Source: Escherichia coli (GTDB lineage Bacteria > Pseudomonadota > Gammaproteobacteria > Enterobacterales > Enterobacteriaceae). Taken from it: a stretch of 60,030 bases of DNA. Shown here piece by piece: positions 1 through 60,030 of the stretch. A program made the translations under genes and the position numbers. The notes below the pieces were generated by a model. That model did no database searches. It was not told the origin of the DNA and saw only the letters and a program-made list of their open reading frames with translations. The DNA lies in NCBI RefSeq assembly GCF_003334785.1, contig NZ_QOWV01000021.1; one strand, 5' to 3'. How positions within the stretch are numbered: the stretch's first letter is position 1; each line of letters begins with the position of its first letter.

Positions 1-96
1 TTATCGTGAGAGTAATTCATCGGCACGTTAAATCATATCAGGCGTAATACCACAACCCTTAAGTTAGCGCTTATGGGATTACTCCCCGCACAACGG

Positions 97-249
97 CTAC
101 TTCTTCGGTTCGTAAGCGAGAACAGCCTTAAACTCAATATTACGTTCCTTCACCGTAAACTCACACAGCGAGTCTCCGACCAGAAGCGTAAATCCCAGCA
201 CCGTTAAACACAGCACTATGACTGCCGCAAGGGCATATTTCGTCAGCAT
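97..249 (-). CDS. hokE: Hok-family type I toxin (50 aa small membrane peptide)
   Basis: C-terminal 50 codons of track ORF 97..348 translate to [50 protein letters not shown], a typical Hok/Gef peptide with one TM helix and conserved Cys; ATG confirmed at 247-249 (complement). Confidence 0.8.
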
Positions 250-692
250 GTTTATATTGCCTCCATGCGAAGAAGGGACTACCATCCAAATTGTTCGGGT
301 TTGGAGTGGCAGCCCCAGGGTTGATAGAAATATCTCCTGGGGCTTCATCTTTCCAGACCTCAGAGTAAACCTGAAACCGGAAAGCTTCAGGCACCCGCCG
401 TTATCTTACCCTTCCTCAACAAAATAGCTGTTTATTTATACAGTGAGTCCTGTTTCGGACTTCTCACTCCTCATTTAATCAACTGAAGCTGAACCCGTTT
501 TTTTCTGCATGACTCAATCGTCAAAATTCTTCGCCACCAGTCAGCACTGCCATAACTTGTCACATTGCAAAAGTAGCCAAATTGCTTCAGGCACCATCAG
601 TTCACCATCACCAAAAAAAAGAAACATTCCAGAACTTCCGCATCTCGCCCAGCCGCTCCGACTTCTATACTGAATAGAAAACGCCAACATAA

Positions 693-1820
<1,128 letters not shown>

Positions 1821-1885
1821 GCCGGGAATTGCCTTACAGAAGAATATCCCTGACAATGGTGTTTTAACTTACATTTAACAATGTT

Positions 1886-2134
1886 ATGAAACACCCTTTA
1901 GAAACCTTGACCACCGCAGCAGGCATTTTGCTGATGGCTTTCCTCTCTTGCCTGCTGCTGCCCGCCCCCGCACTGGGGCTGGCGCTGGCACAAAAACTGG
2001 TGACCATGTTCCATCTGATGGATCTTAGTCAGCTTTACACTTTATTGTTTTGTCTGTGGTTTTTAGTGCTGGGCGCTATTGAGTATTTTGTTCTGCGCTT
2101 TATCTGGCGACGCTGGTTCTCGCTGGCGGATTAA
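1886..2134 (+). CDS. ybdJ: small inner-membrane protein (DUF1158-like), two predicted TM helices
   Basis: 82 aa hydrophobic ORF; position between ybdK and ybdF as in K-12. Confidence 0.75.
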
Positions 2135-2198
2135 ACGTCGATTATCGCCGTACTTCGCGGCATACTTTGCTTATTCTCCTTCGCCTAAAGGAACGTTT

Positions 2199-2567
2199 AT
2201 GGATAAGCAATCACTGCACGAAACGGCGAAACGCCTGGCCCTTGAGTTACCCTTTGTCGAGCTTTGCTGGCCTTTTGGCCCGGAGTTCGATGTTTTTAAA
2301 ATTGGCGGCAAGATTTTTATGCTGTCGTCGGAGCTACGCGGCGTCCCCTTTATCAATCTGAAGTCCGATCCACAAAAATCCCTGTTAAATCAGCAAATAT
2401 ACCCAAGCATTAAGCCAGGGTATCACATGAATAAAAAGCACTGGATTTCAGTGTATCCCGGCGAAGAAATCTCCGAAGCGTTACTTCGCGATCTGATCAA
2501 CGATTCGTGGAATCTGGTGGTTGATGGTCTGGCTAAACGCGATCAAAAAAGAGTGCGTCCAGGCTAA
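2199..2567 (+). CDS. ybdF: uncharacterised conserved protein YbdF
   Basis: Track ORF 2079..2567 trimmed to internal ATG at 2199 ([21 protein letters not shown]...), giving 122 aa as in K-12 YbdF. Confidence 0.8.
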
Positions 2568-2660
2568 AGCGGAAATCTATAGCGCATTTTTCTCGCTTAC
2601 CATTTCTCGTTGAACCTTGTAATCTGCTGGCACGCAAAATTACTTTCACATGGAGTCTTT

Positions 2661-3314
2661 ATGGATATCATTTCTGTCGCCTTAAAGCGTCATTCCACTA
2701 AGGCATTTGATGCCAGCAAAAAACTTACCCCGGAACAGGCCGAGCAGATCAAAACGCTACTGCAATACAGCCCATCCAGCACCAACTCCCAGCCGTGGCA
2801 TTTTATTGTTGCCAGCACGGAAGAAGGTAAAGCGCGTGTTGCCAAATCCGCTGCCGGTAATTACGTGTTCAACGAGCGTAAAATGCTTGATGCCTCGCAC
2901 GTCGTGGTGTTCTGTGCAAAAACCGCGATGGACGATGTCTGGCTGAAGCTGGTTGTTGACCAGGAAGATGCCGATGGCCGCTTTGCCACGCCGGAAGCGA
3001 AAGCCGCGAACGATAAAGGTCGCAAGTTCTTCGCTGATATGCACCGTAAAGATCTGCATGATGATGCAGAGTGGATGGCAAAACAGGTTTATCTCAACGT
3101 CGGTAACTTCCTGCTCGGCGTGGCGGCTCTGGGTCTGGACGCGGTACCCATCGAAGGTTTTGACGCCGCCATCCTCGATGCAGAATTTGGTCTGAAAGAG
3201 AAAGGCTACACCAGTCTGGTGGTTGTTCCGGTAGGTCATCACAGCGTTGAAGATTTTAACGCTACGCTGCCGAAATCTCGTCTGCCGCAAAACATCACCT
3301 TAACCGAAGTGTAA
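2661..3314 (+). CDS. nfsB: oxygen-insensitive NAD(P)H nitroreductase
   Basis: Track ORF 2610..3314 trimmed to ATG at 2661 ([31 protein letters not shown]...), 217 aa; GGAG Shine-Dalgarno 8 nt upstream. Confidence 0.9.
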
Positions 3315-3318
3315 TTCT

Positions 3319-3345
3319 CTCTTGCCGGGCATCTGCCCGGCTATT
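3319..3345 (+). terminator. hairpin (gccgggcatctgcccggc) with T-rich tail downstream of nfsB
   Basis: Inverted repeat GCCGGGCA/TGCCCGGC read directly from the sequence, followed by a T-rich stretch. Confidence 0.6.
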
Positions 3346-3373
3346 TCCTCTCAGATTCTCCTGATTTGCATAA

Positions 3374-4669
<1,296 letters not shown>

Positions 4670-4671
4670 TT

Positions 4672-4710
4672 AAAAAAACCGCTCTCATCGAATGGATGAG
4701 AGCGGTTTCG
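4672..4710. terminator. bidirectional rho-independent terminator between convergent ybdG and pheP
   Basis: A-run + hairpin accgctctcatcgaatggatgagagcggt + T-run; reads as a terminator on both strands. Confidence 0.75.
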
Positions 4711-4749
4711 GATGGTTGACATCGTTTTGTCGGATGTAGCGTGAATGCC

Positions 4750-6126
4750 TTATTTCCGACGCAGCGTTTTAAATGCCATAAACAGGAATACAATCCACAC
4801 CGGCAGCAGGATCGCTGACAAGCGCATATCATCCATCGTGCACATCAGCAGCAAAATCATGCCGAGGAAGGCAATGCAGAGATAGTTGCCGAACGGATAG
4901 AGCAGCGCCTTAAACTGTGTTTCACGCCCCTGACGTCGCATCGCTGCACGAAAACGCAGATGCGCCAGACAGATCATAATCCAGTTCAACAGCAGCGTTG
5001 CTACCACCAGCGCCATCAGCAGACCAAACGCTTTTTGCGGCAGCAGATAGTTGATTAACACCACCAGCGAAGTGATCGCTCCGGAAAGCATCAGCGAGTT
5101 AATCGGCACACCGCGACGGCTGACGCGAGTCAAAAACTTCGGCGCATTACCCTGCACAGAAAGGCCAAACAGCATGCGGCTGTTAGAGTAAACCCCGCTG
5201 TTATACACTGACAGCGATGCTACCAGAATGACGAAGTTCAGCGCAGAAGCTACCACGTTGCTGTCGAGATTATGGAAAATCATCACAAACGGGCTACTGT
5301 TGGATTTCACTTCCACCCACGGATAGAGCGCCAGTAAAACCACCAGTGAACCGATGTAAAACAGCAGGATGCGATACACCACCTGATTTACCGCTTTTGG
5401 AATGCTTTTTTCCGGATCGCGCGCTTCAGCGGCAGTAATCCCAATCAGCTCCAGACCGCCGAAGGAGAACATAATTACCGCCAGCGACAAAATCAGCCCA
5501 TTCCAGCCGGTGGCGAAGAAACCACCGTAGCGCCAGAGGTTGTCGATACTGGCTTTCTCGCCGCCGTGACCAGAAAACAGCAGCCACAGGCCAAAGCCGA
5601 TCATACCGATGATTGCCAGCACTTTAATCAACGCAAACCAGAACTCGGTTTCGCCATATAAGCGCACGTTCACCAGGTTAACGGCGTTGATGATAATAAA
5701 GAAGGCGGCAGCCCAAATCCACGTTGGAACATCCGGGAACCAGTACTGCATATAGATGCCCGCAGCGGTCAGCTCTGCCATTCCCACCAGCACGAACATT
5801 ACCCAGTAGTTCCAGCCAGAGAGGAAGCCCGCAAACGGTCCCCAGTATTTATAGGCAAAGTGGGCAAATGAACCGGATACCGGCTCTTCGACCACCATCT
5901 CGCCAAGCTGGCGCATAATCAGGAAAGCGATGATCCCGGCGACGCCGTAGCCCAGCAATACAGCCGGACCCGCCATCTGAATCGCCGGACCAATGCCAAG
6001 AAACAGACCAGTACCAATTGCGCCACCCAGCGCAATCAGTTGAATATGACGGTTATGTAATCCGCGATGAAGCGTCGGCTCTTGATTCGACGCAGTATCT
6101 TCCGATACGGTTGACGCGTTTTTCAC
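4750..6126 (-). CDS. pheP: phenylalanine-specific APC-family permease
   Basis: 12 TM amino-acid permease; track ORF (470 aa) trimmed to GTG at 6126 giving MKNASTVSEDTASNQEPTLHRGLHNRHIQLIALGG... (458 aa). Confidence 0.88.
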   Translation of the reverse strand: MKNASTVSEDTASNQEPTLHRGLHNRHIQLIALGGAIGTGLFLGIGPAIQMAGPAVLLGYGVAGIIAFLIMRQLGEMVVEEPVSGSFAHFAYKYWGPFAGFLSGWNYWVMFVLVGMAELTAAGIYMQYWFPDVPTWIWAAAFFIIINAVNLVNVRLYGETEFWFALIKVLAIIGMIGFGLWLLFSGHGGEKASIDNLWRYGGFFATGWNGLILSLAVIMFSFGGLELIGITAAEARDPEKSIPKAVNQVVYRILLFYIGSLVVLLALYPWVEVKSNSSPFVMIFHNLDSNVVASALNFVILVASLSVYNSGVYSNSRMLFGLSVQGNAPKFLTRVSRRGVPINSLMLSGAITSLVVLINYLLPQKAFGLLMALVVATLLLNWIMICLAHLRFRAAMRRQGRETQFKALLYPFGNYLCIAFLGMILLLMCTMDDMRLSAILLPVWIVFLFMAFKTLRRK

Positions 6127-6227
6127 GCCTTTCCCCTGTGTGTCTTTTTTGTTGAGGGGCACCTTTTAACATTTAGTGCCCATCGTCGCAAGACACAATC
6201 CACACGGTTAAACGGGGTATCCTGCTT

Positions 6228-9200
6228 TTATTTCCGTACCCGATGTCGGTGCAGCCACATCAGCTTATACGCCGCCGGGATAATAAACAGCGACAGCAAA
6301 GGTGCGGTGATCATGCCGCCAATCATCGGTGCGGCAATCCGGCTCATCACCTCTGAACCAGCCCCCGTTCCCCACAGAATCGGCAGCAGACCGGCGATAA
6401 TCACCGCCACCGTCATCGCTTTCGGGCGCACGCGCAGTACCGCGCCGTGATACAACGCCTCATCCAGCTTCTGCTCACTGAATGTTTGCGGATTATTCAA
6501 CGACGGCTCGGCCTCTATGGCGTGACGTAAATACATCAGCATCACCACGCCAAATTCGGCGGCGACCCCGGCGAGGGCGATAAAGCCAGTGCCCGTCGCC
6601 ACGGAAAGATGAAAGCCCATCCACCACAGCAACCAGATGCCGCCCACCAGCGCAAACGGTACGCTGCTGATAATCAGCAACGCTTCGCCCACCCGACGGA
6701 ACGCCAGATACAACAGCACGAAGATGATCATCAGCGTCATCGGCACCATGAGTTTCAGCTTATGGTTGGCGCGCTCCAGCAACTCGAACTGCCCGGAAAA
6801 CGCCACGCTGGTGCCTGGTTTTAACTGCACTTTTTCAGCTATCGCTTTTTGCAAATCGTGAACCACCGACACCATGTCACGATCGCGGGCATCGATATAA
6901 ATCCAGCTCGTCGGGCGCGCATTCTCGGTTTTCAGCATCGACGGTCCGGTAGAGACTTTAACGTCGGCCACGTCTGCCAGGGTGATTTGCTGCTTCATCG
7001 GCGTCAGGATCGGCAACTGGCGCAGTGCCTGCGGACTATCGCGCCAGCTTTGCGGATAACGCAGATTAATTGGATAACGGGCAATCCCTTCCACCGTTTC
7101 GCCAACCATCGCCCCGCCCACCGCAGAAGTCACAAACAACTGCACATCCGCCACCGTCATACCGTAACGTGCGGCTTTTTCACGGTTAATCTCAACGTTG
7201 ATATAGCGCCCACCTTCCAGCCGCTCGGCAAGCGCAGAAGCTACGCCTGGCACCGTTCGTGCCACTTCTTCAATTTGCTCCGCCATCGCGTCGATATCCG
7301 CCAGCACAGTGCCGGAAACTTTAATGCCGATGGGGCTTTTAATGCCGGTTGAGAGCATATCGATACGGTTACGAATTGGCGGCACCCACAGATTCGCCAG
7401 CCCCGGCAGACGCACGGTGTTATCCAGTTCCTCAATGATTTTGTCCATCGTCATGCCTGGCCGCCACTGCTCCTGCGGCTTAAGCTGGATGGTCGTTTCT
7501 ACCATCTCCAGCGGAGCAGAATCGGTGGCGGTTTCCGCTTTCCCGGTTTTGCCAAATACCCGCGCCACTTCAGGTACGCTCATAATTAGCTTGTCGGTTT
7601 TTTGCAGCATACTCGCCGCCTCTGCTGCGGAAATCCCCGGCAGCGTCGATGGCATATACAACAAGTCGCCTTCATTGATCTGCGGTAAAAATTCCCCGCC
7701 AACTTTATTGAGCGGCCAGAGAACCGTCAGCACCGAAAGCGCTGCCACCAACAGCGTGGTTTTCGGCCAGTGCAGTACTTTCAGCAATAGAGGATGATAA
7801 ACACGAATCAAAAAGCGATTGAGCGGGTTACTGCTTTCCGGCGGAATTTTGCCACGGATCCAGTAGCCCATCAGGATCGGGATCACTACGATCGCCAGCA
7901 GCGCCGCGCCCGCCATCGCATAGGTTTTAGTGAACGCCAGCGGGCCAAACAGACGCCCTTCCTGCCCTTCCAGGGTGAAGATCGGGATAAACGACAACGT
8001 GATAATCAGCAGACTGATAAACAACGCCGGACCCACTTCAACAGACGCATCGGTGATCACCTGCCAGCGCGTTTTATTATCCAGCGTGGCGTCAGGATGC
8101 TGGTGCTGCCACTCTTCCAGCCGTTTATGCGCATTCTCGATCATGACGATAGCAGCATCGACCATCGCCCCGACGGCAATCGCAATGCCACCCAACGACA
8201 TAATATTGGCATTCAGTCCCTGGAAGTGCATGACAATAAAAGCAATACACAACCCCAGCGGCAACGAAATAATCGCCACCAGCGCCGAGCGCACATGCCA
8301 GAGAAACAGCGCACAGACTACCGCCACCACAATAAACTCTTCCAGCAACTTGCCGCTGAGGTTGTCGATGGCGCGGTCAATGAGCTGGCTGCGATCGTAT
8401 GTTGTAACTATCTCCACGCCTTCCGGCAGACTACTTTTCAGCGTTTCCAGTTTGTCCTTCACGGCGGCGATCACTTCACGGGCGTTTTTGCCGGAGCGCA
8501 GGATCACCACCCCGCCTGCCACTTCGCCTTCGCCGTTCAGTTCGGCAATGCCCCGGCGCATTTCCGGTCCAATCTGGACCTTCGCAACATCACGCAGATA
8601 AACAGGCACGCCATTTTCACTGGCTTTTAAAACGATGTGATTAAAGTCGTCGAGCGTTTGCAGATAGCCGCTGGCGCGCACCATATATTCCGCTTCCGCC
8701 AGTTCGATCGACGAACCGCCCGCTTCCTGGTTTGAAGCATCCAGCGCGCTTTTTACTTCGGCTAGACTGATGCCATACTGTGCCAGGCGCTGAGGATCGA
8801 TAACCACCTGATACTCTTTCACCACACCGCCCACCGACGATACTTCCGCAACGTCAGGGATGGTTTTTAGCTCATATTTGAGAAACCAGTCCTGCAATGA
8901 GCGTAAATCGGCCAGATCGTGCTTACCGCTGCGATCCACCAGTGCATATTCATAGATCCAGCCAACACCCGTGGCATCTGGCCCCAGCTCGGCGCTGACT
9001 CCCGCAGGCAGCTTACCCTGTACCTGGTTGAGGTATTCCAGCACCCGCGAACGCGCCCAGTACGGATCGGTACCATCTTCGAAAATGACATACACATAAG
9101 AGTCGCCAAACTGCGAGAAACCACGCACAGTCTTCGCGCCAGGCACCGACAACATGGTGGTGGTTAGCGGATAAGTCACCTGATTTTCAACGATTTGCGG

Positions 9201-9371
9201 TGCCTGGCCGGGATAGCTGGTTTTAATAATCACCTGCACATCGGAGAGATCCGGCAGCGCATCCACTGGCGTGTTAATGATGGTCCAGGTGCCCCAGATA
9301 CTCAGAAATAACGCGCCCATCAGCACCAGAAAACGGTTCGCCACCGAGCGACGAATAATCCATTCAATCAT
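6228..9371 (-). CDS. cusA: RND heavy-metal efflux pump, Cu(I)/Ag(I) (inner-membrane component)
   Basis: 1047 aa RND transporter ([27 protein letters not shown]...); sits in the cusCFBA arrangement. Confidence 0.95.
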
Positions 9372-9382
9372 TGGTTATTCCC

Positions 9383-10606
9383 TCAATGCGCATGGGTAGC
9401 ACTTTCAGAGCGCATCCGCTCCAGTGCGCCAGAAATATTGGCTTCGGAATCAATCAGGAACAGGCCGCTGGAAACCACCTTTTCACCTTCCGCCAGACCA
9501 GAGCGTAATGCGGTGACACCTTGCGATGCCTGGAAAACGGCAACGCGTTTCGGTACAAAGCGCCCGTCAGCATCAACGGTAATCACCCGCTGTTCGTTGC
9601 CGGTATCAATCAGCGCCTGTGACGGAATGAGCAGCATCGGTTCGCTGGCGGTATTGAGTTGCAACCAGGCGTTCATGCCTGGTTTTAGCGCCTCGTCGGC
9701 GTTGTCGACTTCCAGACGCAGTTGTAGCGTGCGGGTCGCGGCATCCACGCCGGGTAGCAGGGTCCATTTGCGGATGGTGAGTGTTTTATCAGGTCGCGCC
9801 GGAACGGTGAGCGTAAACTGCGAGGCATCTTTCACCAGCCAGGCGATGGACTCCGGGATCGCAGCAGTGACCCACACCGGGTCCATACCCTGAATTTTCG
9901 CGACCACGTTATCTTTGGCGATATTCATTCCCGCGCGCAGATCAAACGCGGTGATCACGCCATCAATGGGCGCTTTGAGCGTAAAGCGAGTCTGGATTTT
10001 TTGCGTGGCGATCAGGCGGCGAATATCCGCCTCCGGCATTCCCGCCAGTCGCAGCCGCTCAAGAATGCCTTCAGTCTGGGTCGCCGTACCGCCGGTTTCG
10101 CGCAGCAGTAAATACTCACTCTGCGCTTCCACCCAGTCGGGAATGGTCAGGTCGAGAAGCGGTGTGCCCTTTTGCACTTTATCGCCCACGGTAAGCGGAT
10201 ACACCTTGTCGATAAACCCGGCAGCGCGAGCCTGCACAATGGCATACTGATACTCGTTGTAACTGACATTCGCCGGGAAACTCTGGGCAAAAGTCAGCGG
10301 CCCGCGCGTGACGGTAGCCGTTTTCACCCCCAGATTCTGCGTCTGAGTCGGGTCAATGCGCACACCAGACGCAGAACTCTCTTCATCGGCATATTTCGGC
10401 ACCAGATCCATATCCATAAACGGCGATTTACCTGGTTTATCGAACCGCGTATTGGGATACATCGGGTCGTACCAGAATAAGACTTTACGTTCTGCGGTCG
10501 ACGTTTTTTCTGCGGGCGGTTCAGCCTTTGCAAACCAGTTAAAACCTGCCGCAGAAATAATACCGCCCGCGATCATGCTGCCGATAATAAGCGCGATTTT
10601 TTTCAT
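9383..10606 (-). CDS. cusB: periplasmic adaptor (membrane fusion protein) of Cus efflux system
   Basis: 407 aa, N-terminal signal/anchor, MFP-like; immediately upstream of cusA. Confidence 0.93.
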   Translation of the reverse strand: MKKIALIIGSMIAGGIISAAGFNWFAKAEPPAEKTSTAERKVLFWYDPMYPNTRFDKPGKSPFMDMDLVPKYADEESSASGVRIDPTQTQNLGVKTATVTRGPLTFAQSFPANVSYNEYQYAIVQARAAGFIDKVYPLTVGDKVQKGTPLLDLTIPDWVEAQSEYLLLRETGGTATQTEGILERLRLAGMPEADIRRLIATQKIQTRFTLKAPIDGVITAFDLRAGMNIAKDNVVAKIQGMDPVWVTAAIPESIAWLVKDASQFTLTVPARPDKTLTIRKWTLLPGVDAATRTLQLRLEVDNADEALKPGMNAWLQLNTASEPMLLIPSQALIDTGNEQRVITVDADGRFVPKRVAVFQASQGVTALRSGLAEGEKVVSSGLFLIDSEANISGALERMRSESATHAH

Positions 10607-10621
10607 ATCATTAAACCTGGG

Positions 10622-10954
10622 TTACTGGCTGACTTTAATATCCTGTAATAAAGAAAGGTTGCCCTGCTGGACAAAATTAAACGCCACTTTGTCGCCGGTT
10701 TTAATTTCACTCATTTTCGTCTGCGGGGTGATGGTAAAGCGCATGGTCATCTCCGGCCAGTTCACGGCAGCAATCGGATCGTGATGGATGGTGATTTTTT
10801 TGCTTTCCAGATCAACACCTTTTACCACGCCAGTGGCGCTAATAACCTGCGGTTGTACTTCGCTCATGGTTTCATGATGATGTTCGTTAGCCTGGGCATT
10901 AAAGCCAATAACGGTAAACAGACTGAACATTGCGACTTGCAGTGCTTTTTTCAT
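10622..10954 (-). CDS. cusF: periplasmic Cu(I)/Ag(I) metallochaperone
   Basis: 110 aa with signal peptide and His/Met-rich segment (NEHHHETMSEVQ), small beta-barrel type. Confidence 0.92.
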   Translation of the reverse strand: MKKALQVAMFSLFTVIGFNAQANEHHHETMSEVQPQVISATGVVKGVDLESKKITIHHDPIAAVNWPEMTMRFTITPQTKMSEIKTGDKVAFNFVQQGNLSLLQDIKVSQ

Positions 10955-10980
10955 TTATTCTCTCCTGGAGTTAAAAATTA

Positions 10981-12360
10981 CTACTGCCAACCGCCACCAA
11001 GTGCGGTATATAAAGAAATTTCGTTGACCTGACGGGCATAATTCAGGTCAAGTAAGGTTTGTCGGGTTGCAAATAAAGAACGCTCGGCATCCAGCACTTC
11101 CAGATAACTTACCGCGCCGTGCTGATATAATGCCCGCGCCCGTTGCAAAGTAATTTGCAGCGACGCCAGATAACGCTGCTGGGCGCTGATTTGATCGTTC
11201 AGGCTTTGACGTAATGCCAGCGCATCTGCCACTTCTTTAAAGGCGTTCTGGATTTTCTGTTCATAATTCACTACCGACTGCTGCTGGCGAATTTCGGCGA
11301 TATCCAGATTGGCCTGGTTGCGTCCGGCATTAAAAATGGGGATCTCAATTTTGGGTATAAAATTCCACATCCCGCTGCTGGCGTTAAATAATGACGACAG
11401 ATCGCTGCTGGCGGTCGATATTCCGCTGGTCAGGCTGATAGACGGGAAAAATGCCGCACGCGCAGCACCAATATTGGCATTAGCCGCCATTAACGCGTGT
11501 TCAGCTTCCATAATATCCGGGCGCTGCAATAAGATTTGCGACGACAAGCCCGCCGGTAATTTAACGCTTTGCAGACTGTCGCTGTTTACTGTCTGCGCTT
11601 GCGGCAGCTTGCCGTAGCTTCCCAATAACAGTTGCAATGCATTATTCGCCTGCGCCAGTTCCCCCTGACGTTTAGCGATGTCACTGCGGGTACTTTCTAT
11701 CACCCCGCGAGCCTGTTCCAGCGCCAGAACATTGCTGCTACCGGTCAACAGTTGTTTTTCGACAAACGCATATGACTGCTGATAATTACGCAGCGTTTCT
11801 TCGGCTATTTGCAATTGCGCATACGCCAGTTGCTGATTGAAATAGCTTTGCGCGACATTAGAAACCAGCAGAATATGCACCGCGCGCTGAGCTTCCTCAG
11901 TGGCTAAATAATTTTGTCGCTCGGCTTCGCTCATGTTCTTTAAGCGACCGAAAAAATCGAGGTCAAGGCTGGCGTTAAGGCCGGTCGAAAACTCCCGTGT
12001 CGTGGCGGTATTCCCTTTAAGATTACCGCTCCAGCTGCCGCTGCCCTCGCCATTGAGCTGTGGGTAGCGGTCGGCATCAGTCAGACGATATTGCGCCCGT
12101 GCCTCCTGCACTTTCAGCGTCGCCATGCGCAAATCCCGGTTATTCACCAGCGCCTCGCTAATCAGCGTCTTCACCTGATTATCAACAAAAAAGGTGCGCC
12201 AGCCCGCGTTCTGATAGTTATCTGCTGCGTTAACGAGGCCGTTCTGGCTGAGTGAGAACTGCTGCGGTACGGGCATTGCCGGGCGCTGATAATCCGGTGC
12301 CAGTGAACAACCGGTTAGCGCAAGGGCCACACAAAATGGCAGAAGTTTACAAGGAGACAT
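10981..12360 (-). CDS. cusC: outer-membrane factor lipoprotein of Cus efflux system
   Basis: 459 aa; lipobox LTGC near N-terminus; TolC-like OMF. Confidence 0.93.
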   Translation of the reverse strand: MSPCKLLPFCVALALTGCSLAPDYQRPAMPVPQQFSLSQNGLVNAADNYQNAGWRTFFVDNQVKTLISEALVNNRDLRMATLKVQEARAQYRLTDADRYPQLNGEGSGSWSGNLKGNTATTREFSTGLNASLDLDFFGRLKNMSEAERQNYLATEEAQRAVHILLVSNVAQSYFNQQLAYAQLQIAEETLRNYQQSYAFVEKQLLTGSSNVLALEQARGVIESTRSDIAKRQGELAQANNALQLLLGSYGKLPQAQTVNSDSLQSVKLPAGLSSQILLQRPDIMEAEHALMAANANIGAARAAFFPSISLTSGISTASSDLSSLFNASSGMWNFIPKIEIPIFNAGRNQANLDIAEIRQQQSVVNYEQKIQNAFKEVADALALRQSLNDQISAQQRYLASLQITLQRARALYQHGAVSYLEVLDAERSLFATRQTLLDLNYARQVNEISLYTALGGGWQ

Positions 12361-12429
12361 AGGCTCATAATTTCTGGTGATTTTATGCCGCCAACTTTAC
12401 TCGCCAGCCTCTGATTTTCCGGTGACAGG

Positions 12430-12451
12430 AAAATGACAAAATTGTCATTTT
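12430..12451. promoter_or_regulatory. CusR box: perfect palindrome AAAATGACAA-AA-TTGTCATTTT in the cusC/cusR divergent intergenic region
   Basis: Inverted repeat read directly from sequence; matches the known CusR operator between cusC and cusR. Confidence 0.85.
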
Positions 12452-12516
12452 GCCAATAAGCGATTGCCATCTGATCCCGCTACTCTAGAATTGCCCGGGC
12501 AACATGTGGAGGAAAT

Positions 12517-13200
12517 ATGAAACTGCTGATTGTCGAAGATGAAAAGAAAACCGGAGAATACTTGACCAAAGGGTTAACCGAAGCCGGTTTTGTGGTCGAT
12601 TTGGCCGACAACGGGCTGAATGGCTACCATCTGGCGATGACCGGAGATTATGACCTGATAATCCTCGATATTATGCTGCCGGACGTGAACGGCTGGGATA
12701 TCGTGCGCATGTTGCGCTCCGCCAATAAAGGGATGCCGATTCTGTTGCTTACCGCGCTTGGCACCATTGAACATCGCGTCAAGGGGCTGGAGTTGGGGGC
12801 CGATGACTATCTGGTGAAGCCGTTCGCTTTTGCTGAACTGCTGGCGCGGGTGCGCACTCTCCTGCGGCGCGGGGCGGCGGTGATTATCGAAAGTCAGTTT
12901 CAGGTTGCCGATCTGATGGTCGATCTCGTCAGCCGCAAAGTCACCCGCAGCGGCACGCGCATCACTCTGACCAGTAAAGAATTTACTCTGCTGGAGTTTT
13001 TCCTTCGCCATCAGGGCGAAGTGCTGCCCCGCTCGCTTATCGCCTCGCAGGTATGGGACATGAATTTCGACAGCGACACTAACGCCATTGATGTGGCGGT
13101 GAAGCGGCTACGCGGCAAAATCGACAACGACTTTGAGCCGAAGCTGATTCAAACCGTGCGCGGCGTGGGTTACATGCTTGAGGTGCCGGATGGTCAGTAA
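12517..13200 (+). CDS. cusR: OmpR-family response regulator for copper/silver
   Basis: 227 aa; receiver domain ([11 protein letters not shown]...) plus winged-helix output. Confidence 0.93.
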
Positions 13201-14632
13201 GCCATTTCAGCGCCCGTTTTCGCTGGCAACCCGCCTGACCTTTTTTATCAGCCTGGCCACCATCGCGGCGTTTTTCGCCTTTGCATGGATCATGATCCAC
13301 TCAGTAAAAGTGCATTTTGCCGAGCAGGATATTAATGATTTAAAAGAGATTAGCGCCACCCTTGAACGGGTACTAAATCACCCTGACGAAACGCAAGCCC
13401 GACGCTTAATGACGCTGGAAGATATCGTCAGTGGTTATTCCAATGTGTTGATTTCCCTGGCAGATAGTCAGGGTAAAACGGTGTATCACTCCCCCGGTGC
13501 GCCCGATATCCGCGAGTTTACGCGTGACGCCATACCCGATAAAGACGCGCGGGGCGGCGAGGTGTATCTCCTTTCCGGCCCGACGATTATGATGCCAGGG
13601 CACGGTCACGGGCATATGGAACACAGCAACTGGCGGATGATTAACTTACCGGTTGGCCCGCTGGTTGACGGCAAACCGATTTATACGCTCTACATCGCGC
13701 TTTCGATCGATTTTCATCTTCATTACATAAATGATTTGATGAATAAACTTATTATGACCGCATCGGTAATCAGCATCCTGATCGTCTTTATCGTGCTGTT
13801 GGCGGTACATAAAGGTCACGCGCCGATCCGCAGCGTCAGCCGTCAAATCCAGAATATTACCTCGAAAGATCTCGACGTTCGCCTTGACCCGCAGACCGTG
13901 CCCATTGAGCTGGAACAGCTGGTACTGTCGTTCAACCATATGATCGAGCGTATTGAGGATGTCTTTACCCGCCAGTCCAATTTCTCAGCGGATATCGCTC
14001 ACGAAATTCGCACACCAATTACGAATCTCATAACGCAAACCGAAATCGCCCTCAGCCAGTCGCGCAGCCAGAAGGAGCTGGAAGATGTGCTCTACTCTAA
14101 TCTCGAAGAGCTGACGCGAATGGCGAAAATGGTCAGCGATATGCTGTTTCTCGCTCAGGCCGATAACAACCAGCTAATCCCCGAAAAGAAAATGCTCAAC
14201 CTGGCGGATGAAGTCGGCAAAGTGTTCGATTTTTTCGAGGCGTTAGCGGAAGATCGCGGCGTGGAGTTGCGGTTTGTTGGCGACAAGTGTCAGGTCGCGG
14301 GCGATCCGCTGATGCTGCGTCGGGCGCTAAGCAACCTGCTTTCGAACGCCCTGCGTTATACGCCAACCGGAGAGACAATTGTAGTGCGCTGTCAGACGGT
14401 CGATCACCTGGTGCAAGTTATCGTCGAAAACCCCGGTACGCCCATTGCGCCCGAGCACTTACCGCGATTGTTTGACCGTTTCTATCGCGTTGACCCCTCC
14501 CGCCAGCGAAAAGGTGAAGGTAGCGGTATTGGCCTGGCGATAGTGAAATCGATTGTTGTCGCGCATAAAGGCACGGTTGCGGTAACGTCGGATGCGCGGG
14601 GGACAAGGTTTGTTATCACATTACCCGCTTAA
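13190..14632 (+). CDS. cusS: sensor histidine kinase for copper/silver
   Basis: ATG at 13190 overlaps the cusR stop; [19 protein letters not shown]..., two TM segments, H-box [10 protein letters not shown], ATPase motifs. Confidence 0.92.
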
Positions 14633-14781
14633 TCCTTCAGCAAACGGCAACTTTTATAACCAGTGTAAAAATAACGTGCCGCAATAGTCATACCTATTAA
14701 TGGTAAAAAGCTGTCACAATTCATAAAAAACCTTAATATACGCCACCCTAAACATAACCAGCGTTAATGTAAGGTTTTTGT

Positions 14782-17019
14782 GTGGACTGGCTTCTTGATG
14801 TTTTTGCTACCTGGCTCTACGGCTTAAAAGTAATCGCGATAACGTTAGCGGTCATCATGTTCATCAGCGGGCTGGACGATTTTTTTATTGATGTCGTCTA
14901 CTGGGTACGCCGCATTAAACGCAAGTTGAGTGTTTATCGCCGCTACCCGCGAATGAGTTACCGCGAACTGTATAAACCAGATGAAAAACCGTTAGCGATT
15001 ATGGTTCCGGCGTGGAATGAAACGGGCGTCATCGGCAATATGGCCGAGCTGGCGGCGACCACGCTCGACTACGAAAACTATCATATCTTTGTTGGCACCT
15101 ACCCCAACGCCCCCGATACTCAGCGTGATGTTGACGAAGTGTGCGCTCGCTTCCCGAATGTGCATAAGGTAGTCTGCGCGCGTCCTGGCCCCACCAGCAA
15201 AGCCGACTGTCTGAACAACGTGCTGGACGCCATCACCCAATTTGAGCGTAGCGCCAATTTCGCTTTTGCTGGTTTTATTCTGCATGACGCCGAAGATGTG
15301 ATTTCACCGATGGAATTGCGTCTGTTCAACTATCTGGTCGAGCGTAAAGATCTGATTCAGATCCCGGTGTATCCGTTCGAACGCGAATGGACGCACTTCA
15401 CCAGCATGACTTACATTGATGAGTTTTCAGAGCTGCATGGCAAAGATGTTCCGGTGCGTGAAGCCCTCGCCGGACAAGTGCCCAGCGCAGGCGTCGGCAC
15501 CTGTTTCAGCCGCCGCGCCGTGACCGCACTGTTAGCTGACGGTGACGGTATTGCTTTCGACGTGCAGAGTCTTACTGAAGATTACGACATTGGCTTCCGC
15601 CTGAAAGAAAAAGGTATGACGGAAATTTTTGTCCGTTTTCCGGTGGTGGACGAAGCCAAAGAACGCGAGCAGCGTAAATTTTTACAGCACGCGCGGACAT
15701 CAAACATGATCTGCGTGCGCGAATATTTCCCCGATACCTTTTCGACTGCGGTTCGACAAAAATCCCGCTGGATCATCGGCATTGTTTTCCAAGGCTTTAA
15801 AACCCATAAATGGACCTCCAGCCTGACGCTGAACTACTTTCTCTGGCGCGACCGCAAAGGGGCAATCAGTAACTTTGTCAGCTTCCTCGCGATGCTGGTG
15901 ATGATCCAGCTTTTGCTGTTGCTGGCGTATGAAAGTTTGTGGCCCGATGCCTGGCATTTCCTTTCTATTTTCAGCGGCAGCGCATGGTTAATGACCCTGC
16001 TGTGGCTAAACTTTGGTTTGATGGTTAACCGCATCGTGCAGCGGGTGATTTTCGTTACTGGCTACTACGGCCTGACGCAGGGGCTGCTTTCCGTCCTGCG
16101 TCTTTTCTGGGGCAACCTGATTAACTTCATGGCCAACTGGCGCGCGCTAAAACAGGTACTTCAACACGGCGATCCACGTCGCGTGGCGTGGGATAAAACA
16201 ACGCATGACTTCCCCAGCGTGACTGGCGATACCCGCTCGTTGCGCCCGTTAGGTCAAATTCTGCTGGAAAATCAGGTCATCACTGAAGAACAACTCGATA
16301 CAGCACTGCGTAATCGCGTCGAAGGTCTACGCCTGGGCGGTTCAATGCTGATGCAGGGGCTGATTAGCGCCGAGCAGCTGGCACAGGCGCTGGCAGAGCA
16401 AAACGGCGTGGCGTGGGAATCCATCGATGCCTGGCAGATCCCTTCCTCGCTGATTGCCGAAATGCCGGCCTCCGTGGCGCTGCATTATGCGGTACTGCCG
16501 CTGCGTCTGGAAAATGACGAGTTAATTGTCGGCAGTGAAGATGGTATTGACCCGGTTTCGCTGGCGGCCCTGACGCGTAAAGTCGGACGCAAAGTGCGTT
16601 ACGTCATTGTTCTGCGGGGACAAATTGTCACAGGGTTACGTCACTGGTATGCACGCCGACGCGGTCACGATCCGCGGGCAATGTTGTACAATGCGGTTCA
16701 GCATCAGTGGCTCACGGAACAGCAGGCCGGTGAAATCTGGCGGCAATATGTGCCGCATCAGTTCCTGTTCGCCGAAATACTGACCACGCTCGGTCATATT
16801 AATCGTTCAGCAATTAACGTGTTGTTATTGCGCCATGAACGCAGTTCTCTGCCGCTCGGCAAGTTTTTGGTCACCGAAGGCGTTATCAGCCAGGAAACGT
16901 TGGATCGCGTCCTGACAATTCAACGCGAATTACAAGTTTCGATGCAATCACTATTACTCAAAGCAGGTTTAAACACAGAACAGGTTGCGCAACTGGAGTC
17001 CGAAAATGAAGGAGAATAA
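14782..17019 (+). CDS. nfrB: inner-membrane family-2 glycosyltransferase with C-terminal MshEN-like repeats (phage N4 adsorption protein B)
   Basis: 745 aa, GTG start; N-terminal TM, glycosyltransferase core (DAEDV motif), two C-terminal GSPII-E-N/MshEN-like segments. Confidence 0.9.
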   Translation: MDWLLDVFATWLYGLKVIAITLAVIMFISGLDDFFIDVVYWVRRIKRKLSVYRRYPRMSYRELYKPDEKPLAIMVPAWNETGVIGNMAELAATTLDYENYHIFVGTYPNAPDTQRDVDEVCARFPNVHKVVCARPGPTSKADCLNNVLDAITQFERSANFAFAGFILHDAEDVISPMELRLFNYLVERKDLIQIPVYPFEREWTHFTSMTYIDEFSELHGKDVPVREALAGQVPSAGVGTCFSRRAVTALLADGDGIAFDVQSLTEDYDIGFRLKEKGMTEIFVRFPVVDEAKEREQRKFLQHARTSNMICVREYFPDTFSTAVRQKSRWIIGIVFQGFKTHKWTSSLTLNYFLWRDRKGAISNFVSFLAMLVMIQLLLLLAYESLWPDAWHFLSIFSGSAWLMTLLWLNFGLMVNRIVQRVIFVTGYYGLTQGLLSVLRLFWGNLINFMANWRALKQVLQHGDPRRVAWDKTTHDFPSVTGDTRSLRPLGQILLENQVITEEQLDTALRNRVEGLRLGGSMLMQGLISAEQLAQALAEQNGVAWESIDAWQIPSSLIAEMPASVALHYAVLPLRLENDELIVGSEDGIDPVSLAALTRKVGRKVRYVIVLRGQIVTGLRHWYARRRGHDPRAMLYNAVQHQWLTEQQAGEIWRQYVPHQFLFAEILTTLGHINRSAINVLLLRHERSSLPLGKFLVTEGVISQETLDRVLTIQRELQVSMQSLLLKAGLNTEQVAQLESENEGE

Positions 17020-19978
17020 CCTTAATCGCGTCATCGGATGGTCTGGTTTACTGCTGACGTCTTTATTGAGTACCAGCGCACTCGCAGACAATATCGGCAC
17101 CAGCGCAGAAGAGCTGGGGCTGAGCGATTATCGCCATTTTGTTATTTATCCCCGTCTCGATAAAGCGCTGAAGGCACAGAAAAATAACGACGAAGCAACC
17201 GCCATCCGCGAATTTGAATATATACACCAGCAGGTGCCGGATAATATTCCGCTGACTTTATACCTTGCGGAAGCCTATCGCCATTTTGGTCATGATGACC
17301 GGGCGCGGCTGTTGCTTGAGGATCAACTGAAACGTCACCCAGGAGATGCCCGACTTGAGCGCAGTCTGGCGGCTATTCCGGTTGAAGTGAAAAGCGTTAC
17401 GACAGTTGAAGAACTGCTTGCCCAGCAAAAAGCGTGCGATGCTGCGCCGACCCTGCGTTGTCGCAGTGAAGTCGGGCAGAATGCCCTGCGGCTGGCACAG
17501 TTACCTGTCGCCAGAGCGCAACTGAACGATGCGACGTTTGCTGCATCGCCGGAAGGAAAAACGCTGCGAACCGATCTGCTGCAACGGGCAATCTACCTGA
17601 AACAATGGTCCCAGGCAGATACGCTATACAATGAAGCACGCCAGCAGAACACATTAAGCGCGGCAGAACGCCGTCAGTGGTTTGACGTGCTTCTTGCCGG
17701 GCAGCTGGACGATCGGATCCTGGCACTGCAATCACAGGGGATCTTCACCGATCCTCAGTCATATATTACTTACGCGACCGCGCTGGCTTATCGTGGCGAA
17801 AAAGCACGCCTCCAGCATTATCTCATTGAAAATAAGCCACTATTTACCACGGACGCACAAGAGAAAAGTTGGCTCTATCTGTTATCTAAATACAGCGCTA
17901 ACCCCGTTCAGGCGTTGGCGAATTATACGGTACAGTTTGCCGACAACCGCCAGTATGTTGTTGGCGCGACGCTACCGGTGCTGTTAAAAGAAGGTCAGTA
18001 CGACGCAGCGCAAAAACTGCTCGCCACCCTCCCCGCCAATGAAATGCTTGAGGAGCGTTATGCTGTCAGCGTGGCGACCCGTAACAAGGCTGAAGCTCTG
18101 CGTCTGGCACGATTGCTGTATCAGCAAGAACCGGCAAATCTTACCCGCCTGGATCAACTAACCTGGCAACTGATGCAGAACGAGCAGTCACGCGAAGCTG
18201 CCGATTTATTGCTGCAACGCTATCCTTTCCAGGGCGATGCGCGTGTCAGCCAGACTTTAATGGCGCGACTGGCGTCTCTGCTGGAAAGTCATCCTTACCT
18301 GGCAACGCCGGCGAAGGTGGCGATTTTATCGAAACCCTTACCGCTGGCGGAGCAACGTCAGTGGCAAAGTCAGTTGCCGGGTATTGCAGATAATTGCCCG
18401 GCAATAGTTCGCTTGCTGGGCGATATGTCGCCTTCCTACGATGCCGCCGCCTGGAACCGTCTGGCAAAGTGTTATCGGGACACGCTAACCGGTGTGGCGT
18501 TGTATGCATGGCTTCAGGCCGAACAACGACAACCGAGCGCCTGGCAACATCGTGCGGTAGCCTATCAGGCGTATCAGGTTGAGGACTACGCCACCGCACT
18601 GGCGGCCTGGCAGAAAATCAGTCTTCACGACATGAGCAATGAGGATCTGCTTGCTGCTGCCAATACCGCCCAGGCGGCAGGAAATGGTGCGGCTCGCGAT
18701 CGCTGGCTACAACAGGCAGAAAAACGTGGACTGGGAAGCAATGCCCTCTACTGGTGGCTGCATGCGCAACGTTACATTCCTGGTCAGCCGGAACTCGCAC
18801 TGAACGATCTCACGCGCTCAATCAATATTGCGCCTTCTGCCAACGCTTACGTTGCGCGGGCGACAATTTATCGCCAACGTCATAATGTCCCGGCCGCGGT
18901 GAGTGATTTGCGCGCCGCGCTGGAACTGGAACCGAATAATAGCAACACCCAGGCAGCGCTTGGTTACGCCTTGTGGGATAGCGGTGATATCGCACAGTCG
19001 CGGGAAATGCTCGAACCGGCGCATAAAGGGCTTCCGGACGATCCGGCACTGATCCGACAACTGGCCTACGTGAACCAGCGTCTGGATGACATGCCTGCGA
19101 CGCAGCACTACGCCCGGCTGGTGATTGATGACATTGATAATCAGGCGCTGATAACCCCACTGACCCCAGAACAAAATCAACAACGCTTCAATTTCCGCCG
19201 TTTGCATGAGGAGGTCGGTCGCCGCTGGACGTTCAGTTTCGATTCTTCCATCGGCTTGCGTTCCGGCGCAATGAGTACCGCTAACAATAATGTCGGCGGC
19301 GCAGCGCCAGGGAAAAGCTATCGTAGCTACGGACAACTGGAAGCCGAGTACCGCATCGGACGCAATATGCTGCTGGAAGGCGACCTGCTCTCAGTTTATA
19401 GCCGCGTCTTTGCCGATACCGGAGAAAACGGGGTGATGATGCCGGTGAAAAATCCGATGTCCGGCACCGGTCTGCGCTGGAAGCCGCTGCGCGATCAGAT
19501 CTTTTTCATCGCCGTCGAACAGCAGTTGCCGCTGAACGGCCAAAATGGCGCATCCGATACCATGCTGCGCGCCAGCGCCTCATTCTTTAATGGCGGCAAA
19601 TACAGCGACGAATGGCACCCGAACGGTTCAGGCTGGTTTGCCCAAAACCTGTACCTCGATGCGGCGCAATATATCCGCCAGGATATTCAGGCGTGGACGG
19701 CAGATTATCGCGTCAGCTGGCATCAGAAGGTAGCTAACGGACAGACTATTGAGCCTTACGCTCACGTTCAGGACAACGGCTATCGTGATAAAGGCACTCA
19801 GGGCGCGCAGCTTGGCGGAGTCGGGGTCCGCTGGAATATCTGGACCGGCGAGACGCACTACGACGCCTGGCCGCACAAAGTCAGTCTCGGCGTCGAGTAT
19901 CAACATACCTTTAAGGCGATTAATCAACGTAACGGAGAGCGCAACAACGCGTTTCTCACCATTGGAGTGCACTGGTAA
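17006..19978 (+). CDS. nfrA: outer-membrane protein with TPR repeats (phage N4 adsorption protein A)
   Basis: ATG at 17006 (MKENNLNRVIGWSGLLLTSLLSTSALA, signal peptide), 990 aa; overlaps nfrB stop; C-terminus ends in aromatic residue typical of OM beta-barrels. Confidence 0.9.
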   Translation: MKENNLNRVIGWSGLLLTSLLSTSALADNIGTSAEELGLSDYRHFVIYPRLDKALKAQKNNDEATAIREFEYIHQQVPDNIPLTLYLAEAYRHFGHDDRARLLLEDQLKRHPGDARLERSLAAIPVEVKSVTTVEELLAQQKACDAAPTLRCRSEVGQNALRLAQLPVARAQLNDATFAASPEGKTLRTDLLQRAIYLKQWSQADTLYNEARQQNTLSAAERRQWFDVLLAGQLDDRILALQSQGIFTDPQSYITYATALAYRGEKARLQHYLIENKPLFTTDAQEKSWLYLLSKYSANPVQALANYTVQFADNRQYVVGATLPVLLKEGQYDAAQKLLATLPANEMLEERYAVSVATRNKAEALRLARLLYQQEPANLTRLDQLTWQLMQNEQSREAADLLLQRYPFQGDARVSQTLMARLASLLESHPYLATPAKVAILSKPLPLAEQRQWQSQLPGIADNCPAIVRLLGDMSPSYDAAAWNRLAKCYRDTLTGVALYAWLQAEQRQPSAWQHRAVAYQAYQVEDYATALAAWQKISLHDMSNEDLLAAANTAQAAGNGAARDRWLQQAEKRGLGSNALYWWLHAQRYIPGQPELALNDLTRSINIAPSANAYVARATIYRQRHNVPAAVSDLRAALELEPNNSNTQAALGYALWDSGDIAQSREMLEPAHKGLPDDPALIRQLAYVNQRLDDMPATQHYARLVIDDIDNQALITPLTPEQNQQRFNFRRLHEEVGRRWTFSFDSSIGLRSGAMSTANNNVGGAAPGKSYRSYGQLEAEYRIGRNMLLEGDLLSVYSRVFADTGENGVMMPVKNPMSGTGLRWKPLRDQIFFIAVEQQLPLNGQNGASDTMLRASASFFNGGKYSDEWHPNGSGWFAQNLYLDAAQYIRQDIQAWTADYRVSWHQKVANGQTIEPYAHVQDNGYRDKGTQGAQLGGVGVRWNIWTGETHYDAWPHKVSLGVEYQHTFKAINQRNGERNNAFLTIGVHW

Positions 19979-20869
19979 ATGCGTAAGTTCATTTTCGTAT
20001 TGCTGACACTGCTTTTGGTCAGCCCTTTTTCCTTTGCGATGAAAGGTATTATCTGGCAACCACAAAACCGAGATAGTCAGGTTACCGATACCCAGTGGCA
20101 GGGGCTGATGAGTCAGTTACGTTTGCAAGGCTTCGATACCCTTGTTTTGCAATGGACCCGTTACGGCGATGCATTTACCCAGCCAGAACAGCGCACGTTA
20201 TTGTTTAAGCGGGCCGCAGCTGCGCAACAGGCTGGTCTGAAGCTTATTGTCGGGCTGAACGCCGATCCGGAATTTTTTATGCACCAGAAACAGTCGTCCG
20301 CAGCGCTGGAAAGCTATCTTAATCGCCTGCTGGCTGCCGATCTCCAGCAAGCCAGATTATGGAGCGCCGCGCCTGGCATAACGCCGGATGGCTGGTACAT
20401 CAGCGCGGAAATTGACGACCTGAACTGGCGCAGCGAAGCCGCCCGTCAGCCTTTGCTAACATGGTTAAACAACGCGCAGCGGCTGATTAGCGATGTTTCA
20501 GCAAAACCGGTTTATATCAGTAGTTTTTTCGCCGGAAACATGTCGCCCGATGGCTATCGCCAACTGCTGGAACACGTTAAAGCAACCGGCGTTAATGTCT
20601 GGGTACAGGATGGCAGCGGCGTGGATAAACTGACCGCTGAACAGCGTGAACGTTATTTACAGGCCAGCGCCGATTGCCAAAGTCCCGCCCCTGCCAGCGG
20701 CGTTGTTTATGAACTTTTTGTCGCCGGCAAAGGCAAAACCTTTACAGCGAAACCGAAACCGGACGCAGAAATTGCCTCGCTGTTAGCGAAACGTTCCTCT
20801 TGCGGTAAAGACACTCTCTATTTCTCTCTGCGCTATTTGCCCGTCGCGCACGGCATTCTCGAGTATTAA
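19979..20869 (+). CDS. ybcH: periplasmic protein YbcH (third gene of nfrB-nfrA-ybcH unit)
   Basis: 296 aa with signal peptide (MRKFIFVLLTLLLVSPFSFA); ATG immediately follows the nfrA stop (TAAATG). Confidence 0.85.
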   Translation: MRKFIFVLLTLLLVSPFSFAMKGIIWQPQNRDSQVTDTQWQGLMSQLRLQGFDTLVLQWTRYGDAFTQPEQRTLLFKRAAAAQQAGLKLIVGLNADPEFFMHQKQSSAALESYLNRLLAADLQQARLWSAAPGITPDGWYISAEIDDLNWRSEAARQPLLTWLNNAQRLISDVSAKPVYISSFFAGNMSPDGYRQLLEHVKATGVNVWVQDGSGVDKLTAEQRERYLQASADCQSPAPASGVVYELFVAGKGKTFTAKPKPDAEIASLLAKRSSCGKDTLYFSLRYLPVAHGILEY

Positions 20870-21051
20870 ATCTCCTCCAGGTAAGTCGGGTACGACCTGG
20901 CTTACCTCTTTCGCTCTCATCAGAATTCCATCAAGATTAATTGCTAAAAAGCGTGCTAAAGAAAGAAGATCGTTATCGGCGAACGGGCCGATCACTCATG
21001 CAGGAAGCATAGATCCTTTGAGCGGAGTTTCTGATATCTGAGGAGTGCGAA

Positions 21052-21813
21052 ATGCAATTGAGCAGCAGTGAACCTTGCGTGGTGATCCTGACCGAAAAAG
21101 AGGTAGAGGTAAGCGTCAATAACCATGCTACGTTTACCCTTCCGAAAAACTACCTGGCCGCCTTCGCGTGCAACAATAACGTCATTGAACTCTCAACGTT
21201 AAATCACGTATTAATCACCCACATCAACCGTAACATCATCAACGATTATCTGTTGTTTTTAAATAAGAACTTAACCTGTGTAAAGCCCTGGTCGCGGCTG
21301 GCAACCCCGGTTATCGCTTGTCATAGCCGTACACCGGAAGTGTTCCGGCTAGCCGCCAACCACAGCAAGCAGCAACCCAGCAGACCCTGCGAAGCGGAGT
21401 TGACGCGCGCATTGCTTTTTACCGTATTGTCTAACTTTCTTGAGCAATCGCGGTTTATTGCCCTACTGATGTATATCTTACGCAGCAGCGTCCGCGACAG
21501 CGTCTGCCGCATTATTCAAAGCGATATTCAGCATTACTGGAATCTGCGAATTGTCGCCAGTTCGCTATGTTTAAGCCCCAGCCTGCTCAAAAAGAAATTA
21601 AAAAACGAAAATACCAGCTATAGCCAGATTGTCACAGAGTGTCGTATGCGTTACGCCGTACAGATGTTATTGATGGATAACAAAAATATCACTCAGGTGG
21701 CGCAATTATGTGGCTATAGCAGCACGTCGTACTTTATCTCTGTTTTTAAGGCGTTTTACGGCCTGACACCGTTGAATTATCTCGCCAAACAGCGACAAAA
21801 AGTGATGTGGTGA
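21052..21813 (+). CDS. envY: AraC-family transcriptional regulator
   Basis: 253 aa, C-terminal AraC HTH (YSSTSYFISVFKAFYGLTPLNY); visibly AT-rich gene. Confidence 0.85.
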   Translation: MQLSSSEPCVVILTEKEVEVSVNNHATFTLPKNYLAAFACNNNVIELSTLNHVLITHINRNIINDYLLFLNKNLTCVKPWSRLATPVIACHSRTPEVFRLAANHSKQQPSRPCEAELTRALLFTVLSNFLEQSRFIALLMYILRSSVRDSVCRIIQSDIQHYWNLRIVASSLCLSPSLLKKKLKNENTSYSQIVTECRMRYAVQMLLMDNKNITQVAQLCGYSSTSYFISVFKAFYGLTPLNYLAKQRQKVMW

Positions 21814-21858
21814 AGGGCAAAGCGGAAACGGATAAGACGGGCATAAATGAGGAAGAAA

Positions 21859-21935
21859 TGGCGCGCCCTGCAGGATTCGAACCTGCGGCCCACGACTTAG
21901 AAGGTCGTTGCTCTATCCAACTGAGCTAAGGGCGC
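21859..21935 (-). tRNA. argU: tRNA-Arg (anticodon UCU, reads AGA)
   Basis: Reverse complement gives GCGCCCTTAGCTCAGTTGGATAGAGCAACGACCTTCTAAGTCGTGGGCCGCAGGTTCGAATCCTGCAGGGCGCGCCA: cloverleaf-compatible, anticodon loop CTTCTAA, T-arm GGTTCGAATCC, encoded CCA. Confidence 0.95.
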
Positions 21936-22177
21936 GTTGATACCGCAATGCGGTGTAATCGCGTGAATTATACGGTCAACCCTTGCTGAGTCAATGGCTT
22001 TTGATCTGGTTGCTGAACAAGTGAACGACCGCGTCTGATTTTCTGATTTATTTCGCTATAGCGGCAAACAAACGCACACCGCTGCGCGTCTGAATCAAGA
22101 AAACCCGTATTTTCATGTATCAAAGTACAATTTCCCGACCTAACGGAAAATTGTCCGCTCCTATGAGACTGGTAACT

Positions 22178-22810
22178 ATGAAACCAACGTCGGTGATCAT
22201 TATGGATACTCATCCTATCATCAGAATGTCTATTGAAGTTCTGTTGCAAAAAAACAGTGAATTGCAGATTGTCCTGAAAACGGATGATTATCGCATAACC
22301 ATCGATTATCTCCGAACCCGTCCTGTTGATTTAATCATTATGGATATAGACTTGCCCGGAACAGACGGTTTTACCTTCCTGAAAAGGATCAAACAAATCC
22401 AGAGCACAGTGAAAGTGTTATTTTTATCATCGAAATCAGAATGCTTTTATGCTGGCAGAGCGATACAAGCTGGTGCTAACGGTTTTGTCAGTAAATGCAA
22501 TGATCAGAATGATATTTTTCATGCCGTTCAGATGATCCTCTCCGGATACACGTTTTTTCCCAGCGAAACGCTTAACTATATAAAAAGCAATAAATGTAGT
22601 ACGAATAGTTCAACGGTCACTGTGCTATCTAATCGTGAAGTGACCATATTACGTTATCTGGTTAGCGGATTATCTAATAAAGAAATTGCCGATAAGTTAT
22701 TACTTAGCAATAAAACAGTTAGTGCGCATAAATCTAATATTTATGGCAAGCTAGGTTTGCATTCAATTGTAGAGCTTATCGACTACGCCAAATTATACGA
22801 ATTAATATAA
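22178..22810 (+). CDS. fimZ: LuxR/FixJ-family response regulator of fimbrial expression
   Basis: Track ORF 22115..22810 trimmed to ATG 22178 (MKPTSVIIMDTHPIIRMSIEVLLQ..., 210 aa); receiver domain plus C-terminal LuxR HTH; contains AGA/AGG/ATA rare codons. Confidence 0.88.
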   Translation: MKPTSVIIMDTHPIIRMSIEVLLQKNSELQIVLKTDDYRITIDYLRTRPVDLIIMDIDLPGTDGFTFLKRIKQIQSTVKVLFLSSKSECFYAGRAIQAGANGFVSKCNDQNDIFHAVQMILSGYTFFPSETLNYIKSNKCSTNSSTVTVLSNREVTILRYLVSGLSNKEIADKLLLSNKTVSAHKSNIYGKLGLHSIVELIDYAKLYELI

Positions 22811-22812
22811 TA

Positions 22813-23328
22813 TTAATTATAATTGATCATAAATATCGCATCCGCTTTCGCCACACCTGGCCGAACACCGCTGGCTAACGCTCGATAATTGGCAAAAAAG
22901 TTTAGTGTGACATTGCCATTTGCATCTACTTCCTCAGTCGGGCTCGCCTCCCCCAGTGCGAGCCGGGAGCGATCGCTATTACGTAATTCGATGGCGACGG
23001 TTTGTGCCATTGCGGGATCATCCAGAGCCAGCAGGTTGGTATCGGATGCCGGCGTTCCCGTAAATAAAATCGCAACTGAACCCGGAGGACATCCCTCCAG
23101 CCGCAGGCTAAAAGGGACGAGTGCCGTGGTATCGCCAGCGTTCAGTAGTTGTGTCGTAGGCCATCTGCCTAAATCTACCGTCTTATCAATATCCGCTGTG
23201 TTTACGGTACAGGAGAAATCAACAACGTTACCGTGCAAATTGATATTAATCGTTCCTAAAGGGTCAACTGCCCATCCACTGGAACTCCACAGTAGCCCGC
23301 AGAAACAGCTAAAGAGTACTCTTCTCAT
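22813..23328 (-). CDS. sfmF: minor fimbrial subunit (FimF-like)
   Basis: Track ORF 22813..23523 overlaps sfmH; trimmed to ATG 23328 (MRRVLFSCFCGLLWSSSGWA signal peptide, 171 aa); pilin-type C-terminus. Confidence 0.85.
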   Translation of the reverse strand: MRRVLFSCFCGLLWSSSGWAVDPLGTININLHGNVVDFSCTVNTADIDKTVDLGRWPTTQLLNAGDTTALVPFSLRLEGCPPGSVAILFTGTPASDTNLLALDDPAMAQTVAIELRNSDRSRLALGEASPTEEVDANGNVTLNFFANYRALASGVRPGVAKADAIFMINYN

Positions 23329-23338
23329 TCTCCGTACC

Positions 23339-24346
23339 TCATTGATAATCGACGCGTAAATACCCCAGCGCGCTAAACGGCCCTTCGGTCGGTTTTTGAC
23401 CGGTAATACTGATAGGCCAGGCGCGAAGTGTGACATTGGCTGCCGCAGCTGCATCCAGACGGAAAGGAATAACGCTATTGAGATCGTTAGGCGTGATCGG
23501 CGTATCGTTCTGATCGGCGACAATAAAACCTAAATCCTGATTGTCCGACACCATCGCCTGACCAGAAACGGCACTGGCTTCCAGACGCATTGTTAAATAA
23601 GCCTGCGCAGCAACATTCGTACATTTGACCGCAATGCTCTTGGTTTGCGGCATGACACCAGCAGGTCGATTACCCGGCCCTGCCGCACTAAATAACGATG
23701 CGCCGATATCACCAAAATCAAATTCAACAATCTGCCCGGCATTTAATTCGCAGTTTTGCGGTACTTCAACCCGGCCACCAAAACTAATGGTATAAACAGG
23801 TGTAACCAACGGATCGTAAGGCGTTGATGTCACATACACGGTAAACATCACCTGTCTGGGGATCTCCACCATGTTAATAAAGGGACGAATAACCTTTAAA
23901 CGAAATATTAAACGAGAATCCATCACCCCGAATGGAAGGTTTTGCGAAACGTTAGGATCTGTTCCCATCCGAATATAATTTTGCGGGGGGAACTGAATAT
24001 CCATAACACTATCAACCAGACTCATCGCACCTAATAGATAATCATTTAATTGCATATATTTATAATTATCGATAGTTTCCTGAACAATAAAGTTGGTGAC
24101 ATAACTACGGTATGTATAATTCACCAGCGTGCCGGGTGGACAAATTGCTGAGACACCTACCCAGCCGGATTTTTCCGGTAAAACAACAATCTGCCCTGGC
24201 TGGTTATTGGTGCTATTAAAGATATTTGAGAGATCATAGTGTTCATCTTCTGCTACGCCAGTACTATTTGCACAAACAGTAGCCCAGGATATGTTTGCCA
24301 GACACAAACATGCCATCGCCAATAATAATCTGCAGATTATCTTCAT
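23339..24346 (-). CDS. sfmH: fimbrial adhesin-like subunit (FimH-like)
   Basis: 335 aa with signal peptide and C-terminal pilin domain; position after usher; exact start uncertain. Confidence 0.82.
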   Translation of the reverse strand: MKIICRLLLAMACLCLANISWATVCANSTGVAEDEHYDLSNIFNSTNNQPGQIVVLPEKSGWVGVSAICPPGTLVNYTYRSYVTNFIVQETIDNYKYMQLNDYLLGAMSLVDSVMDIQFPPQNYIRMGTDPNVSQNLPFGVMDSRLIFRLKVIRPFINMVEIPRQVMFTVYVTSTPYDPLVTPVYTISFGGRVEVPQNCELNAGQIVEFDFGDIGASLFSAAGPGNRPAGVMPQTKSIAVKCTNVAAQAYLTMRLEASAVSGQAMVSDNQDLGFIVADQNDTPITPNDLNSVIPFRLDAAAAANVTLRAWPISITGQKPTEGPFSALGYLRVDYQ

Positions 24347-24358
24347 TGATAATTTCCT

Positions 24359-26968
24359 TTATGAGCCAGGATGTGTGCAAACTGCCGAAATAACAGTGAC
24401 GGCTTGCTGTAAGCTTTGCTTCGGCAATACATAGTGCGCAATGCAGCGTGAGTTCGCGCCGTCTCCCCACTGAACCAGTAATTCACCAGACAATGGCGCA
24501 CCACTTAAATAAACTTGCCCGTCATCACCCACCATACTGGTTATTCCGGTACTGTTTTCCCGTACCAGTGATCCAAACGGCACCGGTTTTCCGCCCTGGG
24601 TAACGGTAATGAGCGCCCGCACGCCTATGCGGGTATCAAAATTGGCACGAACCAACGCGCCTTGCGTCGGCACAACGCTGCTAATATTTTTTTCAACATC
24701 GATGGAATTCCCCATCGTATTGGTATCAAGCGCGATACGGTTATACCGATAAACCGTGGCATACGGCATCACCGCATAGCCGCGCCAGTCGGTTAAAATG
24801 CCAGTTTGATTTTCAATGCGTACACCGCCTGCGCCAGGCGCTTTAATCAAAACATTGGTATCCCCTAAAGGCTGGCTCAGCGTTATGCCATTTTCATGCC
24901 CGACCACACCGCCAGACAGCTGCCAGTTAACGTCATGTTGATCGCGGTCGTAGTTATACCCGACCCCCAGCGTACCGTAAGCGGCCTGCCAGTTTGCCGT
25001 GGCGCTGCCCGTATACCCATTATTCGAGGTATCACCCTGGCTTACGTGATAACTCAGGTTGTGGCCTTCCAGTAAGGTCCCACCTACACCTGCCAGCCAG
25101 CTATTTTGCCCGTTGCTGTTACGGTTGGCGTTAAAGGAGGCATAAGCGCGGTCGAGCGCATTTTCCCGGGTGTAGCGACGTTTGGTCAGAACATTGAAAG
25201 GCACTGAAACATTAAGTCCGACAATACATTCGTTATCGGGGATCCCTACAGATTCATTCCACGAAAATGAGAGCGAATAACTGATGCCAACCCAGCTGCT
25301 GGTATACCCCACCTGATACCACGTATCTGAATCCGATGTATTCCAGTATTTTTGATGGGTACCAGAGATATAAAGCGAGCCAAAGTCATTAAGTGATTGT
25401 GAAATATTTAACTGCAAACGGTCTTTACGGCTAAAGCGTAAATTGTGGTAATTCACGATTATCGGTTCATCGCGATGCTCACCGTCGTAATCGTAATCAT
25501 ATTCGTACCCCTCCATTCGACGATACGCAACATCATCAAGGGTATAAAAACCTTGTGTCGAATAGCGGTAACCCATTAACTGAAAATTGGTGCCGAAGGT
25601 GTTCATCGATTTCGCATAGAGGAAGCGAATAGAATCCCCCTCATGACGACTATCGTCGGCTAACTGACTGCGCGCATGGGTCACATCCAGCGACACTGCG
25701 CCCCAGTTCCCGAGGTTGCGCCCCAGCCCTAATAAAAAGGCGGTGTAATTGGCAGATAATTGCGTCCCGCCGTAGGCAGTAAATTCCTGTGGTAAACCGC
25801 CGAGTACCGTGCCCTGAAAAAAGAAAGGCGATGATTGCTGACTATTACCGCTACGAAAATCGCCCCCCGTCAGGTCAAATTTGAAACGCCCTTCGCGTTG
25901 TAAAATTGGCACTGTTGAATACGGAATAGTGTAATTCTGCTGATTGCCATCGCGCTCGTCGATGGTGACGTCCAGATCGCCATTTGAAGATGTCGGGTGC
26001 AAATCTGTAATTTCAAAAGCGCCGGGGGAAACATAGCTTTGATAGATAATAAAACCATTTTGCCGAATCGTTAGCTGGGCCGCCGTACGGGCAATCCCAC
26101 GTACTGTTGGGGCAAACCCTTGCTGGCTATCAGGATACATATTATCGGAAGAGTAAAGCCGTACACCACGAAATCCAACACCATCGAAAATATCACTTCC
26201 TGTATTGCCGTCTCCCATTACCAGTTCACTTTTCAGCGGAATAATGGCGCGCTGTACCCAGGTGCCAATATTATTCCACTGTTCTGAATGATACCCATTT
26301 CCGCGAAAATAGTTCCAGGAACCATTGTTGCGTAAACGCCACGGGCCAATATTAATCCCGCTGAGCTCACTAAAAAAATAGCTATCGTTACCATTACCTC
26401 TGTTACCAGTGAAATTATAATTCAGGAGTAAAGCAGGAATACCTTCATCCCACTCTTCAGGCGGAATGTAACCGTGAGCGCTACTCAACAACGCTATCTG
26501 AGGAATAGTGATGTTCAGGCGCATCGCTGCAAAATCAAAGTTAATTGTGGCATCAGGTACAGCTTTCAGTAAATTGATGCATTTATTATTTTGCTGCTGG
26601 GCTAACTCGGGAAATGCACTGCTATTAAGGCCAATTCGTTCAAGGAGTACCTGGTTAAAACAGGGCATTAACCCACCTGATTTATCACCTGTATTTTCTG
26701 TTGTCGATTCAAATACGATATCCTGTGAACCAATGAACTCATCATTACGCCAGAGATCCACCCGATACACGCCCGCAGGTTGATGATTACCTCTCTCAAA
26801 GCGCGATAAATCAGCAACGGATGTGCCATTCTCTAATAAAAATGCCGGGTTGAAATAACTTTCCGCATAGCTTAAAAAGGAGGGTAAAATGGCAAGAGAT
26901 GAATAACAAATTCCGGCCAGACACCAGGTATACCTCTGCGGAATATCCGTAGTAGTGGGTATTTTCAT
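24359..26968 (-). CDS. sfmD: fimbrial outer-membrane usher
   Basis: 869 aa usher-family protein; exact start codon uncertain within a few codons. Confidence 0.9.
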
Positions 26969-26998
26969 AATTAGCTCTGATATTGTCAGATGATTCGG

Positions 26999-27691
26999 TT
27001 AGTTTAAGTTCACTTCTCTGACCGGGGTTACTGAACCATAATCATTAACGGTCTGAAATTTCAGCTTTCCCTGCACTCCTGAGGGTAAGGGAATTTGTGA
27101 ATTAACTCTGGGTGCAGCCATAGCATTCCCCAACTTTTGGCTGCCCACTTGTAAGTTAACCAGGGTGACATAAAAAGGTGATGGATTATGAACATTGATA
27201 TAGTTACCGGATCGCGAAAACTTGAGTGTGTCCGGCGCTTCTGCGGGTAATTCTTGTAATTGAATTGGACGGAGAAATAACTTCATGCGCGATAAAATCG
27301 CCAGTTGCAAAACATTCCTGCCGTTCAATGCATTTTTATCTACCGAAGGGATCGTCTTAACATTCATCCAGAACAGAGACTCACGATCTGCCGCCAGCGG
27401 TGGACCGGTGTAAATAATACGCAAAGTATTTTCGCTTTTGGGTTCACTAACAAATAGTGGCGGTGTAATGATGAATGACTTTTCTTTTACACCGCTGCTG
27501 TTTTCAATCCACGAATTGACCAGAAAACGCTCATTGGTATGGCTATTTCTAATCCATACCGCAGTCTGTTTAGCATCAGCGGGATAAATAATACGCGTGG
27601 CACCTAATGCGATCCCTCCGGCAGCATGGGCGCTGGCCGAAATGATTAAATAAAATATAATGAGCATCAATAACTTTATTTTAGTCATCAT
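26999..27691 (-). CDS. sfmC: periplasmic fimbrial chaperone (PapD-like)
   Basis: 230 aa, signal peptide, chaperone fold motifs. Confidence 0.9.
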
Positions 27692-27910
27692 AGTTAATAC
27701 GCCTTGTGTATTCCTGACGGCAAAAATAAGAAATATAAAGAAATGATTGCTTTGGTTTCTTACAACACATCATTCCCTTTTCATTTAATAAAGCGGCATG
27801 ATACAAAGTGAACATGATTTCGATTTACATTGCCACCATACCGCTTCAGACAACCGGTACATTACTTTGTTATAAGACGTGATATATAATTCAAAACAAC
27901 GTGGTTTTGA

Positions 27911-28453
27911 TTATTCGTATCTCATAATAAAAGTCGCGTCAGCATTTGCTTGCCCTGCTGATGCACTTGTACCGGTGCCTTTATAACGTGCAGAAAAATG
28001 AAGAACGTTGGTCCCGGGGATCAAGTTCTGGTTGGTTGAGAAGCTATTCCCATCAGGTTTGAGAATTGCGGATGTATTATCAAGTATTTCAATACCGACA
28101 CCCGTTGCTGTTGTTGTATTGGTACTGGATGCAATGGCCAATAAATTATCATTGATTGCATCAGCCTGACCAGAAAATGCAACGGCAGCATTAGCGGCAA
28201 CAACAGGATCGCAGTCGTTCAACTGAATGGTGAATGGAATTAATGCAGAGGTATTACCAACAGCATTGAAAATATCGGTACGATATTGACCGAGTGTGAC
28301 AACTTGGTCTGCCGAGTCAGTATTCACTGAACAGGCAGCATTCACCAGTTCGCCTTCAAAGTGAATTGTACCGCCATCTACAACGGCAGCATAACTACCC
28401 GTAGCGGCGAATAGTGCGGCAGCCAGCGCAGACGAAATAAATCTTAATTTCAT
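27911..28453 (-). CDS. sfmA: major type-1-like fimbrial subunit
   Basis: Track ORF trimmed to ATG 28453 ([22 protein letters not shown] signal peptide; 180 aa); AAGGA Shine-Dalgarno upstream. Confidence 0.88.
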
Positions 28454-28932
28454 ATATATTCCTTCAATCTCATTTATCGACTCCACATCCGTATATAACC
28501 GATTACTTTATTTAAGACACTGATAGTAGTAAATTCCTTTTTATCCTCTAAGAATGTCTTAATTGAAAATATGCACTCTATTCTAAAAAATAGAGAGCCC
28601 CGTTAGATGAATACTTCCGCGCAAAATATATTCAACACAAATATAGACCTGAAGCGGTAAATTACCAGGCTGAAAATTCTTTTTATATTGTCAGGTATTT
28701 CTTAAATTATCTTAATCCTTAGACAAGGAAATAAGTCAGTTCCAGATTTACAACGCCATCATGGACGAAAAATGAAGCTTTCAATCTCAGCGACCTCAGC
28801 GACGGTGCGCCTAACCTTCGCAAGAGGTCGCTTCACGTGATAAATCTGAAACGAAACCTGACAGCGCGCCCCGCTTCTGACAAAATAGGCGCATCCCCTT
28901 CGACCTACGTAACAGATGGAATCCTCTCTCTG

Positions 28933-29799
28933 ATGGCAGCAAAGATTATTGACGGTAAAACGATTGCGCAGCAGGTGCGCTCTGAAGTTGCTCAAAAAGT
29001 TCAGGCGCGTATTGCAGCCGGACTGCGGGCACCAGGACTGGCCGTTGTGCTGGTGGGTAGTAACCCTGCATCGCAAATTTATGTCGCAAGCAAACGCAAG
29101 GCTTGTGAAGAAGTCGGGTTCGTCTCCCGCTCTTATGACCTCCCGGAAACCACCAGCGAAGCGGAGCTGCTGGAGCTTATCGATGCGCTGAATGCCGACA
29201 ACACCATTGATGGCATTCTGGTTCAACTGCCGTTACCGGCGGGTATTGATAACGTCAAAGTACTGGAACGTATTCACCCGGACAAAGACGTAGACGGTTT
29301 CCATCCTTATAACGTCGGTCGCCTGTGCCAGCGCGCGCCGCGTCTGCGTCCCTGCACCCCGCGCGGCATCGTCACGCTGCTTGAGCGTTACAACATTGAT
29401 ACCTTCGGCCTCAACGCCGTGGTGATTGGCGCATCGAATATCGTTGGCCGCCCGATGAGCATGGAACTGCTGCTAGCAGGTTGCACCACTACCGTGACTC
29501 ACCGCTTCACTAAAAATCTGCGTCATCACGTAGAAAATGCCGATCTGTTGATCGTTGCCGTCGGCAAGCCGGGCTTTATTCCTGGTGACTGGATCAAAGA
29601 AGGCGCAATTGTGATTGATGTCGGCATCAACCGTCTGGAAAATGGCAAAGTTGTGGGCGACGTGGTGTTTGAAGACGCGGCTAAACGCGCCTCATACATT
29701 ACGCCTGTTCCCGGCGGCGTTGGCCCGATGACGGTTGCCACGCTGATTGAAAACACGCTACAGGCGTGCGTTGAATATCATGATCCACAGGGTGAGTAA
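28933..29799 (+). CDS. folD: bifunctional 5,10-methylene-tetrahydrofolate dehydrogenase / cyclohydrolase
   Basis: Track ORF trimmed to ATG 28933 ([19 protein letters not shown]..., 288 aa). Confidence 0.93.
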
Positions 29800-29800
29800 C

Positions 29801-30013
29801 ATGGCGACATTTTCTTTAGGTAAACATCCGCACGTTGAGCTGTGCGACTTGCTGAAACTGGAAGGCTGGAGCGAAAGCGGCGCGCAGGCGAAAATCGCGA
29901 TTGCCGAAGGCCAGGTGAAAGTCGATGGCGCGGTTGAAACGCGCAAACGCTGCAAAATCGTCGCCGGTCAGACAGTGAGTTTTGCAGGTCACAGCGTACA
30001 GGTTGTTGCCTGA
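29801..30013 (+). CDS. ybcJ: S4-domain RNA-binding protein
   Basis: ATG at 29801, 2 nt after folD stop; MATFSLGKHPHVELCDLLKLEGW... (70 aa). Confidence 0.85.
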   Translation: MATFSLGKHPHVELCDLLKLEGWSESGAQAKIAIAEGQVKVDGAVETRKRCKIVAGQTVSFAGHSVQVVA

Positions 30014-30120
30014 TCCCTTTCCCGGCCTGTATCAACAGGCCGGTTCTCTTTTCAGACTTTTGCCCTCTACGCCCCGTTCATCCATGCTGATAGCATCGAC
30101 ATTTTGCCGAAGCGACCATC

Positions 30121-30642
30121 ATGCCAACCGTTATTACGCACGCCGCCGTTCCCCTATGCATTGGTTTAGGGTTGGGTTCGAAAGTCATCCCTCCGCGTCT
30201 GTTATTTGCCGGAATCATCCTGGCGATGCTGCCCGACGCCGACGTATTGTCGTTTAAATTTGGCATTGCTTACGGCAATGTTTTTGGTCATCGCGGGTTT
30301 ACCCATTCGCTGGTGTTTGCGTTTGTTGTCCCGCTGTTATGTGTGCTGATTGGACGCCGATGGTTCAGGGCTGGGCTGATTCGCTGCTGGCTGTTTTTAA
30401 CCGTCTCGTTGCTATCGCACAGCTTGCTGGATTCGGTAACCACTGGCGGTAAAGGGGTTGGCTGGCTGTGGCCGTGGTCAGATGAACGCTTTTTCGCTCC
30501 CTGGCAGGTGATTAAAGTCGCGCCGTTTGCATTGTCTCGTTACACCACGCCGTACGGGCATCAGGTGATTATTTCTGAATTGATGTGGGTGTGGTTGCCG
30601 GGGATTCTACTGATGGGAATGTTGTGGTGGCACAGACGATAA
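30121..30642 (+). CDS. ybcI: inner-membrane metal-dependent hydrolase-like protein (DUF457)
   Basis: 173 aa hydrophobic protein with conserved His residues. Confidence 0.8.
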   Translation: MPTVITHAAVPLCIGLGLGSKVIPPRLLFAGIILAMLPDADVLSFKFGIAYGNVFGHRGFTHSLVFAFVVPLLCVLIGRRWFRAGLIRCWLFLTVSLLSHSLLDSVTTGGKGVGWLWPWSDERFFAPWQVIKVAPFALSRYTTPYGHQVIISELMWVWLPGILLMGMLWWHRR

Positions 30643-30666
30643 CCGGATGCGAAAACTCGCATCCGG
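30643..30666. terminator. hairpin ccggatgcgaaaactcgcatccgg between convergent ybcI and cysS
   Basis: Perfect inverted repeat CCGGATGCG/CGCATCCGG seen directly in sequence. Confidence 0.6.
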
Positions 30667-30677
30667 CAATAGCGCAA

Positions 30678-32063
30678 TTACTTACGACGCCAGGTGGTCC
30701 CTTGCGGGCCATCTTCCAGCACGATCCCCATCTCGTTAAGACGGTCACGCGCCGCATCTGCCGCCGCCCAGTCTTTCGCTTTACGGGCATCCAGACGCTG
30801 TTGAATTAACGCTTCAATCTCAGCCACTTCGCTGCCGTCTGCCTGCGCGCCGCTTTGCAGGAACGCTTCCGGTTCTTGCTCCAGCAGGCCCAATACAGCG
30901 GAAAGTTTACGCAGGTGAGATGCCATTGCATTCGCCGCTGCCATATCTTCTGCTTTCAGACGGTTCACTTCACGCGCCATATCAAACAGCACGGAATAGG
31001 CTTCCGGGGTGTTGAAATCGTCGTCCATCGCTTCAATAAAGCGCGCTTCAAACGCTTCGCCACCGGCAGGCGCAACGGTTTTATCGGTGCCGCGCAGCGC
31101 AGTGTAGAGACGCTCCAGCGCCGCACGCGCCTGCTTCAGGTTCTCTTCGCTGTAGTTCAGCTGGCTGCGATAGTGGCCCGACATCAGGAAGTAACGCACG
31201 GTTTCAGCATCGTAGTATTTCAGCACATCGCGCACGGTAAAGAAGTTACCCAGCGATTTGGACATCTTCTCGCGGTCAACCATCACCATTCCGGAGTGCA
31301 TCCAGTAGTTAACATACTGACCATCATGGGCACAGGTGGACTGCGCGATTTCGTTCTCGTGGTGCGGGAACATCAGGTCTGAACCGCCGCCGTGGATATC
31401 AAAGTGGTTACCCAGCTGCTTGCAGTTCATTGCCGAACATTCAATGTGCCAGCCTGGACGGCCCGCGCCCCACGGAGACGGCCAGCTCGGTTCGCCCTCT
31501 TTCGACATCTTCCACAGAACGAAGTCCATCGGGTTGCGTTTGTCGTCGACCACGTCAACGCGCGCGCCTGCCTGCAGCTGGTCGAGATCCTGACGCGACA
31601 GCACGCCATATGTCGGATCGGTCGGGACGTCGAACATCACGTCGCCGTTGTCCGCCACATAAGCGTGACCTTTGGCGATCAGTTGTTCAGTGAGTTCAAT
31701 AATTTCTGCGATATGGTGCGTCGCGCGCGGCTCCATATCCGGGCGCAGAATGTTCAACGCATCAAAATCTTTGTGCATTTCGGCGATCATGCGATCCACC
31801 AGCGCTACAAAGCTTTCGCCATTTTCATTGGCGCGTTTGATGATTTTGTCGTCGATATCGGTAATGTTGCGCACATACTTCAGCTTATAGCCGAGGAAAC
31901 GCAGATAGCGCGCAACCACGTCAAAAGCAACAAAGGTACGCCCGTGACCGATATGACAGAGATCGTAAACGGTGATTCCACACACGTACATGCCGACTTC
32001 CCCGGCGTGAATAGGCTTAAATTCCTCTTTTTGGCGTGTCAGAGTATTGAAGATTTTTAGCAT
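30678..32063 (-). CDS. cysS: cysteinyl-tRNA synthetase
   Basis: 461 aa; class I aaRS HIGH motif (CHIGHGRT) and KMSKS. Confidence 0.95.
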
Positions 32064-32236
32064 CGAAGATTCCGTTTAGACATGTGTGGGTAATTGAGTT
32101 GCGTATAATACCCATATTTCCCGCGCGAATCAGCATACATTGCGTGATGATCCGATCGTGCGGTTATGCTATAACACCACCCTATATATGACCCGAACCG
32201 GGTTGAAGCACCAATCAAACGGAACAGGATGCAAAA

Positions 32237-32731
32237 ATGGTTACTTTCCACACCAATCACGGCGATATTGTCATCAAAACTTTTGACGATAAAGCACCTG
32301 AAACAGTTAAAAACTTCCTGGACTACTGCCGCGAAGGTTTTTACAACAACACCATTTTCCACCGTGTTATCAACGGCTTTATGATTCAGGGCGGCGGTTT
32401 TGAACCGGGCATGAAACAAAAAGCCACCAAAGAACCGATCAAAAACGAAGCCAACAACGGTCTGAAAAATACCCGTGGTACGCTGGCAATGGCCCGTACT
32501 CAGGCTCCGCACTCTGCAACTGCACAGTTCTTCATCAACGTGGTTGATAACGACTTCCTGAACTTCTCTGGCGAAAGCCTGCAAGGTTGGGGCTACTGCG
32601 TGTTTGCTGAAGTGGTTGAAGGCATGGACGTGGTAGACAAAATCAAAGGTGTTGCAACCGGTCGTAGCGGTATGCACCAGGACGTGCCAAAAGAAGACGT
32701 TATCATTGAAAGCGTGACCGTTAGCGAGTAA
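32237..32731 (+). CDS. ppiB: peptidyl-prolyl cis-trans isomerase B (cyclophilin)
   Basis: 164 aa cyclophilin ([16 protein letters not shown]...[15 protein letters not shown]). Confidence 0.95.
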
Positions 32732-32733
32732 TC

Positions 32734-33456
32734 GTGGCGACACTCTTTATTGCAGATCTTCATCTCTGCGTGGAAGAACCGGCGATCACCGCCGGTTTTC
32801 TGCGTTTTTTAGCGGGGGAAGCTCGCAAGGCCGACGCGCTGTATATTCTTGGCGATCTGTTTGAAGCGTGGATTGGCGACGACGATCCCAACCCACTCCA
32901 TCGCCAGATGGCGGCAGCGATCAAAGCGGTGTCCGATTCCGGCGTTCCCTGTTATTTCATTCATGGCAACCGTGATTTTCTGCTCGGCAAACGCTTTGCC
33001 CGTGAAAGCGGCATGACGTTATTGCCGGAAGAAAAGGTGCTCGAACTTTATGGTCGTCGGGTGTTGATTATGCATGGCGACACGCTGTGCACCGATGACG
33101 CGGGTTATCAGGCTTTTCGCGCCAAAGTCCACAAACCCTGGCTGCAGACGCTATTCCTCGCTCTGCCATTGTTTGTGCGCAAACGCATTGCCGCGCGAAT
33201 GCGCGCGAACAGCAAAGAAGCCAACAGCAGTAAATCGCTGGCGATCATGGACGTTAACCAAAACGCGGTGGTCAATGCGATGGAAAAACATCAGGTGCAA
33301 TGGCTGATTCACGGGCATACCCATCGCCCGGCGGTACATGAACTTATCGCCAACCAGCAACCTGCTTTTCGCGTGGTACTGGGTGCCTGGCATACGGAAG
33401 GTTCGATGGTGAAAGTCACGGCGGATGACGTTGAGCTGATTCATTTTCCGTTTTAA
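32734..33456 (+). CDS. lpxH: UDP-2,3-diacylglucosamine pyrophosphohydrolase
   Basis: 240 aa calcineurin-like metallophosphoesterase ([11 protein letters not shown]...GDLFEAW...HGNRD). Confidence 0.93.
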
Positions 33457-33486
33457 AAAACCCGCAACTTTGCTGATTTCACAGCC

Positions 33487-33502
33487 ACGCAACCGTTTTC
33501 CT
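33487..33502. promoter_or_regulatory. candidate PurR operator (ACGCAACCGTTTTCCT) upstream of purE
   Basis: 16-mer resembling the PurR box consensus (ACGCAAACGTTTTCTT) about 70 nt upstream of the purE ATG. Confidence 0.6.
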
Positions 33503-33573
33503 TACTCTCTTTCCGTGCTATTCTCTGTGCCCTCTAAAGCCGAGAGTTGTGCACCACAGGAGTTTTAAGACGC

Positions 33574-34083
33574 ATGTCTTCCCGCAATAATCCGGCGCGT
33601 GTCGCCATCGTGATGGGGTCCAAAAGCGACTGGGCTACCATGCAGTTCGCCGCCGAAATCTTCGAAATCCTGAATGTCCCGCACCACGTTGAAGTGGTTT
33701 CTGCTCACCGCACCCCCGATAAACTGTTCAGCTTCGCCGAAAGCGCCGAAGAGAACGGTTATCAGGTGATTATTGCGGGCGCAGGCGGCGCAGCGCACCT
33801 GCCAGGCATGATTGCCGCCAAAACGCTGGTGCCGGTGCTGGGCGTACCAGTACAGAGCGCCGCACTGAGCGGTGTCGATAGCCTCTACTCAATCGTACAA
33901 ATGCCGCGCGGCATTCCGGTGGGTACGCTGGCGATTGGTAAAGCTGGCGCGGCAAACGCGGCATTACTGGCAGCACAAATTCTTGCGACTCATGATAAAG
34001 AACTGCACCAACGTCTGAATGACTGGCGCAAAGCACAAACTGATGAAGTGCTGGAAAACCCGGACCCGCGAGGTGCGGCATGA
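33574..34083 (+). CDS. purE: N5-carboxyaminoimidazole ribonucleotide mutase
   Basis: Track ORF trimmed to ATG 33574 ([20 protein letters not shown]..., 169 aa). Confidence 0.93.
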
Positions 34084-35147
34084 AACAGGTTTGCGTCCTC
34101 GGTAACGGGCAGTTAGGCCGTATGCTGCGTCAGGCAGGCGAACCGTTAGGCATTGCTGTCTGGCCGGTCGGGCTGGACGCTGAACCGGCGGCGGTGCCTT
34201 TTCAACAAAGCGTGATTACCGCTGAGATCGAACGTTGGCCGGAAACCGCATTAACCCGCGAGCTGGCACGCCATCCGGCCTTTGTGAACCGCGATGTGTT
34301 CCCGATTATTGCCGACCGTCTGACTCAGAAGCAGCTTTTCGATAAGCTCCACCTGCCGACCGCGCCGTGGCAGTTACTTGCCGATCGCAGCGAGTGGCCT
34401 GCGGTGTTTGATCGTTTAGGTGAACTGGCGATTGTTAAGCGTCGCACTGGTGGCTATGACGGACGCGGTCAATGGCGTTTACGCGCCGATGAAACCGAAC
34501 AGTTACCGGCTGAATGCTACGGCGAATGTATTGTCGAGCAGGGCATAAACTTCTCTGGTGAAGTGTCGCTGGTTGGCGCGCGCGGCTTTGATGGCAGCAC
34601 CGTGTTTTATCCGCTGACGCATAACCTGCATCAGGACGGTATTTTGCGCACCAGCGTCGCTTTTCCGCAGGCCAACGCACAGCAGCAGGCGCAAGCCGAA
34701 GAGATGCTGTCGGCGATTATGCAGGAGCTGGGCTATGTGGGCGTGATGGCGATGGAGTGTTTTGTCACCCCGCAAGGTCTGCTGATCAACGAACTGGCTC
34801 CGCGTGTGCATAACAGTGGTCACTGGACGCAAAACGGTGCCAGCATCAGCCAGTTTGAGCTGCATCTGCGGGCGATTACCGATCTGCCGTTACCGCAACC
34901 AGTAGTGAATAATCCGTCGGTGATGATCAATCTGATTGGTAGCGATGTGAATTATGACTGGCTGAAATTGCCGCTGGTGCATCTGCACTGGTACGACAAA
35001 GAAGTCCGTCCGGGGCGTAAAGTGGGGCATCTGAATTTGACCGACAGCGACACATCGCGTCTGACTGCGACGCTGGAAGCCTTAATCCCGCTGCTGCCGC
35101 CGGAATATGCCAGCGGCGTGATTTGGGCGCAGAGTAAGTTCGGTTAA
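34080..35147 (+). CDS. purK: N5-carboxyaminoimidazole ribonucleotide synthetase (ATP-grasp)
   Basis: 355 aa; start overlaps purE stop (ATGA). Confidence 0.93.
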
Positions 35148-35159
35148 CTGGTGCTCTAT

Positions 35160-35325
<166 letters not shown>

Positions 35326-35341
35326 TGTCTAATGCCTACGA

Positions 35342-36235
35342 CTACAGCGAAATACAGGTCCCCGCTTCGCCCGCCAGCGTCTCTTCAATTCGCGATAACG
35401 CCCCAATCCACGCGGGTTTACCACGGCTTCTGACATAACCACTCACCGCCGTTACCTTCGGCCCCATCGAACCATCGGCTTTGGCAAATGGCGCTAACTC
35501 ATCCGGTGTGGCATGGCGAATGGCGCGTTGCTGCGGCGTTCCCCAGTTTTCATATACCGCATCAGCATCAGTGAGGATCACCAGCCCATCGGCGTTAATC
35601 TGCTCAGCGAGCAACGCAGCAGCGAGATCTTTATCAATCACCGCTTCACTCCCTGCCCCATCTTCCGTCACAGGCACACCGCCGCCGCCACTGCAAATCA
35701 CCACATGCCCCTCTTTGAGCAACAACTCGATGGCTTCGCTGTCGAGAATTTTACGCGGTTGCGGAGACGCCACCACCCGGCGCAAATATTTACCATCACG
35801 TTTCATCTGCCAGCCGTAAGCCGCTTCCAGTGCCTCTTGTTCTTCTGGCTGATAAACCGGACCAATAAATTTCTCTGGCTGCAAAAACGCCGGATCATCA
35901 GGCGAAACCTCAATGCGCGTCAGCACCGTCGTCACGGGCGGCATCTGCGGCTGTGCGCTCAAACTCTGTGCCAGCATATAGCCAATCATCCCCTGGCTTT
36001 CCGCCACCAGCACATCCAGCGGATACGGTTCTACCTCTTTCCACGCCAGATTCTGCAATGCCAGCAGCCCCACCTGCGGCCCGTTGCCGTGAACAATCGC
36101 CAGCCGATAAGAACGGGCCAGGCGCGCCAGCGCGGGTACAGCACTGGCGATATTGCGATATTGATTTTCTGCCGTCAGCGCCTCGCCGCGCTGGAGTAAG
36201 GCGTTGCCCCCAAGAGCTACAACCAGTGTTTTCAT
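35342..36235 (-). CDS. ybcF: carbamate kinase-like protein (ArcC family)
   Basis: 297 aa amino-acid-kinase fold ([18 protein letters not shown]...), typical carbamate kinase N-terminus. Confidence 0.88.
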
Positions 36236-37047
36236 GGTGTTCCTTGTAATAATTGTTGACCAAGCCAGAACCCCAGCAGCGTATCTGCCCCTGACGTGTG
36301 CCCCAGCGCCAGCAGCGAATCAATCGCAACAGCGGTACGTTTCGGGCAACTCAGAGCATGAACAAAGTGCAGGAGTGGCGAGGCGAAATATCCTTGCGCG
36401 GCGTAGCGTAAATAACTGACGCTCACCGCTGTGGTAACGAGTTGAAGATTGTCGGAACAGGCAAAAAACTGGCGACCAGAGCGCGCATCTAAAGCGCCAT
36501 AATACCAGGCCGCCAGCAGCATTCCGCTCAGCGTATCATCATGACTTGGCGTTAATCCGGGTCCTTTACCCAGCCAGTGCCGCCAGTCGGTCTTAACGCC
36601 ATTGAGCGCGGCCTGAAAACAGTGACGAAACTGGCGTAATTCAGCGGGCAGCGGATCGCTTGCCGCCATCGCCAGTGGCCCGAAAAGCCCGGTTTCCTCC
36701 GCGCGTTGCATCCATGCAGCTGCAAGCGGTTGAGGATGCGCAGGCGGCGTAATACGCAGCAAACAATAACGCTGTGGCTGTTTAACCGTGAAACGCCCGA
36801 GGCGAATCCCTTGAGCCACAACCTGCGGTCGTTCATTGCCGCATAATCCACCGCATAACGCATCGAATTGCGCGCGGCGAAGCACCCATCCTCCGGGGCC
36901 GAAACCACTACCCTTACGATGCAGCGTTAACAGTTCGCCGCTTTCCGTCATCAGGTTAATCGCCCGTCGCCACACTCCCGCTAACCGCCAGGACTGGCGA
37001 TAATTCGGTGCGCTACTACTGGCAAGCAGAGGATGGATGATCGTCAT
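36232..37047 (-). CDS. ylbF: conserved protein YlbF (DUF2877)
   Basis: Track ORF trimmed to ATG 37047 ([18 protein letters not shown]..., 271 aa); stop overlaps ybcF start. Confidence 0.8.
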
Positions 37048-37057
37048 TGTGCGTTCC

Positions 37058-38317
37058 TCAACCAATCCCCATGCTTTCAGCCAGTGCTTCCAGCGCCTGT
37101 TCAAAACACGCCAGCGGTGCCCGCACGGTGCCTGCGCCAATCTGCCCGATCCCCGCCTCTTTATGGGCGATACCGGTATTGATGAGTGGCGTAATACCGG
37201 TTTCTACCACGCGACGAATGTCCAGTCCCAGGCAGGCGCCCTGAAAATCCCAGCTTGGGATCTGCAACTGCATATTGCGTTCAAGGTAAATTTCCGCCAT
37301 CTCTTCAGATACCGCCCTGGCCGCTTCCATGCCACCCGCACCGACAAAGCGCGTTACGCCAGGCGCTGCGATCATTGCCGCACCTCCGATACCAAAGGTT
37401 TCGGTAATCGCGCTATCGCCCATATCCGGGTTCGCCTGCTCCTGCGAGAAGCCGGTGAAAAACAGACCTTGCGGAGTGTTTACAGGCGCAGTAAACCAGC
37501 GTTCACCCAGCCCGCTTACCCGAATCCCGAACATATTGCCGTTGCGGGTCATAGCCGTAACGATGCTGCCTGCGCGGATCATCGCGCCAGCATCCATCGC
37601 CGCCTTGCAGTAGGCCATCGCGAGGTTGAGGAAGAACTGATCGGTCACGCTGAGGAAATCCATCACTTCCGCAATGTGCTGTTTATCATGATCGAGGCGA
37701 GCAATTTGTGGGGCCAGCGTACGCATTAACAGTGCTGAGGAAGCAATATTGCGTTGATGGAACTCATCGCCCATGGTAATGCCCTGCGCCATCATCGCCG
37801 TGAGATCGATACCGTGCTCCATGCGCCCCAGCGCCGCGCTTAATACTGGCATTAACACATCGCGCATCCAGCGATGGCGAGTCAGGACATCTTCGCCATA
37901 AGCGCCAAAACGCATCACTTTGCCGATACCTTCGTTGAGGTTGCAGTACGCCCGGTTGCCGTCGGTCACGTTCTCGACCACCAGCATCGGCATACTGGCA
38001 GAAGTAATACCGCCCATTGGCCCGACGGCATTCACATGGTGACAAGGAATGAAGTTCACTTCCCCCTGCTCCAGTATTGCCAGCGCCTGCGCTTCATCTT
38101 TCGCCCAACCTTCGAACAGACATGCGCCCACGCACGCCCCTTTCATAGGTCCGGTCATCTCCTGCCAGCGCATTGGCGGCCCGGCGTGAAGCAGTGTTTT
38201 GCCCTGGTTTAGTTCGCTGATAAGTGAAGAAGCCGGTTGCACATCCAGCCAGTGTGGACGAGCGCGACGAATTTGTTCGATAACCGCAGCATTGGCTTGC
38301 GCCACTGATGTAAACAT
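37058..38317 (-). CDS. ylbE: conserved protein YlbE (DUF1116)
   Basis: 419 aa intact ORF. Confidence 0.82.
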
Positions 38318-38326
38318 GGGAACCCC

Positions 38327-39994
38327 TTATTGCAAACGTTCTAATAAACGAGCCAGTTTTTTATTGCCGCCGGCGACTGGCGACCATTGGTAATGCACAA
38401 CCGGTTTGCTGGCGCTTTGTAGCTCCAGCGCAAAGCTGCGTAATCCGATGTTAATCACGGCGACGTTTTCCAGTAATGACGGTGTGTGTTGCTGAGTGGC
38501 AGGCGAAAGCGGACGAATCAGTGCCGCCGCCAGCAAGGTGGCTTCCGGCAGCGAACTCACTACCGCGATCCCCGCATCTTCCAGCGTGGCGATTTGCTGC
38601 GAGCGGCATTGCGGGTCACGTTCAGTGCCTGTCACCGTGGCAATGGCATACAGTGGTTGATTGTCTGAACGCGCAGCACAGGCTTTTTGCCAGGCGCTTA
38701 CCAGCGAGGCGGCAGGATCGGCGGTCGCACCGAAGCCAATCACGACATCAAGCAGCAATACGCGCACTTGCGGTTTAGCGCCGAGATCGGCAATTAACTG
38801 ATTGCGTAAGGCTGGGTCGATCATCGGATGGGGACGCCCGACGGTGTAGAAATCATCGCCGAGGTCAATAATCTGGTGACCATCGGCGTCGAGCATCATG
38901 CCGTGATGATGGGTATCGTCGGCTTCCACGCCAAGGTGTCCAGCAAGTAATCCCGCCGCTTCGGCAGCCAGGGTACCGCCGGTATACAAACCGCAAATAA
39001 ATCCGCTGCTGGCAGGCGTTATCGCGTTACGTCGCGCCGTAACGCGTGAAAGCAGGCAAGCCAGGCGTGCGGCCTCATCCAGCGAGGAGGCAAACCAGAC
39101 ATTCTCGTCGCGGGCCACCGCCGGGGTATAACCTAAAAACAGCGCCACCGTCGGTTTGCCGGTTGCTTTCATGGCATTAACAATTTTCAGACGCACAGCT
39201 TCGGCAGGCGGTTTTGAAACAAATGCCAGCACTTCGCTTTTCTCGTCTGCACTGAGCATTTCCAGCGCCGTCAGCGCACTGATGCCGCCCACTTCACGGC
39301 TGAGGTCGCGCCCGCCAAGGCCAATCGCGTGAGTAATTCCCTCCCCTGCCAGCGCAATCTGCGAACACAGTTCCTGAATCCCGGTACCGGAAGCGCCAAT
39401 GACGCCAATATTGCCTTCCGGCATCACGTTAGCAAAAGCCAGCGGCGTGCCGGCAATCATCGACGTACCGCAGTCCGGCCCCATCACCAGCAAGCCTTTT
39501 TCCCGCGCGCGGCTTTTAAGTTGGATTTCATCTTCCAGCGTGACGTTATCGGAGAACATCATCACGTTGAGGTTGCGATCCAGCGCCTGGTTCGCCAGCT
39601 CCGCCGCATACTCGCCAGCCACTGAAATCAGCGCCAGACTGGCGTCGGGTAATTTCTGACAGGCACTGTCCCAGCGACGCACCTGCGTCAACGCCTGGCT
39701 GCTGCCTGACCCCTGCGCCAGTTGTTTTAGCGCCTCTTCAAGCTGCTGCATAATCGCCTGCGCGATCCCCGCATCCGCCGCTTCGCTACGAATTGCCACG
39801 CAAATATCGTTCGGCGTGGCGTTATTAAAATCGTCATGCCAGAAACCTGTGGTATCTAATAACGCTTTATTGGCGGGCGTACCCATCATTACGGAAACAT
39901 CATCAACATTTTCTGATTCGCTGAGTTTTCGTGAAATAATCATTAAACTGACCGAATCCTGAAAACACCCTTTTTTAATAAAGGCGTGGATCAT
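38327..39994 (-). CDS. fdrA: FdrA, succinyl-CoA synthetase alpha-like CoA-binding protein
   Basis: 555 aa; CoA-binding/ligase-like domain. Confidence 0.85.
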   Translation of the reverse strand: MIHAFIKKGCFQDSVSLMIISRKLSESENVDDVSVMMGTPANKALLDTTGFWHDDFNNATPNDICVAIRSEAADAGIAQAIMQQLEEALKQLAQGSGSSQALTQVRRWDSACQKLPDASLALISVAGEYAAELANQALDRNLNVMMFSDNVTLEDEIQLKSRAREKGLLVMGPDCGTSMIAGTPLAFANVMPEGNIGVIGASGTGIQELCSQIALAGEGITHAIGLGGRDLSREVGGISALTALEMLSADEKSEVLAFVSKPPAEAVRLKIVNAMKATGKPTVALFLGYTPAVARDENVWFASSLDEAARLACLLSRVTARRNAITPASSGFICGLYTGGTLAAEAAGLLAGHLGVEADDTHHHGMMLDADGHQIIDLGDDFYTVGRPHPMIDPALRNQLIADLGAKPQVRVLLLDVVIGFGATADPAASLVSAWQKACAARSDNQPLYAIATVTGTERDPQCRSQQIATLEDAGIAVVSSLPEATLLAAALIRPLSPATQQHTPSLLENVAVINIGLRSFALELQSASKPVVHYQWSPVAGGNKKLARLLERLQ

Positions 39995-40310
39995 AACAAC
40001 TCCTTAAAAATTGCACCCATGGCAATTGCACGAGCAGTGTTAATGTGGCGATTACGGTATCGATGACAACGAGTAAATAAGGTGATGAATATCACACAGG
40101 AATTATTAACAAAAGAATTCAAATAACCGCCAGGCTATTACTCATTATTTTTTAATAAGCGTGGTTGTTTTAAAAATCAGGTTAAAAGTGAGCGGATTAT
40201 CAAATAAATTCTAACTATATTTTCTTGCCTGTCTGGATCACATAATCCAGATATTTTCCCTGTATGTTAATTGCAGTCATGCTTCACACCGTCGTTAAAA
40301 AGGAAGACAG

Positions 40311-41360
40311 ATGAAAATCAGTCGGGAAACACTCCACCAGCTAATTGAGAATAAACTCTGCCAGGCTGGGTTAAAACGTGAGCACGCTGCAACCGTGGCT
40401 GAAGTATTGGTTTACGCCGATGCCAGAGGGATCCACTCTCATGGCGCGGTGCGCGTGGAATACTACGCGGAACGCATTTCAAAAGGCGGCACCAACCGCG
40501 AACCGGAGTTTCGTCTTGAGGAAACCGGGCCGTGCTCGGCAATTTTACATGCCGACAATGCCGCCGGACAGGTCGCGGCGAAAATGGGTATGGAACATGC
40601 CATCAAAACCGCCCAGCAAAATGGCGTTGCGGTGGTCGGTATCAGCCGGATGGGTCACAGCGGCGCAATCTCTTATTTTGTGCAGCAGGCAGCCCGCGCC
40701 GGATTCATTGGCATTTCGATGTGCCAGTCCGATCCAATGGTGGTGCCGTTTGGCGGCGCGGAAATTTACTACGGTACTAACCCCCTGGCCTTTGCCGCGC
40801 CGGGAGAAGGCGACGAGATCCTTACCTTTGATATGGCGACTACCGTACAGGCATGGGGAAAAGTGCTCGACGCCCGCTCGCGTAATATGTCTATCCCGGA
40901 TACCTGGGCGGTCGATAAAAACGGTGTACCAACAACCGATCCGTTCGCGGTACATGCTCTGCTCCCCGCCGCCGGGCCAAAAGGGTATGGCCTGATGATG
41001 ATGATTGACGTCCTCTCAGGCGTCTTACTCGGCTTACCGTTCGGGCGACAGGTTAGTTCGATGTATGACGATTTACACGCAGGGCGTAATTTGGGGCAAT
41101 TACATATAGTTATTAATCCGAACTTTTTCTCCTCCAGCGAATTATTCCGTCAACATCTTAGCCAGACCATGCGCGAATTAAATGCCATTACCCCCGCGCC
41201 CGGTTTTAATCAGGTTTATTATCCCGGACAGGATCAGGATATTAAACAACGCAAAGCCGCCGTCGAAGGCATCGAAATTGTTGATGATATTTACCAGTAT
41301 TTAATTTCCGACGCGCTTTATAACACGTCATACGAAACGAAAAATCCCTTTGCGCAATAA
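40311..41360 (+). CDS. allD: ureidoglycolate dehydrogenase
   Basis: 349 aa Ldh2-family oxidoreductase. Confidence 0.9.
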   Translation: MKISRETLHQLIENKLCQAGLKREHAATVAEVLVYADARGIHSHGAVRVEYYAERISKGGTNREPEFRLEETGPCSAILHADNAAGQVAAKMGMEHAIKTAQQNGVAVVGISRMGHSGAISYFVQQAARAGFIGISMCQSDPMVVPFGGAEIYYGTNPLAFAAPGEGDEILTFDMATTVQAWGKVLDARSRNMSIPDTWAVDKNGVPTTDPFAVHALLPAAGPKGYGLMMMIDVLSGVLLGLPFGRQVSSMYDDLHAGRNLGQLHIVINPNFFSSSELFRQHLSQTMRELNAITPAPGFNQVYYPGQDQDIKQRKAAVEGIEIVDDIYQYLISDALYNTSYETKNPFAQ

Positions 41361-41381
41361 TTATTGAGACAGGACTTTCTT

Positions 41382-42617
41382 ATGATTACACATTTCCGTC
41401 AAGCTATAGAAGAAACGCTGCCCTGGCTTTCCTCTTTTGGCGCTGACCCAGCGGGTGGGATGACCCGTTTACTTTATTCGCCGGAATGGCTGGAAACCCA
41501 GCAGCAATTTAAAAAAAGAATGGCAGCAAGCGGGCTGGAAACACGTTTCGATGAAGTGGGGAATTTATACGGTCGCCTGAATGGCACCGAATATCCACAG
41601 GAAGTGGTTCTGAGCGGTTCGCATATCGATACCGTGGTTAACGGCGGTAACCTTGACGGGCAATTCGGCGCGCTGGCGGCGTGGCTGGCAATTGACTGGC
41701 TGAAAACGCAATACGGCGCGCCGCTACGTACGGTCGAAGTGGTGGCGATGGCAGAAGAAGAAGGCAGCCGCTTCCCGTATGTCTTCTGGGGCAGTAAAAA
41801 TATTTTTGGGCTGGCGAATCCTGACGACGTGCGGAATATCTGTGATGCCAAAGGAAATAGTTTTGTCGATGCGATGAAGGCTTGCGGATTTACTCTTCCG
41901 AACGCCCCACTAACTCCGCGTCAGGATATTAAAGCCTTTGTTGAACTGCATATTGAACAGGGCTGTGTGCTGGAAAGTAATGGGCAATCAATTGGCGTGG
42001 TGAATGCAATTGTCGGGCAGCGTCGTTATACGGTAACGCTGAACGGCGAATCAAACCATGCAGGCACCACGCCGATGGGTTATCGTCGTGATACAGTTTA
42101 CGCTTTCAGTCGCATTTGCCATCAGTCGGTCGAAAAAGCGAAAAGGATGGGCGATCCGCTGGTTCTGACCTTTGGCAAAGTAGAGCCGCGCCCGAATACG
42201 GTAAATGTGGTGCCGGGTAAAACCACGTTCACCATTGATTGTCGTCATACCGACGCTGCCGTGCTGCGCGATTTCACCCAACAGTTAGAAAACGACATGC
42301 GGGCGATTTGCGATGAAATGGACATTGGTATTGATATCGATTTATGGATGGACGAAGAACCCGTGCCGATGAATAAGGAGCTGGTCGCCACCCTGACAGA
42401 ATTGTGTGAAAGAGAAAAACTGAATTACCGGGTGATGCACAGTGGTGCCGGGCACGACGCGCAAATTTTCGCGCCTCGCGTACCAACCTGCATGATTTTT
42501 ATCCCCAGCATCAACGGGATCAGCCATAACCCGGCGGAACGCACCAATATTACCGACCTTGCCGAAGGGGTCAAAACGTTGGCACTCATGCTTTATCAAC
42601 TTGCCTGGCAGAAATAA
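41382..42617 (+). CDS. allC: allantoate amidohydrolase (M20 peptidase family)
   Basis: Track ORF trimmed to ATG 41382 (MITHFRQAIEETLPWLSSFG..., 411 aa). Confidence 0.9.
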   Translation: MITHFRQAIEETLPWLSSFGADPAGGMTRLLYSPEWLETQQQFKKRMAASGLETRFDEVGNLYGRLNGTEYPQEVVLSGSHIDTVVNGGNLDGQFGALAAWLAIDWLKTQYGAPLRTVEVVAMAEEEGSRFPYVFWGSKNIFGLANPDDVRNICDAKGNSFVDAMKACGFTLPNAPLTPRQDIKAFVELHIEQGCVLESNGQSIGVVNAIVGQRRYTVTLNGESNHAGTTPMGYRRDTVYAFSRICHQSVEKAKRMGDPLVLTFGKVEPRPNTVNVVPGKTTFTIDCRHTDAAVLRDFTQQLENDMRAICDEMDIGIDIDLWMDEEPVPMNKELVATLTELCEREKLNYRVMHSGAGHDAQIFAPRVPTCMIFIPSINGISHNPAERTNITDLAEGVKTLALMLYQLAWQK

Positions 42618-42627
42618 GGAGTCATAA

Positions 42628-43413
42628 ATGGGATATTTAAATAACGTCACCGGTTACCGCGAAGATTTACTGGCTAACCGTGCGATTGTTAAACACGGTA
42701 ATTTCGCACTGTTAACCCCGGATGGTCTGGTAAAAAATATTATTCCGGGCTTTGAAAATTGTGACGCGACAATCCTCTCCACGCCAAAGCTGGGTGCCTC
42801 TTTTGTTGATTATCTGGTCACACTGCATCAAAACGGTGGCAACCAACAGGGCTTCGGTGGCGAAGGCATTGAAACGTTCCTGTATGTGATCTCTGGAAAT
42901 ATCACTGCCAAAGCCGAAGGCAAAACATTTGCCTTAAGCGAAGGTGGCTATCTTTATTGCCCGCCAGGCTCCTTAATGACGTTTGTTAACGCCCAGGCCG
43001 AAGACAGCCAAATCTTTTTATATAAGCGCCGCTATGTTCCGGTAGAAGGCTATGCACCGTGGCTGGTTTCTGGCAATGCCAGCGAACTGGAACGCATTCA
43101 TTATGAAGGCATGGACGATGTTATTCTGCTGGATTTTCTGCCCAAAGAGTTAGGTTTTGATATGAACATGCATATCCTCTCTTTTGCACCAGGTGCCAGC
43201 CACGGTTATATCGAAACACACGTTCAGGAACACGGTGCCTATATTCTTTCCGGTCAGGGGGTTTATAACCTCGACAATAACTGGATCCCGGTGAAAAAAG
43301 GCGATTACATCTTTATGGGCGCTTATTCTTTACAGGCTGGTTATGGTGTAGGGCGTGGTGAAGCGTTCAGCTATATTTACTCGAAAGATTGTAACCGCGA
43401 CGTAGAGATTTAA
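42628..43413 (+). CDS. allE: (S)-ureidoglycine aminohydrolase, bicupin
   Basis: 261 aa cupin-type protein (also known as ylbA). Confidence 0.88.
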   Translation: MGYLNNVTGYREDLLANRAIVKHGNFALLTPDGLVKNIIPGFENCDATILSTPKLGASFVDYLVTLHQNGGNQQGFGGEGIETFLYVISGNITAKAEGKTFALSEGGYLYCPPGSLMTFVNAQAEDSQIFLYKRRYVPVEGYAPWLVSGNASELERIHYEGMDDVILLDFLPKELGFDMNMHILSFAPGASHGYIETHVQEHGAYILSGQGVYNLDNNWIPVKKGDYIFMGAYSLQAGYGVGRGEAFSYIYSKDCNRDVEI

Positions 43414-43455
43414 GTCATACCACTCGCCTGATTATTTTTAGCTATGTTGGATTTT

Positions 43456-43620
43456 GCCACGGTTTATACCGTGGCTTTTTTTGTAACATTGCCTGATGCG
43501 CTTCGCTTATCAGGCCTACATGATCTCTGCAATATATAGAATTTGCGCAATTTTCAGGAAGGATATGGTACTCATGCCGCATCCGGCATGAGTACTGCAC
43601 TCTTATGCGATATAAATCGC
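43456..43620. repeat. terminator hairpin followed by REP-like palindromic elements between convergent allE and glxK
   Basis: ccacggtttataccgtgg + T-run; then gcctgatgcg...cttatcaggcctac and catgccgcatccggcatg palindromes. Confidence 0.7.
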
Positions 43621-43640
43621 ATCCGCTTTAAAGGTAAGGG

Positions 43641-44786
43641 TTAGTTTTTAATTCCCTGACCTATTTTAATGGCGCAGGCAATATTTCGCGCGCTGTTGAA
43701 GAGATTGGTTTCACCGCTGGCGAGCACTTCGGCTAAAGGTGCCAGACGAGGCAAAATGCTGAATACCGCGTCAATGCCGTACTGGTGCACCACTTCCACG
43801 CCATCACCCAATACGCCAGCAATCCCAATCACCGGTACATTAAACTGCTTCGCCACCGACGCCACACCCAGCGGCGCTTTACCGCCTGCCGTTTGCGAGT
43901 CGATGCGCCCTTCCCCGGTAATCACCAGTGCTGCGCCCTGCACTGCCTGCGCAAGATTGACCGCATTCAACACAATTTCAATGCCCGGTTTAATATCCGC
44001 ATTGAGAAATACCGCCGCCGCAATACCCATACCGCCCGCAGCGCCGCCGCCCGCCATCTGGCAGACATTAATTTCAGTTTGCTGTTGTAAAACACGGGCG
44101 TAATTTTGCAGCCCCTGTTCAAGTTCTTCGACCATCTCCGGCGTTGCCCCTTTTTGCGGGCCAAACACCGCCGCCGCGCCGCGTGCCCCTACCAGCGGGT
44201 TATCAACGTCACATGCTACTTCAATATGGCAATTCGCCAGACGCGGATCGCATTCATCCATCTCAATGCTTGCCACGCGCGCTAAATTACCACCGTTTGC
44301 CGCCAGCGCCTGACCGTCGGCATCAAGGAAACGCACACCGAGCGCCTGCGCCATGCCCATACCGCCGTCGACCGTCGCACTGCCGCCAATGCCGAGAATA
44401 ATATGGCGAATGTCGTTATCCAGCGCATGACGAATTAACTCCCCCGTACCAAAACTGGAGGCCAGCAACGGATTACGCTTTTCAGGCGCGACCAGCATCA
44501 GGCCACTTGCTGCCGCCATCTCAATCACCGCCGTTTTCCCGTCGCCGGTAAGGCCATAAAAAGCATTCACTTTTTCGCCCATCGGCCCGCAGACTTCAAG
44601 CGTCACGATGTTGCCGCCCGTCGCGGCGACCATCGCATCCACCGTCCCTTCGCCGCCATCCGCTATCGGCAAACAGATATAGTTCGCATCGGGAAAGAGG
44701 GTCGAAAACCCGGCTTTAATTGCCTGACAACATTTTTCTGCACTTAAGCTCTCTTTAAAAGAGTCTGGCGCAATGACAATCTTCAT
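43641..44786 (-). CDS. glxK: glycerate 2-kinase
   Basis: Track ORF starts at TTG 44792; ATG at 44786 gives [20 protein letters not shown]... (381 aa). Confidence 0.9.
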
Positions 44787-44807
44787 TATCAATCCTTTTT
44801 CAACAAA

Positions 44808-46115
44808 TTATTCGATGCGTTCCCACGGAATAAGGTTATCCATAAGAACAGCCAGTAAAATCCCGACCAATAAGCCGTTACTGAGCAGAGGACGAAGCGT
44901 TAATGGAAGGTCTTGCAGATACACAGGCGGTAATGCCATTAAAAATATGCCGACAAATAACGGCAATGCGAGTCGATAAATATTGCGAGCGGTAAACGTT
45001 ATTTGCTGGCTAAACACCAGCGCGGAAAAGAGTAAAGGCAGATAAGAAACCAGCATGACCGCACTACTCACGGGTAAAGGGATACTGCAAAACAGTCGCG
45101 TGAGTGCAGGAACCAGCGCCACCAGCAGGCAAATAACGCTGCCATAAATAAACGAACGCCGCGTGTAATCGCCAGTCTGGGTTAATAAACCAATGGATGA
45201 AACAAACGGTGAAAATGGAATTACCGCCAGCGGTACGGTTATCAGCGTCATAAATCCGGTCGCCACAAAGCTACGACGATAACGCGTATTCCCTGCGCCC
45301 TGCTGCGGATAAAAAACATCCGTGCCCCGAATCGCACCGTAGGTATTGCTGATATTTACCAGACCTGTAATCACCGCCGTCAGAATAATTCCCGGCGACA
45401 AAGCACCGCCACTGCCGAGCGGGAACCACTGCCAGTGCAACTCACCGGAGAGCGAGTGCGAAGAAGGAAAGCAAAAGTACCACAACAACCAGCCGGTTAT
45501 GGTGCCGACCAGCAGGCCATAACGGGCAAAACGTTGCGGCAGGAAGATAATCATCGCCAGTACCAGGCACATCACCGCCACCGAGAGCGCGAACGGCGGT
45601 AACTGAATTTTAAAATTCGGGTCGGCTATGCCAAACGGCAGCCCGAGCATACCTTTGAAAAAGATAGTGGTCAGCTGCGCGCCCAGCATCAACATAAACA
45701 AGACCATCACCGACGGCGTAAATAACCGTGCCAGGCGATGGCCTAATCCGCTAAAACCAATCAACATCGTCAGCACGCCGGAGAGTGCAATCCCCACTGC
45801 CAGGCTGGTGGCGATATCGTTGATCGGTGTCCCGCGCGATGCTTCACCAAGGGTGATAGTAAGGATGGTTCCCCACCACAGGCCACCTGGCCCTTCCATA
45901 ATAGCGCGACGATGACCGCAAAACGCCTGAGCGAAGCAGGCCAGTGCGGTAGCAAGAAAAGCATATTGCGTGAGCGTAAGCAGGCTACTTTGCGGCAACT
46001 GAAAAGCAGAAAGTAGCGTAGGAGGAACCACAACCGTGTTGCAAAAAATAAAGAAAAACCACTGAAATCCTGATAACAGGCTTTCGCGGCTGACTGCAAA
46101 ATTGAACATAAACAC
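44808..46115 (-). CDS. ybbY: NCS2-family nucleobase permease (putative purine/xanthine transporter)
   Basis: about 435 aa polytopic membrane protein; exact start uncertain. Confidence 0.82.
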   Translation of the reverse strand: MFMFNFAVSRESLLSGFQWFFFIFCNTVVVPPTLLSAFQLPQSSLLTLTQYAFLATALACFAQAFCGHRRAIMEGPGGLWWGTILTITLGEASRGTPINDIATSLAVGIALSGVLTMLIGFSGLGHRLARLFTPSVMVLFMLMLGAQLTTIFFKGMLGLPFGIADPNFKIQLPPFALSVAVMCLVLAMIIFLPQRFARYGLLVGTITGWLLWYFCFPSSHSLSGELHWQWFPLGSGGALSPGIILTAVITGLVNISNTYGAIRGTDVFYPQQGAGNTRYRRSFVATGFMTLITVPLAVIPFSPFVSSIGLLTQTGDYTRRSFIYGSVICLLVALVPALTRLFCSIPLPVSSAVMLVSYLPLLFSALVFSQQITFTARNIYRLALPLFVGIFLMALPPVYLQDLPLTLRPLLSNGLLVGILLAVLMDNLIPWERIE

Positions 46116-46165
46116 ACCTTAACCGGAGAATGCCCGCCGCAAGGACGGGCATTGCAGGGGCCAGA

Positions 46166-47527
46166 TTACTGCTGATGTTTAAGGATAAATTGACCTTTCG
46201 GCGCAACAGGGAAGCCCTGTTCAATGTCGTAAATCACATCACCACGTAAGATGGTTTTCGTGATACGCGCGCCAATGGTACGGCCAACATACGGGCTGAC
46301 TTTGTGGCGATATTCCAGATCGTCATTGGTAAGAACATAGCTGCTATTCGGCTGAATGAAGACGAAGTCGGCATCTTTTCCTGGGGCGATACGGCCTTTT
46401 TGCTGCAGACCGAAAATATCTGCTGCGTTAGTCGCCATTAATTTGCCGAACATTGGCAGAGACATACCGCGTTTCTGTACCGCTTCATCGAACATCACGT
46501 CCATGCAGCTTTGCAGACCGGCGATACCGCCCCATGCTTTCATGATGTTACCGGCTTTCATTTCCGGCGGGCATGGAGAGTGGTCGGAAACCAGGCAGTC
46601 GATTTCACCGTTAAACAGTTTTTCCCACATGCCTTTCTGGTTTTCCAGATCGCGGATCGGCGGTGAACACTTCGCCAGAGTACCGATTTCTTCGAACTGA
46701 TCGGTATCCAGTACAAAGTAATGCGGGCAGGATTCACAAGTAACGTCCTGACCTTCCTGACGTGCACGAGTCACTTCCTCAACACCTTCCGGGCTGCTGA
46801 CGTGGCAAACGTGCAGACGGCAACCAGCAACTTTCGCCAGATACAGTACGCGGCGAATTGCTTCCACTTCGGTAAATACCGGACGCGAAGCCACATAGTC
46901 ATGAGCGGTTACGCGACCTTCACGCTTCGCTTCTTCGCCCAGTTCGTCACAAATCAGCGCGTTTTCGCAGTGCACCAGCACCGGCTGACCCAGTTCGCCC
47001 AGCTTCTGCGCACCTTTGAAGAACTGCCAGTCGTTTACATCACGGAAGTCGTTGTCGATACCGCGATCGCCACAGGTCGCAACGAAGCATTTGAAGCCGA
47101 CAACGCCCACTTCATCCAGCTCATGCAGACGGTCGATGTTGTAAGACACCAGGCCACCGAGTTGTGCCGCATCAATAGTCAGCTTGCCTTTAGCGGCATC
47201 GAACTTCAGTTCAATTGAAGCGCGGTCAACCGTTGCAGGCAGCTGGTTGAGCGGCATTTCGATCATGGTGGTGATACCACCTTTTGCCGCTGCGCGAGTA
47301 CCGGTTTCATAACCTTCCCAGTGGCTACGACCCGGTTCAGAAATATGGGTGTGCGCATCAACCATGCCCGGCGAAACCACCAGACCAGACGCATCCATAA
47401 CTTCTTTTGCATCGCCCAGATCCTGACCGATAGCAGCAATTTTTCCGCCTTTAACGGCGATATCTACAACGCGAGCTTCGTTTTCTAAAATAACGGTGCC
47501 GTTTTTAATGATTAAATCAAAAGACAT
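46166..47527 (-). CDS. allB: allantoinase
   Basis: 453 aa cyclic amidohydrolase (HTH metal-binding motif [10 protein letters not shown]). Confidence 0.93.
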
Positions 47528-47586
47528 AACAAACTCCTTGTAAAATACAGATTGGTTTTTAACTCAATGTTCAATATCGGGATTAA

Positions 47587-60030: not shown

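Follow-up and report, generated by a model that had tools for sequence, protein, structure and literature searches.

The out-of-frame reading frame over the IS186-disrupted hokE/sokE locus of Escherichia coli is probably a leftover and not a canonical mok

The locus at the left end of the window, i.e. the whole stretch of 60,030 nucleotides of Escherichia coli DNA that was analysed, is the already-described hokE/sokE toxin-antitoxin locus of strain K-12, with IS186 located just behind the toxin gene. The explanation that probably accounts for it is that of a known locus, disrupted by IS186 and devoid of a canonical mok, in which the out-of-frame ORF at 161..394 is a leftover. The identity of the locus is secure, since the sequence is identical to that of the curated K-12 locus: positions 1-720 are 100% identical to K-12, as well as to many other strains, and the gene order is entD, IS186/IS421 transposase, hokE and ybdK. 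A hok-type type I toxin locus had been proposed from the letters of the sequence, and on this point the Pfam HOK_GEF match, the Rfam leader model and the naming of the toxin gene as hokE by both the curated and the PGAP annotations all agree. HOK_GEF (PF01848) matches residues 38-79 of an 83-aa upstream-extended ORF with an E of 4e-7, these residues being the Hok part, and the NCBIfam Hok models also match the hokE product. In the curated K-12 record IS186B spans 608007..609351 and extends leftwards from window position 78, where PGAP annotates an IS421/IS186 transposase at the left end of the window. Either the curated K-12 annotation or the literature already covers hokE, sokE, the LexA box and the insertion of IS186B. 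The features of the locus are listed in Table 1.

Table 1. Features of the hokE/sokE locus in window coordinates.
Feature	Position	Strand	Basis or remark
IS186B right end (IS4 family)	1..~75		curated boundary at 78; transposase gene runs past the window edge
Target-site duplication copy GGGATTACTCC, 11 nt	75..85		reverse complement of GGAGTAATCCC; half of the split 3' hairpin
hokE CDS, 50 aa	97..249	minus	ORF listing, PGAP, Pfam HOK_GEF, curated K-12 record (mapped to 249..97)
Upstream ORF in hok frame, 83 aa, ATG start	97..348	minus	absent from the sequence-only reading
dcb-like box CGAAGAAG	100..107	minus	predicted partner of ucb-like CUUCUUCG at 268..275; MFE folds only
Out-of-frame ORF, 77 aa, GTG start	161..394	minus	phase +1, as in R1 mok and mokB
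hokE mRNA leader, 147 nt	250..396	minus	Rfam RF01794 match, folds, covarying 5'/3' complementarity
sokE promoter (TTGCCT 257-262, 17-nt spacer, TACCAT 280-285)	257..285	plus	
hokE Shine-Dalgarno GGAGG, 9 nt before the AUG	260..264	minus	direct sequence reading; invariant in a 7-copy hokE alignment
sokE (b4835), 60 nt	293..352	plus	curated K-12 record; inside the hokE leader
tac/fbi-partner element GGGUGCCU, mRNA 5' end	389..396	minus	
Putative hokE promoter -10 hexamer TAAGAT	403..408	minus	sequence comparison
LexA box CTGTATAAATAAACAG, CTGT-N8-ACAG	428..443	minus	overlaps the -35 region of the hokE promoter

The hokE leader is recognized by the Rfam model RF01794, which is named "sok", yet represents the hok mRNA in its sense orientation and ends at the hok AUG; the model aligns over its full length (1-157) to 396..241 of the minus strand with a score of 84.4 bits (E 3e-19), the gathering cut-off being 59 bits. 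This end-to-end alignment therefore places the 5' end of the transcript at about position 396 (GGGUGCCUGAAGC). The putative TAAGAT hexamer occupies a position homologous to that of TATAAT in an R1-like locus and of TATTAT in an IncF locus, the two plasmid hok loci used for comparison, and as a -10 element it would fit a transcript start at about 396. A generic promoter and terminator scan of positions 1-720 gave no match, the sokE and hokE promoters both scoring 8/12, below threshold; they were placed by homology and by the curated 5' end of sokE. No other match to the LexA box pattern occurs in the window, where chance alone would give 0, and the box is kept in all Escherichia hokE copies. 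A 2024 study counts hokE among the LexA-box genes, with an HI of 4.9, but did not see it induced by AZT; an SOS-induced hokE transcript has been reported elsewhere. LexA control of hokE is thus supported by the unique box and by the literature, although one study saw no induction. Minimum free energy folds of three IS-free mRNAs also pair CUUCUUCG, located upstream of the hok Shine-Dalgarno sequence, with CGAAGAAG at the end of the hok coding region.

A separate observation concerns codon 46 of HokE, where a UACG motif (Tyr46 UAC followed by G) is found at 112..114 of the minus strand; according to a recent preprint, A-to-I editing of hokE mRNA by TadA turns Tyr46 into Cys, and a Cys29-Cys46 disulfide could then form in HokE.

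An antisense RNA on the plus strand had been expected at about 250-400, together with its own promoter, and both expectations were borne out by the curated sokE gene and by the TTGCCT-17-TACCAT promoter, which precedes the curated sokE 5' end by 7 nt and is invariant in all Escherichia copies. In the predicted fold of SokE, a long hairpin at 312..343 is preceded by a 5' tail of 11-14 unpaired nucleotides and followed by a U-rich tail; the free energy is -24.6 kcal/mol and the z-score -2.8. On the basis of its position and of this fold, SokE appears to be a cis-encoded RNA with its own promoter and a predicted hairpin/U-tail terminator inside the leader. Following the R1 paradigm, it would pair with leader nucleotides ~45-104 and would silence or destabilise the hokE mRNA. 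Two miRNA families reported by Rfam on the plus-strand hairpin (E 0.3-0.7, far under gathering) were regarded as chance matches to a hairpin.

Variation within the locus, in the form of SNPs and an indel, is greatest in the complement of the SokE 5' tail, at about 293..310, and the leader flanking it is invariant; this variability would fit a diversification of Sok/target specificity between paralogous copies. In many E. coli strains hokE/sokE is present twice, in tandem, in the interval from entD to ybdK (L002:1020-1675; L004:1523-2178), with a median of 2 places per genome, and the copies differ mainly in the region targeted by the Sok 5' tail.

An IS element downstream of hokE had also been suspected, and it was found to be IS186: its end occupies the left edge of the window, a target-site duplication is present and other strains carry the empty site. 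Alignments of hokE copies, seven at first and 15 later, located the insertion 22 nt after the hokE stop by comparison with IS-free alleles, from which the window departs at 74/75, inside a GCGGGGAG(U/C)AAUCCCCGC hairpin. On the far side of IS186 in K-12, 1.3 kb away, the duplicated GGAGTAATCCC is followed by the continuation that holds the fold-back element fbi. In IS-free alleles the GC hairpin is intact and is followed by ...GGUAAGGCACCUGC... and by a terminator-like hairpin, and the alignments show that these alleles carry the downstream GGCACCUGC element. The K-12-type junction is found in 1908 of 5426 complete E. coli genomes.

The fold-back elements gave a divided result. No fbi was detected in the 96 nt that follow the hokE stop in the window, where the best helix was at chance level (332/500 shuffles), so that the partner of the mRNA 5' end is absent there, but the pairing is predicted in IS-free alleles of the same locus. 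In the minimum free energy folds of the three IS-free mRNAs, nucleotides 1-8 (GGGUGCCU) pair with the fbi sequence AGGCACCU, 53 nt after the stop. Across the hok family, 5'/3' complementarity is found at +52..+64 after the stop and it covaries, with the pairs GGGUGCCU/AGGCACCU, GGCGCUU/AAGCGCC, GGGUGUCUG/CAGACACCC and GGGUGCUUGA/UCAAGCACCC. Taken one sequence at a time, this complementarity, a 7-9-bp helix, is not significant versus shuffles; it is the conserved position and the covariation across loci, and not single-sequence statistics, that argue for the fold-back. IS186 splits the 3' GC hairpin and moves fbi 1.3 kb from the hokE transcript. By analogy with R1, in IS-free alleles the pairing of the mRNA 5' end with fbi would keep the full-length mRNA inert; in K-12, both the control by end pairing and the 3' hairpin would be lost through the insertion.

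Two further insertions were noted. At L005:1345-1540 IS186 lies in the same target hairpin in the orientation opposite to that of K-12, which implies independent IS186 insertions at a hot spot, the GGGG-N-CCCC hairpin. E. coli G4/9 (L056:2700-4400) carries, besides the downstream IS186, an IS150 in the hok leader/sokE hairpin (window ~318..321), which is a further decay of the hokE locus.

The sequence-only reading had also proposed that the 77-aa ORF, which starts upstream of hokE and ends inside it, is mok-like. Both ORFs exist as described and the overlapping one is in the mok phase; a usable start, a similarity to Mok and a conservation of the frame were instead not found. The ORF ends at a TGA formed by the hok codons Cys29 (TGT) and Glu30 (GAG), and hok loci with TGC at Cys29 extend that frame to the end of hok. 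Its GTG at 394 corresponds to nucleotides 3-5 of the hok mRNA and it has no room for a Shine-Dalgarno sequence, since the mRNA 5' end is at 396; the only other start in this frame is a UUG at -40, which lacks a Shine-Dalgarno sequence. A canonical mok starts at -51..-60, where GAGG-N5-8-ATG follows directly on the Sok-target hairpin; hokE reads GGGGCUGCCACUCC at this site, and a start codon is missing there from all 13 Escherichia hokE copies. The 77-aa product matched no Pfam family even at E <= 10 and no NCBIfam model, and in BLASTP it resembled neither MokB nor the R1-like Mok; the latter, as a positive control (L006), matched DUF5431 (PF17496) with an E of 4e-20. Curated K-12 annotation contains mokB and mokC and no mokE, and nothing relevant on a mokE was found in the literature covered.

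These data render it very improbable that the ORF is a functional mokE, the translation of which would enable that of hokE as in plasmid R1. Such a role would be consistent with its phase, the same as that of R1-type mok (-58) and of the curated mokB, with a frame that in most Escherichia copies meets no stop between the mRNA 5' end and a point 88 nt inside hok, and with alleles carrying one additional C, in which an AUG at position 348 opens this frame for 62 codons. However, besides the lack of a suitable start codon in the window, of a start at the canonical site, of Mok/DUF5431 similarity and of a curated mokE, no more than 25 nt of the frame are open in Klebsiella-type hokE relatives (L013-L015), and an open frame of this kind lies within chance, since 11% of dinucleotide shuffles leave a given phase of the 147-nt leader free of stops. 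The ORF is thus read as a remnant mok frame without a credible start in this allele, and as delimited it is most likely untranslated.

A comparison of 50 hok loci, which comprised 45 loci taken from one genome per species (44 analysable), two plasmid loci and the E. coli paralogues, was used to tabulate every upstream start whose ORF reaches the hok Shine-Dalgarno sequence. Most of the 37 loci outside the Escherichia hokE group have a start preceded by a Shine-Dalgarno sequence at -51..-60, just 3' of the GAGG arm of the hairpin: about 21 start at -55/-58 in phase 1 (R1 type and mokB), about 10 at -51/-57/-60 in phase 0 (mokC, the IncF locus and the Klebsiella hokE-like locus) and one at -56 in phase 2. 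In the leader alignment, GAGG-N5-8-ATG is present in the hokC, hokB, R1-like, IncF and Klebsiella loci, whereas hokE reads GGGGCTGCCACTCC at that place. Hence, in other hok loci it is the overlapping frame that is not conserved, while a leader ORF does exist: in the hok family the position of its start and its reach to the hok Shine-Dalgarno sequence are conserved, and frame and peptide are not. This pattern agrees with experiments on R1, in which mok translation is needed only as far as the hok Shine-Dalgarno sequence (PMC9841398), and with the statement of a recent survey (bioRxiv 10.1101/2025.08.07.668861) that identifying Mok is "not trivial".

The hok/sok/mok system of plasmid R1 (parB; R1-like loci L006 and L030-L047) shares with hokE a Hok/Gef toxin, the RF01794 leader, an antisense gene inside the leader with its promoter over the hok Shine-Dalgarno region, the hairpin acting as Sok terminator and target, and an mRNA 5' end complementary to an fbi element located ~55-60 nt after the stop, the latter lost to IS186 in the window. 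The phase of the ORF at 161..394 is the R1 mok phase; R1-type loci, however, have GAGG-N-AUG at -58 and a DUF5431 product, whereas hokE has no start there. Unlike R1, hokE is chromosomal, it has a LexA box and, in this window, its fbi is lost to IS186. The K-12 hokC (gef)/mokC/sokC locus is also chromosomal, with IS186A 20 bp after the toxin stop, and hokE has the same architecture, with 22 bp; at hokC, IS186A disrupts fbi and normal mRNA processing (PMC3562002). In hokC a curated mokC starts in frame from -57 and is overlapped by the 5' end of sokC, while hokE has neither a curated mok nor a start there. K-12 mokB, an out-of-frame ORF (-58) with its stop inside hokB, has the very geometry that the sequence-only reading described; it possesses a proper start adjoining the sokB 5' end, whereas the hokE ORF lacks that start and any similarity to MokB. 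In the hokE-like locus of Klebsiella pneumoniae ATCC 13883 (L013) Hok is 82% identical and the positions of leader, hairpin and Sok promoter are homologous; here a leader ORF with a canonical GAGG-N7-AUG opens at -51 in the hok frame, a feature missing from Escherichia hokE.

Klebsiella-type hokE relatives (L014, L015 and also L013) contain in addition a short upstream ORF in phase 2 that begins with an AUG at -32 and terminates over the start codon of hok (AUGCUGA), a termination-reinitiation geometry unlike both mok types. R1-type and IncF-type hok loci were also encountered on short contigs labelled as Gram-positive, i.e. Streptomyces morookaense (L021, L047) and gut Firmicutes/Actinobacteria MAGs (L022, L027, L046); the loci in these assemblies are almost certainly a contamination by enterobacterial plasmid DNA.

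The only upstream AUG of hokE is that at position 348 (-99), with a GAGG 9 nt upstream, at 358..361; both are invariant in all 13 Escherichia hokE copies. The frame that it opens depends on a 1-nt indel at 334/335. The K-12 allele, which reads CCCCAGGA-GAUAUU and occurs in 4613 genomes, places AUG-348 in the hok frame with 83 codons, while the +C allele, found in 2736 genomes, places it in the mok phase with 62 codons; many genomes carry both types as tandem copies. A second indel, located in the target of the Sok 5' tail at about position 296, generates a phase-2 ORF (L008, L010) with a UAG stop 31 nt before hok; this early-stop haplotype was seen in up to 353 records, counts by exact match giving upper and lower bounds only. 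In E. whittamii the second indel and the +C together restore phase 0. Overall, the ORF from AUG-348 reaches hok in 11 of 13 Escherichia copies, in either phase. Since the frame is switched by two indels, there is therefore no conserved leader peptide.

These properties raise the alternative of a relocated leader ORF, which would start at AUG-348, ~40 nt further upstream than usual and 5' of the Sok-target hairpin, and which would need to run only to the hok Shine-Dalgarno sequence, as established for mok in R1 (PMC9841398). This alternative is regarded as unlikely, although less so than a functional mokE. It draws on the invariance of the AUG and of its GAGG, on the coverage of AUG-348 by the 3' end of SokE, on the reach of the ORF to hok and on the in-frame leader ORFs known in mokC, the IncF locus L007 and Klebsiella L013. 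Moreover, when the mRNA truncated at its 3' end is refolded in silico, the mean unpaired probability of that GAGG rises from 0.03 to 0.23, a partial exposure that would fit a relocated mok start. Conversely, the GAGG and a GGAAAG form the 3' arm of a conserved 5' stem found in all hok leaders, so that their conservation may be structural, and AUG-348 adjoins a stable 8-10-bp GC hairpin, which an initiating ribosome must melt. Natural E. coli phase-2 alleles stop 31 nt before hok, and two of the three phases are open anyway, the 11/13 being near what indels alone would give. On the other side, a leader free of stops in both phase 0 and phase 1, as observed here, arises in only 0.7% of shuffles, and this, together with the 11 of 13 copies in which hok is reached, speaks against the absence of a mok and may indicate some selection for read-through from AUG-348. 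The reading of hokE as a locus without a canonical mok is nevertheless preferred, because the canonical Shine-Dalgarno sequence and AUG are absent and because AUG-348 feeds the hok frame here.

PGAP also annotates an 89-aa "hypothetical protein" on the plus strand at 218..486 (L003:1644-1913), antisense to the whole hok leader. As a real gene it was rejected: it has no NCBIfam match, it is flagged as frameshifted in K-12 by the 334/335 indel and it is probably a spurious ORF of a stop-poor structured region.

As far as the function of the locus is concerned, overexpression of HokE is reported to be toxic, and the chromosomal hok loci tested in the same study did not mediate PSK (bioRxiv 10.1101/2025.08.07.668861). 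The present analysis carries little weight as a discovery; its useful outcome is a correction on mokE annotation, in that geometry by itself is not a sufficient basis for giving the overlapping ORF this name. If the leader ORF were indeed relocated to AUG-348, K-12-type alleles (~4600 genomes) would make an 83-aa, N-terminally extended HokE, similarly to the in-frame mokC, and +C alleles (~2700 genomes) would make a 62-aa out-of-frame leader peptide (Mok); the GAGG Shine-Dalgarno sequence would be exposed when the 5' end refolds, and a common 1-nt indel would toggle the phase. This would represent a natural demonstration that it is the transit of the ribosome, and not the Mok peptide, that matters, and the frame-flipping indel present in thousands of E. 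coli genomes provides a small and cheap test case for this idea.

Follow-up and report, generated by a model that had tools for sequence, protein, structure and literature searches.

Residues 631-744 of the Escherichia coli glycosyltransferase NfrB, about 115 residues at its C-terminus, form an internal, diverged duplication of the MshEN_N helix-hairpin with four units (a to d), which follows one complete MshEN domain. The original prediction was that two similar segments at the C-terminus of NfrB represent tandem MshEN-type (GSPII-E N-terminal) domains that place a polysaccharide synthase under second-messenger control. The functional part of this prediction is right, and our results support a different anatomy, namely one complete MshEN domain and a diverged tail of MshEN_N-type repeats only. 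That NfrB is controlled by c-di-GMP via an MshEN domain is already known and was published in 2021; this core point now stands in the RefSeq product name (cyclic di-3',5'-guanylate-activated glycosyltransferase), and the present analysis adds nothing to it. The increment is small and annotational: what had been a "domain of unknown function" can now be read as a set of four diverged MshEN_N hairpins, and two of these equal the true binding site in strength of conservation.

The nfrB locus and its control by c-di-GMP

The window is the whole stretch of E. coli DNA that was analyzed (60,030 nucleotides of contig NZ_QOWV01000021.1), and the gene content reported for it includes cusRS, nfrB, nfrA, and ybcH of E. 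coli. The genes of the operon and the catalytic domain of NfrB are as follows.

14782-17019, plus strand: nfrB coding sequence, 745 amino acids, GTG start (open reading frame list, RefSeq match, and NCBIfam NF008411)
14989-15927, plus strand: GT2 catalytic domain, residues 70-382 (Pfam Glyco_tranf_2_3 at 70-332, E 2.4e-34; Glyco_trans_2_3 at 165-382, E 2.1e-40)
17006-19978, plus strand: nfrA, outer-membrane TPR and β-barrel export protein (RefSeq annotation under the nfrB match)
19979-20869, plus strand: ybcH, periplasmic protein, third gene of the nfrBA-ybcH operon (296-amino-acid open reading frame with an N-terminal hydrophobic leader; operon according to PMC8669469)

The open reading frame at 14782-17019 showed 100% identity to the RefSeq protein "cyclic di-GMP-activated glycosyltransferase NfrB", and RefSeq nfrB genes from many E. 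coli genomes are 100% identical to it over 2238 nt; the gene was found in 5093 of 5426 complete genomes. The NfrB equivalog model NF008411 gave 1328.7 bits (curated cutoff, 1170) with residues 7-728 aligned to model positions 1-722 of 723. The context nfrB-nfrA-ybcH is present in the window with all genes on the plus strand, and the nfrA start (ATG at 17006) overlaps the nfrB stop (TAA at 17017-17019) by 14 nt, an overlap also stated for the E. coli nfrBA-ybcH operon (PMC8669469). The nfrA ribosome-binding site (GGAG, 16995-16998) likewise lies inside the 3' end of nfrB. An antisense or overlapping gene under 16200-17019 was also considered and rejected, as the minus strand there holds no open reading frame of at least 80 amino acids.

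NfrB of E. coli K-12 (b0569; PMC8669469, PMC8669472) is encoded by this very gene, and many RefSeq genomes carry an identical sequence. The protein shares the GT2-TM-MshEN architecture, the nfrBA-ybcH operon with its 14-nt overlap, local control by DgcJ, and c-di-GMP binding through the motifs around L490/G491 and L518/G519. Purified NfrB 414-745 specifically bound c-di-GMP with a Kd of 1.0 ± 0.35 μM, plating of phage N4 was lowered by the L490A, L490/537A, and G491L substitutions, and DgcJ, which contacts NfrB, was identified as its specific cyclase (Junkermeier & Hengge, 2021, PMC8669469). In another study, G491L abolished N4 killing and G519S reduced it (Sellner et al., 2021, PMC8669472). 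These binding data and mutants substantiate the predicted second-messenger control, and the same two papers bear out by experiment that NfrB works with NfrA and YbcH on a polysaccharide needed by phage N4. The 414-745 construct spans both the motif pair of the MshEN domain (site 1) and the tail, and the main text of PMC8669469, as searched, gives its Kd without a stoichiometry, so that a second, weaker site would be compatible with the measurement. In the published accounts, residues 414-745 are either "the MshEN domain" or a small MshEN-like domain with a "domain with unknown function", the tail being labeled "domain of unknown function" by Sellner et al. (2021, PMC8669472). The fourfold MshEN_N hairpin repeat in 631-744 is mentioned in neither of these papers nor in Wang et al. 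(2016).

The complete MshEN domain and the repeat tail

Residues 489-628 show all features of an MshEN/GSPII domain, namely a motif pair, a four-helix bundle, and a subsequent α/β MshEN_C subdomain.

16246-16317, plus strand: MshEN motif I, residues 489-512, PLGQILLENQVITEEQLDTALRNR (regular-expression match and NF053729 alignment; contains the first segment of the original prediction)
16330-16401, plus strand: MshEN motif II, residues 517-540, RLGGSMLMQGLISAEQLAQALAEQ (full fit to the consensus; G519 and L537 were mutated in published work, PMC8669469 and PMC8669472)
16405-16665, plus strand: MshEN_C α/β subdomain, residues 542-628 (Pfam PF05157, E 9.1e-14)

The motif consensus comprises 24 residues, RLGxx(L/V/I)(L/V/I)xxG(L/V/I)(L/V/I)xxxxLxxxLxxQ, in two consecutive copies with a short spacer. 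In E. coli NfrB, P489, Q498, and R512 depart from it, and the spacer is 4 residues long; among 40 homologs, G519 and Q540 are invariant, and position 24 of motif I is R, P, or K and never Q. Positions 1-53 of NF053729, a 53-position model of the c-di-GMP motif, align to residues 489-540, and residues 483-546 alone scored 54.7 bits against a cutoff of 38. A domain search thus returned the MshEN profile match that had been expected (Pfam, E 9e-14; NF053729, 66.4 bits), and a search of PDB sequences matched PilF, PilB, and MshE over 487-625. The PDB copy that was searched holds no solved structure of NfrB, and a literature search for "NfrB" over 2022-2026 returned no structural paper. An AlphaFold2 model of residues 470-745 reached a pLDDT of 91, with the strands and helices of 542-628 above 90, and its top 20 Foldseek matches were all MshEN/GSPII structures, including 5htl with c-di-GMP. 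The alignment covered 140 columns of MshE 5htl (TM 0.75) and likewise of PilF-GSPIIB 8pdk.

Both peptides on which the prediction was built are present in the 745-amino-acid open reading frame on the plus strand. The first, LGQILLENQVITEEQLDTAL, corresponds to residues 490-509 (16249-16308), and the second, LGKFLVTEGVISQETLDRVL, to residues 692-711 (16855-16914) within unit c. They are not in tandem, since they lie 202 residues apart with motif II and the α/β subdomain in between. Nor are there two complete domains: PF05157 matches once (542-628, E 9e-14), and the second segment is part of one of four MshEN_N-like hairpins that have no second α/β subdomain after them, the tail being all-helical and ending at residue 745. 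Because the Pfam MshEN model covers only the α/β subdomain (Wang et al., 2016, supplement) and is blind to the motif pair, Pfam is uninformative for the second segment; with the tail profile it gave only weak DUF4388 matches (best E 5e-3, 0 of 22 members at or below 1e-3). The four units start at residues 633, 662, 691, and 720, which is a period of exactly 29 residues (24 + 5).

16678-16749, plus strand: unit a, residues 633-656, helix-hairpin that keeps the 29-residue register and carries Leu instead of the Gly required at motif position 3
16765-16836, plus strand: unit b, residues 662-685, LFAEILTTLGHINRSAINVLLLRH, makes up the first half of the MshEN_N-like b+c module (hhalign and tail profile)
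16852-16923, plus strand: unit c, residues 691-714, PLGKFLVTEGVISQETLDRVLTIQ, passes the motif regular expression, best-preserved motif copy of the tail, contains the second segment
16939-17010, plus strand: unit d, residues 720-743, degenerate hairpin with SMQ instead of RLG

The similarity of the two segments is far above chance. An ungapped local alignment of 485-542 with 687-744 spans 58 residues with a BLOSUM62 score of 76, a value reached by none of 2000 shuffles (485-545 versus 686-745; mean 27.4 ± 5.4; z-score about 9), and the same query against NfrB residues 1-480 scored 26 as a control. The family profiles of the two regions align by hhalign with a probability of 97.3% and an E-value of 2.4e-11 in two registers, motifs I+II on b+c scoring 58. 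The tail-only profile matched only MshEN-type proteins among PDB sequences (PilF-GSPIIB, 2e-6; PilB, 6e-5; MshE, 4e-4), and its positions 34-89 align to both c-di-GMP motifs of PilF-GSPIIB (E 2e-6), so that the predicted resemblance of both segments to the c-di-GMP-binding N-terminal module of the MshE, PilB, and PilF ATPases is supported by these matches and by NF053729. The latter gave 46.3 bits (E 2.6e-12) on the whole tail alone, 31.1 bits (E 1.5e-7) on b+c alone (656-718), and 29.8 bits on c+d alone, the last two being below the curated cutoff of 38. When representative proteins were searched with the tail-only profile, 3634 were retrieved; the non-NfrB matches contain several copies, their best-matching stretch falls at profile positions 34-90 (b+c), and 8 of 8 scanned with NF053729 passed.

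The segments are short helical peptides, units a and d are singly below significance (conservation 0.41 and 0.32), and Foldseek of the tail alone gave E-values of only 0.2-2, all of which would suit a chance or compositional resemblance of amphipathic Leu/Gln-rich helices. The shuffles and the background-level control, the hhalign E-value, the independently curated NF053729, the confinement of PDB matches to MshEN-type proteins, and the exact 29-residue period speak against such a resemblance, which we regard as extremely improbable; at the level of sequence comparison, these tests already refute it.

The four units are unequally preserved. The AlphaFold2 model places helices at 631-640 and 646-659 in unit a and at 721-727 and 732-744 in unit d, and neither unit alone resembles the motif significantly in the shuffle test. 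Alignment of unit a to motif I by eye (R632 with R488) was not supported, as its score of 26 was reached by 300 of 2000 shuffles; unit a was assigned from its place in the 29-residue repeat and from the helices predicted for it. Of 40 homologs, 35 carry Leu at its position 3. In unit d, position 3 is variable (A8/S6/E4), the 3' half is missing in 12 of the 40, and the mean column conservation is 0.32 versus 0.57-0.59 for I+II, b, and c. Unit c, in contrast, also fits the relaxed pattern of Wang (PMC5013675), can be aligned with motif I of both PilB and MshE (E 6e-5 to 4e-4), and retains G693 in 39, L707 in 35, L711 in 34, and Q714 in 39 of the 40 homologs. Unit b has G24/A15 at position 3, G32 at 10, L26/F10 at 17, L35 at 21, and H18/F8/Q7 at 24.

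In the model, b+c (662-714) is predicted to adopt a four-helix-bundle fold of two helix-hairpins, and over 56 columns it aligns with ligand-bound PilF-GSPIIB at 1.5 Å (Foldseek). The pairing of hairpins (b+c, or a+b and c+d) was set from the profile registers and from loop lengths in the model, in which 6 non-helical residues lie between b and c, 7 between I and II, and 3 elsewhere.

Possible ligand binding by the tail

Contact residues expected in both motifs are Arg 1, Leu 2, Gly 3, Gly 10, Leu 17, Leu 21, and Gln 24. At these positions E. coli unit b has L, F, A, G, I, L, and H, and unit c has P, L, G, G, L, L, and Q. Module b+c keeps the hydrophobic triads and turn glycines and lacks both Arg residues, with one Gly-to-Ala and one Gln-to-His change.

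We consider the following explanation as a whole highly probable. NfrB is an inner-membrane family-2 glycosyltransferase with one complete MshEN domain in the cytoplasmic region at its C-terminus, in which the 24-residue motifs at 489-512 and 517-540 form the four-helix bundle that precedes the α/β subdomain 542-628. Published work shows that DgcJ makes c-di-GMP locally, that this c-di-GMP binds the domain at about 1 μM, and that binding is required for making the NfrA/YbcH-exported polysaccharide that serves as the receptor of phage N4. Most probably the tail binds no ligand, or binds one with low affinity, and acts as a structural and regulatory module and not as a second high-affinity receptor; it might, for example, link the GT domain, or a partner protein, to the MshEN domain. 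A non-binding tail is suggested because the stacking Arg/Lys is absent from both motifs, because in E. coli unit b the key Gly is replaced by Ala and the Gln by His, and because hairpins a and d are joined to b and c by 3-residue connections and may cover the site. Moreover, the G491L exchange, which affects site 1 only, is sufficient to abolish N4 infection, so that the tail cannot take over the role of this site. Against a non-binding tail, the functional site 1 is itself off-consensus (P489, Q498, and R512) yet binds at 1 μM, and motif deviations are thus weak predictors. Module b+c is also conserved at 0.57-0.58 among the 40 homologs versus 0.59 for I+II, a level as compatible with a selected ligand site as with a structural role, and 24 of the 40 have the canonical Gly at position 3 of unit b.

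The same evidence bears on the possibility that b+c is a second functional cyclic-dinucleotide site, so that NfrB would take up two c-di-GMP molecules, or c-di-GMP and another dinucleotide, with a two-step or cooperative threshold. The preserved triads and turn glycines (F663, I678, L682, L692, L707, and L711; G671 and G700), the near-invariant G693 and Q714, the Gly at position 3 of unit b in most homologs, conservation equal to that of site 1, and the fold match to ligand-bound PilF-GSPIIB are in its favor. Furthermore, MshEN_N of V. cholerae MshE, when isolated from the α/β subdomain, still binds c-di-GMP (0.35 μM), (MshEN_N)2 tandems are known (PMC5013675), and PilF takes two ligands via two of its three copies (PMC11731258, PMC12002112). 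However, the contact positions hold L662, A664, H685, and P691 in E. coli, b+c alone remains below both the NF053729 cutoff and the 54.7 bits of site 1, PilF GSPII-A with like deviations is a proven non-binder even with the consensus restored (PMC11731258, PMC12002112), G491L alone abolishes N4 infection (PMC8669472), and the screen for MshEN_N sites by Wang et al. (2016, supplement) listed no site in NfrB other than 481-558. We hold a second functional site to be unlikely, and give an equally low likelihood to the statement that b+c is a second, lower-affinity site or a c-di-GMP-dependent docking surface for DgcJ or another NfrB protomer. In either case, a single chain of the synthase would sense the local level of c-di-GMP with two MshEN_N modules. 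Site 1 would be necessary, and site 2 would define the threshold at which, or the cooperativity with which, the polysaccharide is made and, consequently, susceptibility to phage N4.

Comparison with related MshEN proteins

In V. cholerae MshE (PDB 5HTL; Wang et al., 2016, PMC5013675), the MshEN domain is N-terminal to a secretion ATPase, whereas that of NfrB is C-terminal to a glycosyltransferase. In NfrB motif I, P, Q, and R replace the R, G, and Q of the consensus, the spacer between motifs I and II is 4 residues in NfrB and 5 in MshE, and the NfrB tail differs from MshE in lacking the α/β subdomain and the Arg at position 1 of units b and c.

PilF of Thermus thermophilus (PDB 6F8L, 8PDK, and 9G1W; PMC11731258, PMC12002112) has three consecutive GSPII domains, A, B, and C, and is the best PDB sequence match for both NfrB modules. 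Like NfrB, it carries several copies of the MshEN motif pair in one polypeptide, and its B and C domains bind while A does not. The deviations of NfrB unit b (His at 24, Ala at 3, and no Arg at 1) are of the same kinds as those in the non-binding GSPII-A, although they are distributed differently between the two motifs. Each PilF copy is complete, with N and C subdomains, and lies upstream of the ATPase, whereas NfrB has one complete domain and then MshEN_N-type hairpins only. PilF has raised the question of how MshEN copies with and without binding activity come to differ, and NfrB is one more case for it.

Methylobacillus EpsG and Bdellovibrio Bd2402, which represent MshEN_N-only and (MshEN_N)2 tandem architectures (Wang et al., 2016, supplement), contain a 53-residue module without the α/β subdomain, sometimes in tandem. 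As in NfrB, such MshEN_N-only modules are found in polysaccharide-synthesis proteins, and the EpsG model TIGR03029 gave weak matches to both NfrB modules. In contrast to EpsG and Bd2402, NfrB has its MshEN_N-only part behind a complete MshEN domain, and this part has degenerated further, with the Gly lost from motif position 3 of units a and d.

A canonical MshEN domain and a related segment in NfrB

The original prediction described two similar segments, LGQILLENQVITEEQLDTAL (the first segment, residues 490-509) and LGKFLVTEGVISQETLDRVL (the second segment, residues 692-711), at the C-terminus of the glycosyltransferase NfrB, which is encoded together with the following genes.

14782-17019, plus strand: nfrB, 745 codons in the ORF listing, with the feature under study in its 3' third
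17006 (ATG), plus strand: nfrA, downstream of nfrB, with a 14-nt overlap with the nfrB stop
19979-20869, plus strand: ybcH, downstream of nfrA

The nfrB ORF is 100% identical over its full length to the gene annotated in RefSeq as 'cyclic di-3',5'-guanylate-activated glycosyltransferase NfrB' and scores 1328.7 bits with the NfrB equivalog model of NCBIfam (cutoff 1170). The ORF listing contains no ORF of at least 80 aa antisense to 16200-17019.

Local alignment of residues 485-545 against 686-745 gave a single ungapped 58-residue match (485-542 with 687-744) with a score of 76, which none of 2000 shuffled controls reached (27.4 ± 5.4), while 485-545 aligned with NfrB 1-480 at background score only. 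Profiles of both regions, built from 27-28 diverged NfrB homologs (30-66% identity), were matched by hhalign with a probability of 97.3% and an E value of 2.4e-11. Thus, the similarity between the two segments is real, but they are not tandem, as they stand 202 residues apart.

The 24-residue MshEN motif has the consensus RLGxx(L/V/I)(L/V/I)xxG(L/V/I)(L/V/I)xxxxLxxxLxxQ, and a pair of such motifs with a short spacer between them folds into a four-helix bundle of 53 residues, which binds one c-di-GMP (Wang et al., 2016; PMC5013675). A motif search located such a pair, hereafter I+II, in NfrB.

NfrB 489-512: MshEN motif I
NfrB 517-540: MshEN motif II

NF053729, the 53-position 'c-di-GMP_motif' model of NCBIfam, spans 489-540 from end to end (54.7 bits alone, cutoff 38). 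The Pfam MshEN model matches 542-628 only (E 9e-14); according to the supplement of Wang et al. (2016), this model represents the α/β subdomain (MshEN_C), with the binding helices outside it. The best 20 Foldseek matches of an AlphaFold2 model of 470-745 (pLDDT 91.2, pTM 0.85) were without exception MshEN/GSPII structures, among them PilF-GSPIIB with bound c-di-GMP and the c-di-GMP complex of MshE (5htl; 140 columns; TM 0.75). Taken together, the motif pair, both profile matches and the structural matches establish that NfrB has an MshEN domain that is complete and canonical, and that the first segment is its motif I.

The proposed control of NfrB by c-di-GMP is also correct and had been established experimentally before. 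In the work of Junkermeier & Hengge (PMC8669469), purified NfrB 414-745 bound c-di-GMP specifically with a Kd of 1.0±0.35 µM; plating of N4, the phage that uses the NfrB-dependent polysaccharide as receptor, fell progressively in L490A, L490/537A and G491L; GT active-site mutants were dead; and the specific cyclase was DgcJ, which binds NfrB. Independently, N4 killing was abolished by G491L and reduced by G519S (Sellner et al., PMC8669472). Others have shown that c-di-GMP from DgcJ binds the MshEN domain, and that both steps, synthesis of the polysaccharide by the GT domain and its export via NfrA and YbcH, require it. Wang et al. (2016) gave 481-558 as the sole MshEN_N site of NfrB, and the passages searched in these three papers do not mention a second motif copy; nor does the main text of PMC8669469, as searched, give a stoichiometry for the 414-745 construct. 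We found no NfrB structure in the PDB copy searched, and our literature search gave no later structural paper.

A four-hairpin array in the NfrB tail

In the AlphaFold2 model, the tail (residues 631-744) contains eight helices (631-640, 646-659, 663-669, 675-685, 692-698, 704-717, 721-727 and 732-744), predicted to form four short-helix/turn/long-helix hairpins in the style of motifs I and II. When the motif was placed on these hairpins, units a, b, c and d started at 633, 662, 691 and 720 and thus repeated exactly every 29 residues, which corresponds to the canonical spacing of 24 residues plus a 5-residue spacer, and the array ended two residues short of the stop codon. The second segment is unit c. 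By hhalign, I+II aligned at similar strength with b+c (662-714; score 58) and with c+d (score 52), as expected of a tandem array.

We then used a tail-only profile (628-745), which included none of the annotated MshEN domain. Among PDB sequences it matched MshEN-type proteins only (PilF-GSPIIB c-di-GMP domain, 2e-6; Geobacter PilB, 6e-5; MshE, 4e-4), and in the best alignments profile positions 34-89, equivalent to b+c, fell on both binding motifs. Among 1.84 billion representative proteins it gave 3634 matches at E ≤ 1e-3; the non-NfrB matches showed several stretches each, the best one nearly always at positions 34-90. All eight non-NfrB matches scanned passed NF053729 with 2-6 copies each, and for two of the eight it was the canonical motif region that aligned with NfrB-model positions 647/651-709, again b+c. 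NF053729 matched the tail alone with 46.3 bits (E 2.6e-12), and the separate pieces b+c (31.1 bits) and c+d (29.8 bits) were both significant and both below the cutoff of 38. Because the motif-like hairpins of the tail are not followed by a second α/β subdomain, the tail is MshEN_N-type in Wang's nomenclature and not a second GSPII-E N-terminal domain. Of the two MshEN domains originally proposed, one therefore stands in full, and the remainder is a four-hairpin MshEN_N-like tail. This homology adds modestly to the annotation, as it relates a region of 'unknown function' to the binding module.

Many unrelated proteins carry 6-9 consecutive MshEN_N module matches (among them P0112, P0125, P0131, P0132 and P0133), and P0125 (394 aa) and P0132 (397 aa) have six NF053729 stretches apiece at ~300 bits. 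Such long arrays look like an under-described architecture.

The nfrB gene and its surroundings

The translation signals of nfrA sit in the last nfrB codons (16995-17019), with GGAG at 16995-16998 within codons L738-E739 of unit d; the TTG at 16985 is merely the longest-ORF start. In E. coli, the poorly conserved unit d is thus constrained both as coding sequence and as ribosome-binding site, and C-terminal truncations or tags of nfrB can alter nfrA expression. From translations read by eye, we take 9383-14632, directly upstream of nfrB, to encode genes for copper/silver efflux and sensing, with cusB, cusF and cusC on the minus strand and cusR and cusS on the plus strand, the same set next to nfrB as in E. 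coli K-12, with orientation reversed. An AraC-family-like ORF (21052-21813), assigned by reading its translation, lies downstream of ybcH.

Of 5426 complete E. coli genomes, 5093 had nfrB and 333 lacked it, and coverage was below 80% in 61 more. Truncated NfrB ORFs form the sizeable clusters P0015 (185 aa; 455 member sequences, 362 contigs) and P0070 (410 aa; 56 members). Repeated inactivation of the phage-receptor pathway may lie behind these absences and truncations. Seven of eight RefSeq genomes listed among the nfrB matches write the name as 'nrfB/NrfB', apparently a slip propagated by the annotation pipeline; nrfB is an unrelated gene for the nitrite-reductase pentahaem cytochrome.

Conservation and likely role of the tail

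In 40 NfrB-family C-termini, filtered to <80% mutual identity and sharing 28-65% identity with the E. coli sequence, the mean conservation per column was 0.59 for I+II, 0.62 for MshEN_C, and 0.41, 0.57, 0.58 and 0.32 for units a, b, c and d, respectively.

Residues at key motif positions in the 40 homologs
Unit b: 1, L24/M8; 2, L26/F12; 3, G24/A15; 10, G32; 17, L26/F10; 21, L35; 24, H18/F8/Q7
Unit c: 1, P13/S13; 2, L33; 3, G39; 10, G25; 17, L35; 21, L34; 24, Q39

Position 3 of unit a is Leu in 35 of 40 homologs, and the equivalent Gly-to-Leu or Gly-to-Ile change in MshE abolishes binding (PMC5013675). Unit d varies, and 12 of the 40 homologs lack part of it. In motif I of the functional site, position 1 is P/S/A and position 24 is R/P/K; in motif II, position 1 is R/K, and all 40 homologs have Gly at position 3 and Gln at position 24. 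This combination of a relaxed first and a strict second motif is comparable to that of b+c, although unit c differs from motif II in lacking R/K at position 1. These results show that the tail arose by duplication of the MshEN_N hairpin within NfrB, and that b+c is under constraint comparable to that of the binding site. Q660 (16759-16761, a-b spacer) is invariant, and Q718 (16933-16935, c-d spacer) invariant or nearly so, in both NfrB homolog alignments, whereas the spacers of canonical MshEN motif pairs have been described as lacking conservation; the two glutamines hint at a tail-specific contact.

Could b+c be a functional second site? It has kept its hydrophobic triads and turn glycines, MshEN_N modules are able to bind in isolation (PMC5013675), and site 1 (I+II) is itself non-canonical yet binds at 1 µM (PMC8669469). 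We nevertheless consider this unlikely, and regard the tail as more probably an appendage with a structural or regulatory role than another site of high affinity, because E. coli b+c lacks either stacking Arg (L662 and P691 instead), A664 replaces the Gly whose backbone amide reads guanine, and H685 replaces the ribose- and phosphate-binding Gln. Also, 3-residue connections in the model would link hairpins a and d to b and c, and G491L alone abolished N4 infection (PMC8669472).

Residue changes like those in b+c also mark PilF GSPII-A, which fails to bind c-di-GMP even with the consensus restored, since access to its site is blocked by an extended capped helix and by contacts between the subdomains (PMC12002112). 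The kinds of change are the same in both proteins (His for Gln at position 24, Ala for Gly at position 3 and loss of the position-1 Arg), whereas their split between the two motifs of GSPII-A differs from that in NfrB b+c.

Follow-up and report, generated by a model that had tools for sequence, protein, structure and literature searches.

Positions 21857..21903 of the Escherichia coli DNA analysed here (the window, meaning the whole stretch of 60,030 nucleotides) are, we are highly confident, an unoccupied attachment site (attB) in the 3′ part of the tRNA gene argU, of the kind targeted by lambdoid phages of the DLP12/2G7b type. In E. coli K-12 MG1655 the corresponding site holds the cryptic prophage DLP12 together with appY and ompT. 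The site of the window can be considered a scar-free attB because it contains a single copy of the attachment core and because the DNA around it is colinear with that of K-12 once the prophage island is subtracted.

The tRNA gene is intact and is the sole tRNA of the whole window: ARAGORN predicts a tRNA-Arg(TCT) at 21859..21935 on the minus strand, and the Rfam tRNA model matches 21862..21935 with a score of 72 bits. It is convergent with envY, whose stop codon ends at 21813. The distance between them, put at about 45 bp in the preliminary description, is exactly 45 bp, and a search of this spacer (21814..21858) for a terminator-like site for argU found none. On the other side of the gene, a promoter-like site (Table 1) is identical in K-12. 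As reference annotation we used that of a RefSeq genome 99.989% identical to positions 1..46900 of the window, in which the neighbours are annotated in the order nfrB, nfrA, ybcH, envY, tRNA-Arg, fimZ, sfmF, sfmH and sfmD. Neither the list of open reading frames nor this annotation places an integrase, an excisionase or a phage gene in the interval between argU and envY, and we found neither phage-derived bases in the 45-bp spacer nor a diverged second copy of the argU 3′ end. The 47-bp core (CTTCTAAGTCGTGGGCCGCAGGTTCGAATCCTGCAGGGCGCGCCATT) has no second copy in the 60-kb window when up to three mismatches are allowed, chance copies being expected at none. A repeat search of positions 20800..23000 returned short chance-level matches only, none of which involves the tRNA and none of which is tRNA-related near envY. 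The partial duplicate of the argU 3′ end that had been suggested as a possible attR remnant near envY is thus missing at this level of mismatch, and the site is clean. Prophage remnants in the interval, which the preliminary description had named as an observation that would speak against an empty site, are likewise absent.

Comparison with K-12 MG1655 defines the junction. The MG1655 order is sfmD-sfmH-sfmF-fimZ-argU-[intD ... appY-ompT]-envY-ybcH-nfrA-nfrB, with 21.3 kb between argU and envY, and the arrangement argU, DLP12, appY, ompT, envY, as initially given, matches this record. The argU attB and the DLP12 attL and attR of K-12 were reportedly described by Lindsey, Mullin and Walker in 1989. 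The K-12 segment that carries DLP12, appY and ompT has an exact 47-bp direct repeat at its two ends: the attL copy spans the 3′-terminal 45 nt of argU and 2 nt beyond it, and the attR copy lies between ompT and envY. A search inside the island for further att copies, as in tandem integrations, with a 25-mer and up to three mismatches returned the two terminal copies only. The core of the window is identical to both of them (47/47). We then built a ‘virtual attB’ from the K-12 left flank, one core and the K-12 right flank; it is colinear with window positions 26665..15960 at 99.66% identity. From 15960 to 24004 (~8 kb) the window and K-12 differ by a single SNP, at 18488, with no gap or mismatch in 18489-24004, and the 45-bp spacer is the sequence found to the right of attR in K-12. 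When the K-12 island DNA, ompT and appY included, was compared with the 60-kb window by blastn, there were zero matches. The open reading frames, this blastn comparison and the 47-mer search all agree with the original statement that the locus has no integrase, att duplication or phage genes. The proposed alignment of genomes with and without DLP12 resolves the junction to the 47-bp core, and the view of the segment as an empty or cleanly deleted site holds base for base, as K-12 left flank, one core and right flank.

Table 1. Coordinates of the features of the window and of the sequences compared with it.
Feature	Sequence	Position	Strand	Basis
argU, tRNA-Arg(UCU), intact	Window	21859..21935	-	ARAGORN and Rfam
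45-bp spacer, envY stop codon to argU 3′ end	Window	21814..21858		Read off the sequence
attB core, 47 bp (argU 3′ 45 nt and 2 nt downstream)	Window	21857..21903	-	
Promoter-like site upstream of argU, TTGACT-16-TATAAT, 11/12 matches	Window	21967..21994	-	Consensus scan only
envY, AraC-family regulator, 253 aa	Window	21052..21813	+	ORF list; annotation of near-identical genome
fimZ, LuxR-type response regulator; flanks argU on the left, in K-12 too	Window	22178..22810	+	
sok antitoxin RNA, hokE/sokE locus at the start of the window	Window	241..396	-	Rfam, above gathering score
STnc480 and ES036 sRNAs between allE and glxK	Window	43420..43486, 43512..43554	-	Rfam, above gathering score
‘Cryptic prophage DLP12’	K-12 MG1655	564755..586056		Annotation of the MG1655 record
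attL copy of the 47-mer	K-12 MG1655	564755-564801		
attR copy of the 47-mer	K-12 MG1655	586057-586103		
Hydrolase-ompT module	Phage 2G7b (segment examined)	1625..4224		
Hydrolase-ompT module	Phage PhiR26_1 (segment examined)	1625..3047		
Hydrolase-ompT pair in prophage remnant near minCDE	O157:H7 86-24 (segment examined)	7330..9954		
Region of argU and the decayed remnant that follows it	TUM13066 (segment examined)	10480..14394		

Thirteen phage records also contain the 47-mer at 100% identity, those of 2G7b, ev243, Kati, Turner and seven PhiR phages (PhiR26_1 among them); 2G7b and ev243 each count twice, as both have a GenBank as well as a RefSeq accession. The Salmonella phages SEN22 and BIS08P22 carry it at 95.7% identity. 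The gene order in 2G7b is alpha/beta hydrolase-ompT-[47-mer]-integrase, and PhiR26_1 also has ompT beside the 47-mer. The 2G7b integrase is identical to K-12 IntD at 385/387 positions (99%), and in silico recombination of the 2G7b attP with the attB of the window yields a product that equals the K-12 attL at 346/347 positions and the K-12 attR at 344/347. We noticed that in the records of Kati (PP925833.1) and Turner (PP925837.1) the 47-bp core, a fragment of tRNA-Arg, is labelled ‘tRNA-Pro’; this label probably reflects a mis-annotated partial tRNA.

These features suggest how the two states of the locus could be connected. Lambdoid phages of the DLP12/2G7b type carry a 47-bp attP sited between the integrase gene and the ompT cargo, and the phage tyrosine integrase would recombine it with the attB core. 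Integration would restore an intact argU at attL, beside int, whereas attR, which adjoins ompT and, beyond it, envY, would keep a partial copy of 47 bp. In the strain of the window, integration would either never have occurred or have been exactly undone by recombination between attL and attR. Both courses lead to what the window shows: argU and envY convergent and 45 bp apart, with no DLP12, appY or ompT at the locus. The identity of its core with those of the phages and of K-12 suggests that the attB of the window may be functionally competent.

To place this site within the species, we counted the states of the locus in 5,426 complete E. coli genomes, the sample for all counts given here. 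The empty site, recognized as a contiguous 272-bp junction, is present in 2,538 of them (46.8%), and argU is followed by an intD-type integrase in 2,881. These two counts add up to 5,419 of the 5,426 genomes, and the locus is therefore essentially biallelic. A K-12-type attR (ompT-side arm, core and envY) was found in 1,616/5,426 genomes, whereas envY is present in 4,171/5,426 and ompT, anywhere in the genome, in 3,095/5,426. Over the 25 kb around the site, many natural isolates match the window at 100% identity; their sources are humans, dogs, pigs, birds and wastewater, and old NCTC strains are among them. A third layout, folD-argU-int remnant-tail fibre remnant-methyltransferase-ompT-ybcH, is seen in the B2-like genome TUM13066, which is devoid of the sfm operon, fimZ and envY; here a decayed remnant of ~3 kb after argU, with an integrase pseudogene, a tail-fibre fragment, the methyltransferase and ompT, abuts ybcH. 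It was previously reported that DLP12 inserts at the 3′ end of argU, with an attR of 47 bp, and that its presence or absence varies among strains (PMC6379469, Ramisetty and Sudhakari 2019); in that survey, DLP12 occupied the argU locus in 74% of 638 strains. The empty argU site is an ordinary and frequent polymorphism that has already been published.

The distribution of ompT deserves separate mention. We regard this gene as phage cargo because it adjoins attP in lambdoid phages that integrate in argU; from its position beside attP it follows that it lies beside attR and envY in lysogens and is missing from the window. In argU-type lambdoid phages, an alpha/beta-hydrolase gene and ompT form a module directly beside attP (Table 1). 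E. coli O157:H7 is empty at argU, and an O157:H7 genome, that of strain 86-24, has ompT in a prophage remnant near minCDE, within the same hydrolase-ompT pair. A strain with an empty argU site therefore need not be OmpT-negative. The number of ompT-positive genomes, 3,095, also exceeds that of genomes without the empty site, 2,888, which fits the presence of ompT at other loci. The initial proposal that the strain lacks OmpT is thus correct for the argU locus and does not extend to the genome as a whole.

More than one history could have left the site of the window empty. Compared with K-12, the window has the structure of a recombination mosaic over its whole length (1..60030). Near-identical blocks, with 0-1 differences per 2 kb (1-5500, ~14000-24004 and 40000-58000), stand beside blocks diverged by 1-2% (6000-14000, with the cus operon, and 24005-40000, from sfmH to purK), the latter two containing 481 differences in all. 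The junction is inside a near-identical block, with 3 differences from K-12 in ~10 kb, so that one local haplotype exists both with a decayed DLP12, in K-12, and without it, in the window. Such a block fits a recent loss of the decayed DLP12, an allele replacement by homologous recombination, or an import of DLP12 into the K-12 lineage. We consider it possible, though somewhat short of an even chance, that the site once held a DLP12-like prophage which left by a precise attL x attR exit, mediated either by the integrase or by RecA acting between the 47-bp repeats. The near identity of the block speaks for such an exit, as the DLP12 of K-12 is heavily decayed, carrying inserted IS3 and IS5 elements as well as several pseudogenes, a decay that is probably older than the divergence of the two haplotypes. 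Moreover, the K-12 intD is full length and its product is 99% identical to the integrase of a live phage. Our search of the literature for primary evidence of DLP12 excision yielded only a second-hand statement, that Hha induces it (PMC4632033), and a 2008 paper without direct demonstration. However, xisD is a pseudogene in K-12, and a precise excision and a never-occupied site have the identical sequence, so that the window is equally compatible with both. The empty allele, found in nearly half of the genomes, O157:H7 included, could also be old and exchangeable by homologous recombination, and the mosaic structure of the window is in line with such exchange. A tentative proposal, which we rate as rather unlikely, is that precise excision of the decayed, xis-defective DLP12 produced the empty site of this K-12-like block. 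If true, it would mean that ‘grounded’ cryptic prophages still exit cleanly in nature, and that the loss of OmpT and AppY is recurrent, and possibly selected, in commensal lineages of phylogroup A.

The same closeness to K-12, with one mismatch in ~8 kb of immediate flanks, might recall a K-12 derivative from which DLP12 was deleted by engineering or in the laboratory, such as a reduced-genome or prophage-cured strain. We rejected this origin, which has practically no probability left, because the window is elsewhere diverged from K-12 by 1-2% and because the 25 kb around the site are shared without a difference by natural isolates; there is also no FRT or other scar at the junction. Another reading holds that the site is not truly empty, envY itself being a remnant of the cargo of an older argU island. 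The preliminary description had called envY visibly AT-rich and placed it where island cargo would be. Its GC content is indeed mildly low (46.3%, against 50.6% for the window), but fimZ, with 36.7%, is well below envY and more AT-rich than any other gene close to the site. The gene is also accessory in the species, as seen from the counts above, and is missing in the B2-like genome in which ompT abuts ybcH. Nevertheless, the cargo of a mobile element is expected between its att repeats, and envY, which does not differ between the window and K-12, is situated to the right of attR in K-12, outside the repeats of DLP12; it is for this reason not cargo of the DLP12 element, and the suggestion as to its position is weak. 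No att-like repeat was found beyond envY in the window. The gene has a GC3 of 59%, and in 4,007 genomes its conservation exceeds 99%. An older island with envY as its remnant thus appears improbable, and we retain the reading of the site as an unoccupied attB. A cross-species scan with one genome per species, for the argU 3′ end followed by a gap of 35-60 nt and the C-terminal codons of envY, gave a single match, in a 3.5-kb contig of a ‘Collinsella sp.’ MAG (JAIJJM010000316.1). This contig carries a K-12-type attR junction of E. coli (ompT-side arm, 47-bp core and envY end); almost certainly, it is E. coli DNA that was mis-binned into an actinobacterial MAG.

Several other differences from K-12 were observed in the window. 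The start of sfmH (24344..24346, minus strand) is an intact ATG that opens a 335-aa SfmH reading frame at 23339..24346, whereas K-12 has a 1-nt deletion inside this ATG (AATAAG, as compared with AATGAAG in the window), which fits the shorter sfmH annotated in K-12. In sfmD there is a 6-bp indel relative to K-12 at 25493..25498. The cusC-cusF spacer (~10976..10984) is without an insert of ~130 bp present in K-12 (NC_000913 596977-597108). This insert contains ATGTAAGCTCCTGGGGATTCAC, the ERIC/IRU repeat consensus. Finally, we counted 57 differences from K-12 over the 2 kb at the end of the window (58000..60030), which cover the C-terminal tip of rhsD, ybbC and ylbH; two 212-bp segments there form a pair that matches K-12 at 87%. 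Rhs toxin and immunity tips are variable, and divergence of this kind is typical of them.

The finding matters little beyond bookkeeping, as both the 47-bp attR and the presence/absence polymorphism were already published (PMC6379469). For an annotator, it indicates that the strain has a free attB in argU, at which lysogeny by ompT-carrying lambdoid phages is probable judging from the sequence. The genes borne by DLP12 (appY, ompT, emrE, the lysis cassette and others) are absent at the argU locus, which for ompT is no proof of its absence from the genome.

Among known systems, the DLP12 site of K-12 is the closest to that of the window, with the same gene, the same 47-bp core and the same flanks (fimZ on one side, envY-ybcH-nfrA on the other). 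K-12 has two copies of the core, 21.3 kb apart, around intD...appY-ompT, whereas the window has one copy and no prophage, and can be described as the unrecombined form of the K-12 argU/DLP12 site. E. coli O157:H7 shows the same empty layout, fimZ-argU-45 bp-envY-ybcH-nfrA, with a spacer that differs by two SNPs. The phages 2G7b (Nesevirus), ev243, PhiR26_1, Kati and Turner have an identical core, but theirs are the phage partner sites, of which the window has none; 2G7b combines an integrase nearly that of DLP12, IntD, with ompT directly beside attP. In the Salmonella phage epsilon34, the argU attP measures 43 bp, and the closest relative of the integrase is that of DLP12, at ~80% identity (PMC2629481). 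Like the DLP12 type, epsilon34, SEN22 and BIS08P22 target the 3′ part of argU, although in a different host genus, and the virion of epsilon34 is P22-like, in contrast to the lambda-like virion of the DLP12 type.

Follow-up and report, generated by a model that had tools for sequence, protein, structure and literature searches.

Rare arginine codons of Escherichia coli fimZ beside the tRNA gene argU: a probable outcome of inherited synteny and base composition

The fimbrial regulator gene fimZ of Escherichia coli carries AGA and AGG codons and has as its neighbour argU, the gene of a tRNA-Arg(UCU), which raises the question of whether the two form a control device. From this linkage, the initial annotation of the DNA studied here had suggested that expression of the sfm fimbriae may be gated by argU availability, following the example of Salmonella. 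The example itself was correct. In Salmonella, the tRNA-Arg(UCU) encoded by fimU controls the translation of the regulator FimY and is needed for it (PMC11316696, PMC6527747 and PMC2408971, citing Swenson 1994 and Tinker and Clegg 2001), and the relationship between fimU and argU has also been published (Swenson et al., 1994, as cited in PMC2408971). The codons of fimZ, the gene order at this locus and the bearing of both on the proposal were studied in a stretch of 60,030 nucleotides of an E. coli genome (assembly GCF_003334785.1, contig NZ_QOWV01000021.1), which is called the window below.

The argU and fimZ genes and their surroundings

The gene order in this region is cus operon, nfrB, nfrA, ybcH, envY, argU, fimZ, sfmFHDCA and folD (Table 1). 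ARAGORN identified a single tRNA gene in the whole 60-kb window, namely argU, a tRNA-Arg with the anticodon tct, which was also matched by Rfam (RF00005, tRNA; 72 bits). To our knowledge, argU is the only tRNA with the anticodon UCU, and the reading of AGA throughout the cell needs it. The 5' end of argU and the ATG of fimZ are separated by 242 bp and the genes are divergent; the identities and coordinates of both genes and the distance of about 240 bp given in the initial annotation were correct. The argU sequence shows no differences among this E. coli, E. albertii and an sfm-less E. coli, and differs at 3 of 77 positions from the tRNA gene located at the fimU position in Salmonella. Together with its upstream block, it shares 82% identity over 180 bp with the Salmonella sequence and has the same flanks, which identifies it as the fimU orthologue. 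Inside this block, which blastn searches showed to be kept in Salmonella, Citrobacter and Kosakonia, there is a sigma-70 promoter-like site that, judging from its sequence, would drive argU. In strain MG1655 argU is essential, and its natural promoter acted as if it were tightly regulated in complementation tests (PMC11480407).

Table 1. Features of the argU-fimZ region, with positions in the window
Feature	Position	Strand	Details
envY, AraC-family regulator	21052-21813	plus	abuts the 3' side of argU
argU, tRNA-Arg(UCU)	21859-21935	minus	77 nt including encoded CCA; ARAGORN anticodon tct, position 35
argU upstream block	21936-22028		78-84% identity including the tRNA; blastn against Salmonella, C. 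koseri, C. freundii and Kosakonia
argU sigma-70 promoter-like site	21967-21994	minus	TTGACT, 16-nt spacer, TATAAT; 11 of 12 consensus matches
Escherichia-specific spacer	22029-22173		145 bp; elsewhere fimW, EAL gene, fimY and fimZ promoter region (about 1.9-3.1 kb)
fimZ, NarL/FixJ-type response regulator	22178-22810	plus	210 aa, GC 36.7%; RefSeq annotation
fimZ codon 16, AGA	22223-22225	plus	AGR in 12 of 13 genera
fimZ codon 70, AGG	22385-22387	plus	AGR in 8 of the 12 genera with Arg here
fimZ codon 94, AGA	22457-22459	plus	AGR in 6 of 13 genera
sfmF, sfmH, sfmD, sfmC, sfmA, chaperone-usher genes	22813-28453	minus	ORFs, RefSeq names, NCBIfam; convergent with fimZ

The FimZ protein matched the NCBIfam equivalog NF007403 with 447.1 bits (cut-off 271) over residues 1-210 of 210. 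The Pfam domains precomputed for the identical protein are a receiver (PF00072) and a GerE/LuxR helix-turn-helix (PF00196), and the phospho-acceptor Asp56 as well as Ser84 and Lys106 are all present in its sequence. The gene is convergent with the last gene of a Salmonella-type fimAICDHF chaperone-usher cluster, and this layout is repeated in 12 other genera. An ORF of 231 aa starting at 22115, which would add one extra AGA, was considered as fimZ and ruled out. The start at 22178, which is that of RefSeq, is the real one because DNA homology among the orthologues begins at 22174, four bases before this ATG. When the 242-bp gap was scanned for a fimZ promoter, the plus strand gave no match resembling a sigma-70 site, and the Rfam search of the gap between argU and fimZ gave no RNA element besides the tRNA and one sub-threshold antisense artefact.

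Two further characteristics of FimZ were observed. At residue 11 (codon 22208-22210), E. coli and E. albertii have Thr and the 11 other genera have Glu, the motif being MDTHP in Escherichia and MDEHP elsewhere. This residue belongs to the acidic pocket of the receiver domain, and the phosphorylation chemistry of Escherichia FimZ may thus differ from that of the other genera. In addition, the FimZ proteins of E. coli and E. albertii were unusually divergent, with 80-81% amino-acid identity and half of the codons at conserved residues being different.

Concerning the 3' side of argU, envY abuts the tRNA gene because the prophage attachment site located at its 3' end (21850-21860) is empty in this genome, in which no DLP12-type prophage was present. 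The K-12 argU-DLP12 junction (Kisiela et al., 2013; PMC3604780) displays an identical succession of sfm operon, fimZ and tRNA-Arg, but prophage-related insertions are placed there just downstream of the tRNA. Unlike in the sfm-less strain AREA_504, no ompT gene is located between envY and argU. Of 5426 complete E. coli genomes, 2433 have an unbroken envY-argU-fimZ stretch; in many of the remaining ones the match breaks at position 21857 of the window, and in the two strains examined, EC19 and FDAARGOS_1291, intD is found at this break point of argU.

As to the structural genes, sfmH (23339-24316) is named 'type 1 fimbria D-mannose specific adhesin FimH' by RefSeq and NCBIfam (712 bits). [quoted passage not shown] The usher gene sfmD (24359-26968) has 869 codons here as against 867 in strain 298, a strain that otherwise shows no difference from the window over the 2.7-kb argU-fimZ query; a YDYDYD stretch in the sfmD product of the window may be the site of this length difference.

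Arginine codons of fimZ and base composition

Codons were counted from ORF-based gene calls across the window, and its 42 core genes, comprising 15,110 codons, were used as the reference set. The 210-codon frame of fimZ contains two AGA, one AGG, six ATA and two CTA codons, in agreement with the two AGA, one AGG and several ATA and CTA codons reported in the initial annotation. ATA and CTA are decoded by tRNAs other than argU and, therefore, have no bearing on it. AGA or AGG (AGR) represent three of the eight arginine codons of fimZ, which corresponds to 14.3 AGR per 1000 codons and 37.5% of the arginine codons, whereas the core genes have 1.85 per 1000 codons and 3.4%, respectively. The rate of fimZ is about 8 times that of the core genes in the window, and the binomial probability of this enrichment is 0.007 per codon and 0.002 per arginine codon.

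However, the enrichment disappeared when the composition of the gene was taken into account. From the base frequencies of fimZ itself, an AGR share of 0.48 is expected, equivalent to 3.85 of 8 arginine codons (P = 0.83 for at least the three observed). Likewise, when AGR share was regressed on GC with a binomial model of the remaining genes in the window, the share predicted at the GC of fimZ was 0.55-0.58, equivalent to 4.4-4.6 of 8 codons (P = 0.91-0.93). Thus, with three AGR codons observed and 3.85-4.6 expected, fimZ has no rare-codon excess beyond its composition. The outcome of a comparison of AGA and AGG counts depends on the reference chosen, since fimZ is enriched with respect to the core genes of the window but not with respect to its own composition or to the GC regression. 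Across the window, GC and AGR share were inversely related (Spearman -0.45, P = 0.0009). The sfm structural genes are likewise rich in AGR (13 of 83 arginine codons), while envY, which adjoins argU on the side away from fimZ, has 1 AGR among 14. Comparable or greater AGR use is thus met with in the neighbouring sfm genes and in other AT-rich genes of the window. The rare codons of fimZ are real, but they are a generic signature of AT-rich accessory DNA and a by-product of composition.

A rare-codon signal far above that of fimZ was noticed at another place in the window. The Rhs-associated ORFs of the rhsD/ybbC region (57774-59714, minus strand) are AT-rich, with a GC content of 28-45%, have AGR in 50-78% of their arginine codons and are also heavy in ATA.

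The conservation of codon 16 among genera deserves separate consideration. Twelve of the 13 genera use AGA or AGG for Arg16, the exception being Dryocola with CGC, despite the fact that synonymous sites are near saturation, as about 50-65% of the codons for conserved residues differ between almost any two genera. Nevertheless, the control site Arg46 is encoded by CGN in 13 of 13 genera. A change between the AGR and CGN classes requires a path through CGA or CGG. As class constancy was seen in both directions, with AGR at site 16 and CGN at site 46, it may be a matter of inertia. The constancy of AGR16 may reflect either codon-class inertia or selection of a slow codon close to the 5' end, and we regard it as a lead, not as evidence. 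Under the second alternative, AGR16 would make FimZ synthesis sensitive to the supply of tRNA-Arg(UCU) in the whole family and would be the only tRNA checkpoint of Sfm remaining in Escherichia, which seems to us most improbable. The fimZ orthologues carry 2-5 AGR codons both where the tRNA gene is adjacent and where it is not; their number is 2-5 in the former (mean 3.7) and 2-3 in the latter (mean 2.25), a difference that is confounded with GC and phylogeny.

Gene order at the fimZ locus in Escherichia and other genera

The fimZ loci of 13 genera were gathered through FimZ protein homologues and their contigs. A scan of contigs with the FimZ protein alone was dominated by generic matches to LuxR helix-turn-helix domains, and the only true orthologue that it gave was that of E. 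albertii. In 9 of the 13 genera sampled (E. coli, E. albertii, Salmonella, Citrobacter koseri, C. freundii, Kosakonia, Lelliottia, Huaxiibacter and Scandinavium), the regulatory end of the cluster is flanked by a tRNA-Arg(tct) gene that is always oriented the same way. At the opposite end, folD adjoins the cluster in all eight tRNA-flanked loci that reach it, the contig of E. albertii ending inside the usher gene. In the other four (Cedecea, Enterobacter sp., Buttiauxella and Dryocola) the cluster is elsewhere on the chromosome, with no tRNA gene alongside. The adjacency of argU and fimZ is, then, an inherited and conserved synteny, and the synteny of fim and sfm with a flanking tRNA-Arg is already in print (PMC3604780).

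What distinguishes Escherichia is the short distance between both genes. A gene of the size of fimY lies between the tRNA position and fimZ in 11 of 11 non-Escherichia loci, usually accompanied by an EAL-domain gene and fimW, and the distance from the tRNA to fimZ in these loci is 1.9-3.1 kb. The identities of Salmonella FimY and FimW were upheld by NCBIfam. Homology of E. coli to the non-Escherichia loci is limited to the tRNA with 93 bp upstream of it (up to 22028) and to the fimZ coding sequence (from 22174). In E. coli fimZ is found next to argU because Escherichia alone is devoid of fimW, the EAL gene and fimY. The 145-bp spacer left between both homologous segments gave no blastn homology outside Escherichia and has 76% identity to that of E. 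albertii, and tblastn searches of the spacer and of the whole window for remnants of FimY, FimW and the EAL protein yielded only noise (E > 0.1). The distribution among genera suggests that Escherichia has lost the block from fimY to fimW.

The spacer showed no homology to the fimZ promoter region of Salmonella. This observation, together with the lack of a sigma-70-like site on its plus strand, fits the reported absence of natural expression of Sfm fimbriae (PMC3604780). The spacer also contains a short direct repeat, GCGTCTGA, with copies starting at 22030 and 22086.

A classical island targeted to a tRNA gene was also considered as the nature of the sfm cluster and rejected, as the cluster is on the 5' (promoter) side of argU and integrases and prophages are on its 3' side.

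Within the species, all but one of 5426 complete E. coli genomes (5425) carried argU, while fimZ (at least 80% coverage) was present in 4174 of them (about 77%) and 1131 (about 21%) had no fimZ match whatsoever. This distribution agrees with the absence of sfm reported for phylogroup B2 (PMC3604780). In AREA_504, argU is 271 bp from folD, and the gap between them keeps a fimZ remnant of about 60 bp (7217-7275), which comprises codons 53-72 and aligns to 22334-22394 of the window. The local score of this alignment was 47, as against a mean of 24.8 and a maximum of 38 in 200 shuffles. The remnant indicates that the sfm-fimZ cluster was once present and was deleted in that lineage. In this pair, argU is the housekeeping gene of universal occurrence and its neighbour fimZ is dispensable.

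FimZ, FimY and the supply of tRNA-Arg(UCU)

The E. coli locus was compared with the fim region of Salmonella (fimZ, fimY, stm0551, fimW and fimU), which is the same orthologous locus beside folD. The FimZ proteins share about 71% identity. In both cases the tRNA gene adjoins a fimbrial cluster, but Salmonella has fimY, stm0551 and fimW, all three of which are missing in E. coli, and the tRNA is 2668 bp from fimZ in Salmonella and 242 bp in E. coli. Salmonella fimY has AGG7, AGA9 and AGA14, matching the literature. A cluster of this type, within the first 14 codons or so, is absent from fimZ, where AGA16 is single and the next AGR is codon 70. In the absence of fimU, FimY and fimbriation are reported to return once the first three rare codons of fimY are exchanged (Tinker and Clegg 2001, as cited in PMC11316696). 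Salmonella fimZ keeps AGA at codons 16, 94 and 97, the first two being those of E. coli. Since recoding fimY was reportedly enough for the rescue, these fimZ codons are evidently not limiting for fimbriation in Salmonella, although this is indirect.

The AGR codons at the beginning of fimY vary among genera, being at positions 7, 9 and 14 in Salmonella, 9 and 14 in C. koseri, 7 in Kosakonia and 2 in Cedecea, and C. freundii fimY has none within the first 14 codons. The fimY orthologues are located at 7675-8397 in locus L082, 7676-8398 in L083, 7691-8413 in L088, 7671-8387 in L086 and 7707-8435 in L084.

Both the codons of fimZ and their possible relation with argU have been described before. 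Garcia-Contreras et al. (2008; PMC2408971) tabulated the rare codons of E. coli fimZ (AGA, AGG, six ATA, CTA and CCC), with the genome average as baseline, whereas the baseline here is a composition-matched expectation. They also found Hha enrichment near argU and fimZ, which were noted as neighbours, and a 3- to 5-fold decrease of argU tRNA upon Hha overproduction. A plasmid carrying argU, ileY, leuW and proL relieved the repression of type 1 fimbriation by Hha, and the supply of rare tRNAs was proposed to limit the translation of fimbrial proteins in E. coli, FimZ included. These findings indicate that fimbriae can be influenced by the availability of rare tRNAs. That model concerns the same genes, but it was scored on type 1 (fim) fimbriae, not on Sfm, and its rescue relied on a four-tRNA plasmid with fimbriation, not FimZ protein, as the readout. 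A comparable case from 1997, cited in PMC2408971 and PMC11316696, is that of a minor tRNA limiting the translation of a fimbrial regulator. The tRNA, the codon and the regulator are different ones, the tRNA gene is not adjacent and, unlike the dependence of FimZ on argU, that case is experimentally supported.

From these precedents, it could be thought that the level of charged tRNA-Arg(UCU) sets a limit to FimZ synthesis and hence to the transcription of sfm, with AGA16 as the main point of action, so that a drop in argU due to Hha/H-NS repression or slow growth would lead to poor FimZ synthesis and turn the fimbriae off. In favour of this are the three AGR codons among the 210 of fimZ, which include AGA16, and the persistence of AGR at that site in 12 of 13 genera in spite of near-saturated synonymous divergence, as well as the repression of argU by Hha, the recovery of type 1 fimbriation with extra rare tRNAs (PMC2408971) and the precedent of Salmonella FimY (PMC11316696, PMC6527747). 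However, fimZ shows no AGR excess over composition, its AGR codons are single and non-tandem, unlike the three that Salmonella fimY carries among its first 14, and the CGN constancy of codon 46 indicates that class constancy can be inertia. Moreover, a Salmonella fimU mutant is rescued when only fimY is recoded, in spite of the AGA codons at 16, 94 and 97 of its fimZ (PMC11316696 for the rescue), AGR codons persist in genera with a non-adjacent tRNA gene, and the E. coli rescue took four tRNAs together and was followed on type 1, not Sfm, fimbriae (PMC2408971). Taking both sides into account, we consider that such a limitation is unlikely.

The influence could also run in the opposite direction. 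The AT-rich fimZ/sfm island would nucleate silencing by H-NS/Hha, which would extend over some 200 bp to the promoter of the divergent argU. In this way the neighbourhood would tune argU, and indirectly every accessory and prophage gene rich in AGA, instead of argU tuning fimZ. The AT-richness of fimZ and the spacer (GC 0.37-0.44), the divergent arrangement around a common 242-bp gap with the argU promoter-like site at 21967-21994, the Hha enrichment near argU and fimZ with the Hha-dependent drop in argU tRNA (PMC2408971), and the seemingly tight regulation of the natural argU promoter (PMC11480407) are all compatible with it. Against it, the argU promoter block is also kept where fimW is the adjoining gene and in sfm-less E. 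coli, and thus the promoter works in several contexts. In addition, the approximately 21% of complete E. coli genomes without a fimZ match apparently manage argU. This reading appears even less probable to us than the limitation of FimZ by argU.

By contrast with both, inherited synteny together with compositional codon bias probably explains the locus, the dependence of fimZ on argU being only that generic to any AGA-containing gene. The two genes would be neighbours by descent. The order folD, fim structural genes, fimZ, fimY, (EAL gene), fimW and tRNA-Arg(UCU) is common to Salmonella, Citrobacter, Kosakonia, Lelliottia, Huaxiibacter and Scandinavium, with Escherichia being without the block from fimY to fimW. 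At the present locus, which is the regulatory end of the Salmonella-like fimbrial (sfm) cluster, argU is read leftward, presumably from its near-consensus promoter, and fimZ rightward, with the product of fimZ presumably acting as a response-regulator-type activator of the fimbrial promoter. The AGA, AGG, ATA and CTA codons of fimZ would mirror the AT-rich, island-like composition of the gene and not a dedicated control device, and the tRNA-dependent switch of Salmonella works on FimY, the one protein with a demonstrated dependence on the tRNA, which is missing in E. coli. We infer that FimZ is not under any special gating by argU. The suggestion that argU gates sfm expression, drawn in the initial annotation from the linkage, is a weak one that found no support in the present analyses, in view of the AT-rich origin of the codons, the inherited synteny, the absence of FimY, the same AGA16 and AGA94 in Salmonella fimZ and the AGR codons kept by fimZ orthologues regardless of tRNA adjacency. 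It would apply equally to whichever accessory gene is AT-rich. The observation and the hypothesis were both in print already, and the fimZ-argU pair is an ordinary one.

On the present evidence, the value of examining fimZ and argU is mostly negative. If it were true, gating by argU would tie a cryptic fimbrial system of E. coli to translational capacity and to Hha/H-NS silencing, and it would extend the fimU-FimY paradigm of Salmonella to a species without FimY. As it stands, the locus illustrates that rare codons beside their cognate tRNA gene can stem from AT-rich composition and inherited gene order. Since these two factors can create such pairs, scans for them need composition-matched nulls and synteny controls first.

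Follow-up and report, generated by a model that had tools for sequence, protein, structure and literature searches.

A probable composite control region between the divergent genes folD and sfmA of Escherichia coli

The Salmonella fimA promoter (PfimA) is activated by FimZ and FimY, modulated by Lrp and followed by a leader that titrates CsrA, and it lies divergent from folD, as sfmA does in E. coli. Sequestration of CsrA by the fim 5´ leader is credited to Sterzenbach 2013 in a paper citing that work (PMC6844306). The E. coli sfm genes have been described as the positional ortholog of Salmonella fim and as absent from phylogroup B2 (PMC3604780). In K-12, the spacer between folD (minus strand) and sfmA (plus strand) is listed as promoter island 557105_351, spanning -330 to +20 of the sfmA ATG and bound by H-NS in the ChIP-chip data of Kahramanoglou and of Oshima (PMC3661553). 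The same study associates this island with horizontally acquired genes, reports only short abortive RNAs from the folD/sfmA island and explicitly sets this island against the Salmonella folD-fimA spacer. The operon is silent in laboratory conditions, and over-production of SlyA raises expression of sfmHF (PMC5797941); that paper also attributes to Korea 2010 the observation that H-NS represses sfm, which is one of several cryptic chaperone-usher operons. According to papers citing Ogawa 2022, among them RegulonDB v12 (PMC10767902; also PMC12471899 and PMC12711010), E. coli FimZ is an orphan response regulator; in K-12 it up-regulates both the sfm operon and Sfm pili, an effect that depends on phosphorylation.

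The window analysed here is a stretch of 60,030 nucleotides of E. coli DNA (contig NZ_QOWV01000021.1, assembly GCF_003334785.1). According to its open reading frames and annotation, 479 bp of non-coding DNA separate the divergent starts of sfmA and folD, in line with the ~480 bp given in an earlier note on this DNA. Among the 20 intergenic gaps of the 18.5-kb neighbourhood that is annotated, no other is as long, the second longest having 242 bp, and none of the 15 listed E. coli records has an annotated feature inside this gap. The genes and the gap are located as follows.

27911-28453, minus strand: sfmA, Salmonella-type FimA major fimbrial subunit (open reading frame and family match)
28454-28932, no strand assigned: whole sfmA-folD divergent intergenic region (gene coordinates)
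28933-29799, plus strand: folD (ATG at 28933, 542 bits)
22178-22810, plus strand: fimZ, orphan response regulator, intact, 210 aa (NF007403)

The sfmA start codon is an ATG at 28453 on the minus strand, and the 180-aa product scores 317 bits on NCBIfam NF011741 (Salmonella-type FimA); in strain 300709, whose spacer is 100% identical, the same open reading frame is annotated as fimA/sfmA. FimZ reaches 447 bits on NF007403 (cut-off 271) and is the presumed activator acting on the sfmA control region; the sfm genes and fimZ are all intact in the window. In this strain envY adjoins argU, the gene for tRNA-Arg (UCU), directly at 21052-21935, and there is no DLP12 prophage. In K-12, intD/DLP12 is inserted at argU.

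The spacer is an ordinary E. coli control region serving both folD and sfmA, at a locus that is already published and not new. With a probability that we put at roughly 85%, it is a composite of three parts, namely a folD promoter part, a GC-rich variable spacer and an sfmA block that is silenced by H-NS and activated by FimZ. The length of the gap would then be explained by ~150 bp of upstream regulatory DNA together with a leader of ~180 nt and the folD promoter.

The base composition divides the gap in two. As a whole it has 38.8% GC (4.5th percentile of 479-bp windows), compared with 50.6% in the window. The part from 28454 to 28780 has 31.8% GC (0.9th percentile of the 327-bp windows of the 60 kb), and the stretch 28435-28734 ranks second-lowest in GC among the 300-bp stretches of the 60 kb. 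Such an AT content, far above the window average (31.8% vs 50.6% GC), is what an H-NS-silenced xenogeneic promoter has. The part from 28781 to 28932, in contrast, has 53.9% GC, the same as the folD and housekeeping flank. The description of the region as strongly AT-rich and unlike its housekeeping flanks therefore applies to two thirds of it and not to 28781-28932, and the A/T tracts that had been mentioned are only weakly present, as four homopolymer runs of 5-6 (T5, A6, T5, A5).

Low GC content is also found elsewhere in the window. The 219-bp spacer between sfmA and sfmC (27692-27910) is likewise very AT-rich, with 30.7% GC in 27640-27939, and sits where Salmonella and Citrobacter have fimI; in K-12, genomic SELEX has placed a peak of RpoH holoenzyme between sfmA and sfmC (PMC5493296). 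The lowest-GC segments of the window lie within 57780-59541 (57780-58079, 27.7%; 58898-59197, 29.7%; 59242-59541, 33.3%) and surround two minus-strand open reading frames, 58015-58725 and 59133-60005.

The AT-rich block corresponds to the published K-12 island, since the span reported for the island matches the low-GC part of the gap. Two features are assigned to it here.

28454-28780, minus strand: AT-rich sfm-specific block, 31.8% GC, equal to K-12 promoter island 557105_351
28471-28480, minus strand: TCGATAAATG, agreeing at 9 of 10 positions with the high-affinity consensus of H-NS, TCGATAAATT (motif scan)

Compared with K-12 MG1655, the spacer differs by 5 SNPs and a 9-bp indel overall; only one of these SNPs falls into the AT-rich 327 bp, whereas the adjoining 152 bp carry four SNPs and the indel. 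Because the AT-rich block differs by this one SNP only, the published K-12 data can be transferred directly. The earlier note had proposed that nucleoid proteins silence and a FimZ-type regulator activates the operon from this region. Both ideas are supported in outline and have already been published for K-12: the first by the K-12 ChIP data and the cited repression by H-NS, with a block one SNP away from K-12, and the second by the cited up-regulation of K-12 sfm by FimZ, with fimZ intact here. The H-NS consensus quoted in PMC3661553 has five matches in the window against 5.4 expected, which is no enrichment over chance. A crude scan of the gap with the sigma-70 consensus returned three promoter-like sites, compared with 1.5 +/- 1.3 in shuffled sequences, and did not by itself reproduce the character of a promoter island; the promoter density claimed for the islands rests on another predictor, PlatProm (PMC3661553).

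Which part of the gap belongs to folD became clear from the genomes that have lost sfm. When 5426 complete E. coli genomes were searched by megablast with the 479-bp sequence, 5425 of them gave a match, and only 4175 reached a coverage of at least 80%. Genomes without the full region share only the 84 bp adjoining folD (28849-28932), which are also conserved in Salmonella, Citrobacter and E. albertii. Two features describe this side of the gap.

28849-28932, plus strand: folD core promoter and leader, 53.6% GC, shared with sfm-less E. coli
28858-28886, plus strand: folD promoter-like site, CTGACA and CAAAAT separated by a 17-nt spacer, with a TG preceding the second hexamer (extended -10; consensus scan)

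Since sfm-less E. coli retain just these 84 bp, they are folD backbone: this is folD's own promoter with a short leader, and it is ancient DNA. The two hexamers are invariant in a nine-sequence alignment (described below), in which the folD core (28944-28846) forms a conserved block, and the promoter-like site implies a folD transcription start near 28893. The proposal that the whole interval holds silencing and activation sites for sfm therefore does not extend to these 84 bp.

About 1250 of the 5426 complete E. coli genomes (~23%) are without the whole fimZ-sfmFHDCA cluster. In the sfm-less strain d1-7, the missing DNA corresponds to window positions ~22075-28848, that is fimZ, sfmFHDCA and 395 bp of the spacer, a block of ~6.8 kb whose right-hand junction lies at 28848/28849. 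In the sfm-less genomes the distance between argU and folD is ~270 bp and includes ~55 bp of unrelated filler. Salmonella, Citrobacter and E. albertii all carry the cluster at the same position, and thus the sfm-less E. coli are, as judged from this distribution, deletion derivatives, and the folD-sfmA arrangement is ancestral rather than an insertion site. E. coli JX21CE35 (5248-6000 of its contig) has taken an independent route to sfm inactivation: IS1A stands in place of sfmA, sfmC and the 5´ part of sfmD, with a junction at about window position 28742, and the folD side is intact from there on.

Between the folD part and the AT-rich block lies a short segment that varies between strains.

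About 28781-28848: GC-rich variable spacer separating the two control regions (composition and lineage comparison)
28786-28803, no strand assigned: 9-bp tandem duplication, two copies of CTCAGCGAC (repeat search, family D10)

This strain has two copies of CTCAGCGAC and a spacer of 479 bp; K-12 MG1655 has a single copy, and for this reason its spacer has 470 bp. The indel is polymorphic in the species, two copies being present in at least 1706 genomes and one copy in at least 906. The GC-rich segment also contains a perfect 9-nt inverted repeat (28789-28797 / 28824-28832), which is limited to the mainstream E. coli sfm lineage.

The sfmA side was compared across genera. In all contigs traced for relatives of SfmA, folD is divergent from sfmA or fimA, and the spacers measure 423-575 bp. 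These contigs come from Salmonella enterica subsp. I and a subsp. arizonae record (Salmonella contigs L004 and L011), E. albertii (L005, L006), three Citrobacter lineages (L007, L008, L012), a relative known from a metagenome (L013) and an E. coli with a divergent sfmA allele (L009). Nine folD-sfmA/fimA spacers were aligned with MAFFT L-INS-i. The Salmonella fimA start was located with the four published coordinates of Lrp motifs (PMC3203922); position 2307 of L004 is the only spacer position that satisfies all four, and the fimA leader is then 194 nt long. The Salmonella segment bound by FimZ (-98 to -47) reads AATAAGATTAGACC...AATAAGAATTAGC, in full AATAAGATTAGACCTTTCTTATATCCCAATAAGAATTAGCTTAGGTCATTAA. 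The central ~100 bp of the spacer cannot be aligned across genera. The following elements are assigned on the sfmA side.

28696-28724, minus strand: candidate FimZ site GTCTAAGGATTAAGATAATTTAAGAAATA (alignment to the Salmonella FimZ-bound segment, -98 to -47)
28667-28683, minus strand: conserved block AAAAGAATTTTCAGCCT, ~-50 to -34 (alignment)
28633-28645, minus strand: predicted sfmA core promoter, -10 TATATT at 28645-28640, start at 28633 +/- 3 (homology to the Salmonella fimA start)
28454-28632, minus strand: predicted sfmA 5´ leader, ~180 nt (homology to Salmonella, 194 nt)
28547-28563, minus strand: second copy of a 17-nt repeat, ATTAAGACATTCTTAGA, ~+71 to +87, inside the leader (repeat search)

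The candidate FimZ site lies at ~-91 to -63 from the predicted sfmA start and contains three direct TAAG(G/A) elements, which begin at 28722, 28714 and 28704 and are thus spaced by 8 and 10 bp. The element TAAGAAWTA (28704-28696, minus strand) is conserved in nine of the nine aligned sequences. Within 28454-28780, TAAGA occurs five times against 1.8 expected (P = 0.02) and TTAAGA four times against 0.65 expected (P = 0.0065) in dinucleotide shuffles, an enrichment that is modest and partly post hoc. FimZ may bind at 28696-28724. The 17-nt repeat copy at 28547-28563 has 76% identity to 28700-28716 (family D1; inverted repeat I1) and is not conserved outside E. coli in the nine-sequence alignment, Salmonella included; it may be a downstream site for H-NS or FimZ, or a chance similarity.

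Closer to the predicted start, AAAAGnATTTnCnG (28683-28669, minus strand) is nearly invariant in the alignment. The AAAAGAATTTTCAGCCT block to which it belongs overlaps the weak -35 and the promoter-proximal end of the Salmonella FimZ/Lrp region. A search of the gap for the Lrp motifs of Salmonella PfimA gave one match to GNNTTTT, at 28679, and none to the type III motif. A -10-like TAwwTT (TATATT in E. coli) is conserved across the alignment, as is a GTGA just past the predicted start (28635-28632). The -35 is poor (CTGGTA, 28668-28663), and no minus-strand sigma-70 site in the gap reaches the threshold of 9 out of 12 consensus positions, which fits an activator-dependent promoter. The -10, the start site and the length of the leader are predictions from homology.

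Taken together, these elements suggest how the sfmA promoter could work. H-NS, together with Hha/StpA, would coat the AT-rich 327 bp and hold the weak sfmA promoter silent. Phosphorylated FimZ, whose gene lies at a distance of 5.6 kb at the opposite end of the operon, would bind the TAAGA-type repeats, and from a position centred ~65-90 bp upstream of the start it would activate transcription. The sfmA transcript would start near 28633 and carry the leader of ~180 nt.

It might also be that a cryptic island is decaying here and has left the AT-rich block merely as a trace in base composition, with a non-specific coat of H-NS and no functional specific activator sites, the shared words reflecting ancestry and not constraint. 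The laboratory silence of sfm (PMC5797941) would agree with this, as would the loss of the cluster from ~23% of complete E. coli genomes and the IS1 deletions in others, the absence of FimY and FimW, the restriction of the promoter island to short abortive RNAs (PMC3661553) and a repeat spacing unlike that of the Salmonella FimZ site. However, papers citing Ogawa 2022 report that both sfm expression and Sfm pili increase in K-12 when FimZ is over-expressed. Moreover, the AT-rich 327 bp differ from K-12 by a single SNP, compared with four SNPs and an indel in the adjoining 152 bp, four genera share conserved blocks at the positions expected for the promoter, and fimZ and all sfm genes are intact. 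We therefore consider mere decay unlikely and prefer the reading of a silenced sfmA promoter that can be activated by FimZ.

Fimbrial operons are often phase variable, and in type 1 fimbriae the inverted repeats of the switch fimS lie ~300 bp apart. In a pap-type switch, Lrp sites upstream of the fimbrial promoter contain two GATC sites. The gap contains a 10-nt inverted repeat pair with 90% identity (28470-28479 / 28766-28775, pair I6) and 286 nt between its arms, and these fimS-like dimensions could suggest an invertible element. The pair belongs to 16 weak inverted repeats, a number expected by chance in AT-rich DNA, and the locus has no recombinase gene. Inversion itself was searched for with a chimeric query: not one of the 4262 genomes carrying the region had the inversion junction (at least 80% coverage), and the full-length matches were collinear in 4175 of 4175 cases; a fimS-type inversion is therefore rejected. 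The Salmonella fim operon is likewise reported to be without an invertible element (PMC3203922). A methylation switch of the pap type (Dam/Lrp) is rejected as well, since the 479 bp contain no GATC (1.6 expected). Phase variation of either kind is thus so improbable for this spacer that a composite control region with fixed orientation is clearly preferred.

The leader deserves separate attention. The ~180 bp adjoining sfmA are most likely transcribed leader rather than upstream promoter DNA, and in this respect the earlier note, for which the region probably holds the silencing and activation sites, has to be revised. Several GGA motifs in the leader are conserved: AGGAU at 28547-28543, ACGGAUGU near 28491-28484 and the ribosome-binding AAGGA at 28465-28461; the second corresponds to an A(C/A)GGAT block (~28491-28485) that is conserved in the nine-sequence alignment. 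In the alignment, two GGAU motifs fall on the RUACARGGAUGU-like sites found in the fim leader of Salmonella. The enrichment of GGA in the leader is not significant in shuffles (P = 0.14; A(N)GGA, P = 0.05). The leader folds no better than is usual (z = -1.45), and the consensus structure derived for it is weak (13 pairs, -3.3 kcal/mol); one weak consensus hairpin would put the distal GGAU into its loop. At the end of the leader there is a very short upstream open reading frame.

28450-28473, minus strand: mini-uORF ATG AGA TTG AAG GAA TAT ATA TGA, encoding MRLKEYI* (sequence reading)

Its stop codon overlaps the sfmA ATG (ATGA), and a GGAG is located 7 nt upstream of its start. Divergent Escherichia alleles have a uORF in the same frame (MKEFL* and MKVYL*), and none is found at the sfmA/fimA start of Salmonella and Citrobacter in the alignment. 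The second codon of the mini-uORF is the rare AGA, which is decoded by the tRNA of the neighbouring argU gene; a function of the mini-uORF is speculative. Possibly, the sfmA leader adds a post-transcriptional layer of control, through GGAU and CsrA, through the supply of tRNA-Arg (UCU) to the uORF or through both, an idea we regard as improbable at present. If it were true, this would be a layer of control undescribed in E. coli, replacing the FimY/fimU link of Salmonella, which was lost in E. coli. The divergent E. coli allele, with 74% identity in sfmA, has a leader with a CAGCTA hexamer repeated three times in tandem (L009, ~2440-2460), a repeat that none of the other sequences contains; in place of the GC-rich hairpin segment of the window, the upstream spacer of this allele has AT-rich DNA.

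The length of the gap might also be due to an unannotated gene for a small RNA or a small protein. Short RNAs have been reported from the K-12 island (PMC3661553), the seven-codon uORF, preceded by a GGAG of its own, runs into the sfmA start, and two plus-strand promoter-like sites (28563-28591 and 28662-28689) run antisense to the leader. However, Rfam 15 has no match at E <= 1 across 27500-30200, the fold and the consensus structure of the leader are as unremarkable as described above, and the gap holds no terminator-like site, the sole one found lying within folD (28966-28980). The open reading frames wholly inside the gap have TTG or GTG as start codon, reach 43 aa at most and show no conservation. 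As the upstream region, the leader and the folD promoter already account for the length of the gap, a hidden gene is very unlikely, and the composite control region remains the preferred explanation.

For the near-identical K-12 sequence, the literature already covers the locus, its silencing by H-NS, its status as a listed promoter island and its activation by FimZ. What the present analysis adds is a base-level map that sets the 84-bp promoter and leader of folD apart from sfm-specific DNA, the FimZ site, -10, start and leader of sfmA as predicted by homology, and the boundary of the 6.8-kb sfm loss found in about a quarter of E. coli genomes. Such a map is useful for the design of reporter fusions and for studying the cryptic state of the Sfm fimbriae.

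Among the known systems, PfimA resembles the sfmA control region in many respects. The sfmA region occupies the orthologous position, divergent from folD and upstream of a Salmonella-type fimA; the major subunits are orthologous with 64% identity, and the cognate fimZ is present and intact in the cluster. TAAGA-type repeats are found at the aligned position of the Salmonella FimZ-bound segment, and the -10 region, the GTGA, two GGAU motifs and a long leader (predicted at ~180 nt here, 194 nt in Salmonella) are shared. There are also differences. The E. coli spacer is 67 bp shorter than that of Salmonella (479 vs 546 bp) and more AT-rich, the TAAG(G/A) elements are spaced by 8-10 bp compared with ~26 bp for AATAAGA in Salmonella, with a 12-bp deletion between the repeats, and the four Lrp motifs of Salmonella are mostly unmatched. 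Salmonella fimY, fimW and fimI are absent from the E. coli locus; only 242 bp, without an annotated gene, lie between fimZ and the tRNA-Arg gene, so that neither FimY nor FimW is encoded beside fimZ. The sfmA control region thus seems to work like PfimA, with a membership that is incomplete because the co-regulators FimY and FimW, which the Salmonella circuit requires, are missing, and the FimZ-type circuit of the earlier note needs to be corrected in this point.

K-12 promoter island 557105_351 is the same locus; the strain studied here differs in having two copies of CTCAGCGAC and no DLP12 beyond argU. The fimS element of type 1 fimbriae is likewise an AT-rich control region of ~300 bp that precedes a fimA-like gene and binds H-NS and Lrp; the sfmA region, unlike fimS, showed no inversion in 4262 genomes and has neither flanking recombinases nor true terminal inverted repeats. 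The yad, elf/ycb and yeh promoters are likewise AT-rich promoter islands with H-NS occupancy that are silent in laboratory culture and are derepressed in hns mutants or by over-production of SlyA. Unlike these operons, sfm has a dedicated response-regulator activator encoded in cis, FimZ, as well as an ortholog in another genus whose promoter has been mapped.

Follow-up and report, generated by a model that had tools for sequence, protein, structure and literature searches.

[quoted passage not shown] The enzyme activities, the requirement for each gene, the co-transcription, and the regulators have been shown experimentally for the orthologues of strain K-12. The function of allFGHK is already known from experimental work published between 2022 and 2025, and the locus brings no new knowledge of E. 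coli. The earlier note expressed the belief that this assignment was a recent proposal; it has in fact been demonstrated (PMC9843812, PMC11326118, and PMC12535856). Oxamic transcarbamylase remained an activity with no assigned gene between the 1960s and 2024, and its identification closed the anaerobic allantoin pathway, from which urease-negative gut bacteria gain all four nitrogens of allantoin and one ATP. Annotation lags behind this literature, since many RefSeq records keep the names "acyl-CoA synthetase FdrA," "DUF1116," and "DUF2877."

Organization and conservation of the locus

The listing of open reading frames (ORFs) in the window revealed four minus-strand ORFs at positions 35342-36235 (297 residues), 36232-37140 (302 residues from a TTG codon), 37058-38317 (419 residues), and 38327-39994 (555 residues). 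These ORFs are flanked by purK (34080-35147, plus strand), which converges with the first, and by allD (40311-41360, plus strand), which diverges from the last. In the order of transcription, they correspond to allF (fdrA; 38327-39994), allG (ylbE; 37058-38317), and allH (ylbF; 36232-37047), encoding the three subunits of oxamic transcarbamylase, and to allK (ybcF; 35342-36235), encoding a catabolic carbamate kinase. All four reading frames are intact, including that of AllG, the most conserved of the three subunits. For allH, the 302-residue version starting at the TTG codon at 37140 was dropped: it overlaps allG by 83 nucleotides, whereas the annotated ATG at 37047, which gives a 271-residue protein, is free of this overlap and is preceded by a GAGGAA ribosome-binding site. 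The gene identities independently agree with the RefSeq annotation of identical strains, and the ORFs and this annotation also delineate the allD-allC-allE operon (40311-43413, plus strand). The allS-to-allD gene set is complete within the window. The cluster of co-directional, tightly spaced or overlapping genes on the strand opposite to allDCE that had been described in the earlier note was thus recovered with the same coordinates and layout.

The four genes are contiguous, as expected for an operon, with gaps of 9 nucleotides between allF and allG and of 10 nucleotides between allG and allH, and with a 4-nucleotide overlap (ATGA) in which the start codon of allK lies on the stop codon of allH. 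In K-12, ybcF was found by reverse transcription-PCR to be co-transcribed with fdrA-ylbE-ylbF (PMC9843812). This result, the short gaps, and the ATGA overlap support a single allFGHK transcript, whose promoter lies in the AT-rich region between allD and allF.

At least 80% of the 35000-40400 region was present in 5,408 of the 5,426 complete E. coli genomes, indicating that the locus belongs to the core chromosome of the species. This distribution, together with the recurrence of the allF-allG-allH order in distant bacteria, shows that the layout is not a chance pattern. The window and K-12 (b0518, b4572, b0520, and b0521) share the locus, gene order, spacing, and neighbors. The differences are allelic only, comprising three intergenic single-nucleotide polymorphisms and 10, 3, 4, and 2 substitutions in AllF, AllG, AllH, and AllK, respectively, which are 98 to 99% identical to the K-12 proteins. 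Outside E. coli, Rahnella displays the same glxK, allE-allC-allD, allF-allG-allH-allK layout. Four further loci, two of them in Rahnella, carry allF, allG, and allH side by side, with a carbamate kinase gene nearby in all but one of them. This gene adjoins allH in Rahnella and in locus L009, and in locus L010 it is located 1.6 kb upstream of allF, past a gene encoding a major facilitator superfamily (MFS) transporter.

Control region and regulation

The divergent control region (39995-40310) separates the start of allD from that of allF, on the opposite strand, by 316 bp and has a G+C content of 35%, versus 57% for the allFGHK operon. It is identical to that of K-12 at 313 of the 316 positions, the differences being located at -230, -169, and -135 relative to the ATG of allF. 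In K-12, anaerobic induction of the operon with allantoin requires AllS and ArcA, and the two regulators bind between allD and allF (Kim & Kim 2025, PMC12535856). Expression reached 4,007 Miller units under anaerobiosis with allantoin, versus 15 to 19 under aerobic conditions, and was reduced to about 100 in mutants lacking allS or arcA; binding was deduced from the shift of allD-allF fragments in electrophoretic mobility shift assays (EMSA) performed with crude lysates (PMC12535856). These data bear out the co-regulation with the all genes on which the interpretation of the cluster depended. The promoter accordingly needs both AllS, whose expression level conveys an allantoin/nitrogen signal, and ArcA, conveying anaerobiosis.

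Mapping the published coordinates (PMC12535856) onto the window located the fragment shifted by AllS (-203 to -144) at 40138-40197 and the fragment shifted by phosphorylated ArcA (-142 to -83) at 40077-40136, both on the minus strand. Each is identical to K-12 at 59 of 60 positions. The single difference in the AllS fragment (-169, A to C) falls outside the dyad TTTTAA-N8-TTAAAA, which is intact at 40168-40187; should the PRODORIC matrix have been built from this same region shared by allD and allF, the AllS score of 1.0 could be circular. The difference in the ArcA fragment (-135, T to C) adjoins a predicted ArcA motif centered at -134, and a TGTTAA half-site is present at 40106-40111. The sequences bound by AllS and ArcA therefore appear to be present in the control region of the window. 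The earlier note had suggested a search for an AllR or AllS site in this region; published EMSA support the AllS site, whereas the published scan detected no AllR site and deletion of allR left the expression of allF'-'lacZ unchanged (PMC12535856).

Scanning positions 35100 to 40400 yielded three promoter-like matches, all on the minus strand of the control region, the same number as obtained with shuffled sequence. A gSELEX peak at K-12 position 547,672, between fdrA and ylbF, is reported in the table of NtrC targets of an RpoN/NtrC study (PMC8743547), and there is a sigma-54 prediction for the operon in PMC9843812. A sigma-54 promoter in or upstream of the operon was considered and rejected, as the motif TGGCACG-N4-TTGCW had 109 matches across the window versus 117 expected by chance, and the control region contained no match with fewer than three mismatches.

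At the other end of the operon, no canonical intrinsic terminator was found after allK in the convergent allK-purK gap (35148-35341), which is identical to that of K-12. The gap is filled with palindromic repeats, including a 53-nucleotide direct repeat family, and the corresponding RNA has a folding energy of -87.5 kcal/mol (z = -5.4). In our reading, the repeats appear to be of the REP/BIME type, and they probably either mark the 3' ends of the two transcripts or stabilize these transcripts. They account for the 24 to 49 BLAST places per genome.

Oxamic transcarbamylase and carbamate kinase

The purified AllF-AllG-AllH complex catalyzes the reversible conversion of oxamate and carbamoyl phosphate to oxalurate and Pi, i.e., the reaction of the long-orphan oxamic transcarbamylase (Kim & Kim 2024, PMC11326118). 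In the same study, 17.7 mM oxamate accumulated as an end product from 19.5 mM allantoin. Formation of oxamate was abolished in the allF, allG, and triple mutants and reduced to 1.2 mM in the allH mutant, full complementation required all three genes, and allGH without allF restored only 16% of the wild-type level of oxamate. The oxamate carbamoyltransferase function that the earlier note had tentatively attributed to fdrA, ylbE, and ylbF is therefore established for the K-12 orthologues by gene deletion and by purification of the complex. All of this biochemistry was obtained with K-12/MC4100 proteins, and the near-identity of the window proteins to those of K-12 suggests that they would form the same three-subunit enzyme.

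The carbamate kinase homolog noticed initially was also confirmed. AllK matched the NCBIfam carbamate kinase equivalog NF006926 over residues 1 to 296 of 297 (621.1 bits for a cut-off of 416) and the arcC equivalog TIGR00746 (426.7 bits for a cut-off of 358.25), in agreement with kinetics identifying K-12 YbcF/AllK as a catabolic carbamate kinase (Kim & Kim 2022, PMC9843812). The allDCE products catalyze the preceding steps, from allantoate to ureidoglycolate and oxalurate (PMC12535856, Fig. 1 legend). In this pathway, AllD oxidizes ureidoglycolate to oxalurate, AllF-AllG-AllH cleaves oxalurate with phosphate to form carbamoyl phosphate and oxamate, which is excreted, and AllK transfers the phosphate of carbamoyl phosphate to ADP, yielding ATP, NH3, and CO2. 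The initial description of an "oxamate-to-ATP" branch was thus right as to the branch but loosely worded, since oxamate is the excreted end product and ATP originates from the carbamoyl phosphate derived from oxalurate.

The kinetics of AllFGH were determined in the synthetic direction at pH 9, and the KM was 1.3 mM for carbamoyl phosphate and as high as 36.9 mM for oxamate (PMC11326118). The latter value could suggest that the true substrate is a different compound of the ureido or N-carbamoyl type, cleavage of oxalurate being a side activity of a general carbamoyl-harvesting module that happens to lie beside the all genes. Homologues of AllFGH indeed occur away from allantoin genes: in L009 and L010 their only companions are an MFS transporter and a carbamate kinase, and the Anaerolineae locus L003 lacks a carbamate kinase and combines them with a cyclase, a molybdenum hydroxylase, and an amidohydrolase. 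This explanation is nonetheless very unlikely for E. coli, in which the conversion of allantoin to oxamate ceases or almost ceases when any one of the three genes is deleted, expression depends upon allantoin and AllS, and the control region is shared with allD, whose product makes oxalurate; synteny with allDCE is also retained in Rahnella. A different substrate may apply to the distant homologues but not to this locus, for which oxalurate remains the substrate that we retain.

Subunit families and catalytic mechanism

AllF belongs to the FdrA subfamily (NCBIfam NF004760; 1043.6 bits for a cut-off of 433) and contains the Pfam domains CoA_binding (PF02629; E = 2e-11) and Ligase_CoA (PF00549; E = 6.3e-35). 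The structure of the K-12 protein is available (PDB 3DMY). AllG and AllH matched PF06545 (E = 1.9e-97) and PF11392 (E = 2.1e-29), which Pfam entitles "AllG" and "AllH" and describes as oxamate carbamoyltransferase subunits. A single solved structure, that of an uncharacterized homologue, matched AllG, and none matched AllH.

The domains of AllF and its kinship to the alpha subunit of succinyl-CoA synthetase (SCS) underlie the older view, defended by CanOE in 2012 (PMC3364942) and perpetuated by the RefSeq name, that FdrA is a genuine acyl-CoA synthetase, such as an oxamate:CoA ligase activating oxamate for breakdown, and that YlbE and/or YlbF alone form the transcarbamylase. This view has already been largely refuted and is highly improbable. 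Deletion of allF alone abolishes oxamate formation, allGH poorly replaces the complete set, the purified three-subunit enzyme is active without CoA or nucleotide (PMC11326118), and oxamate piles up instead of being broken down. The sequence of AllF also argues against a ligase of the SCS type. Residues 118 to 290 of AllF aligned with residues 66 to 238 of SucD (21% identity; E = 6e-09), the alignment ending before His246. The phosphohistidine loop needed by these ligases (MGHAGA in SucD) is absent from AllF, the alignments with SucD and five SCS alpha chains all stopping just short of it, and residues 291 to 352 of AllF contain no histidine. No ATP-grasp domain was detected in AllF, AllG, or AllH, AllF did not align significantly with SucC, and the operon offers no ATP-grasp partner. 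A role of fdrA in cell division or in the quality control of membrane proteins has a negligible probability; its only arguments are the historical name of the gene and a database annotation that PMC11326118 quotes. A phenotype of multicopy suppression is indirect, fdrA is required to form oxamate and lies within a metabolic operon induced anaerobically by allantoin, Pfam detected no domain related to FtsH function in AllF, and the papers examined report no single-copy fdrA phenotype in FtsH-dependent processes independent of allantoin metabolism.

Retaining AllF as a subunit of the transcarbamylase, we infer that AllFGH would operate without the CoA and phosphohistidine chemistry of its SCS relatives, because the histidine loop has been lost in AllF and the published assay contained only oxamate, carbamoyl phosphate, MgCl2, and Tris (PMC11326118), Mg2+ being the only addition needed. 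The published gain-of-function substitution D296Y falls in the AllF segment standing in place of this loop. Judging from conservation (49% identity between the E. coli and Anaerolineae proteins), AllG probably provides a large part of the active site. AllH displays two invariant Gly/Asp-rich loops, whose conservation suggests that they could bind phosphate or Mg2+. Taken together, these features raise the possibility, which we consider doubtful at present, that AllFGH represents a mechanistically new class of phosphorolytic carbamoyltransferases. In this class, the active site would be mainly provided by AllG, which has no characterized structural relative, AllF would be a scaffold derived from SCS, AllH would supply its two loops, and homologues with no carbamate kinase or all genes linked to them, such as those of L003, would cleave other ureido or N-carbamoyl compounds.

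Comparison with known systems

AllF shares its CoA_binding and Ligase_CoA domains with the alpha subunit of SCS and with NDP-forming acyl-CoA synthetases but differs from SCS by the features described above. The resemblance between the reactions is by analogy only, both enzymes cleaving an activated acyl or carbamoyl group with phosphate to form an acyl phosphate. Classical transcarbamylases, namely, aspartate (ATCase; PyrB) and ornithine (OTCase; ArgI/ArgF) transcarbamylases and YgeW, catalyze the same type of reaction, in which a carbamoyl group passes between carbamoyl phosphate and an acceptor nitrogen. They are homotrimers of a single catalytic chain acting on an amine, whereas AllFGH needs three different subunits and acts on the amide nitrogen of oxamate; neither Pfam nor NCBIfam detected the OTCase/ATCase fold (OTCace_N and OTCace) in AllF, AllG, or AllH. 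Catabolic OTCase is also coupled to carbamate kinase for ATP production (PMC11326118). The arginine deiminase pathway (ArcA-ArcB-ArcC) follows the same energetic logic under anaerobiosis, a catabolic transcarbamylase producing carbamoyl phosphate that carbamate kinase converts to ATP, NH3, and CO2. In that pathway, the donor is citrulline and the transcarbamylase is unrelated in sequence to AllFGH, whereas the donor for allFGHK is oxalurate originating from purine breakdown and, unlike in the arginine deiminase pathway, control is exerted by AllS and the response regulator ArcA.

Organization of the allFGHK locus

BLAST comparisons placed the window in the E. coli chromosome, positions 35000 to 40400 matching several sequenced strains at 100% identity and at least 80% of this segment being present in 5408 of the 5426 complete E. 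coli genomes. Strain 300709 was colinear with positions 15000 to 60030 (12 mismatches in 45 kb). Therefore, the window contains the full allantoin regulon, from allS (54453 to 55379) to allD. The ORF list and the RefSeq annotation of identical strains confirmed the four-gene cluster that the earlier note had described between purK (34080 to 35147) and allD (40311 to 41360), both on the plus strand. The minus-strand genes are allF/fdrA (38327 to 39994; 555 residues), allG/ylbE (37058 to 38317; 419 residues), allH/ylbF (36232 to 37047; 271 residues), and allK/ybcF (35342 to 36235; 297 residues), with intergenic gaps of 9 and 10 nt and an ATGA overlap shared by allH and allK. A 302-residue reading of allH from a TTG codon, proposed by the ORF scan, was rejected: it extends upstream into allG, and a GAGGAA ribosome-binding site precedes the annotated ATG at 37047. 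The scan start of allC overshoots in the same way (TTG at 41364 and 417 residues, versus 41382 and 411 residues in RefSeq; stretch 41364 to 41381).

NCBIfam assigned AllF to the FdrA subfamily (1043.6 bits versus a cut-off of 433) and AllK to the carbamate kinase equivalog (621.1 bits versus a cut-off of 416). Pfam detected CoA_binding and Ligase_CoA domains in AllF, and the copy used describes the families of AllG (PF06545) and AllH (PF11392) as oxamate carbamoyltransferase subunits AllG and AllH, respectively. AllF, AllG, AllH, and AllK differ from their K-12 MG1655 counterparts by 10, 3, 4, and 2 residues, respectively, and the ylbE reading frame is intact. RefSeq names for matches to 35342 to 39994 are often still "acyl-CoA synthetase FdrA," "DUF1116 domain-containing protein," and "DUF2877 domain-containing protein"; the name "oxamate carbamoyltransferase subunit AllH family protein" is already used in some few records. 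Annotation of these genes is inconsistent and lags behind the assignment made in 2024.

Function of the operon

The genes, the reaction, and the regulation of allFGHK have all been published. These publications cover every check and refuting condition listed in the earlier note; its interpretation is supported, and the finding is already known. In 2012, the CanOE study listed ylbF, fdrA, and ylbE as candidate genes of the orphan enzyme oxamate carbamoyltransferase, with ybcF as the carbamate kinase gene, and expressed doubt about fdrA owing to its CoA-ligase domain (PMC3364942). A laboratory-evolved FdrA D296Y variant tied fdrA to oxamate production in 2021 (PMC8550087). In 2022, RT-PCR detected all the two-, three-, and four-gene transcripts of fdrA-ylbE-ylbF-ybcF, and purified YbcF was found to be a catabolic carbamate kinase, in support of the role that the earlier note had assigned to this protein (PMC9843812). 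The oxamate carbamoyltransferase activity proposed there for fdrA, ylbE, and ylbF is likewise supported, both by gene deletions and by the purified three-subunit enzyme (PMC11326118). Oxamate was not formed from allantoin following single deletion of allF or allG or deletion of the three genes, deletion of allH lowered its concentration to 1.2 mM versus 17.7 mM, and wild-type production was regained only with allF, allG, and allH together (PMC11326118). The purified AllF-AllG-AllH complex was active, forming oxalurate from oxamate and carbamoyl phosphate in a mix containing only the substrates, MgCl2, and Tris, the KM for carbamoyl phosphate being 1.3 mM and that for oxamate 36.9 mM (PMC11326118).

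The Ligase_CoA domain raises the possibility that AllF is an acyl-CoA synthetase. Residues 118 to 290 of AllF align to residues 66 to 238 of SucD, the alpha subunit of succinyl-CoA synthetase, and all the alignments of AllF to SucD-type chains end just short of the phosphohistidine loop. The phosphohistidine of E. coli SucD is His246; residues 291 to 352 of AllF contain no histidine. Pfam analysis of AllF, AllG, and AllH and alignment of AllF with SucC identified no ATP-grasp partner in the operon, and the published assay works without CoA or a nucleotide (PMC11326118). The missing phosphohistidine loop, the dispensability of CoA and nucleotides, and the lack of an ATP-grasp partner thus indicate that AllF does not function as an acyl-CoA synthetase. 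The D296Y substitution, which is reported to speed up oxamate production (PMC8550087), maps to the short AllF segment standing in for the SucD phosphohistidine loop, suggesting that this region of AllF is near the chemistry. Codon 296 (39107 to 39109) encodes the wild-type Asp in the window. We favor, and infer from these comparisons, an active site that would be centered on AllG, with input from the two invariant Gly/Asp-rich loops of AllH, G160 to D171 and G249 to D255, and from the remodeled AllF segment. Residues H93, K133, D184, E185, and H385 are among those invariant in AllG. No paper on the structure or mechanism of AllFGH was present in the literature searched.

Control region and flanking features

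Co-regulation of the cluster with the all genes, as anticipated by the earlier note, was borne out by a 2025 study in which expression of an allF'-'lacZ fusion required allantoin and allS (PMC12535856). The fusion produced about 4,000 Miller units under anaerobic conditions with allantoin, 15 to 19 under aerobic conditions, and about 100 following deletion of allS or arcA (PMC12535856). The earlier note had suggested a search for an AllR or AllS site in the allD-allF region. AllS shifted the fragment extending from -203 to -144 relative to the allF ATG, and deletion of allR left expression of the fusion unchanged; phosphorylated ArcA shifted the -142 to -83 fragment (PMC12535856). Mapped from that paper, the AllS and ArcA fragments correspond to 40138 to 40197 and 40077 to 40136, respectively, each with 59 of 60 positions identical to K-12. 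The former retains an intact TTTTAA-N8-TTAAAA dyad (40168 to 40187), outside which lies its single substitution (A to C at -169; 40163). The latter contains a TGTTAA half-site (40106 to 40111), and its substitution (T to C at -135; 40129) adjoins the predicted ArcA motif centered at -134. The third difference from K-12 in this 316-bp region is at 40224. Since AllS also activates allD (Rintoul et al., as cited in PMC12535856), which shares the region, the score of 1.0 published for AllS may be circular. The G+C content of the region is 35% versus 57% for the operon, and the three sigma-70-like sequences detected by the promoter scan all lie within it, a number no higher than in shuffled sequence. 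In a gSELEX study, the NtrC target table includes a peak at K-12 position 547,672, placed between fdrA and ylbF (PMC8743547) and corresponding to about 39002. No sigma-54 -24/-12 motif above chance was detected in or near the operon.

Downstream of the operon, the 194-bp convergent gap between allK and purK (35148 to 35341) is identical to K-12 and holds a 53-nt repeat family, which we read as REP/BIME-like palindromes. These palindromic repeats account for the 24 to 49 BLAST places per E. coli genome. As RNA, the gap is predicted to adopt a very stable fold (-87.5 kcal/mol; z, -5.4), and no canonical intrinsic terminator was found in it.

Rfam matches above the gathering score were obtained for the STnc480 (43420 to 43486; 87.6 bits) and ES036/CssrF (43512 to 43554; 40.2 bits) sRNA families on the minus strand. 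Both are located in the allE-glxK convergent gap, directly downstream of glxK and on its strand, and could be sRNAs from the glxK 3' untranslated region within the allantoin regulon. At the start of the window, a sok antitoxin RNA match (241 to 396, minus strand; 84.4 bits) suggests a hok/sok-type toxin-antitoxin locus.

Conservation of the AllFGH module

The allF-allG-allH genes form a conserved three-gene module, the AllH family comprising 3533 representatives (50% clustering; E value of ≤0.001). The 2024 paper stated that Klebsiella pneumoniae has neither oxamic transcarbamylase nor carbamate kinase genes (PMC11326118). Surveys of this species report that a minority of strains, 10.9% in one equine collection, carry fdrA, ylbE, ylbF, and arcC in their allantoin island (PMC10808340). 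Homologues of AllG and AllH are also present in K. quasipneumoniae, K. pasteurii, and K. spallanzanii. AllG and AllH, neighboring subunits of one enzyme (36232 to 38317), differ strongly in evolutionary rate: AllG of E. coli is 79% identical to that of Rahnella and 49% identical to that of Anaerolineae, versus about 38 to 41% and about 30%, respectively, for AllH.

Two Rahnella loci (L004 and L005) display the layout found here, with glxK, allE-allC-allD, and allF-allG-allH-allK. In locus L012, AllFGH is accompanied by allC/allE-like genes and by a LysR regulator, and a carbamate kinase gene is absent from the 12.6 kb examined, which reach one contig end. Two loci contain no other all genes. 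L009 (2740 to 8774) consists of an MFS transporter, AllFGH, and a carbamate kinase; L010 (1464 to 8765) consists of a carbamate kinase on the opposite strand, an MFS transporter, AllFGH, and a LysR regulator. These stand-alone modules suggest direct uptake of oxalurate or of a related ureido acid. Some distant AllFGH members may act on other substrates. In the Anaerolineae locus (L003; 654 to 8852), which lacks a carbamate kinase gene, genes for a cyclase, a xanthine-dehydrogenase-like molybdenum hydroxylase, and an amidohydrolase separate allF-allG from allH, and a xanthine/uracil permease gene is close by; this locus may encode an AllFGH-type enzyme of a different heterocycle degradation pathway.
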